The notes: generated from the letters alone by a model not told the origin. 32,000 bases of DNA from Gemmata obscuriglobus (GCF_008065095.1 NZ_CP042911.1:780001-812000), one strand, 5' to 3'; positions 1 through 32,000 are shown, numbered from the stretch's first letter. Program-made: numbers and translations.

Positions 1-84
1 GTGGCGCGCGAAGCACCGTTCGGCCGCGGCCAGGATCTGCTTGCGGCGGTCGTCGGCCAGTGCGCACACGGCGGCCTCTCTCAT
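1..84 (-). CDS. TetR/AcrR-family transcriptional regulator, first 28 codons only (gene runs off the left edge)
   Basis: The reverse complement of 1-84 starts with ATG (82-84) and reads MREAAVCALADDRRKQILAAAERCFARH. The stretch RRKQILAAAERCFARH fits the R-x-x-IL-x-AA-x-x-F start of the TetR N-terminal HTH domain. Only a fragment is visible. Confidence 0.4.
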   Translation of the reverse strand, partial: MREAAVCALADDRRKQILAAAERCFARH

Positions 85-89
85 CGCGA

Positions 90-151
90 GCGAACGTTCA
101 TTCGCATCATAATTGCCGGCGGATTCGTGTCAATTCGGATTGTTCGGATTG
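90..151. promoter_or_regulatory. Candidate operator/promoter elements in the divergent spacer between the TetR-like gene and the PLP-enzyme gene
   Basis: The spacer (85-201, 117 bp) is AT-richer than its surroundings. It holds a perfect palindrome GAACGTTC at 92-99, nested in GCGAA-N6-TTCGC (90-105), and the tandem 9-mer TTCGGATTG x2 at 134-151. Function is inferred from position only. Confidence 0.25.
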
Positions 152-201
152 CAGCAACCTTCACACATACAACACCAGCCCGGTTCCGGAGAACGACGTT
201 C

Positions 202-1143
202 ATGGCCACCGAACTGCCCGGCTGTCACCGCTATTTGAACCGCATCGCCCCGACGCCGCTCGTGCCGGTGCAACTGGACGCCGGGCGGCCCGCGGTGTGG
301 TGCAAGCTGGAGTTCCTGAACCCGAGTGGCAGCACCAAGGACCGCATCGCGCGGTTCATCCTGGAGAAGGCGTGGCGCCGCGGGCTGGTGACGTGCGGGG
401 GCCGGGTCGTCGAGGCGTCGAGCGGGAGCACGAGCATCGCCCTGGCGCTCGCCTGCGCGCAGATGGGGCTGAAGTTCCTGGCGGTGATGCCGGAGGGCGT
501 GAGCAACGAGCGGGTGTTCATCATCCGGGCCTACGGCGGCGACGTGACGTTCACCCCGGCGGCGCTGGGGATTCGCGGCGCGATCGCGGAGGTGGAGCGG
601 CTCGGGGCCGAACCCGGCGTGTTCCTGCCGAAGCAGTTCGCGAACCTCGACAACGCCGAAGCCCACCGGCTCGGGACCGCGCGCGAGGTGCTGGACCAGA
701 TCCCCGGCGGCCGGGTCGATGCGGTGGTCAGCGGGGTCGGCACCGGGGGGACGCTGGTGGGGCTGTTCGAGGGGCTGCGCGAGAACGGGTGCCGGGTGGT
801 GCCGGTGCTGGCCCGCCCGGTCAACCTCGTGAGCGCACCGGAGGTCGAGTGCTGTAGCTTCTCGGCGCGCATCCCGGGCGTCGCGGACTCGATCTCGGAG
901 ATTTTCCGCCCCGAGCGCGTTCCGGGCTTATTGACCGTTGAGGTGCGCGACGAGGACGCCATCGCCACGACGCGCGAGCTGATCCGGCTGGGGTTCCCGG
1001 TCGGCCCGAGTTCCGGGCTGAACTACTGCGCCGCGCTCGAAGCCCTGCGCCAGCTCAACGACCCGCACGCCCAGGTGGTCACGGTGTTCCCGGACCGGAT
1101 GGAGCGCTACTTCACCACCGAACTGTTCAAGCCGTTCGTATGA
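202..1143 (+). CDS. PLP-dependent cysteine synthase family enzyme (CysK/CysM-like fold type II)
   Basis: The first ATG in the open frame is at 202; the upstream part overlaps the divergent gene and spacer. Motifs present: the PLP-lysine motif NPSGSTKDR, the Gly loop GVGTGGT, and the C-terminal GPSSG. Length is ~313 aa. The substrate loop reads SSGSTS instead of the canonical SGNTG. Confidence 0.85.
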   Translation: MATELPGCHRYLNRIAPTPLVPVQLDAGRPAVWCKLEFLNPSGSTKDRIARFILEKAWRRGLVTCGGRVVEASSGSTSIALALACAQMGLKFLAVMPEGVSNERVFIIRAYGGDVTFTPAALGIRGAIAEVERLGAEPGVFLPKQFANLDNAEAHRLGTAREVLDQIPGGRVDAVVSGVGTGGTLVGLFEGLRENGCRVVPVLARPVNLVSAPEVECCSFSARIPGVADSISEIFRPERVPGLLTVEVRDEDAIATTRELIRLGFPVGPSSGLNYCAALEALRQLNDPHAQVVTVFPDRMERYFTTELFKPFV

Positions 1144-1183
1144 TGGAAGGTCGCCCGGTTCGTCCCCTCGAGCAGGCCGCGTA

Positions 1184-2377
1184 ATGAGCATCCGGCTGTC
1201 GTGCCCGTCCTGTAACCACGGTTTCGCACTGCCCGTCCTGCCGGGGCACCGTCGCGCGACGTGCCCGCGGTGCGGCGACGTGTTCCCGATTCGGACCTAC
1301 ACGGAGGAAGGGGATCACGAGCCGGTGGCGGAGACGACCGGAACCGCCGTCGCACCTAAAAGCCAGAAGCAGCCCTTCTGGAACAACGGGTTTTACCTCC
1401 TGCTGGTTACCTTCGCGCTGGTGGTGATCGCTTCGGGCGTCATTGTCGGGATGCGGACAAGAGACGGATCGGGGCCATCGAACGACGGCCTTTCTTCCGT
1501 GCCACCTCCGTCGTCGGAATTGGCCGCGCTCCGCTACCTCCGCGGGAACTCCAACATCGTGTTCGCGATTCGCCCGGAACCGCTGCTCGCGTATGCGGAA
1601 CGGACAAAGCAGCAACCCGGCGACGTGCTGAAACGGTCCGGGCTTCCGGACGGACTCGGCGCGACGGTCGAGCAACTGGGCGTTCCGCTCGCGCAGATCG
1701 ATCACCTCGCGGGCGGGCTCGAACTGGGCGAGGGCGACGACGCTATCCGACTGACGTTGGTGCTGGTGCTGAAACAACCGCCCGCCGACGAGGACATGTT
1801 TCTGAGTAAGCTGAAGGCGCGGCCGGTGGCCGGAAAGCGCGACCGGTACGACGCCGCGGTGGGCCGGTTCGGCTTGCTCCTCGCACGGGTGTCGCCGACG
1901 GTATGGGTGTTCGGGTTGAACCAGAAGGACTTTAGCGCGATCGAGGCTGGCGAGCACCGTCCGGCGGGTGCGCAGTTCCGCGGCGACGATCGCTCGGGAC
2001 TTCGCGGGATGATCCGGGCCGTCCCGGCGGACGCCGCGGTGTGGGCCGCGGCCGACGACGACCGCGACTGGACGCAGAAACCCGCGCTGAAGCTGTTCGG
2101 CAACGCGCCCGAGGTGAAGAAGTGGTTGACGGCGGTGAAGGACGGGCGGGGCGGTACGCTCGCGGTGCGCCTCGGCGAGCAGCCGCAGGTGCAACTGCGC
2201 GTGCGGGCCGTCGATGAAGCGACGGCCGGGCGCGTGCGCTCGTACTTCGCGGCGCAAGCGGGGGAGCTTCCCTCGGCGCGGTTCGGGGGAGAAGGCGCGC
2301 TCGCCGAGTTCGATTCGCCGTTCAGTGCGGACACGGGTCGACTGCTTCAGCGCTTCCTCGCCGACGCCGGCCGGTAA
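1184..2377 (+). CDS. Membrane-anchored hypothetical protein with N-terminal zinc-ribbon
   Basis: ATG at 1184, 41 nt after the upstream stop. The N-terminus has CPSC-x17-CPRC, followed by one hydrophobic helix (FYLLLVTFALVVIASGVIVG) and a ~300-aa extracytoplasmic part. Third-position GC is high, like neighbouring genes. I recognise no enzymatic motif. Confidence 0.7.
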   Translation: MSIRLSCPSCNHGFALPVLPGHRRATCPRCGDVFPIRTYTEEGDHEPVAETTGTAVAPKSQKQPFWNNGFYLLLVTFALVVIASGVIVGMRTRDGSGPSNDGLSSVPPPSSELAALRYLRGNSNIVFAIRPEPLLAYAERTKQQPGDVLKRSGLPDGLGATVEQLGVPLAQIDHLAGGLELGEGDDAIRLTLVLVLKQPPADEDMFLSKLKARPVAGKRDRYDAAVGRFGLLLARVSPTVWVFGLNQKDFSAIEAGEHRPAGAQFRGDDRSGLRGMIRAVPADAAVWAAADDDRDWTQKPALKLFGNAPEVKKWLTAVKDGRGGTLAVRLGEQPQVQLRVRAVDEATAGRVRSYFAAQAGELPSARFGGEGALAEFDSPFSADTGRLLQRFLADAGR

Positions 2378-2546
2378 AGCGGGCGCCGTTCGGTTCTTGA
2401 ACCTTCTCTGTGACTATCGGCGCACCCGGTCGGGCCGCTGCCGTGCTCAATCGCGCCGTGCCCGGGATGTCATCGCGAGTTCGTGCGTAATGACATGACC
2501 GGAACGGACCGAGCATCTGTTCAATTCGTTATCCGGCCGCCCCGTG

Positions 2547-2575
2547 TTGACTGTGTCGCGCCACACGCCGATACT
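2547..2575 (+). promoter_or_regulatory. Sigma-70-like promoter candidate (TTGACT-17 nt-GATACT) for the protease gene
   Basis: TTGACT lies at 2547-2552, followed by a 17-nt spacer and GATACT at 2570-2575, about 38 nt upstream of the ATG at 2613. Planctomycete promoter rules are poorly defined, so this is tentative. Confidence 0.3.
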
Positions 2576-2612
2576 CGATGAAAACGTGTCACCCGAACTT
2601 CGGACGGTGCTC

Positions 2613-5600
2613 ATGCCACGCGCCCTCGCCCTCGGCCTTCTCGTCGTTGCCGCGCTACCGGCTCGCGCCGACGACGCCATCGCCCCGGAAACTGTCACCG
2701 CGACCAAGTCCGCCTCGGTCTACGTTCGGGTCGAGGGGGACGACTGGAAGGGCTCCGGGTCCGGGTTCGTTGTCACCGTCGACAAGGACAACGTGCTCGT
2801 GGTCACCAACCACCACGTCGTACTCAAGCCGCCGCCCGGCGCCCCGCCGAAGCCGGCGACCGTGCGCGTGGTGTTCGGCAGCGGAACCGTGGCCGAGCGC
2901 GAGTACCGGGCGGCGGTCGTCGCGGCCGACGAGGAGCGCGACCTCGCCGTGCTCCGGGTGACCGACGTGAAGGACCCGCCCAAGCCGATCGCGTACCTCG
3001 ACCCGCCCAAACCGGTCGAGACGATGAGCGTGTACTCGTTCGGGTTCCCGCTCGGGCAGGCGCTCGCGACCGGCAAGGGAGCCCCGGCCGTCACCGTCGG
3101 CAAGGCGTCGGTCTCCAGCCTCCGCGAGGGGAGCGACGGCGAACTGGCTACCATCCAGATCGACGGCAACTTGAACCCGGGTAACAGCGGCGGACCGGTC
3201 GTCGACGGCAAGGGGCGGCTGGTCGGCGTGGCCGTTGCCCGCATCCGGGACGGTCAGGGGATCGGGTTCCTCGTCCCGGCGGCCGAGGTGGGCCGGCTGA
3301 TGGCCGGGCGCGTCGAGCGGGTGCGGGTCAGCACCGGCAAGGGAGACGGCGGAAGGCCGATCGCGCGCGTCGAGGCCGAGGTGATCGACCCGGCCGGCGC
3401 GGTCCGGAGCGTGACCGCGTACTGCGTCGTGGTTCCACCGAAGGAGAAAGCGCCGGACGCCGCCGCGCTCGACAAGCACCCGCGCGCCAAGAAGGTCGTT
3501 CTGAAGGTGGACAACGGCCTGGCTGTCGGCGAACTGGCGATCGACAAGGCCGAGGGCGCGGTGCTGGTTCAGGTGATCGGCGACCGGGGGGCCAAGACGG
3601 AAGCCGTGGCCACCCGCCCGCGCGCCTTCGCGCTCGCTCCGGGCTTGACGCCCGGAGACCTGGCCGGCCCGCCGCCGGCCGGATGGAAGGAGCACACCTC
3701 GCGCGGCAAAGAGTTCTCGGTCTGGTTGCCCGAGAAGCCGGCGCGGCAGACCGAAGAGCGGCGCAACTTCGCCTTGGGCGCGCGCGCCTTCCCGGCCGGC
3801 GGCGTGACCGGAGAAACGGAAGACGGGCTCGGCTACCGAGCGGAGACGGTCGACCTCCCGCCCACGCTCGCCCGCCTCGCGGCCGACTTGTTCCCTGCCA
3901 TCCGCAGCTCCCTGCGGGACGAAACTGCGGGACGGATCACCGAATCGGTTCAGGCCCAAATCGGGACGCTGCACGGGGCCGAGTTCTGGCTCGAGTCCCG
4001 GACCGGCATCACCCGCGTGCGGGCGTACGTGCACGACCGGCGGATCTACCTGGTGCGAGTAACCGGTACGACCGGCCAGGTGTCGGGTGCCGACGCGGAA
4101 ACCATCCTCGCGTCTTTCCGCAAGCCGGGGGACCTCCAGGCCCAGGCGCCGGCCACGCGCCCCTCCCCCGGCAAGCCGGCCGAGCCGAACGTGGTGCCCT
4201 CGGGTAAGGAACCGTTCATCCTCGGGTCAATCGCTCACGACCCGAAGTTCAAAACGATCGGCCCGGCGGGCGCGATCCTGATCGGGGTCGAGGCTCGGTT
4301 CGGCAAGTTCGGGGACCTCGACATCGTGCGGGCCGTGCGCCCGATCTACCGGGTGAACGGCAAAGAGGAATTCGGCAAGCAGTTCGGCAACGACCTGAAG
4401 GGCGCGGTCACGCTCAAGGCCAAAGACGGGTACGCGGTCGGCGGGGTGACGGGGAAAGCCGGGTGGTGGTGTAACGGGTTCGCGCTCACGTTCATGAAGG
4501 TGAAGCCGGACGGCACGCTCGATCCGAAAGACTCTTACGAGAGCGAGTGGGCCGGTTTCAACGGCAAGGGGGACGTGCACCGGGTGATGACCGACGGCGC
4601 CCCGGCGGTCGGCATCGTCGGGAAGATCGTTGGTCACGAGACTACCGCGTTCGGCCTGCTCTTCAAAGGCCAGGAGGGGTTCGAGACCAACCCGTCGGCA
4701 CCGGTCCCGGGCGCGCCCGGGGAGCCGAAGGTCATCGCACTGGGTAAGGAGCCCTACATCCTCGGGTCGATCGAACACGACCCGAAGTTCAAGACGATCG
4801 GCCCGGCGGGCGCGATCCTGATCGGCCTGGAGGTGCGGTTCGGCAAGTTCGGCTCGACCGACATCGCGCGGGCCGTGCGCCCGATCTACCGGGTCGACGG
4901 TGAGGAGGAGTTCGGGCGCCAGTTCGGCCGGGACATGAGGGGCGCAATCACCCTGAAGGCGAAGGACGGGTACGCGGTCGGGGCGATCATCGGCAAGGCG
5001 GGATGGTGGTGCAACGGGTTCGCGCTCACGTTCATGAAGGTGAAGCCGGACGGCACATTGGACCCGAAAGACTCCTACGACAGCCCCTGGGTCGGGTTCG
5101 ACGGCCGGGGTGAGGTGTTCAAGGTGTCCGGTGACGGCGCCCCGGTCGTCGGCATCGTGGGCAAGATCGTCGGCGCCGAGACCACCGCCCTCGGGTTGGT
5201 GTTCAAGGGACAAGAAAAGTTCGCCGTCGGCGACGGGAGCGGCGCGCCCGTAAACCCGAAGGTCACCGCCGCCGGCAAAGAGGCGGTGACCTTCGGGGGC
5301 GAGCAGAACCGGGCGTTCGAAGCCCCCGGCCCCGACGGGGCCATCTTGGTCGGGTTGGAACTCAGCATTGAGGAGGCGATCGGCGAAGATTGCATCAACG
5401 GGGTGCGGCCGATTTACCGGGTGACGAGCGGCGGGAAAACCGAGATCAAGATCGGGGAACGGTACGGCGCGCGTGAGGACCGGTTGGTCACCCTGAAGGC
5501 GCGGGCCGGGTACGCGGTCGGCGCCATGACCTACAAGTACAGCCGGGACTTCGACGGCTGCCTGCTCACGTTCATGAAGATCAAGGCCGACGGCACGCTG

Positions 5601-5783
5601 GACCCGAAAGACTGCTACGACAGCGAGTGGATCGGGTGGAAGGGGCGCGCGAACGAGGGACGCATTGACGGCGAGGGGAAGCCCGTTGTCGGAATCGTTG
5701 GCCGAGGAGACGCCAAGGAGGTGACCGGGTTCGGGCTACTGTTCAAGGGCCAGACGTTCGATCCGGCGGACAAGAACAAGTGA
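2613..5783 (+). CDS. Secreted trypsin-like (S1/HtrA-type) serine protease with a central alpha/beta domain and three C-terminal tandem repeats
   Basis: The ATG at 2613 gives the signal peptide MPRALALGLLVVAALPARADD. The track start at 2544 is a GTG and overlaps the promoter candidate. Catalytic triad context: TNHHV (His), ERDLAVLRV (Asp), GNSGGPVVD (Ser). The protease domain spans ~2710-3295. No PDZ domain is present. The repeats occupy 4203-5780. Confidence 0.85.
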   Translation: MPRALALGLLVVAALPARADDAIAPETVTATKSASVYVRVEGDDWKGSGSGFVVTVDKDNVLVVTNHHVVLKPPPGAPPKPATVRVVFGSGTVAEREYRAAVVAADEERDLAVLRVTDVKDPPKPIAYLDPPKPVETMSVYSFGFPLGQALATGKGAPAVTVGKASVSSLREGSDGELATIQIDGNLNPGNSGGPVVDGKGRLVGVAVARIRDGQGIGFLVPAAEVGRLMAGRVERVRVSTGKGDGGRPIARVEAEVIDPAGAVRSVTAYCVVVPPKEKAPDAAALDKHPRAKKVVLKVDNGLAVGELAIDKAEGAVLVQVIGDRGAKTEAVATRPRAFALAPGLTPGDLAGPPPAGWKEHTSRGKEFSVWLPEKPARQTEERRNFALGARAFPAGGVTGETEDGLGYRAETVDLPPTLARLAADLFPAIRSSLRDETAGRITESVQAQIGTLHGAEFWLESRTGITRVRAYVHDRRIYLVRVTGTTGQVSGADAETILASFRKPGDLQAQAPATRPSPGKPAEPNVVPSGKEPFILGSIAHDPKFKTIGPAGAILIGVEARFGKFGDLDIVRAVRPIYRVNGKEEFGKQFGNDLKGAVTLKAKDGYAVGGVTGKAGWWCNGFALTFMKVKPDGTLDPKDSYESEWAGFNGKGDVHRVMTDGAPAVGIVGKIVGHETTAFGLLFKGQEGFETNPSAPVPGAPGEPKVIALGKEPYILGSIEHDPKFKTIGPAGAILIGLEVRFGKFGSTDIARAVRPIYRVDGEEEFGRQFGRDMRGAITLKAKDGYAVGAIIGKAGWWCNGFALTFMKVKPDGTLDPKDSYDSPWVGFDGRGEVFKVSGDGAPVVGIVGKIVGAETTALGLVFKGQEKFAVGDGSGAPVNPKVTAAGKEAVTFGGEQNRAFEAPGPDGAILVGLELSIEEAIGEDCINGVRPIYRVTSGGKTEIKIGERYGAREDRLVTLKARAGYAVGAMTYKYSRDFDGCLLTFMKIKADGTLDPKDCYDSEWIGWKGRANEGRIDGEGKPVVGIVGRGDAKEVTGFGLLFKGQTFDPADKNK
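4203..5780 (+). repeat. Three tandem in-frame coding repeats (~170-180 aa each) inside the protease gene
   Basis: R1 is 4203-4742, R2 is 4743-5273, and R3 is 5274-5780. R1 and R2 share long identical DNA runs, for example ATCGGCCCGGCGGGCGCGATCCTGATCGG, TACGCGGTCGG and CGGGTTCGCGCTCACGTTCATGAAGGTGAAGCCGGACGGCAC. They begin GKEPFILGSIAHDPKFKTIGPAGAILIG and GKEPYILGSIEHDPKFKTIGPAGAILIG respectively. R3 is clearly homologous but diverged. Confidence 0.9.
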
Positions 5784-5797
5784 CCCCCCGACGCGTT

Positions 5798-5829
5798 CCC
5801 GGGCTGCCGTTGCAGCACGGCAACCCGGG
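5798..5829. terminator. GC-rich hairpin between convergent genes (possible bidirectional terminator)
   Basis: CCCGGGCTGCCG (5798-5809) pairs with CGGCAACCCGGG (5818-5829) with one mismatch, leaving an 8-nt loop. It lies 15 nt after the protease stop and 16 nt before the stop of the minus-strand gene. There is no clear U-tract. Confidence 0.4.
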
Positions 5830-5844
5830 GGCACGCTCAAGAGA

Positions 5845-6516
5845 TCATTCCTTCCCCAGCACCAGATCCACCACCCCGCACCCGCGGACGTGCGGCCCCG
5901 GCCCGCGGCAGTGGTTCAGGATGTCGTCGGAGTTACACCCGGCGTCCTGAAGCGCGTCCGCCAGGACCGGCATCGCAGAGAAGTCACGCGATTCGTACAT
6001 CTGCCCCGCCAGTGCGACAGCGGTGCCAGTGCGCCATTCGGGGGAGAAGGTAACAGGGCGGAACGGGTTGCCGAAGACCTCTCGTGCGATCGCAACGATG
6101 GTCGTCGGTGGGAACACACCGAGTTCGGTGATGGCCAAGTACTGATCGATATTCTCTGTTTCCCCGTCCAGCGCGAAGATGGCGTAGAACGCGGTTTGAA
6201 ACTCCGGCGCGTCTGCGATGCTCTGCGACATGCGCCCGGCCAGCAAGGGCTCGACTTGCAACCGGCCGGACAGTTCCCACATCGCAACCCGTGCGTCATA
6301 AAACGCCTGCTCACGCTGGGATCGTTCCAGCAGTCCGTCGGCGTCTTGTTCGGCCGCATCGACTGCTGCCCGCAACCGCGGATCGGTCGGTCGCGCTTGA
6401 AGGGTGCGAGCCAACGCGCAGGCGAAGAAGCGCAGCTTCCGGGCACTCGCGCGGGTGCGGAGGGCCTCCAACACCTCGGCCGGATCATCACACGCCAGCC
6501 ACTCCGCTTCGGTCAT
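5845..6516 (-). CDS. Conserved hypothetical protein of a paralogous family (N-term MTEAEWLACDDP..., C-term ...ADALQDAGC-x-SDDILNHCRG-x5-RGC-x-VVDLVLGKE)
   Basis: ATG at 6516 with GAGGG 8 nt upstream, 30 nt downstream of the CotH-like gene stop on the same strand. The N- and C-terminal sequence blocks resemble a multi-copy family I recall from Planctomycetes and Myxobacteria, with no known function. A truncated second copy lies at 8719-8916. Confidence 0.75.
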   Translation of the reverse strand: MTEAEWLACDDPAEVLEALRTRASARKLRFFACALARTLQARPTDPRLRAAVDAAEQDADGLLERSQREQAFYDARVAMWELSGRLQVEPLLAGRMSQSIADAPEFQTAFYAIFALDGETENIDQYLAITELGVFPPTTIVAIAREVFGNPFRPVTFSPEWRTGTAVALAGQMYESRDFSAMPVLADALQDAGCNSDDILNHCRGPGPHVRGCGVVDLVLGKE

Positions 6517-6546
6517 CGGCGGCCCTCGCTGCCTTTCGGCGTCCCA

Positions 6547-8658
6547 TTACTTCACGCTGACGGCGACCGGCGCGCTCCAGTTCCCGCAGCGCCCGGTGGC
6601 GTCGCGCCAGCGGGCGCGGACCCGGTACTCGCCCTTCTCCGCGAACACCTCGCGCGGGATCTCCACCGAACGCCCCTCCGCCACGTCCTTCCGCCAGTGG
6701 TTCGCCAGTTCGTACCAGCCCTTCTGGCCGACGCGCCCCACCCGCCACTCCAGCGCCGCGGACTTGGCCCCGGCGGGCGACGTGAACGCCGCGGCCTCGA
6801 ACGTGTAGCCGTTGGCCTTGGGGCGCGTCACCGCCGGTTTCGCCGGGATCTTGTCGTCTTTCGCCTCGTGCGCCAGGTAGCCCCAGCCGTAGCCGCGCTG
6901 GTCGCCGTCGTTGGGGGCGTAGTTCTTGACCGGGCGAACGTCGGTGCAGAACTCGATCAGGTACTTGCGGAACCCGGCGAAGTCGGCGGTCGCCAGCGTC
7001 CGCTTCCACGCGCCGCCGAAGTGGTCGCCGGTGGCCGGGTTGACGAAGTACGCGCCCTTCGGGTTGATTCGCGGGTGGTGGTTCCAGCGGGCTTCGTCCA
7101 GCCGCGGCCAGTCCACACGGAACCCTTTCGGCGTCAGCGCCGAACCGAGGTCGGACACCAACTGGCCGACCTGCCCGCCGCGGTCGGTGCCGTCGGCCGC
7201 GAACAGGTCGAGCACCTCGCGTGCCCGGTTGCGGTACTCCAGCGCGATCGCGGGGTGCTGGAGGCAGTTCGCCGCGTCGATGTAGCCCGGCTGGTGGTGC
7301 CGCGGGACGAACGTCATGTCCATGTCCCACGGGATCGGCGCCCAGCGCCCGTCCGGGCGGCGGTAGTACCCGTGGTTGCCGTCGGGCCGCAGGTCCACGT
7401 TGCCGAGCAGACGGTTCAGCGCGTGAAAGCTGAAATACGTCGGCAGGTCGAGGTTCTGGCGCCACCAGTCCTCTTTCGGGTTGGACCGCATCCCGTTAAG
7501 GAACTTGTCCCACTCCTTCTGGGCGTCCGTCATGCCCTTGGGGGTGTGCTTGATCCCGCTCTGGATGCTGACCGTCAGCCCGTCCGCCAGCGGCCGGTCG
7601 GCGAGCAGCTTGGGGTTCATTTCGCCGAGCGCGATGTAGACGCCCCACAGGTCGCCCGCGTACTGGTCCTTCGCGGCCACCTCGTCGGCCCCGGTGACCA
7701 CGCGCCACTGCACCCACGTCGCCTGCGGGCTGGGGACTCCGGCGAGCCGGTACGAGCGCATGCACAGCACCTCGTCCAGCCCGGTGATGCCGCGGTGGAC
7801 CGGCAGGTACGGCGTGGACCCGCCCGGGTTCAGGTCGAGGCTGTCGCACGAGACCGGGAACGGGACGCCGTCGTGATCGACCATCGGCACGTCGTGCCCG
7901 CGGGCGAACTTCAGCGCCCATTTGTTCTTGCCGGCGATGTGGGCGCTCCCCTGGCCGCGGTTGCTGTACTGGATGTGGTCGTACACGATTCCGCGGTAGA
8001 CGACCGTGCCCTGCTGCTTCTGCTTGTGGAAGTTTCCGTCCCACTGGCTCTTCGCAACGTCGTCCGCCCGCGCGAGCAGGTGTAAGGGTTGGAGCGTGTT
8101 GAGGAACGCCGCCGAGAACGCCAGCGGCAGCACCTTTCCGGGCTCGCGCGAACCGGTCCAGGTCGCGGGGCCGGCGTTGCACCACCACGCGAAGTTGGGG
8201 CAGGTGTCGTCGGCCGCCGGGAACCGCAGGGCTTTGCCCGCCCCGTCGGTCGCGGTGACCCGGTAGCGGAGCAGCCACCGGTGCTTCTGATACGTCGCCG
8301 GCACCCGAACGCTGAACACGCCGTCGCCGGCCTTCTCGTCGCCCTCCTTGCCGTCGTCCCGCATCGGGAGGTCGGTCCAGTCCTTCTCGTACTCGGCGTC
8401 GGCCTTGCGGACGTACTTCCCCGGCGCGACCGCTTGCAGCTTCAGGGTGACCTTCGTCACGTCGGCCGGCAGCTTCGCGGTCACCAACACCGGCACCCCG
8501 GGCCTCGGCGCGACGGGCTCGTGACGCGCCTCCCCAACCGCGAGCGGCTTTACCGCAGCGTCCGCTTTGCGCGGGGTATCGGTGGGCGGTTGAGCGAAGA
8601 CGGGTGAGGCGACGGTGACGAGCAGCCACGTAAGGAGCATCGGGAGCCGGTCGGTCAT
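6547..8658 (-). CDS. Secreted CotH kinase-family protein
   Basis: Signal peptide MTDRLPMLLTWLLVTVASPVFA. The central blocks YSNRGQGSAHIAGKNKWALKF, DLWGVYIALGEM and RWAPIPWDMDMTF resemble the conserved blocks of the CotH (spore-coat protein H, atypical kinase) family. The C-terminal ~100 aa look like a beta-sandwich tail. Confidence 0.8.
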   Translation of the reverse strand: MTDRLPMLLTWLLVTVASPVFAQPPTDTPRKADAAVKPLAVGEARHEPVAPRPGVPVLVTAKLPADVTKVTLKLQAVAPGKYVRKADAEYEKDWTDLPMRDDGKEGDEKAGDGVFSVRVPATYQKHRWLLRYRVTATDGAGKALRFPAADDTCPNFAWWCNAGPATWTGSREPGKVLPLAFSAAFLNTLQPLHLLARADDVAKSQWDGNFHKQKQQGTVVYRGIVYDHIQYSNRGQGSAHIAGKNKWALKFARGHDVPMVDHDGVPFPVSCDSLDLNPGGSTPYLPVHRGITGLDEVLCMRSYRLAGVPSPQATWVQWRVVTGADEVAAKDQYAGDLWGVYIALGEMNPKLLADRPLADGLTVSIQSGIKHTPKGMTDAQKEWDKFLNGMRSNPKEDWWRQNLDLPTYFSFHALNRLLGNVDLRPDGNHGYYRRPDGRWAPIPWDMDMTFVPRHHQPGYIDAANCLQHPAIALEYRNRAREVLDLFAADGTDRGGQVGQLVSDLGSALTPKGFRVDWPRLDEARWNHHPRINPKGAYFVNPATGDHFGGAWKRTLATADFAGFRKYLIEFCTDVRPVKNYAPNDGDQRGYGWGYLAHEAKDDKIPAKPAVTRPKANGYTFEAAAFTSPAGAKSAALEWRVGRVGQKGWYELANHWRKDVAEGRSVEIPREVFAEKGEYRVRARWRDATGRCGNWSAPVAVSVK

Positions 8659-8718
8659 ATGTGTTGCTCGCGGAGAATCGGGGGAAGGTCGCGTTGCGGG
8701 AGCGGGACGCTCGTGGCG

Positions 8719-8916
8719 TCACTCCTTGCCCAGTACCAAGTCTACCACCCAGCACCCGCGCACGTGTACTCCGTCGCCGCGGCAGTGGTTCAGGATGTCG
8801 TCGGAGTCACACCCGGCGTCCTGAAGCGCATCGGCCAGAACCGGCATCGCGCCGAAGTCGCGCGACTCGTACATCTGCGCGGCGAGCGCGACGGCTTGAC
8901 TTAGTCCTACTGCCAA
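8719..8916 (-). pseudogene. Truncated paralogue (C-terminal ~50 aa only) of the 5845-6516 gene
   Basis: About 175 bp (8719-~8893) align to 5845-~6020 at roughly 80-85% identity by eye. The protein tail MYESRDFGAMPVLADALQDAGCDSDDILNHCRGDGVHVRGCWVVDLVLGKE matches MYESRDFSAMPVLADALQDAGCNSDDILNHCRGPGPHVRGCGVVDLVLGKE. The open frame is closed by a stop at 8926-8928 and has only a TTG start. The N-terminal ~160 aa of the family are missing. Confidence 0.5.
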
Positions 8917-9069
8917 ATTGAGGGCTCACAACGGTTTCGGCGGTCGGGGCGAGATGCGTAAGTTCCGGTAGCACCCGCGCGAAGAATCACCCGGTAGCCC
9001 CTTGACGCGGGAGACACATGACGGCATATCCGCCGGCATTGGGGCCGAATAGCTCGGGGGGGGCGTGTC

Positions 9070-9528
9070 ATGCGGCGCATTGTGCTCGCGGCGGGTGTGT
9101 TGTGCGCGGTGGCGGTAACAGGGCGCACCACAGCTCAGAACAGCTCGACCGGCTTCTCGACACCGGGTCAGGTGGTCGGCTCGTACAGCGGAAACTTGAA
9201 CCCGGTTGGTAACCGGTTGCCCCAGGTGGCGCCGCCCGTCGGTCAGGCGATTACCGGCAACGCTCAGCAGCGGCCGTACGACCCGAACCACCCCTACGAC
9301 GCCTTCAAGGGGAGCAGCTTCAGCCCGAACGATCTGGTGGCGCCGCTCGTCGGCCCGGACGGTCAACCGGTCCAACCGCCGGACGCGCTCGACCGGCTGT
9401 CCGAGAAGATCAAGGCGTTCTTCGTAAAGACCCCGGCGCCGCCGCCCCGTCCGCCGTACACCCCCGGCATCAGCCGCCGCAACAAGGAGCGGCGTGAGAT
9501 GCGTGAGATCCCCTGGCGCCGCGACTGA
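9070..9528 (+). CDS. Secreted Pro-rich hypothetical protein
   Basis: ATG at 9070 preceded by a G-run. The signal-like N-terminus is MRRIVLAAGVLCAVAVTGRTTAQ. Third-position GC is high. I recognise no domain. Confidence 0.55.
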   Translation: MRRIVLAAGVLCAVAVTGRTTAQNSSTGFSTPGQVVGSYSGNLNPVGNRLPQVAPPVGQAITGNAQQRPYDPNHPYDAFKGSSFSPNDLVAPLVGPDGQPVQPPDALDRLSEKIKAFFVKTPAPPPRPPYTPGISRRNKERREMREIPWRRD

Positions 9529-9558
9529 TGCGCCACGTTGGTTGCTCTGTATTTCTGT

Positions 9559-9579
9559 AGCTGGCCTCAGTGAGGCCAG
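9559..9579 (+). terminator. Perfect 10-bp-arm palindrome downstream of 9070-9528
   Basis: GCTGGCCTCA-G-TGAGGCCAGC lies 31 nt after the stop codon. No U-tract follows, so terminator function is uncertain. Confidence 0.3.
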
Positions 9580-9642
9580 CGCAACACGGATGATGCCGCG
9601 CAGGCCCATGTCGGTTCCGTGCTTACGAAAGCAAGTTTTGAG

Positions 9643-9701
9643 AGGATCAACAGGATCAACAGGATTTGAAATTGATCGGTCTTCAATCCTGTTGATCCTG
9701 T
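9643..9701. repeat. Tandem 9-mer (AGGATCAAC x2.5) forming the left arm of a 17-bp inverted repeat
   Basis: AGGATCAAC occurs at 9643-9651 and 9652-9660, followed by AGGAT. ACAGGATCAACAGGATT (9650-9666) is the exact reverse complement of AATCCTGTTGATCCTGT (9685-9701), with an 18-nt loop. Confidence 0.7.
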
Positions 9702-9800
9702 CAAAATCTTCTCGGCTTCTCCATTGAGCTTTGGTGCTGCGGTCTCGCCTCAGGCGGGACGTGGTCGCACGGCGCCGCGTGCGTTTGATACCGCCGCGTG

Positions 9801-9913
9801 TTCTTATTCCCGGTCCGGCTGGTATTGTCTGTTTCTTGTGACACAGACATTCCTGTCTGTGTGGCGTGAGAAGGCCGCACAGACAGGAATGTCTGTGCCA
9901 CAAAGACGAAACC
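9801..9913. repeat. Inverted pair of a short interspersed (REP/MITE-like) element; a third copy lies at 29811-29872
   Basis: Copy A ends ...CTTGTGACACAGACATTCCTGTCTGTGTGG (to 9863). Copy B (9875-9913) has the reverse complement GGTTTCGTCTTTGTGGCACAGACATTCCTGTCTGTGCGG. The two copies can pair into a ~38-bp hairpin. Each core also contains a mini-hairpin, ACAGAC-ATTCCT-GTCTGT. Confidence 0.75.
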
Positions 9914-9968
9914 AGAACGGACACCAACAGCCGGTTCGTGTTCTTGGCTGAGGCTCGCTTTCGCGCAC

Positions 9969-10490
9969 CTACTCCGTGAGCTGAAACGAGTTCAGAAACT
10001 CGTTCGCGAGGTCGGACTGTACGTAGGCGTCGGTGCCGATCACCATCACCTGATACAGTCGCGGGCCGACGACCCAGATCCGCGCCCGCATCGCCCCCCG
10101 CGTGGGCTGCGTGATCGACGCCGAGAACTCGCGCCCGGCGTACTTACCGGCCAGAACGTGCGAACCGCTCGACTCCTCTTTGCCGCCCGCGGCGCGGATC
10201 AGATCGCCTTTCGCCGAGTTCAGCACCCAGGGGACGAATTCCGGCGGCTCGTCGCCCTTCACCGGCAACTCCGTGACCGTGACCGAGCGGGCGCCGTCCG
10301 ACGTCTCGACCTTGTACGTCACCGACCGCGTGCCGCCAACGACCCGGTCGCTCGTCTGCGGGGCGATCCCGAACTTCACCTTGAACTTGTCCACCGTCGA
10401 GACGAACTCCGGCGCGTCCGCACAACCCGACACAACGCACGCCGCGAGCGCCAGAGCGCCGCCCAGCGCGCGGCGCGTGAACTGAACCAT
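9969..10490 (-). CDS. Lipoprotein, hypothetical (domain shared with the central part of the 2613-5783 protease)
   Basis: The ATG at 10490 is preceded by AGGAGA with a 7-nt spacer; the track start at 10508 is a GTG that overlaps this SD. A lipobox is present: LALAACVVSG-C. The C-terminal block GREFSASITQPTRGAMRARIWVVGPRLYQVMVIGTDAYVQSDLANEFLNSFQ parallels GAEFWLESRTGITRVRAYVHDRRIYLVRVTGTTGQVSGADAETILASFR in the protease. Confidence 0.7.
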   Translation of the reverse strand: MVQFTRRALGGALALAACVVSGCADAPEFVSTVDKFKVKFGIAPQTSDRVVGGTRSVTYKVETSDGARSVTVTELPVKGDEPPEFVPWVLNSAKGDLIRAAGGKEESSGSHVLAGKYAGREFSASITQPTRGAMRARIWVVGPRLYQVMVIGTDAYVQSDLANEFLNSFQLTE

Positions 10491-10613
10491 CGTTCGTTCT
10501 CCTCGCACCGGCGCCCGCTAGCTCACCTTCCGTCCCGCGCGCGCCGGGGGTATAACCACAGTGTAACCGGTCTTGTTCGAATGTTCACGCCCTCACCGCG
10601 ACGGTAACCACGC

Positions 10614-13600
10614 ATGGCGAAGTGCTTCTGCCACCTGCACCTGCACACCCACTACAGCCTGCTGGACGGGTTCAACCGCATTCAGCCGCTGGTGAAGCAG
10701 ACCAAAGAACTGGGCATGAACGCGGTCGCGATCACCGACCACGGGAACCTGTACGGCGCCATCGAATTCTACATGGAGTGCAAGAAGGGCGGCATCAAGC
10801 CCATCATCGGGTACGAGGCGTACCTGGCCCCCGGCTCGCGCCTCGACCGCGACAGCAAGGGCGAGCTCGGGTTCTCGACCCACCTCACGCTGCTGGCCCA
10901 GAACGAGACCGGGTTCAAGAACCTCATCAAGCTGTCCAGCAGCGCGTACCTGGAAGGGTTCTACCGCAACCCGCGCATCGACCGCCAGATCCTGGAGGCC
11001 CACAAGGACGGGCTCATCTGCCTCAGCGGGTGCCTGGCCGGCGAGTTCAACCAGTACATCATCAAGGACAAGCCGCAGGAGGCGGAGAAGACGGCCAAGT
11101 GGTTCCGCAAGGTGTTCGGCGAGAACTACTTCATCGAGATCCAGAACAACGGGATCGGGCTCCAGGACCAGTGCACGCCCGTGGCCGCGGACATCGCGAA
11201 CCGGCTCGGCGTCCCGCTCGTGGCCACCGCCGACGCGCACTACCTGTGCGCCGAGGACGCCCAGGCGCACGACATCCTGTTCTGCATCAACACGCGGCAG
11301 ATGCACGACCCGCGGAAGAAGAAGTACCCCGAAGAGCGGATGCCCAACCCGTACTTCGTCCGCAGCCCGGAGGACATGTACCGGCTGTTCCCCAACTACC
11401 AGGACGCGGTCGCGCGCAGCCAGGAGATCGCCGACAAGGTCAACATCGACCTGGACTTCAAGAAGCGGCACTTCCCGGTGTTCACCACCCCGGAGGGGCG
11501 CACCCCCGAGCAGTACCTGCGCGAGCTGTGCGAGCGGGGCATGGAGGAGCGGTACGAGGGGAAGGCGTCCGAGGCCGTGCGCAAGCGCCTCGACCACGAG
11601 CTGGGCATCATCGCGCGGATGGGGTTCTCGAGCTACTTCCTCATCGTGTGGGACTTCGTCCGGTTCGCGCGCGAGGAGGGCATCCCCTGCACGGCCCGCG
11701 GCTCCGGGTGCGGGGCCATCGTCTGCTACCTGCTGTACATGAGCCACGTCTGCCCGATCGAGTACGACCTGCTGTTCGAGCGGTTCCTCGACCCGAACCG
11801 GTCCGAGGCGCCCGACATCGACATCGACTTCTGCCAGGACCGGCGCGAGCTGGTCATCGACTACGTGAAGAAGAAGTACGGGGAGGAGTCCGTCGCGCAG
11901 ATCGGCACCTTCGGGACGCTGGCCGCGAAGGCCGCGCTCAAGGACGTGGGCCGCGTGCTCGGGCAGACGCCCGACCGCATGAACGCGCTGTGCAAGCTGG
12001 TGCCGATGAAGGGCGCCATCTCGAAGAGCCTGCAGGAGGCGCTGGACGAGTCCCCCGACTTCAAGCGCGAGTACGACCAGGACCCGAGCATCAAGCAGGT
12101 CGTGGACATCGCGCTGAAGTTAGAAGGCGCGAACCGGAACGTGGGCAAGCACGCCGCCGGGGTGGTGATCGCGAACGGCCCGGTCACGAACTACGTGCCG
12201 GTCCAGCGGCCGCCCAAGAAGGGCGGCAGCGACGAGGGCTCGGACGACACGACCACGATGACCACCCAGTGGGAAATGGGCATCCTGGAGAAGGTCGGCC
12301 TGCTGAAGATGGACTTCCTCGGGTTGCGGAACCTGACGGTCCTCGACAACTGCGTGAAGCTCATCAAGAAGACCCGCGGCATCACGGTCGAGCCGACGAA
12401 GTTCCCGCTCACCGACGAGGCCACGTACCAGTTGCTCCAGCGCGGCGACGCGAAGGGGGTGTTCCAGCTCGAAAGCGAGGGCATCCGCGAGCTGCTGAAG
12501 CGCATGAAGCCGGACAACATCCGCGACCTGATCGCGGTGCTGGCGCTGTACCGCCCCGGCCCGCTCGAGGGCGGGATGGTGGACGAGTACGTGGAGTGCA
12601 AGAACAAGCGGAAGCAGCCGTTCTACCCGCACCCGGTGATGGAAGAGGTGCTGAGTGAGACCTTCGCGGTGATGGTCTACCAGGAACAGATCATGCGGAT
12701 CCTGAACAAGCTCGGGGGGATCGAGCTCGCGAAAGCGTACGCGTGCATCAAGGCCATCAGCAAGAAGAACTTCGAGATCATCAACGCCCGCAAAGTGGAC
12801 TTCGTGACCGGCGCGAAGGAGCGCGGCCTGGAGGCCGAAAAGGCGGACGAGATCTTCGAGCTGATCGTGAAGTTCGGCGGGTACGGCTTCAACAAGTGTG
12901 TGGTCGCGGGGACCGAAGTGACGGACGCCGAAACGGGCGCGGTCGTTACCGTGGGCGAGCTGTTCGAGTCGCGCCGCGCGGTCACCGTTCACGCGCTGGG
13001 CGCCGACAGTAAGCTCCGCCCGCGCCCCGTGACCGACGTTGTGTGGAACGGGCGCAAGCGCGTGTACCGGCTCACGACCGAACTCGGCAAGAGCATCACC
13101 GCGACCGACAACCACCCGTTCCGCGTGCTGGACGGCTGGAAGAACCTCGGCGAGCTGAAGCCCGGGGACCGGATCGCCGCCCCGCGCCGCCTTGCGGTGC
13201 CGTCGGCCGGGACGTGGCCGCAACACGAAATCGTCGCGCTCGCCGGGCTGCTGTCGGAGGGCAACACCTGCCACCCGACAACGCTCTACTTTTACGGCAA
13301 CGACCGCGTGCTGATCGACGACTTCGCGCGCGCGATCGGTCAGTTCCCGGACACCGTGGCGAAGGTGTACGCGCGCCCGAACCGCCGGAACCTCGAAGTC
13401 CGGGCGAACACCGGGCGGGACACCCGTCTCAAGTCGCGCGCCGAGCGCGACGCGGCCGTCGCGTTGCTGGCCCCGCCGACGCGCTCGGGCGCGTTCGTGT
13501 GGGCGCAACGGCTCGGCATTCTTGGCAAGACGGCGACCGAGAAGTTCGTTCCGCACGACGTGTTCCGGCTGTGCGACTCCGACCTCGAACTGTTCTTGGG

Positions 13601-15467
13601 TCGGCTCTGGGCGGGCGACGGGTTCATCGCGAACGACACCCTGAAGGTGCCGTTCTACGCCACCTCGTCGCGCCGGTTGGCCCAAGACGTTCAGCACCTG
13701 CTGTTGCGCCTCGGCATCGTGGGCCGGATTCACGAGAAGCAGTTCAAGTACAAGGGCGGCTTGAAGCCCGGCTTCACGGTTCACCTGATCGGCGACGGCG
13801 CGGCCGAAGCGTTCCTCGACCGCATCGCCCCCCACTGCCTCGGGCGCGAGCACGCGGTCACGATCCTCCGGGAGCACGTTGCGACCACGGCGCGCGGGCT
13901 CACGAGCAAGGACACCGTGCCGCTCGAAGTTCGGGCCTGGGTTGACGACGGGCGCCGCGCGCGCGGGCTGACCTGGGACGAACTGGAGCAACAATCCGAC
14001 GTTTCGACGCAGGAATTTTACGGCACCCCCGCGCCCGGCAAAAAAGGGTTCCGGCGCGCCACGATTGCGAAACTGGCCGCGTTCTTCGGCTCCCAGCGGC
14101 TCGCGGCGGTCGCCGATTCGGACGTGTTCTGGGACCGCGTCGTTTCGATCGAGTACGCCGGGGTTCAGGACACTTACGACCTGACCGTTGATGAGGACCA
14201 CAACTTCGTCGCGAACGGGCTGATCGTCCACAACTCGCACACCGCGGCGTACGCGCAGATCGGGTACCAGACCGCGTACCTGAAGACGCACTACACCGCC
14301 GAGTACATGGCCGCGCTGCTGTCGAGCGAGATCGACGACGGCAACAAGCGCGACGTGTTCATCGACCACATCTCCGACGCCCGCCGGCTCGGCGTCGACG
14401 TGCTCCCGCCGGACGTGAACCGCGGGATGGCCGACTTCGACGTGCTGAACAACCGCATCATCTTCGGCCTGACGGCCATCAAGGGGGTCGGGCGCGGCGC
14501 GGCGCTCGAGATCGTCCGGGCGCGCAACGAGGGGGGGAAATTCAAGGACCTGTTCGACTTCTGCGAGCGGGTCGACCGGCGCATCATCGCCAAGGCGGCG
14601 GTCGAAGGGATGATCCAGGCCGGGGCGTTCGACGTGTTCGGGAAGCGGTCGGCGCAGTTCGCCGCCGTCGCGAAGGCGTACGCGGTGGCCGACCAGCGCG
14701 CCGCCGAGAAGCGCAAGGGGCAGACCGGACTGTTCGACGACGTGGAGGAGGCGGCCGACGCCGGCCCCACCAACCAGGGCCTGACGGACGTGCCCGAGTG
14801 GCCCGAGACCGAGCGCCTGAAGTTCGAGAAGGAGGCGCTGGGGTTCTACATCTCGAGCCACCCGCTCGCGCAGCACGACGAGCAGTTGCGCCGGTTCCGC
14901 ACCCACGACTGCGGGGTGCTCGCGAAGGGCGGGAAGAACGGCACCGAGGCGCGCATCGCCGGGATGATCACCAACCTCGACGTGCGCACCGCGAACAAGG
15001 GCCGCAACATCGGTCGCAAGTACGCCATGTTCCGCATCGAGGACTTCACCGGGTCCGTGCGGTGCATCATGTGGTCCGACGAGTACTCGCGGTTCCGCGA
15101 GCTGGTCAGCTCGGACACGGTCGCGATCTTCGAGGGCGTGCTGAACTGGGCGCCGGACCGGGCCGAGCCCGACTTCGGGGTCAAGAAGCTCATCACGATG
15201 GAGGAGGCCCGCACCGAGTTCACCAAGAGCCTGGTGCTGAAGGTCGCGTACTCCGAGGTCGACGAGGACCTGCGCAAGCTCGAGGCCGTCAGCGTGATCC
15301 TGAAGCGGTACCGGGGGCCGTGCCCGGTGTACCTGAGCATCCGCGACGGTAACGGGAAGCAGGTCCAGTTGAAGATGAGCGAGGAGTACAAGGTGAACCC
15401 GGCGGCGGTGAAGCTCGAAGAGCTGGAAATGCTGCTCGGCCAGGGGTCCGTGATCTTCTCGCGCTGA
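10614..15467 (+). CDS. dnaE: DNA polymerase III alpha subunit (DnaE), interrupted by an in-frame intein
   Basis: The N-terminal PHP domain reads HLHLHTHYSLLDG...AITDHGNLYG. The polymerase core and the C-terminal OB region are present. Length is 1616 aa, or ~1170 aa without the intein, which is typical for DnaE. The conserved motif GYGFNKSH is split as GYGFNK / intein / SHTAAYA. Confidence 0.95.
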   Translation: MAKCFCHLHLHTHYSLLDGFNRIQPLVKQTKELGMNAVAITDHGNLYGAIEFYMECKKGGIKPIIGYEAYLAPGSRLDRDSKGELGFSTHLTLLAQNETGFKNLIKLSSSAYLEGFYRNPRIDRQILEAHKDGLICLSGCLAGEFNQYIIKDKPQEAEKTAKWFRKVFGENYFIEIQNNGIGLQDQCTPVAADIANRLGVPLVATADAHYLCAEDAQAHDILFCINTRQMHDPRKKKYPEERMPNPYFVRSPEDMYRLFPNYQDAVARSQEIADKVNIDLDFKKRHFPVFTTPEGRTPEQYLRELCERGMEERYEGKASEAVRKRLDHELGIIARMGFSSYFLIVWDFVRFAREEGIPCTARGSGCGAIVCYLLYMSHVCPIEYDLLFERFLDPNRSEAPDIDIDFCQDRRELVIDYVKKKYGEESVAQIGTFGTLAAKAALKDVGRVLGQTPDRMNALCKLVPMKGAISKSLQEALDESPDFKREYDQDPSIKQVVDIALKLEGANRNVGKHAAGVVIANGPVTNYVPVQRPPKKGGSDEGSDDTTTMTTQWEMGILEKVGLLKMDFLGLRNLTVLDNCVKLIKKTRGITVEPTKFPLTDEATYQLLQRGDAKGVFQLESEGIRELLKRMKPDNIRDLIAVLALYRPGPLEGGMVDEYVECKNKRKQPFYPHPVMEEVLSETFAVMVYQEQIMRILNKLGGIELAKAYACIKAISKKNFEIINARKVDFVTGAKERGLEAEKADEIFELIVKFGGYGFNKCVVAGTEVTDAETGAVVTVGELFESRRAVTVHALGADSKLRPRPVTDVVWNGRKRVYRLTTELGKSITATDNHPFRVLDGWKNLGELKPGDRIAAPRRLAVPSAGTWPQHEIVALAGLLSEGNTCHPTTLYFYGNDRVLIDDFARAIGQFPDTVAKVYARPNRRNLEVRANTGRDTRLKSRAERDAAVALLAPPTRSGAFVWAQRLGILGKTATEKFVPHDVFRLCDSDLELFLGRLWAGDGFIANDTLKVPFYATSSRRLAQDVQHLLLRLGIVGRIHEKQFKYKGGLKPGFTVHLIGDGAAEAFLDRIAPHCLGREHAVTILREHVATTARGLTSKDTVPLEVRAWVDDGRRARGLTWDELEQQSDVSTQEFYGTPAPGKKGFRRATIAKLAAFFGSQRLAAVADSDVFWDRVVSIEYAGVQDTYDLTVDEDHNFVANGLIVHNSHTAAYAQIGYQTAYLKTHYTAEYMAALLSSEIDDGNKRDVFIDHISDARRLGVDVLPPDVNRGMADFDVLNNRIIFGLTAIKGVGRGAALEIVRARNEGGKFKDLFDFCERVDRRIIAKAAVEGMIQAGAFDVFGKRSAQFAAVAKAYAVADQRAAEKRKGQTGLFDDVEEAADAGPTNQGLTDVPEWPETERLKFEKEALGFYISSHPLAQHDEQLRRFRTHDCGVLAKGGKNGTEARIAGMITNLDVRTANKGRNIGRKYAMFRIEDFTGSVRCIMWSDEYSRFRELVSSDTVAIFEGVLNWAPDRAEPDFGVKKLITMEEARTEFTKSLVLKVAYSEVDEDLRKLEAVSVILKRYRGPCPVYLSIRDGNGKQVQLKMSEEYKVNPAAVKLEELEMLLGQGSVIFSR
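12897..14234 (+). mobile_element. Full-length intein (446 aa) with LAGLIDADG homing-endonuclease domain inside dnaE
   Basis: It starts at Cys (TGT, 12897-12899) directly after FNK. Block B is TATDNHPF. The LAGLIDADG-type motifs are LAGLLSEGN and FLGRLWAGDGF. Blocks F/G read VQDTYDLTVDEDHNFVANGLIVHN, ending in His-Asn (AAC, 14232-14234) and followed by Ser +1. All splicing residues appear intact. Confidence 0.9.
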
Positions 15468-15474
15468 GCCCGTT

Positions 15475-15501
15475 GCCCCCGGGGCCGCGGCCCCGGGGGG
15501 C
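15475..15501. terminator. GC-rich palindromic hairpin between convergent dnaE and crcB
   Basis: GCCCCCGGGGCC-GC-GGCCCCGGGGGGC lies 8 nt after the dnaE stop and 7 nt before the crcB stop. It is followed by GTTCTGTT on the plus strand. Confidence 0.45.
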
Positions 15502-15507
15502 GTTCTG

Positions 15508-15984
15508 TTACGCCCGGCCGCCCGCCAGGCGCATCGCGAGCCACACGCCGAACAGCCCGGCCGCGACCGAGCCCAGCACGTACACCGCGGCCGTCACCGG
15601 GCGGTCGGCGCGCAGGAGCTGGAGCGTTTCGAGGCTGAACGTCGAGAACGTGGTGAACCCGCCGCAGAACCCGGTGCCCAGGAACAGGTACCAGCTCTTC
15701 CGCGACTCGTCCGGGTGGTTCAGGAACGCCGCCGCGACGAGCCCGAGGATCGCCGACCCTGAAGCGTTGATGGCGAACGTGGCCCACGGGAACGCCACCT
15801 CGCCTTGCAGCGTGCGGACGTACAGCCCGAGCCAGTAGCGGGCGTTCGCTCCGGCGCCGCCGCCCGCCGCGAGCAGCACCGCCGGGTGCGTCACGAACGC
15901 CAGCAGCCAGGTTCCGAGTTCCACGTTGCGGTTCCGTGTTACGGGCGACCGGCGCCCCCGCTTGCGGAGCACGACGCCGCGCAC
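15508..15984 (-). CDS. crcB: Fluoride ion channel CrcB/FluC
   Basis: The family signature GTGFCGGFTTFSTFSLE is present, plus an ANARYWL-type first helix and four hydrophobic helices. The start is uncertain. GTG at 15984 overlaps the upstream stop (TAGTG) and gives 158 aa. In-frame GTGs at 15924 and 15894 would give the more usual ~130-138 aa. Confidence 0.85.
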   Translation of the reverse strand: MRGVVLRKRGRRSPVTRNRNVELGTWLLAFVTHPAVLLAAGGGAGANARYWLGLYVRTLQGEVAFPWATFAINASGSAILGLVAAAFLNHPDESRKSWYLFLGTGFCGGFTTFSTFSLETLQLLRADRPVTAAVYVLGSVAAGLFGVWLAMRLAGGRA

Positions 15985-17474
15985 TACTTTGCCCCACCAG
16001 CGAGCGGCACATCCTTTAATACGAACGGCACCTCCACCGACCGCGTGTAGGTGCCCCAGAAGGTGACCGTTGCGGGGGCGCGGGGCGCCTCCCTGCCGTC
16101 GAGCAGTTCGAGCGTCAACCGGGCGACGATCTGTCGCCCGGACGGGTCGAAGCCGCTCTGCTGGCTCGGCAGCGCGAGGTCGAACACGTTGCCGTCGGCG
16201 TCGGTGATGCGGACGCCCAGAACGCTGGAGTTGCTTCCGGCCGCGTTGAGCTTCGCGCCGGGCAGTTCGTCGCTTACGCGGGCGGGCTGCACCCGGAGCG
16301 GCTCGTATGCCGTCCTCACGTCCACGAACCGTTTGCCTTTCGCGTCGGTGCGCGGGGTGGCAGTCAAGTCGACGCCCGAAACCCCGCGCCCGCTGACGGT
16401 CTTGTCGCCGTCGAGCGCGACCGCCGCCAGCGCCTCCACGCCCGAGCGCGTGAGGCCGTACACCGAGCCGGTCAGCTCGCTCGCGGAACTCGCGTTGGTC
16501 TTCAACTTGACCAGCGACTGGCGGGCGTTAGGCGTGAAGTTCGGCCCGACCTCGAGCGGGTTCTGTGCGTTCGGGTTGACCACCGTGATCGACCCGTCCG
16601 GGTTGCGCACGACCACGACCCCGCCGCCGCGCAGCCGCTGGATCTGGGGCACGGCCGCCGGGGTGAAGTCCGGGATCACCTTCCGCTTTTCGGCGTCCGC
16701 GGCGTGGGCGACCTTCACGTCGGCGTTGGACTGCCACGACAGCTTCGGCTCGGGCCACACCTGGAGCACCGTTGCGGCGACGGAGCGCGACTCGGTCCCC
16801 TTCGGCAGCTCGAACGCCTCGACCATGACCGCGCCGTGAACGGACGCTGGGAACGGTTTGCCGTCGTGCGCTTCGAGCACGACCGTGTTGTTCGGGTTCC
16901 GTGCGGTGCGGACGGGCGTGCCGTCCGGCAACTTCCCCGGGCGCACGTTGTACGGCATGGCCTCGGGGGCGACGAAGCCGCCCGCGCTCGCCACCCGCAA
17001 CCGGCCGGCGGCGCACACCTTCTGCACCGCGACCCAGAACGGCACCTTGCCCGTCGCGACGGTGACCTTTGTGCCCGCGGTGTCGTTGGCCCGCGGCCCG
17101 CCGACGACCACCTCGCACCCGGCCTGTTTGGACAGCGCGGCCAGGACCGTGTCGAGGGGCGCGTCGGTCGCGTCGAGTTCGACGGTTGTGGGCGCGAGCA
17201 GTCGCTCGTTCGCGGCCCGGCGCTCGACCCTCTTTACGAGCTCTTTCGCGCGACCGGCCACCTCGGGGTTCTCGGACCGGGTCGCGGCGCGGAGCCCGGC
17301 GAGCGCGAGCAGGCCCATTTCGTCGAGGCGCTTGGTGGCGGCCTCGCGCTCGGCGAAGTCCTCGCTGCCGAGCGCTTCGATCAGCCGGGGGATGTCGCGC
17401 GGGCCGACCGGTTGCACCGGAGCGGCGCCCGCGACCGCGCCGAGCGCGACACAGAGGAGAAGTGCGGACCGCAT
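15984..17474 (-). CDS. Secreted hypothetical protein with N-terminal HEAT-like helical repeat
   Basis: The ATG at 17474 has GAGGG 5 nt upstream and gives the signal peptide MRSALLLCVALGAVAGAAPV. It is followed by IPRLIEALGSEDFAEREAATKRLDEMG and RSENPEVAGRAKELV, which are HEAT/armadillo-like, and then a long beta-rich region. No enzymatic motif is seen. Confidence 0.7.
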   Translation of the reverse strand: MRSALLLCVALGAVAGAAPVQPVGPRDIPRLIEALGSEDFAEREAATKRLDEMGLLALAGLRAATRSENPEVAGRAKELVKRVERRAANERLLAPTTVELDATDAPLDTVLAALSKQAGCEVVVGGPRANDTAGTKVTVATGKVPFWVAVQKVCAAGRLRVASAGGFVAPEAMPYNVRPGKLPDGTPVRTARNPNNTVVLEAHDGKPFPASVHGAVMVEAFELPKGTESRSVAATVLQVWPEPKLSWQSNADVKVAHAADAEKRKVIPDFTPAAVPQIQRLRGGGVVVVRNPDGSITVVNPNAQNPLEVGPNFTPNARQSLVKLKTNASSASELTGSVYGLTRSGVEALAAVALDGDKTVSGRGVSGVDLTATPRTDAKGKRFVDVRTAYEPLRVQPARVSDELPGAKLNAAGSNSSVLGVRITDADGNVFDLALPSQQSGFDPSGRQIVARLTLELLDGREAPRAPATVTFWGTYTRSVEVPFVLKDVPLAGGAK

Positions 17475-17560
17475 GATGCCCTCGCGGCGACGGGGAGCGA
17501 AGTTCCGCCCCCCAGCGTAGCGGGGCGCGGGCGCCGCGGGCAAGCACGCGGCCGGAGCAG

Positions 17561-17758
17561 TTACACGCCGGCGCGGGCCGCGGGCGGAGCGGGGGCCGAA
17601 GCGGCGCGCGGTTCGACACGCGCCGGCGGCGCGCAGTCACCCTGTTCGCGAAGGCCGTCGCAGCAGTGCAACTCGCCGGCCCCCGCGCACTCGGGGCACG
17701 GCACCCAGGACGCGCTCAGCAGAACAACATGTTTTCCGTAGCACCGCGGGCAGAGCAT
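17561..17758 (-). CDS. Small (65 aa) zinc-finger protein, DnaJ-type CxxCxGxG-like motifs
   Basis: The ATG at 17758 has a GAGGGA-like SD upstream. The sequence is MLCPRCYGKH...CPECAGAGELHCCDG. Third-position GC is high. The longer track ORF (to 17863) adds a non-conserved-looking extension. Confidence 0.45.
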   Translation of the reverse strand: MLCPRCYGKHVVLLSASWVPCPECAGAGELHCCDGLREQGDCAPPARVEPRAASAPAPPAARAGV

Positions 17759-17867
17759 CGCGTTCCCTCTCTGAACCGAGGACGGTCCCATTTGAAGAGG
17801 GGTGTTGTACCGCGCCGGGTGGACGTGTCGCAATGACCGTAGGGGTCGTGACGGCCGGGGCAACTGC

Positions 17868-18929
17868 TCAAACCGTCACCTGCTGCTCAGGCGCGGGCGG
17901 GGCGGACGAGGTGATGAGTCGGATGACCGCCCGGTTGCGCCCGTCGCTTTTCGCCTCTTTGAGCGCCCGGGCGGACACGTCGCGCAGTTGCTCGTAGGTC
18001 ACCGGCACCCCGGCCTCCGCGACCGCCACCCCGAGGCTGATCGTCATGCGGATCAGTTGGCCGTCGTAGACGGTATGAGCAGCCTGAACGTGAACCCGCA
18101 GCCGCTCGGCCAGCGCTTCTGCGCCGACGAGGTCGGTCCCGGGTGCGAGCACGAGGAACTCCTCGCCGCCGACCCGCCCGAGTGAGTCGGTCGTGCGGAT
18201 CGACGCCTGCAGAACCCCCGCGAGCCACACCAGCACCTGGTCGCCGGCGATCTGTGAAAACTCTTTGTTCACTCGGCCGAAGTGGTCGGCGTCGATCCAC
18301 ACGACCGCCAGCGGCCCCGGCATCCGCCCCCGGCGTTGGATCTCTTTTCGCGCGGCTTCGTCAATGGCACGCCGATTCGCCAACCCCGTCAGCGGGTCGG
18401 TCGCGGCCATCTTTTCGAGGATTTCATTCGCCTGCTGAAGTTTCCCGAGAGCGTGTTCCAGTTCCTGGGTGCGGGTTTGCACCCGCTGCTCCAGTTCGAG
18501 ATTCAGCTTACGCAACTCATCCAGAAGGTGTTCGTGGCTCCTCTCCAGGAGCAACGCGCGTGAAATTGCCCGCAACGTTTGCAGTAAATCCTCCGACCGC
18601 CACGGTTTGAGAACGAGACGGTGGACCTGACTGTGGTTGATGGCGTCGACCGCGTCTTGCATCCGGGCTGTTCCGGTGATAAGCACGCGGGCGGTGCGGG
18701 GGGCCGTTCGGCGCACCCAATCAAGAAGGAAGAGGCCCGTTTCATCCGGGAGCTGAAGGTCCGAAAGGACGATGTCAACGGACCGCTGCGTCAGAATCGC
18801 CCGCGCCTGAACCGCGGTGCAAGCCGTTGTAACGTCAAAATCCCCGCCGAGTTGCGCCGCGAGCACCGCGAGTATCGCGGGGTCGTCGTCCACAACCAGG
18901 ACCGAGCATTTGTACCGTGTGACGTTCAT
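17868..18929 (-). CDS. Response regulator receiver + GGDEF diguanylate cyclase (PleD/WspR-like)
   Basis: The REC domain reads VLVVDDDPAIL...DIVLSDLQLPDETG...KPW. A coiled-coil linker follows. The GGDEF domain reads DPLTGLANRR...IDADHFGRVN...GGEEF, with an intact I-site RTTD five residues upstream of GGEEF. The start at ATG 18929 (MNVTRYKCSVLVVDDD) is preferred; ATG 18971 is also possible. Confidence 0.9.
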   Translation of the reverse strand: MNVTRYKCSVLVVDDDPAILAVLAAQLGGDFDVTTACTAVQARAILTQRSVDIVLSDLQLPDETGLFLLDWVRRTAPRTARVLITGTARMQDAVDAINHSQVHRLVLKPWRSEDLLQTLRAISRALLLERSHEHLLDELRKLNLELEQRVQTRTQELEHALGKLQQANEILEKMAATDPLTGLANRRAIDEAARKEIQRRGRMPGPLAVVWIDADHFGRVNKEFSQIAGDQVLVWLAGVLQASIRTTDSLGRVGGEEFLVLAPGTDLVGAEALAERLRVHVQAAHTVYDGQLIRMTISLGVAVAEAGVPVTYEQLRDVSARALKEAKSDGRNRAVIRLITSSAPPAPEQQVTV

Positions 18930-19181
18930 GAACGGGCTCGCCCCCACCATCACAGGCGCTCGCGGGAGCACTGGGCATGTGGAGAAAGTTAGGACACCCC
19001 CGGCCGCCGTCTCGTTACCAGTACGAATTTAAACGAACGGGTTAGAAAAAGAGGGCAGGCGGGTTTCGCATTTTACAACTATCGAGGCGGCCGCGACCAG
19101 CCACACAACGAGAAACTTGGCAGTCGTGAAATGTGAATGGAGTTCGAACGAAGAAAATGCCGAATTTGTTTGTCTTGACGC

Positions 19182-19210
19182 TTGATAGGCGCGAAAAAAC
19201 CGCCTACAAT
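19182..19210 (+). promoter_or_regulatory. Near-consensus sigma-70 promoter TTGATA-17 nt-TACAAT
   Basis: TTGATA lies at 19182-19187, followed by an exactly 17-nt spacer and TACAAT at 19205-19210. It sits in a ~660-bp AT-richer divergent region and points toward the sigma-factor gene 383 nt downstream. Confidence 0.4.
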
Positions 19211-19592
19211 CGGGCTGTTTGATGGGGGAAAGTGCTTCGAGATACCATGCGACACACACTGTGCTGCCGCCGGTTCGTCTGAGTGACCTGCTCGCCCTTA
19301 CCTTCGCTGTGTCCTGTTCTCTGCGGCTCTTCGAGCGGCGAGTAGTGACGTGCGTCCACGGTGAGTGCGATTGTTCAACAGAATCGTCAACATACCAGCC
19401 CAAAGTGTAGTGAGGGCCAGGATCGGACGATACTGTTGGCTGTCAGGATATTCAGAACCGAACCGGGGGAATTTTTTTTCCCTCGCCACAATTCGCGCGA
19501 GACTCTGCGGCCACTGTGTCCCTTAAGTAAGTCTCGGCGCAAGACCCGGTAACCGTCCACGAACCTCTTTTGACGTAACAGGAAACGGCGCT

Positions 19593-20600
19593 ATGAAAAC
19601 TGCCAGGCGGAAGCGATCCGGCCAGTCCGCGAAGGTCGACGACACCGCGCTGACGACTTTCTCCTCGGACCTGCTGACGCCCGAAGAAGAACGCGAACTG
19701 CTCACCAGCTTCTGGGACTGCAAGAGTGAACTGGTTCGCGTCCTTCTGCGCCACTACCCGAACGACCTCCGCGCCGTGCGCCCGCCGCTGGAGCCGTGGC
19801 CGATGGCCCAGTTCATCCGCGAGCACTGCACCGAAGACCGGTGCGACGTGATCGCGGTCCGCCGCCTCCGCGACCGTTACGTTCACTACAAGCACCGGCT
19901 CGCCAGCGCCAACATCCGGCTCGCGGCCCACGTCGCCAAGCGGTTCCGGCACCACAGCCTCGCCTACAGCGACCTCCTGCAGGAGGCCGTTTGCGGCCTG
20001 ATGCAGGCGATCGACCGGTTCGACGTCAGCCACGGCACTCGCCTCGCCACATACGCGACGTGGTGGATCCGTCAGACGCTTCAGATCGCGGTTGCTCGCC
20101 AAAGTCACCTCGTGAGCCTGTCGCCTCACCACTTGCAAGAACTGGGCCTTTTGCAGCAGGAATCGGAGGCTCTTGCCCACGGCGGCAAGCACCTGCCCAG
20201 CCCGCAAGAACTTGCCAGCAGAACCGGCAGTTCGCTCGAACACCTCACACACCTCCAGACCGCTACCCGCACCCCGGTCAGCCTGAACGCCGTCCTTGAC
20301 GACGACAGCGATTTCAAGCTGACGGAAGCGATGCCCGACACCGGCACGCTGGTGATGCAGGAGAACAACGAGCGCCAGGAGGCCCTCAGCTTCTTGATGG
20401 AAAACCTGCGGCCGCGTGAGCGCAAGGTGCTGGACCTGCGATTCGGTCTCACCGGTAACGGGACCCACAGCCTGCGGCAGATCGGTCATCTGCTCCGGAT
20501 CTCGAAGGAGCGCGTGCGCCAGATCCAAAACCGGGCACTCGAAAAGCTCAAGGCCAACGCCGAACGCGTCGGCTGGGAGCCGACCCTGCTGCTCGAGTAG
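19593..20600 (+). CDS. RNA polymerase sigma-70 family factor (regions 1.2, 2, 3 and 4 present)
   Basis: Region 2 reads NIRLAAHVAKRF...YSDLLQEAVCGLMQAIDRFDVSHGTRLATYATWWIRQTL. Region 4.2 reads SLRQIGHLLRISKERVRQIQNRALEKLK. At 335 aa it is not ECF-sized. Confidence 0.9.
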   Translation: MKTARRKRSGQSAKVDDTALTTFSSDLLTPEEERELLTSFWDCKSELVRVLLRHYPNDLRAVRPPLEPWPMAQFIREHCTEDRCDVIAVRRLRDRYVHYKHRLASANIRLAAHVAKRFRHHSLAYSDLLQEAVCGLMQAIDRFDVSHGTRLATYATWWIRQTLQIAVARQSHLVSLSPHHLQELGLLQQESEALAHGGKHLPSPQELASRTGSSLEHLTHLQTATRTPVSLNAVLDDDSDFKLTEAMPDTGTLVMQENNERQEALSFLMENLRPRERKVLDLRFGLTGNGTHSLRQIGHLLRISKERVRQIQNRALEKLKANAERVGWEPTLLLE

Positions 20601-20637
20601 TTGAGTTGCTCTTAGCTGAGAACGCAGCGTAACATCA

Positions 20638-20677
20638 CGAGCCGCCAGACTATCGGTCCGGCGGCTCGCGGCGTTTT
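20638..20677 (+). terminator. Intrinsic-terminator-like hairpin after the sigma-factor gene
   Basis: CGAGCCGCCAGAC (from 20638) pairs with GTCCGGCGGCTCG (to 20668) with one mismatch and a 5-nt loop. It is followed by CGGCGTTTTG. Confidence 0.5.
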
Positions 20678-20733
20678 GAGCGCGTCGATGGTTGCAAGCG
20701 GTATGAGGATTTTGACGCTTCGGGCACATTCGC

Positions 20734-20752
20734 GGAGGTAATTATTACCTCC
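20734..20752. repeat. Perfect 19-nt palindrome GGAGGTAAT-T-ATTACCTCC
   Basis: Read directly from the sequence. It lies 51 nt downstream of the stop of the minus-strand gene 20803-21318, in the convergent gap with the sigma gene. Its function is unknown (terminator or protein-binding site). Confidence 0.6.
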
Positions 20753-20802
20753 CACCCACACCGAGTTCATCCGCAGCGATTTCTCGGTTGCGTGCGGCCA
20801 TG

Positions 20803-21318
20803 TTAAGCCGCAACTTGCCACTTTTCGGTGTCGAAGAAAACCGTCACCACGCCATCGGTGCGCGGCGGACCGCCGGTCGGAAGGTTCGTGTGCCGCCCGA
20901 TAACAACGCTCACCGCTCGCGGGTAACCGGGCTTGTCGCGGAACTTCGCGAGCAGCGATTGATCCGCGCTGACGGCGTTCGGATTACTCAAGAACGCGAA
21001 CGACACCGCGCCGAGGCGTGCGTCGGACGCCCCGCGCTCGCCGAGTTTCCAGAAAAGAAGGTCGGGCACTCGGGCGCCGGCATCCGGATCGGCCTGAATT
21101 AAGACGTGCCCCAGACCGCGGCGGACGGGCTCGGCCTGGTCCCACATCCGGCGGAACTCGTGGTAGAACTCCATCACGAACGACCGCTCGCGCACCTTGC
21201 GCGCCGCGGGCGGTTCTTCGGATTCGTCCGGGGTGTATTCCGTTCCGTGTGCCGCCGCAAACCGCGGGTGCATCAGGTTCAGGACGTCCGTAACGAGGGC
21301 GAGAAACGGGTCGGTCAT
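20803..21318 (-). CDS. Hypothetical protein (171 aa), no recognisable domain
   Basis: The ATG at 21318 has GAGGGA 7 nt upstream. The frame is uninterrupted and codon usage looks coding-like. No signal peptide or TM segment is present. Confidence 0.6.
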   Translation of the reverse strand: MTDPFLALVTDVLNLMHPRFAAAHGTEYTPDESEEPPAARKVRERSFVMEFYHEFRRMWDQAEPVRRGLGHVLIQADPDAGARVPDLLFWKLGERGASDARLGAVSFAFLSNPNAVSADQSLLAKFRDKPGYPRAVSVVIGRHTNLPTGGPPRTDGVVTVFFDTEKWQVAA

Positions 21319-21474
21319 AACGAGTCCCTCATTTCAAGAGCGAGGGGCTTAAAGCGTCGCGGCGCGAAGCGAACGGAGCTACTCAAACGATTGACGGGCC
21401 GAGCCGCAGTGTGAGCCCGTGAAAGCCCCCCCTGTCGTTGTAGGACAGCGGGGACGAGGGCGCGGCCCGTCACA

Positions 21475-22185
21475 TCACACCTTCACCCCGGCCAGCAGTT
21501 CCTTCCACTTCTTGACCCGGACCGCGTCGATCACGCCGTCACGTTTACCCGCCGCGCACGCGGACGTGCGCACCGCGAAGTAATCCGGCGCTACGCCCTT
21601 GAGCTGCTTCAACTGCTCGGGACGCAGCGAGCCCCCCACCACGACCGTTGTGTACACGCGCTTCAACCCGTCGACGAGCGCGGCGATGTCCTTTGCGGGC
21701 ATGAAGTCGAGCAGCGTTTTGCCGTCCTTGCCCCACGTGTCGAGCAGGAACGCCTTGAACCGGAACCGCTTCGCGAACTTCGCCACTTCGGCCGGCGGGA
21801 CCGACTTCGCGCGCTCCCAGTCGGCGTAGGCGACCGCGACCATCTCCGTCCCGATGGGCAACTCGCGGCGGGTGTCGAGCAGGTCTTCGCCCCAGCCCGG
21901 GGCCGGCGCGTAGCCCGCGAGGCCCCACTTCACGTACTGGAGCGGCAGTTCGAGGTGCCAGTGCGCCTCGGTGATGGCGTTCGGCGACCACTCGCCCAGC
22001 GCCGCGCTCACGGGCGCCTTGCCGTCCACCGCGTCAATGACCGCCGCAACGACCTCCGCTTCCGCCGGCGCCAGGGGGCCTTTCAGCGGCTCCTTCACGT
22101 CGATGACGTCCGCTCCGCCTTCCAGGGCCGCCGCCACTTCTGCCGCCGACCGCACGCTGACCAACAGTCCGGGCGTGGTGCTCAT
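21475..22185 (-). CDS. mfnB: MfnB-like 4-(hydroxymethyl)-2-furancarboxaldehyde-phosphate synthase family protein (DUF556-type TIM barrel)
   Basis: The ATG at 22185 (GGAAGGA upstream) gives MSTTPGLLVSVRSAAEVAAALEGGADVIDVKEP. The blocks FLLDTWGKDGKTLLDF and FAVRTSACAAGKRDGVID match the conserved blocks I recall from archaeal and methylotroph MfnB. The 122-codon upstream extension in the track is Arg/Pro-rich and unlikely to be coding. Confidence 0.75.
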   Translation of the reverse strand: MSTTPGLLVSVRSAAEVAAALEGGADVIDVKEPLKGPLAPAEAEVVAAVIDAVDGKAPVSAALGEWSPNAITEAHWHLELPLQYVKWGLAGYAPAPGWGEDLLDTRRELPIGTEMVAVAYADWERAKSVPPAEVAKFAKRFRFKAFLLDTWGKDGKTLLDFMPAKDIAALVDGLKRVYTTVVVGGSLRPEQLKQLKGVAPDYFAVRTSACAAGKRDGVIDAVRVKKWKELLAGVKV

Positions 22186-22565
22186 AACAGGGTGATTCCT
22201 TCCACCGCGAAGAAGAACGATCCGTTCGGGGCGGGCATGATAAGCGATCCGGCGCACATTTTGAAACCCGAACCGGCCCGGCGGGTGGCGCGCGAGCGTT
22301 CCCGGGCCGCCGGACCCCACCCGCGGGCGGGTGAGCCGAATTTGTTTTTGCGCCCGACACGAACGCCCGAACGCCGCGAGTGCGTGCCGGAGCGGGCGAA
22401 CGGTGTCCGCTCGCGCGAGCGGTTCAGCGGCGGCGCGAACCGGGGGCGCGAACCGGCCGGGGCTTTGCCAAACCTCACGGCCTGCTCTACAGACTATTAG
22501 CCCCTTACCCCGTCCGTCTCGCCCCCGCGGCGCGGCGGCTCGGCTCCCCAACGTGGCTCCGTGTT

Positions 22566-25500
22566 ATGCCGGTCCGACTGGTCAGTCACGAAGAGCTGCC
22601 GCACCCGCTCAACGGGTACCGGCTGATCGAGCGCCTCGGCCGGGGCGGGTTCGGCGAGGTGTGGAAGATCGAGGCGCCGGGCGGGATGCTCAAGGCGGCC
22701 AAGTTCGTGTTCGGCGACCTGGACGCGATGGACGAGGACAGCCGCCCCGCCGAGCAAGAGCTCAAAGCGCTCGAGCGCGTCAAGCTGATCCGCCACCCCT
22801 ACATTTTGACGCTCGAACAGTTCCGGGTGATCGACGGCCAGCTCATCATCGTGATGGAGCTGGCCGACCGCAACCTGTGGGACCGGTTCCGCGAGTGCCG
22901 GGGCCAGGGGCTGCCCGGCATCCCCCGCGACGAGCTCCTCCGCTACATGGAGGAGGCCGCGGAGGGGCTGGACCTGATGAACAACCACTACCAGATCCAG
23001 CACCTCGACGTGAAGCCGCAGAACCTGTTCCTGCTGTTCAGCCACATCAAGGTCGCGGACTTCGGCCTCGCCAAGGTGCTCGAGGGGGTGCGCGCGACGG
23101 TGACCGGCGGGGTGACGCCGGTGTACGCGGCGCCGGAGACGTTCGAGGGCTGGGTGTCGCGGTTCTCGGACCAGTACAGCCTCGCCATCGTGTTCCAGGA
23201 GCTGCTCACCGGGGCGCGGCCGTTCACCGGCTCGAACACCCGCCAGCTCCTGATGCAGCACATCAACGGCACCCCGGACCTGAGCGCGCTGCCGCTGGCC
23301 GACCGCGCCATCGTCGGGCGGGCGCTGTCGAAGCGCCCCGACGACCGGTGGCCCAGTTGCACGGAGCTGGTCCGCGCCCTGAAGACGAGCGGGCTGCCGC
23401 CGCCGCCCCCGACCCCGACCCCGGCGCAAACGCAGCCGGAGCCGCCGGGGCGGCCCCGCCGCGCCGTGCCCGGGTCGGGGGCGCCGACGATGCCGGCCGC
23501 GGCGGGCCACGCGCTGGCCGACTCGATCCAGGTGACGCGCGTGGCCGGCGGGGCCGGGCAACTGGGCGGCGCGGCCGCGCCAGGGCTCACGCCGCCGCCG
23601 ACCCAGCTCCCGCCCCTGATCAAGCCCGGGGGGAGCCCGGCGTACACGCCGCTGCCCGCGCTGGTGCCCCCGAGCCCCTCCGGCGGGCGGCTCGTGCCCC
23701 CGGGCTCGGCGGCGCTGAACCCCGCCCAGACGCTGAACCGCCCCGTCGTCATGCCGACCGGGCGGATGGGGAGCATGGGCATCGCGCCGCCGGAGCGGTC
23801 CGGGGACGGGGCGCTGTTCCCGGCGCTGGTGGTCGCCCTCGGCCACACCGGGCGGCGGGTGGTCGAGCAGTTGAAGCGCATCATCACCGACCGGCACGGG
23901 GCCGCCGAGCGGGTGCCGCACGTGCGCATCCTGCACATCGACACGGACCCGGGCGCCGGCGGGGCCGACGGGTCCGACCCCGCCGGGCTGACCGTGCGGG
24001 AGGTGGTCCCCGCGCGGCTGAACCGGTCCACCCACTACATGCAGCGGGACGGGCTGCCCCCGGTCGAGCAGTGGATGCCGACCGGGTCGCTGTACCAGCT
24101 GCCGCGGAACCCCGGGCCGGCGGCCGGGGTGCGGGCGTTCGGCCGGCTCGCCCTGTTCGACCACTACCGCGCCGTCGCGCAGCGGGTGCGCCAGGAGATC
24201 GAGACGTTCCTGACCGACGACCCGCTGCACCAAGCGGACAAGGCCACGAGCCTGGGGCTGCGCACCAACCGCCCGCGGGCGTACGTGATCGCGGGGCTGG
24301 CCGGCGGCACCGGGAGCGGCATGTTCCTGGACGTGGCGTACCTGCTGCGCCACGAGCTGCGCCAGGTCGGCTACCTGCGGCCCGAGGTGGTGGGGGTGTT
24401 CTTCGTGCCCCGCGCGGAGGTGACCTCCCCGCGCAACGCGGCGCTGGCGAACACCTACGCGGCGCTCGCCGAGCTGCACCACTTCCAGTCGAAGCGGACC
24501 CGCTACCAGACGGTTTTCGACAAGTCCGAGGCCCCGGTGACCGACGGCGAGCCCCCGTTCGCCCGGGTGATGATCGCGCAGCTCCCCAAAAGCGCCGACG
24601 AGGCCGCGGCGCGGCCGATCACCGGGGCGACGGCGCGGGCGCTGTTCCACGAGCTGCTCACCCCGACCGGGCGCGTCGCGGACGAGGGCCGCGACGTGTA
24701 CTGCCGGGCGTACCCGACCGACGCGCCGACGTGCCAGACGTACGGGCTGTTCCGGCTCAGCTGGCCGCGGCCCGAGGTGCTCGCGGCGGCCACCCGGCGG
24801 CTCGCGCAGCGCCAGCTCCAGCGGTGGACCGGGAAGGACGCGGCCCACCTGCGCGAGCACATCGCCGCGTGGCTCGGGCAGCAGTGGGCCGACCGCAACC
24901 TGGCGTTCGACGCGGTGGTCGAGGCGCTCCAGGGGGCGGCCCGGGCCGCCCTCCGCGAGGACCCCGAGAGGGTGTTCGACGCGTTCATCGATCCGCTCCG
25001 CACCCGCACCCCGTCCGGCGGGCGGATGGACGCCACGTCCGCCTGCTCGGTGCTCGACCAGCTCATCAAGCTGGTGGGCAAACCGGACATCGAGAACGAC
25101 CCGCAAACGGGCACCCTGCACGCCGCGATGAGCCGGAAGTTCGACGAGCTGGTGAAGGAAACCGAGGGGCACGTCTCGGTGATGGCGGCCACGTTCCTGG
25201 AGGTGCCGCAGTACCGGCTGCCGGGCGCCGAGGAGGCGGTGCGGCAGATCGCCGAGCGGCTGAAGGTGCAGGTCGACGCGCTGGAGGGGGTGCGGGCGGA
25301 CCTGGACCGCGAGGTGCGGACCGTGTACGCCCGGCTGTTCAGCGCGATCGGGAGCCTGGGCGGCACCGGCCTCGGCGCGATGGCGAGCCGCAAGGCGAAC
25401 GCCGCCGAGGTGCTCGACCACCTGCGCGCGTACCCGCGCAAGCGGCTGCAGCTGCACACGCTCGACCTGGCCCTGTCGGTGTTCCGCAAGCTGCTGGGGA

Positions 25501-26225
25501 ACGCCCCGGAGTACCTGCGGGAGATCAACTTCTGCCGCTCGACCCTGGGCGAGATGCACGCGGCGCTGGGCGCGGCCGGCGGCCCCGGCGGCGCGCCCGA
25601 CGCCCCGGGCAAGCTGATCCTGCCGGACGGGTGCAAGGGCCTGGACGACGCGGCCGACCTGTTCCTCGCCGGGATCGCCCCGGAGGACCTGCTCGCGTTC
25701 GACCAGGCGCTCCAGCGGGACATCACCCGCAAGTTCCGCGGGCTGGGCAACGTGTGCCTGAAGCCGCTGGAGAAGGGGCCGCCGCTGCGCGAGCTGCTGC
25801 TGAAAAAGGCCCGTGAGTTCCTCGACGCGAAGCTCGACCACTCGGACGCCGCGGCCGTGTTCTTCCGCTCGCGGACCGAGAACGGGACCGCGCAGCCGCT
25901 GCTCGGCGAGGCGTTCGAGGAGGCGTCCCCGGAGCTGATCCCGAACGTGTTCCCGCGGCCCTACGAAATGGTGGTGTTCGGCACCCCGCCCGGCCCGGAC
26001 GGCGACCGGCTCCAGGAGCTGGCGAAGCAGGTGCTGCCGGAGACCGAGTTCGTGGGCGCGCCGCTGCCGGACGACATCTGCTTCTACCGCGAGTACCCGC
26101 AGCTGAAGCTGGCCGACCTGCCGCAACTGGGGGAGTACGCGCGGGAGGCGTACCAGCAGATGGTCGCCGGCGGCGCGTTCCCGCACGCCCGCACCGACGT
26201 GCCCTGGCAGCTCCCGATCACGTAA
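22566..26225 (+). CDS. Ser/Thr protein kinase fused to a tubulin/FtsZ-superfamily-like (Tubulin_2-type) GTPase module and a long helical C-terminal region
   Basis: ATG at 22566. The Hanks kinase motifs are GRGGFGEV, LKAAKFV, HLDVKPQN, VADFGLAK and VYAAPE (~22614-23385). A Pro-rich linker spans ~23386-23808. The following module contains VVALGHTGRRVV, ILHIDTDPG, AAGVRAFGRLALF and AYVIAGLAGGTGSGMFLDVAYLL, with GGTGSG encoded at 24303-24320. About 570 aa with no recognised motif follow. Confidence 0.9.
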   Translation: MPVRLVSHEELPHPLNGYRLIERLGRGGFGEVWKIEAPGGMLKAAKFVFGDLDAMDEDSRPAEQELKALERVKLIRHPYILTLEQFRVIDGQLIIVMELADRNLWDRFRECRGQGLPGIPRDELLRYMEEAAEGLDLMNNHYQIQHLDVKPQNLFLLFSHIKVADFGLAKVLEGVRATVTGGVTPVYAAPETFEGWVSRFSDQYSLAIVFQELLTGARPFTGSNTRQLLMQHINGTPDLSALPLADRAIVGRALSKRPDDRWPSCTELVRALKTSGLPPPPPTPTPAQTQPEPPGRPRRAVPGSGAPTMPAAAGHALADSIQVTRVAGGAGQLGGAAAPGLTPPPTQLPPLIKPGGSPAYTPLPALVPPSPSGGRLVPPGSAALNPAQTLNRPVVMPTGRMGSMGIAPPERSGDGALFPALVVALGHTGRRVVEQLKRIITDRHGAAERVPHVRILHIDTDPGAGGADGSDPAGLTVREVVPARLNRSTHYMQRDGLPPVEQWMPTGSLYQLPRNPGPAAGVRAFGRLALFDHYRAVAQRVRQEIETFLTDDPLHQADKATSLGLRTNRPRAYVIAGLAGGTGSGMFLDVAYLLRHELRQVGYLRPEVVGVFFVPRAEVTSPRNAALANTYAALAELHHFQSKRTRYQTVFDKSEAPVTDGEPPFARVMIAQLPKSADEAAARPITGATARALFHELLTPTGRVADEGRDVYCRAYPTDAPTCQTYGLFRLSWPRPEVLAAATRRLAQRQLQRWTGKDAAHLREHIAAWLGQQWADRNLAFDAVVEALQGAARAALREDPERVFDAFIDPLRTRTPSGGRMDATSACSVLDQLIKLVGKPDIENDPQTGTLHAAMSRKFDELVKETEGHVSVMAATFLEVPQYRLPGAEEAVRQIAERLKVQVDALEGVRADLDREVRTVYARLFSAIGSLGGTGLGAMASRKANAAEVLDHLRAYPRKRLQLHTLDLALSVFRKLLGNAPEYLREINFCRSTLGEMHAALGAAGGPGGAPDAPGKLILPDGCKGLDDAADLFLAGIAPEDLLAFDQALQRDITRKFRGLGNVCLKPLEKGPPLRELLLKKAREFLDAKLDHSDAAAVFFRSRTENGTAQPLLGEAFEEASPELIPNVFPRPYEMVVFGTPPGPDGDRLQELAKQVLPETEFVGAPLPDDICFYREYPQLKLADLPQLGEYAREAYQQMVAGGAFPHARTDVPWQLPIT

Positions 26226-26460
26226 CCGGGCGCCGCGCCGCGCCGAACGCCGCCGCGTTGGTGCTCGGGCCGGCGCCACGCGCCTGTCCGGCGCCCCGCC
26301 GGCCCGTTCCCCATCACATCCGCCCGTTTGCTCCAACACGCTTTCTGCCGATCACAACGTCAGTTGCCGGTGCGTAACTTCCGCGCCGCGGCCTTGCGGT
26401 CGTGTCGGTTCTGTGGTGAACTACCGGAATGTGCCCGTGCGTGCGTTCAGGAGTAACCGC

Positions 26461-27522
26461 ATGTTCCGAACCGGGAAGTGGGCCGTTGTGGTCGCGCTCG
26501 TCGGCACCTCGGTGTGGGCCGGGCTCGCGCTGACGGCGCAGGAGCCGCCGCCCGCCAACGCGCAACCGGCCGACCTCACGCCCCTGCGCGAGGCCGTTGC
26601 TGCCGCCGCCAAGCGCGGCGAAAACGTGGACGAGGTCCGCAAGGCCCTCGCGGCTCTCGAAAAGGCGCTCCCGGGCGCCAAGCCCGGCGCGGCGCCGCCC
26701 GAACTTCAGGCCCTGCGCGACGCCGTCGAGGCCGCCGCCCGAAAAGGCGAGAACGTCGAGGCCGTTCAGAAGGAACTCGCGGCCGTCGAGACGGCCGTAA
26801 CCGGGCGCGCGCTTGCACCAACCAAGCCGGTTCCGCCGCCGGCCCGCCCGAACCTGCCGGTTCCGGCCGAGTTCGACCCGGTTTTGCCCGGTCGCGTCGA
26901 CCCGGAAGCGTTTCAGAGGGCCAACGAACTCCGAATAAAGGCGCTCGAACTGCTCCTCAAGAACCCGAACGACCCGGAGGCGCAGAAGCTGACGGCCGAA
27001 GCCCAGAAGCTCATGCTCAAGAGCCTCCGTCCGAACCTCAACGACTTCAACGGCCCGGGTGGGCTGATGTTCCCCGAAGTGGACCCGTTTCCGAACCTGA
27101 ACCGGGTGCCCGAGCGGGCCAGGTTCGGCATCCGGTTCGAAAAGCTCTCGCCGCTCGTCGCGGACCAACTGGGGCTCGATCCCGATGTGGGCGTCGCGGT
27201 CGCCGGAGTGGTGCCGGGGTCACCCGCGGAGCGGGCCGGGCTGAAGGTCCACGACATCGTTCTCCAGTTCGCCGGCAAGCCCGCGAGCGCGAACACCGAC
27301 GAGTTTATCCGTCAGGTGAGCGTGGCGAAGGCGGGCGAGAAGCTCGACGTGGTGGTGCTCCGCAAGGGCAAGAAGGTCGAAATCAAGGGCGTGGTTCTCC
27401 CCGCCGCCGACGGGCCGGCGGTCGCGCCCGCACCGCTCCCGGACCTCGCCCCGCGCGTGAAGCCGCTTCCCGTGCCGGCGGTTCCGAAGGTGGCTCCGAT
27501 CCCCGAGAAGGTTGTTGATTGA
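26461..27522 (+). CDS. Secreted PDZ-domain protein with N-terminal duplicated helical segment
   Basis: The ATG at 26461 is preceded by GGAG with a 9-nt spacer. Signal/TM segment: WAVVVALVGTSVWAGLALTA. The PDZ domain reads GVAVAGVVPGSPAERAGLKVHDIVLQFAGKP...GEKLDVVVLRKGKKVEIKGV. The tail is Pro-rich. Confidence 0.8.
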   Translation: MFRTGKWAVVVALVGTSVWAGLALTAQEPPPANAQPADLTPLREAVAAAAKRGENVDEVRKALAALEKALPGAKPGAAPPELQALRDAVEAAARKGENVEAVQKELAAVETAVTGRALAPTKPVPPPARPNLPVPAEFDPVLPGRVDPEAFQRANELRIKALELLLKNPNDPEAQKLTAEAQKLMLKSLRPNLNDFNGPGGLMFPEVDPFPNLNRVPERARFGIRFEKLSPLVADQLGLDPDVGVAVAGVVPGSPAERAGLKVHDIVLQFAGKPASANTDEFIRQVSVAKAGEKLDVVVLRKGKKVEIKGVVLPAADGPAVAPAPLPDLAPRVKPLPVPAVPKVAPIPEKVVD

Positions 27523-27552
27523 GGTGCGAGCGACCGCGAACGTGGCCGGGAA

Positions 27553-28779
27553 TCAGAACCGCACGTCCAGGCCGACGCTGAACAGGTGGGTGGTGAAGTC
27601 GATCGCGTGCGGGCGCAGCACCGGACCGAGTACGAACATCTCTTGCGCCCGCCGCACGTTGTTCCAGTAGAGGAAGCTGTACCCGGCCGTTACGCGGACG
27701 TGCTCGGTCGCGCGCCAGTTGACCCGCACCCCGCTCTCGGCCACCACGCCCAGATAGGTCAGACGGTTGCTGACGCTCGACTGCGTGACCGGCAGCGTCA
27801 GCGCGCCGCCCGCTCCGAAGAACCGCGACCGCGCGAAGTCGAGTTCGCTCACGGTCACCCCGAGCGCCGTCGCGGCGTGGCCTTCGAGCCAGACCGCCCG
27901 CCCGCCGGTCGCCGCGTGCAGCCCGAGTTGTGGCCCGTAGAAGTTGTTCCGGGTGCGCACGTCGTCCGCCCCGTTGAGCTGCGCGCCGGGCGCGGCGGCG
28001 GCGAGGGACGTGGCACTGAAATTCACGTTCAGCTCGTCGGCGAGGTGCAACTGCCGGTAGCCCGCCAGCAGTTCGATGCGCCCCCGGTCGCCGCGCTCGA
28101 TCGCGCAGCGCCAGTTGAGATCGCCGCCGGCAAACGTGGTTTGGGCGCTGGCGCTGACCCGCCCCGTTGTCAGGCCCGGGAACCCGACGAACGCGGGCAC
28201 CTGTACCGTCGCCCCGCCCGCGGACACGGACTGTGGGACGTTGATCACCACCGCCCCGTTCGGGATCGTGCGGAACTGCGAGTTGCTGGTGAACAGCGAG
28301 TACAGCCGCAGTCCCGCACCGGTCCGCCGCTCCGGGTCCAGCCACATGCCGACTTCGATCCGCAGACCGGTGCGCCAGTCGTTGAGGAGCCGTTTCCCGC
28401 CGAACAGCGGCACGGTCCCGGCTTGCCCCACAGAACCGGCGAGCGCCCCGGCGCTCGCCGGCCCGGTCGTGACCACCGGGGCGACGCTCGCGCCGCGGGT
28501 GCGGCCGATCAGCAACTCCGCCGACATCCAGGTCGGGAGCCCGGGTTCACCGGCGTCGCCCGCTGCGATCGCCCGGAGGTCGTTAGCTGCGGTCGCGTCT
28601 GCGAGCGTCGGGGAGGCCGGCGCCTGCTCTTGCGCCGCCGCGGGCCGAAAAAACGGATCGGTGAAAGGGTCGTGGCCGGTCGCCGGTAGCTCCATCGCGG
28701 AAGAAGATGGCTGCTGCGCGGGGGCGTTTCCGATCACGGCGCACAGCACCGCTACAGCCGCACAGAGCCGGTTCCGCAT
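27553..28779 (-). CDS. Outer-membrane beta-barrel protein (BBP7-like)
   Basis: The ATG at 28779 has GAGGTG 6 nt upstream and gives the signal peptide MRNRLCAAVAVLCAVIGNAPAQQ. The sequence shows alternating beta-strand patterns and Gly/aromatic girdle residues, and it ends in the C-terminal ...LFSVGLDVRF with a terminal Phe, typical of BAM substrates. The overall pattern resembles the planctomycete BBP7 family. Confidence 0.75.
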   Translation of the reverse strand: MRNRLCAAVAVLCAVIGNAPAQQPSSSAMELPATGHDPFTDPFFRPAAAQEQAPASPTLADATAANDLRAIAAGDAGEPGLPTWMSAELLIGRTRGASVAPVVTTGPASAGALAGSVGQAGTVPLFGGKRLLNDWRTGLRIEVGMWLDPERRTGAGLRLYSLFTSNSQFRTIPNGAVVINVPQSVSAGGATVQVPAFVGFPGLTTGRVSASAQTTFAGGDLNWRCAIERGDRGRIELLAGYRQLHLADELNVNFSATSLAAAAPGAQLNGADDVRTRNNFYGPQLGLHAATGGRAVWLEGHAATALGVTVSELDFARSRFFGAGGALTLPVTQSSVSNRLTYLGVVAESGVRVNWRATEHVRVTAGYSFLYWNNVRRAQEMFVLGPVLRPHAIDFTTHLFSVGLDVRF

Positions 28780-29227
28780 GTTCGCACCTCGGGCGCAGTG
28801 TCGATACACCGAACCAATCGGCACAACCAGATCAACTAAATTAAGCGGAATGTGCGCCCCTTGCCGCATTACCACGATGCGCGAAGTGAGAGAAATTGCG
28901 CACCCGCCAAGCCGATAAAGTGGGTAATCTGGGTACGCGGCAAAACGAGCCGCACGCCGATACATGAACCCGTACTTCCGTGGTGTTTTGGTGAGCCCGG
29001 CGCGGACGCGGTGCCGGGACCCCTTGGCATCCGGAATCCGGTGGGTTCAAGTTTTCACGGCCTTGTCACTCGGGCGGCAGACCCGACCACGCTCAGATGC
29101 CACCACCGGCGGATGGCGCACAACCAGCGAACTCGAAACGACTGGAACTATATCGTTGTGACGGCCGTACTGCCTTGGTGCGGGCGACGCTCGTCGCGTG
29201 GGTCGTCGTCCCGGGCAACGAGCCCAT

Positions 29228-29443
29228 TTATACGCACGACTTGACCGCGGCCGCCGGGGCGTTCCTCTTGATGGTGTCGTTCACCTTTGTCAAAAGCGCA
29301 ATTTGTGAATCATAAAATTCAGATATTATCTCGTATTTTTGTATATTGCACTCATCGGTTTGCTGGTGCAATTGGATTGAAACGCTGATCCCGGCCAGGA
29401 TCTGCGACAGGAGTTGCAGCGACAGCTTTTCGTACTCGGTCAT
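29228..29443 (-). CDS. Small hypothetical protein (71 aa) crossing an AT-rich islet
   Basis: The ATG at 29443 gives MTEYEKLSLQLLSQILAGISVSIQLHQQTDECNIQKYEIISEFYDSQIALLTKVNDTIKRNAPAAAVKSCV. The frame stays open through ~100 nt of very AT-rich DNA, where stop codons would be expected by chance. Codon usage is atypical for this genome and I recognise no homology. Confidence 0.35.
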   Translation of the reverse strand: MTEYEKLSLQLLSQILAGISVSIQLHQQTDECNIQKYEIISEFYDSQIALLTKVNDTIKRNAPAAAVKSCV

Positions 29444-29567
29444 AAATCCTGTTCCCCCAGCACCCGCCCCGCAAAACGGGGGCATGGCCCATCGACAGCC
29501 CACTCATCGAACAGCGCGGGCCGACGCGGGCGCCTCGGCGCTGGCCTCATACATGAACCCACATGAA

Positions 29568-29650
29568 CCGCTTTGTTGACGAGCCGCGGCCGCCCGGGAG
29601 CGGGGTACGTGGCACCGCTCCCGGCGGCCGCGGCTCGTCAACAAAAGCGG
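29568..29650. repeat. 83-nt near-perfect inverted repeat (36-nt arms, 11-nt loop)
   Basis: The left arm is CCGCTTTGTTGACGAGCCGCGGCCGCCCGGGAGCGG (29568-29603), the loop is GGTACGTGGCA, and the right arm is CCGCTCCCGGCGGCCGCGGCTCGTCAACAAAAGCGG (29615-29650). The arms are complementary apart from two single-nt bulges. Confidence 0.85.
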
Positions 29651-29810
29651 CCGTGTTGCCGGGTACGTGTATCAGTGGGTAACCCGGCCACGTTGCTTGT
29701 CTGCGGGCTGATAACGTCTACGGAGAGGCACACTGTCAGGAGAATCGACCGGCTACTTTGCCCGCGCCTCTTCGCAACCTGCCGCTACCGCCCCGGTCCC
29801 GCACGTCCGA

Positions 29811-29872
29811 CCTCTCATTCACGGTCCGGGTGGTGGTTTGTTCTTGTGGCGCCGACGTTCCTGTCGGTGCGG
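29811..29872 (+). repeat. Third copy of the interspersed REP/MITE-like element seen at 9801-9913
   Basis: CCTCTCATTCACGGTCCGGGTGGTGGTTTGTTCTTGTGGCGCCGACGTTCCTGTCGGTGCGG aligns with 9801-9863 (TTCTTATTCCCGGTCCGGCTGGTATTGTCTGTTTCTTGTGACACAGACATTCCTGTCTGTGTGG). In the mini-hairpin stem, CCGAC/GTCGG replaces CAGAC/GTCTG, a paired change that keeps the stem intact. The element lies 21 nt downstream of the MCP stop. Confidence 0.7.
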
Positions 29873-29892
29873 CCTTTAAACCGGATCGGGTA

Positions 29893-31914
29893 TCAGAACG
29901 CGGTGAACCCGTCGCCGAGCGAGTCCAGCTCGTGGTGACCGCCCGCGTGGCCGTTGCCGCTGCGCCGCGGGTCGAGGGCTCTGGCCACCGCCGGCCGCGG
30001 TTTCGGCGCCGCCGGGCGCTTCACCGGGCGCGCTACCAGGGCCGTGCCACCGGCGCCCAGCTTGAACCTCCCGACCAAGTCCCGGAGCTGCCCGGCCTGG
30101 TCGGTCAGGGCCTGCGCGGTGGCGCTCATCTCCTCGGTCTGGCTCGCGTTCCGCTGGGTGACGGTGTCCATCTGGGAGACCGCCTTGTTCACCTGCTCAA
30201 TCCCCGTCGATTGCTCGCGGCTGGCGGCCGCCATTTCGGTCACGATGTCGGTCACCCGCTTGACGCTGGTGACAATCTCGGCCAGGGTGTCGCCCGACTT
30301 GTTGACCAGCTCGGTGCCGGCGTCCACCTTCTTCACACTGTCCTGGATCAGGCTCTTGATCTCCTTAGCGGCGGTGGCGGACCGCTGGGCCAGGTTGCGG
30401 ACCTCGGTGGCCACCACCGCGAACCCGCGGCCCTGCTCGCCGGCCCGGGCCGCCTCGACGGCCGCGTTCAGCGCCAGCAGGTTGGTCTGGAACGCGATCT
30501 CGTCGATCGTCGTGATGATGTCCGCGATCTTCTTGCTGGACGCGTTGATCTCGCCCATCGCCTCGACCGCACCGCTCACCACCTGGCCGCCCCGCTCGGC
30601 CGTCTCCTTGGAGCCGCTGGCGAGCTGCCGGGCCTGCTGGGCGTTGTCCGCGCTCTGCTTCACCGTGGCCGTGATCTCCTGCAGCGAGCTGGCCGTCTCC
30701 TCCAGGCTCGACGCCTGCTCTTGAGCCCCCGAGGAGATTTCGTTCGTGGCCCCGGACAGTTGGGCGGAGGCGCTGGCCAACTGTTCCGAAACCTCTTGCA
30801 CCCCTTCCAGCGCGCCCCGCATGTTAACGACCGCCTGGTTCAGGGCCCTGGCCATCTGGCCCATGTTGTCGGTACCGAGGTCCGGGATCGACACGGTGAA
30901 GTCGCCGGCGGCGACCGCCGACACGCTGATCTGGATGGCTTCCACTTTGCGCTGCAACTCGGCCGCCGCGGCCGAGGCGGCGTCGGCTCGCTCCCGCACC
31001 GCTACCGCTTCCTTCTCGGCCCGCTCGGCGACCGTCCGCGCCTCCTGCACCACCCGCTCCTTGTCCCGCTCCACCTGTGCCCGCTCGGCCTCCCTGGCGG
31101 CGATCATCCCGTCGATGGCCACGTTCAGAGCCGTGCCCAGTTGGCCCATCTCGTCGGCCGACTTGACCTCCACCTTGCGGCTTAGGTCCCCCTTGGCGAC
31201 CCCGTCCAGGACCGAGACGGTCTGCGCGAGCGGCCGGGATACGGACGCGGTCAGCAGGAGCCCCAACGAGACGGCCGCGAGAATCGCGCCGGCGGTGACG
31301 GACCGGAGCGTCGTGCGGGCCGCGGCGTACGTCTCGTTGGCCCGAACGTTGTCTTCCGTCCCCAGAACCTCCTGGTAGTCCACCACGGACGTGAGGGCTT
31401 CGATCATCTCGTTCATCGGCTTGGTTTCGCCGATAATCGCGTCTTCCGCCTTGTCATAGCTTTTCTGATCAATGAGTTGGACAATGTTGTCGCTGATCCG
31501 CCGCCATTCTGCGAGCTTGGCCTCGAACGCCTTCCAAGCGATCTCCTCTTTGGGCGTCATAGGCAGCGCGGTGTACCCCTTGATCCCCTCGTCGACCGCT
31601 TTCCGAGCTTGATCGATGAACCCACGGCTCATCGCGAGTTGCTTTTCGTCGCCACGCTTTCCGTAAATGACCATCGTCCGCTCGGACCGCTGCACCGTGA
31701 CGAGGTTGCTCCGCACCTTGCCGAGGTTGCGGAGCGACGGGAGGAGGTTGGTGGCGGCGTTCACCTGGTACTCTTTGATCGTCGCCAGCGCCTCGAACGC
31801 CTGGTAGCTGAGGAACGCGCACGCCCCGGCGACGAAAAGGAAGCCGGCGATGAGCCGCGGGCCGAGGCGCATCTTCGACAGTGCCGCGAGAATGGAATCG
31901 ATCATGTGACGCAT
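29893..31914 (-). CDS. Methyl-accepting chemotaxis protein (two TM segments, periplasmic 4-helix-bundle-type sensor, HAMP, MCP signalling domain)
   Basis: The conserved signalling hairpin reads [60 protein letters not shown]1 is [16 protein letters not shown] and TM2 is [22 protein letters not shown]-like segments follow. The start is ATG 31914, or possibly ATG 31905. Confidence 0.93.
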
Positions 31915-32000
31915 ACACCTTCTTGTTCGAACGGCGGTAAGTGATCGGTGGGGCGTCCCAGAGCCCTGACCGGGGCGGGGGCGGACCCGTGTATCGGGTG

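Follow-up and report, generated by a model that had tools for sequence, protein, structure and literature searches.

A predicted fusion of a Hanks-type kinase and a divergent tubulin-like FtsZl1 domain in Gemmata obscuriglobus: a possible GTP-regulated signalling scaffold

Introduction

Hanks kinases regulate FtsZ in trans; the mycobacterial PknA, for instance, phosphorylates FtsZ. In Roco and LRRK2-type proteins a GTPase and a kinase are found in one chain, the Roc domain being a Ras-like P-loop GTPase. The actinobacterial PknB with FhaA or GarA represents a module made of a Hanks kinase and an FHA reader, and in genomes, a kinase and its phospho-threonine reader are classically recognised by an FHA gene that is adjacent or fused.

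The closest described relatives are the FtsZl1 proteins, which correspond to the Pfam family Tubulin_2 and were discovered by a search near eukaryote-like Ser/Thr kinases (Makarova & Koonin 2010, PMC2875224). The operons in which most FtsZl1 genes of other phyla are found also encode vWA, OmpA-like and P-loop GTPase proteins and separate kinases (PMC2875224). In Planctomycetes, the tubulin-like domain is fused to an N-terminal kinase (PMC9871819, PMC11032199), and these fusions are the only tubulin-fold proteins that we found reported for this group, which divides without FtsZ by a mechanism that is still unknown (PMC6952346, PMC11032199). Whether FtsZl1 proteins polymerise, and for what purpose, is a 15-year-old question. 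The family, with its 3825 representative clusters, is both large and strongly conserved and is functionally unstudied, so that an initial study by biochemistry or genetics would answer it.

Here we analyse a window of 32,000 nucleotides from Gemmata obscuriglobus (NZ_CP042911.1:780001-812000; positions are counted from its first letter) which carries one such fusion gene. The preliminary description of this locus knew of no functional account of the architecture. Our literature search likewise found no functional study of a kinase–FtsZl1 fusion, but the novelty of the architecture had been overstated, as it has been catalogued since 2010 (Makarova & Koonin 2010, PMC9871819, PMC11032199). The 2010 supplement lists a G. 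obscuriglobus FtsZl1 (GI 168700390) whose gene measures 3660 nt and is followed by a neighbour of the Do-protease/PDZ type; gene length and type of downstream neighbour are the same in the window. While the architecture itself is thus a rediscovery, the depth of conservation, a C-terminal region without structural relative, tandem paralogues and an association with FHA-EAL proteins are new. The handles added are a structural model of high confidence, candidate residues for catalysis and in the tail, a paralogue pair and, in Pirellulales, a predicted FHA-EAL partner tying the fusion protein to c-di-GMP.

The likeness to other FtsZl1 members extends to the full-length Tubulin_2 profile, a helical, coiled-coil-like C-terminal extension and a T6-H7 segment that cannot be aligned, as the authors describe (PMC2875224). 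In contrast to FtsZl1 of other phyla, the kinase is fused and none of the operon partners is adjacent to the Gemmata gene. With PknA and FtsZ, the protein shares a eukaryote-like Ser/Thr kinase functionally tied to a tubulin-fold GTPase, but here both reside in a single polypeptide and the GTPase is other than FtsZ. Roco and LRRK2 proteins offer an analogy of working, since they too combine a nucleotide-binding switch with a Ser/Thr kinase within one large multidomain scaffold, whereas the Gemmata protein has a predicted tubulin fold, no Walker A motif and no homology to them outside the kinase.

The gene and its product

The gene (22566..26225, plus strand, as for all features below) is an uninterrupted open reading frame of 1219 codons plus the stop codon. 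Among overlapping ORFs, its third-position GC content of 0.97 identifies it as the coding frame. Homologues begin with the same MPVRL N-terminus in an alignment of 35 sequences, and the start is therefore ATG 22566 rather than the upstream GTG 22380. Used as a query, residues 401-1219 are 95% identical to the NCBI entry ‘tubulin-like doman-containing protein [Gemmata sp. JC717]’. GC content is 0.73-0.76 across the gene and 0.61-0.72 in the rest of the window; this composition is not island-like and represents a shift toward a more strongly native codon bias.

The Pfam scores for Pkinase and Tubulin_2 place the predicted architecture far beyond chance. No hydrophobic segment of transmembrane strength occurs in the 1219 residues (Kyte–Doolittle maximum 1.48), and planctomycete kinase–Tubulin_2 proteins have been classed as cytoplasmic kinases (PMC11032199); on both grounds the protein is predicted to be cytoplasmic. 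The Walker A pattern GxxxxGK[ST] has no match anywhere in the protein, in agreement with the earlier remark that a Walker A lysine is missing, and membership among P-loop NTPases is not predicted.

Kinase domain and linker

The Hanks-type Ser/Thr kinase domain comprises about residues 18-272 (22617..23381). Pfam Pkinase matches residues 18-235 with 105.3 bits against a cut-off of 31.7 (E 4.6e-30). The G-loop GRGGFGEV (residues 25-32), AAK (44-46) with the catalytic lysine K46, the αC glutamate (E63/E65), HLDVKPQN (146-153), DFG (165-167) and APE (189-191) can all be located. In a conservation sample of 80 representatives at 34-61% identity, none of H146, D148, K150, N153, DFG, P190 and E191 varies, and at least 90% of the sequences keep K46. 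Since HLD replaces HRD, the enzyme is a non-RD kinase. With its full motif set either invariant or at least 90% conserved, the kinase looks catalytically complete and active, as the preliminary description had it; each of the motifs quoted there is present once in the protein and in its place.

A Pro/Gly/Ala/Thr-rich linker follows (about residues 273-411, 23382..23798), which had already been noted for its proline content: Pro and Gly account for 24% and 15% of residues 275-415. It is probably disordered, judging by this composition. Three threonines, T324, T389 and T398, do not vary among the close Gemmata-type relatives (35-sequence alignment), and conservation of the linker threonines is limited to this clade; in distant members the linker is S/T/P-rich and highly variable in sequence.

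The tubulin-like domain

The FtsZl1 or Tubulin_2 domain spans residues 421-749 (23826..24812). The Pfam profile Tubulin_2 (PF13809) matches these residues with 145.1 bits against a cut-off of 27 (E 4.3e-42) and is covered from position 1 to 353 of 356. An AlphaFold2 model was built for residues 405-1219 (pLDDT 91), and a Foldseek search of the PDB with this model returned tubulin, gamma-tubulin or FtsZ for all of the top 50 matches (E 1.2e-4 to 7.9e-3, probability 1.00, 316-387 aligned columns). The TM-scores of these matches, by target, are 0.32-0.48, which indicates a large divergence from tubulin and FtsZ structures. For residues 421-749 the model thereby predicts a very divergent tubulin/FtsZ fold. 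The tubulin-like module proposed earlier from motifs is thus upheld by a strong, full-length profile match as well as by a predicted structure whose PDB matches are confined to tubulins, gamma-tubulins and FtsZ.

The T1-like Gly loop (residues 424-430, A-L-G426-H-T-G429-R; 23835..23855) follows strand S1 within VVALGHTGRRV (residues 422-432). G426 is invariant, G429 is found in 76 of the 80 representatives, and hhalign places the loop, at low probability, opposite VIGVGGGG of E. coli FtsZ. The T2-like HIDTDP (residues 457-462, 23934..23951), aligned to the FtsZ NTDAQ in the same low-probability comparison, retains D459 (76/80), T460 (71/80) and D461 (74/80). The segments AAGVRAFGRLALF (residues 519-531) and AYVIAGLAGGTGSGMFLDVAYLL (residues 572-594) both have a single occurrence. 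The T4 tubulin signature A-G-G-T-G-S-G (residues 579-585, 24300..24320) contains the invariant G580 and G585 next to G581 (74/80), T582 (73/80) and G583 (79/80), with D589 (79/80) nearby. It fits [SAG]GGTG[SA]G, which we take to be the PROSITE tubulin signature. In the model it sits between strand 571-577 and helix 581-600, so that GGTGSG occupies the T4-type position assigned to it in the preliminary description. The predicted nucleotide-binding loops T1, T2 and T4 appear intact.

Fold, loops and signature constitute the likeness to FtsZ, tubulin, TubZ, PhuZ and BtubAB. The differences from canonical FtsZ and tubulin go beyond the low TM-scores. The Pfam Tubulin profile (PF00091) stays below its gathering score (14.2 bits against a cut-off of 33, residues 573-627; 24-26 bits in distant relatives), about 60 residues are inserted between T2 and T3 in the model, and a fused kinase and an extra C-terminal region of 470 aa are present, while Pfam detected no FtsZ_C or Tubulin_C domain in the protein. 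No sequence-level match in the PDB was obtained, even with the family profile.

Against E. coli FtsZ, hhalign aligned S1 to T2 only, and T6-H7-T7, a region required if hydrolysis is to be coupled to polymerisation, could not be aligned by sequence. In the tubulin/FtsZ superfamily, the synergy loop T7 supplies a catalytic Asp or Glu to the active site of the adjoining subunit. After S6, the model shows a helix-kink-helix-strand arrangement (residues 679-698, 700-715, 722-732) with a moderately conserved G702-R-x-A-D706, in which position 706 is acidic in 64 of 80 representatives and not invariant. This segment could be H7-T7-H8-S7.

The C-terminal region and the family

The family-specific C-terminal region (residues 750-1219, 24813..26222; about 470-485 aa) consists of a long helical stalk, with helices of 48 and about 69 residues, followed by a small α/β domain (AlphaFold2 pLDDT 90, pTM 0.79). 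The last 570 or so residues had been regarded as helical and devoid of known motifs. This holds for the stalk; residues up to about 735 belong to the α/β tubulin-like domain, and the extreme end forms the small α/β domain in the model. Pfam gave no match in this region, and no significant structural relative was found in the PDB, the best hits being generic ClyA-type helical bundles (E 6.7e-3, rmsd >29 Å). The tail motif P-H-x-R1209-x-D1211-[IV]-x-W1214 (26181..26207) has invariant R1209 and D1211 besides H1207 (73/80) and W1214 (75/80), and is retained in the Pirellulales branch as RLHTRxDVxW.

The homologue set comprises 3825 representative proteins or clusters at E ≤ 1e-3. The best 150 of them match across the tubulin-like and C-terminal parts, the C-terminal region co-occurring with Tubulin_2 in 150/150, and all eight distant members tested combine Pkinase with Tubulin_2. 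The module of about 800 aa formed by both parts, as well as the kinase motifs, is conserved to about 30% identity. Ten Gemmataceae loci carry two paralogues, A and B, as a tandem pair with a gap of less than about 100 nt. This is a hint of a hetero-oligomer, and can also simply reflect the layout of a recent duplication.

Genomic context

The neighbours in the window are housekeeping genes (dnaE, a sigma factor, 4-HFC-P synthase), and the 4HFCP_synth synteny is conserved across Gemmatales (34/64 loci). Neither the window nor the conserved neighbours of 83 Gemmatales loci contain vWA, OmpA-like or P-loop GTPase genes, and division or cell-wall genes are equally absent from the window and from the conserved Gemmatales neighbours. 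In one Pirellulales locus (L085) a gene for a Walker A protein is located upstream of the fusion gene.

A different picture emerges in Pirellulales. Of 50 Pirellulales-type loci, 44 have an FHA-EAL gene in the 5-kb flanks, which in 24 of these 44 is located directly upstream on the same strand; one protein is an FHA-EAL-Pkinase-Tubulin_2 fusion. This proximity recalls PknB with FhaA or GarA, except that the FHA domain shares a chain with an EAL c-di-GMP phosphodiesterase domain and the kinase is fused with a tubulin-like one. The FHA-EAL consensus retains the EAL, DDFG, KxD, EGxE and QG motifs of E. coli PdeH, and in one example (L084) the EAL motifs are degenerate by inspection. Across the wider clade, the FHA-EAL protein is alone in being a strong, conserved partner, and it suggests a signalling role no less than a mechanical one. 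Beside Gemmata-type genes no FHA-EAL gene was seen and the link is confined to Pirellulales; its transfer to the Gemmata gene is therefore an extrapolation. In one Gemmataceae locus (L007), an FHA-only gene follows the fusion gene.

Possible functions

We infer that the fusion protein binds GTP, self-associates and autophosphorylates, and we lean, with some reserve, towards a GTP-regulated, self-associating kinase scaffold, the planctomycete form of FtsZl1, with FHA proteins as its readers. The binding of GTP by the tubulin-like domain would control self-association into a dimer, oligomer or filament, possibly as an A/B hetero-oligomer with the paralogue. The kinase domains would thus be gathered and would phosphorylate each other on the Thr-rich linker, whose phospho-threonines would recruit FHA-domain partners. 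In Pirellulales, the partner would be the FHA-EAL phosphodiesterase encoded nearby or fused, and the assembly state would be converted into a phosphorylation and c-di-GMP signal.

Makarova & Koonin (PMC2875224) favoured a cytomotive filament, and a polymerising cytoskeletal or membrane-remodelling element was also suggested in the preliminary description. A GTP-hydrolysing head-to-tail polymer would act mechanically when these FtsZ-less bacteria bud, divide or remodel their membranes, with the kinase tuning assembly. Such a filament would suit the tubulin/FtsZ fold with its conserved T4 signature and the putative H7-T7-H8-S7 segment after S6, and every characterised member of the superfamily forms filaments (PMC2875224). 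However, T6-H7-T7 resists alignment, the candidate acidic residue D706 of this segment is not invariant, and FtsZ_C and Tubulin_C are absent. The tandem paralogues recall alpha/beta-tubulin and BtubA/B, and a ScpA gene, called from a Pfam scan of L009 only, lies downstream of the tandem pair in that locus (the same ORF cluster occurs in seven loci); nevertheless, nearby genes lack division, cell-wall, vWA or OmpA-like functions, no membrane anchor or targeting segment is present, and the FHA-EAL partner is of the signalling type. The lack of FtsZ and the unexplained budding of Planctomycetota (PMC6952346, PMC11032199) would leave room for a motor, but FtsZl1 coexists with FtsZ in other phyla (PMC2875224). 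Moreover, the 2010 FtsZl1 list has no Planctomyces entry (Makarova & Koonin) and the domain is absent from the Uabimicrobium and Saltatorellus kinases (PMC11032199); FtsZl1 therefore cannot be a general planctomycete division motor. We consider the filament unlikely, though a serious contender.

It is rather improbable that the domain acts as a non-polymerising switch, a monomeric or dimeric GTP sensor gating the kinase allosterically in cis, Roc-like and without higher-order assembly. In its favour, the loops for GTP binding have been retained whereas the elements of polymerisation (T7, C-terminal domain) cannot be recognised, the partners are signalling proteins, and longitudinal contacts might be obstructed by the large C-terminal domain specific to this family, as a reviewer in PMC2875224 cautioned. 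Yet rigid allosteric coupling is unlikely across a disordered linker of about 130 aa, oligomerisation is the better match for a long helical stalk and for paralogues in tandem, and PMC2875224 cites no non-polymerising member of the superfamily.

Comparably doubtful is the boldest extension of the scaffold, a new cytoskeletal signalling polymer in which a GTP-driven A/B hetero-filament would activate its own kinase and control c-di-GMP locally through FHA-EAL readers, with a role in budding or cell-cycle control of the FtsZ-less Gemmatales and Pirellulales.

An anti-phage or conflict component, with the kinase as effector or sensor and the tubulin-like domain as NTP-dependent assembly switch, is highly improbable: the PADLOC kinase models mad6 and PD-T4-6 match residues 7-291 (E 1e-43 to 1e-41), NCBIfam MAD6 (MADS6) scores 80.9 bits, and the multi-gene operons around FtsZl1 in other phyla include vWA, GTPase and kinase genes (PMC2875224), but the model matches are limited to the generic kinase domain, the NCBIfam score is far below its curated cut-off of 460 bits, the system's partner genes were not found nearby, the surroundings are housekeeping genes with synteny kept across Gemmatales, vertical inheritance is reported for Planctomycetes (PMC2875224), the composition is not island-like and patchy strain-level presence or absence was not seen.

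Lastly, in favour of the scaffold reading, 23 of the 50 Pirellulales-type loci carry a Response_reg-GGDEF gene. Such a gene is also located 3.6 kb upstream of the fusion gene in the window, its similarity to the Pirellulales gene being at the domain level only (31%).

Domain architecture and earlier descriptions

The gene at 22566–26225 (+) is an unbroken open reading frame of 1219 codons plus a stop. Several long overlapping open reading frames occur around it because the window is very GC-rich; the frame of the kinase–tubulin gene, with a GC3 of 0.97, is the coding frame among them. The start is placed at the ATG at 22566, since 34 aligned homologues share the initial MP(V)RL.

In Pfam, a Pkinase domain covers residues 18–235 (105 bits, cut-off 31.7) and Tubulin_2 (PF13809) covers residues 421–749 (145 bits, cut-off 27; profile positions 1–353 of 356). 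The canonical Tubulin/FtsZ family PF00091 scores no more than 14 bits, in the T4–T5 segment, and residues 750–1219 have no Pfam match. The preliminary description had proposed a kinase fused to a tubulin/FtsZ-like GTPase. At the domain level this reading is right, and Pfam, AlphaFold2 and Foldseek establish the finding as real. The motifs quoted there were each found once, at the residue numbers given. The Pro-rich linker (residues 275–415, 24% Pro) and the absence of a Walker A motif from the protein were confirmed as well. Among family members the linker is variable and rich in S, T and P, with T324, T389 and T398 invariant within the close clade. The fusion protein is cytoplasmic, and none of its 1219 residues lie in a hydrophobic stretch of transmembrane strength.

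The novelty of the architecture is low because it has already been catalogued. Makarova and Koonin (2010) defined the FtsZl1 family, in their account the tubulin/FtsZ family that has diverged furthest, with a coiled-coil C-terminal part, no identifiable T6–H7, frequent links to vWA proteins, GTPases and kinases, and vertical inheritance in Planctomycetes (PMC2875224). Their supplement lists a G. obscuriglobus entry, GI 168700390, of 3660 nt, annotated ‘probable serine/threonine protein kinase’, together with a second Gemmata paralogue and proteins of Pirellula, Rhodopirellula and Blastopirellula (PMC2875224). GI 168700390 shares with the window gene both its 3660-nt length and a Do-protease/PDZ-type gene as its downstream neighbour. 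A later study reported that, in Planctomycetota, the domain most often joined to cytoplasmic Ser/Thr kinases is the tubulin-like one, and that Uabimicrobium and Saltatorellus lack it (PMC11032199). In Gemmata sp. JC717, a protein with 95% identity carries the NCBI name ‘tubulin-like doman-containing protein’. We found no functional study in the literature of FtsZl1/Tubulin_2 (PF13809) proteins or of the Gemmata kinase–tubulin fusion.

Predicted structure of the tubulin-like and C-terminal regions

Residues 405–1219 were modelled with AlphaFold2 from 106 sequences (mean pLDDT 91.2, pTM 0.77). The 50 best PDB matches of this model in Foldseek are only alpha-, beta- and gamma-tubulins and FtsZ (E 1.2e-4 to 7.9e-3, probability 1.00, 316–387 columns aligned), yet the TM-scores normalised by target are only 0.32–0.48. 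The region is thus predicted to contain a tubulin/FtsZ fold, but a very diverged one. In the model, S1–(T1)–H1–S2–(T2) is followed by an insert of about 60 residues, helices around G521-x-R523-x-x-G526-R527, and then S4–(T4)–H4–S5–H5–hairpin–S6, where T4 is AGGTGSG at residues 579–585. Beyond S6 the chain forms a helix of 20 residues, bends at T699-P-T-G702 and continues with a helix of 16 and a strand of 11 residues, a stretch that could correspond to H7–T7–H8–S7. D706, a T7-like candidate, is acidic in 64 of 80 members.

Sequence-based comparisons reach less far. When family alignments were compared with E. coli FtsZ by hhalign, only S1–T1–H1–S2–T2 aligned, with a probability of 11–23%. A sequence search of residues 405–1219 against PDB chains gave nothing meaningful, only a vimentin coiled coil at E 0.2, and a profile of the tubulin-like domain built from 28 family sequences had no tubulin or FtsZ match in the PDB. 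No solved relative was therefore found there by sequence or profile search.

Residues 735–1219 were modelled separately (pLDDT 90) and form helices of 48 and about 68 residues and, after them, a small alpha/beta domain. The top PDB matches of these C-terminal 485 residues are all alpha-pore-forming toxins of the ClyA family. With E values of at least 6.7e-3, TM-scores of at most 0.33 and an rmsd above 29 Å, we regard this as a generic, non-significant likeness of long helical bundles and reject homology to ClyA.

Conservation across the family

An exhaustive HMMER search with residues 400–1219 over 1.84 billion representatives returned 3825 proteins at an E cut-off of 1e-3, 1784 at 1e-10 and 469 at 1e-30. 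The best 150 of the 3825 matches align over both the tubulin-like and the C-terminal parts; in full-length matches the alignment starts near residue 350–390 of a protein of about 1150–1250 residues. All eight distant members tested (28–39% identity) combine Pkinase with Tubulin_2.

Among 80 members of 34–61% identity, the kinase residues H146, D148, K150, N153, D165-F-G167 and P190-E191 are invariant. Invariant positions further along include G426, R523, G526, P570, G580, G585, E636, P734, W754, R1209 and D1211, and T4 follows the consensus L-[AG]-G-G-T-G-[SG]-G-M-F-x-D almost throughout. R1209 and D1211 belong to a C-terminal tail motif, P-H-x-R-x-D-[IV]-x-W (26181–26207, +), which is kept in Pirellulales too. 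A docking site, an arginine finger and a partner-binding peptide are candidate roles for this motif.

The Pirellulales branch and the FHA-EAL association

A search with a Pirellulales member returned Pkinase plus Tubulin_2 in all of its top 120 matches. Bit scores of the Pirellulales type against the two Gemmataceae paralogue types, A (the orthologue type of the window gene) and B, are about equal (375 and 368) and favour neither assignment.

In four Pirellulales loci an FHA-EAL gene lies directly upstream (gap of about 9 nt), nearby or fused, along with a divergent Response_reg-GGDEF gene. The adjacent or fused examples are at 4838–5992 in locus L084, 4828–5991 in L086, 3047–4147 in L085 and 6001–10698 in L087. 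One 1565-residue protein joins FHA, EAL, Pkinase and Tubulin_2 in that order. We extended the sample to 85 Pirellulales-type loci (L080 and 84 fetched loci, L084–L167), 50 of which extend 3.3 kb or more upstream. Within the 5-kb flanks of these 50, an FHA-EAL gene occurs in 44: directly upstream on the same strand in 24, upstream on the opposite strand about 1.7–2.2 kb away in 19, and downstream in one; it was not found in six. The RR-GGDEF gene is present in 23 of the same 50. The single case in Pirellula staleyi was spotted by a reviewer of the 2010 paper and put aside by its authors as lineage-specific (PMC2875224); on today's data the linkage is a clade-wide association. Around genes of the Gemmata type no such link was seen.

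A consensus drawn from 60 FHA-EAL proteins retains the catalytic motifs EAL, DDFG, KxD, EGxE and QG found in E. coli PdeH. The EAL motifs of the L084 example look degenerate by eye. In L085, whose FHA-EAL gene lies on the opposite strand, a 444-residue protein (4651–5985, +) with a Walker-A-like segment and weak AAA/NACHT matches at residues 174–199 is encoded 15 nt upstream of the kinase–tubulin gene. It may represent the diverged P-loop GTPase family which Makarova and Koonin found with FtsZl1.

Tandem paralogues

Ten Gemmataceae loci, mostly from Fimbriiglobus (L009–L012, L017, L018, L026, L031, L051 and L068), carry two full-length kinase–Tubulin_2 genes in tandem on the same strand, A followed by B, separated by less than about 100 nt (in L010, 9974–13558 and 13619–17200). 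The A protein of L010 is 52% identical to the window protein; the B type is 36% identical to it, and A and B share about 38%. The kinase and T4 motifs are intact in both. Several metagenome-assembled genomes and G. obscuriglobus have both types unlinked, and the window itself holds the A type only. The tandem arrangement is compatible with an A/B hetero-oligomer.

About 170–220 nt downstream of the pair in L009, a gene for ScpA, the SMC kleisin, was found (9490–10953, +). This open reading frame probably represents two genes, because as called it also includes a methyltransferase domain. Its cluster recurs in six further loci; the ScpA assignment comes from a Pfam scan of L009 only.

Functional interpretation

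The kinase is intact, the nucleotide-binding loops are intact on a tubulin fold, and the stalk and tail are conserved; the sister clade, Pirellulales, bears a kinase–FHA genomic signature. We lean towards a kinase scaffold whose activity is coupled to assembly. GTP-controlled self-association would bring kinase domains together, these would then phosphorylate each other on the linker, and FHA readers, with EAL in Pirellulales, would pass the signal on. The biology of the fusion is relevant to FtsZ-less division. A true cytomotive filament serving division or remodelling is conceivable, though rather unlikely, and a switch that does not polymerise is still less probable. A defence role is very improbable, as matches in PADLOC and NCBIfam are generic, confined to the kinase domain and far under the curated cut-offs. 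These readings overlap, and they part on whether the protein polymerises.

Gene neighbours in the window and across Gemmatales

When 185,579 species genomes were scanned, at least 535 loci were found, the best 80 of which are nearly all from Gemmatales, plus two from Pirellulales. Neighbours in 83 loci were clustered de novo, and a single conserved partner emerged, a divergently oriented 4HFCP_synth gene; of the 64 loci whose sequence extends 1.5 kb or more upstream, 34 have it (median gap 204 nt). The pairing is kept even where both proteins are only about 35–40% identical to those of the window, and is regarded as synteny at the level of the order, with no functional link evident. No conserved vWA, OmpA, GTPase, FHA or FHA-EAL partner surrounds the Gemmata-type gene in the 83 loci; a lone FHA-only gene lies near the kinase–Tubulin_2 gene of L007.

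In the window, this divergent 4-HFC-P synthase gene (PF04476, MfnB-like; 21475–22551, −) is immediately upstream. Its listed frame, 358 residues from a TTG, is probably over-extended, since homologues have about 232–237 residues. A Response_reg-GGDEF diguanylate cyclase gene (17868–18971, −), 3.6 kb upstream, is conserved in the Gemmata loci L003, L004 and L037. Any connection with the RR-GGDEF gene of the Pirellulales module is speculative because the similarity (31%) is at the domain level only.

The window neighbours are housekeeping or signalling genes. They include a sigma-70 factor, a PDZ protein (downstream), a BBP7 porin and an MCP. Two proteins are otherwise unannotated: one of 703 residues with a CotH kinase-like domain (6547–8658, −) and one of 1079 residues with an N-terminal trypsin-like peptidase domain (2544–5783, +). 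DnaE, the DNA polymerase III alpha subunit (1617 residues; 10614–15467, +), is interrupted by an intein (Intein_splicing, residues 774–1207) which bears a LAGLIDADG homing-endonuclease domain (LAGLIDADG_3, residues 993–1071).
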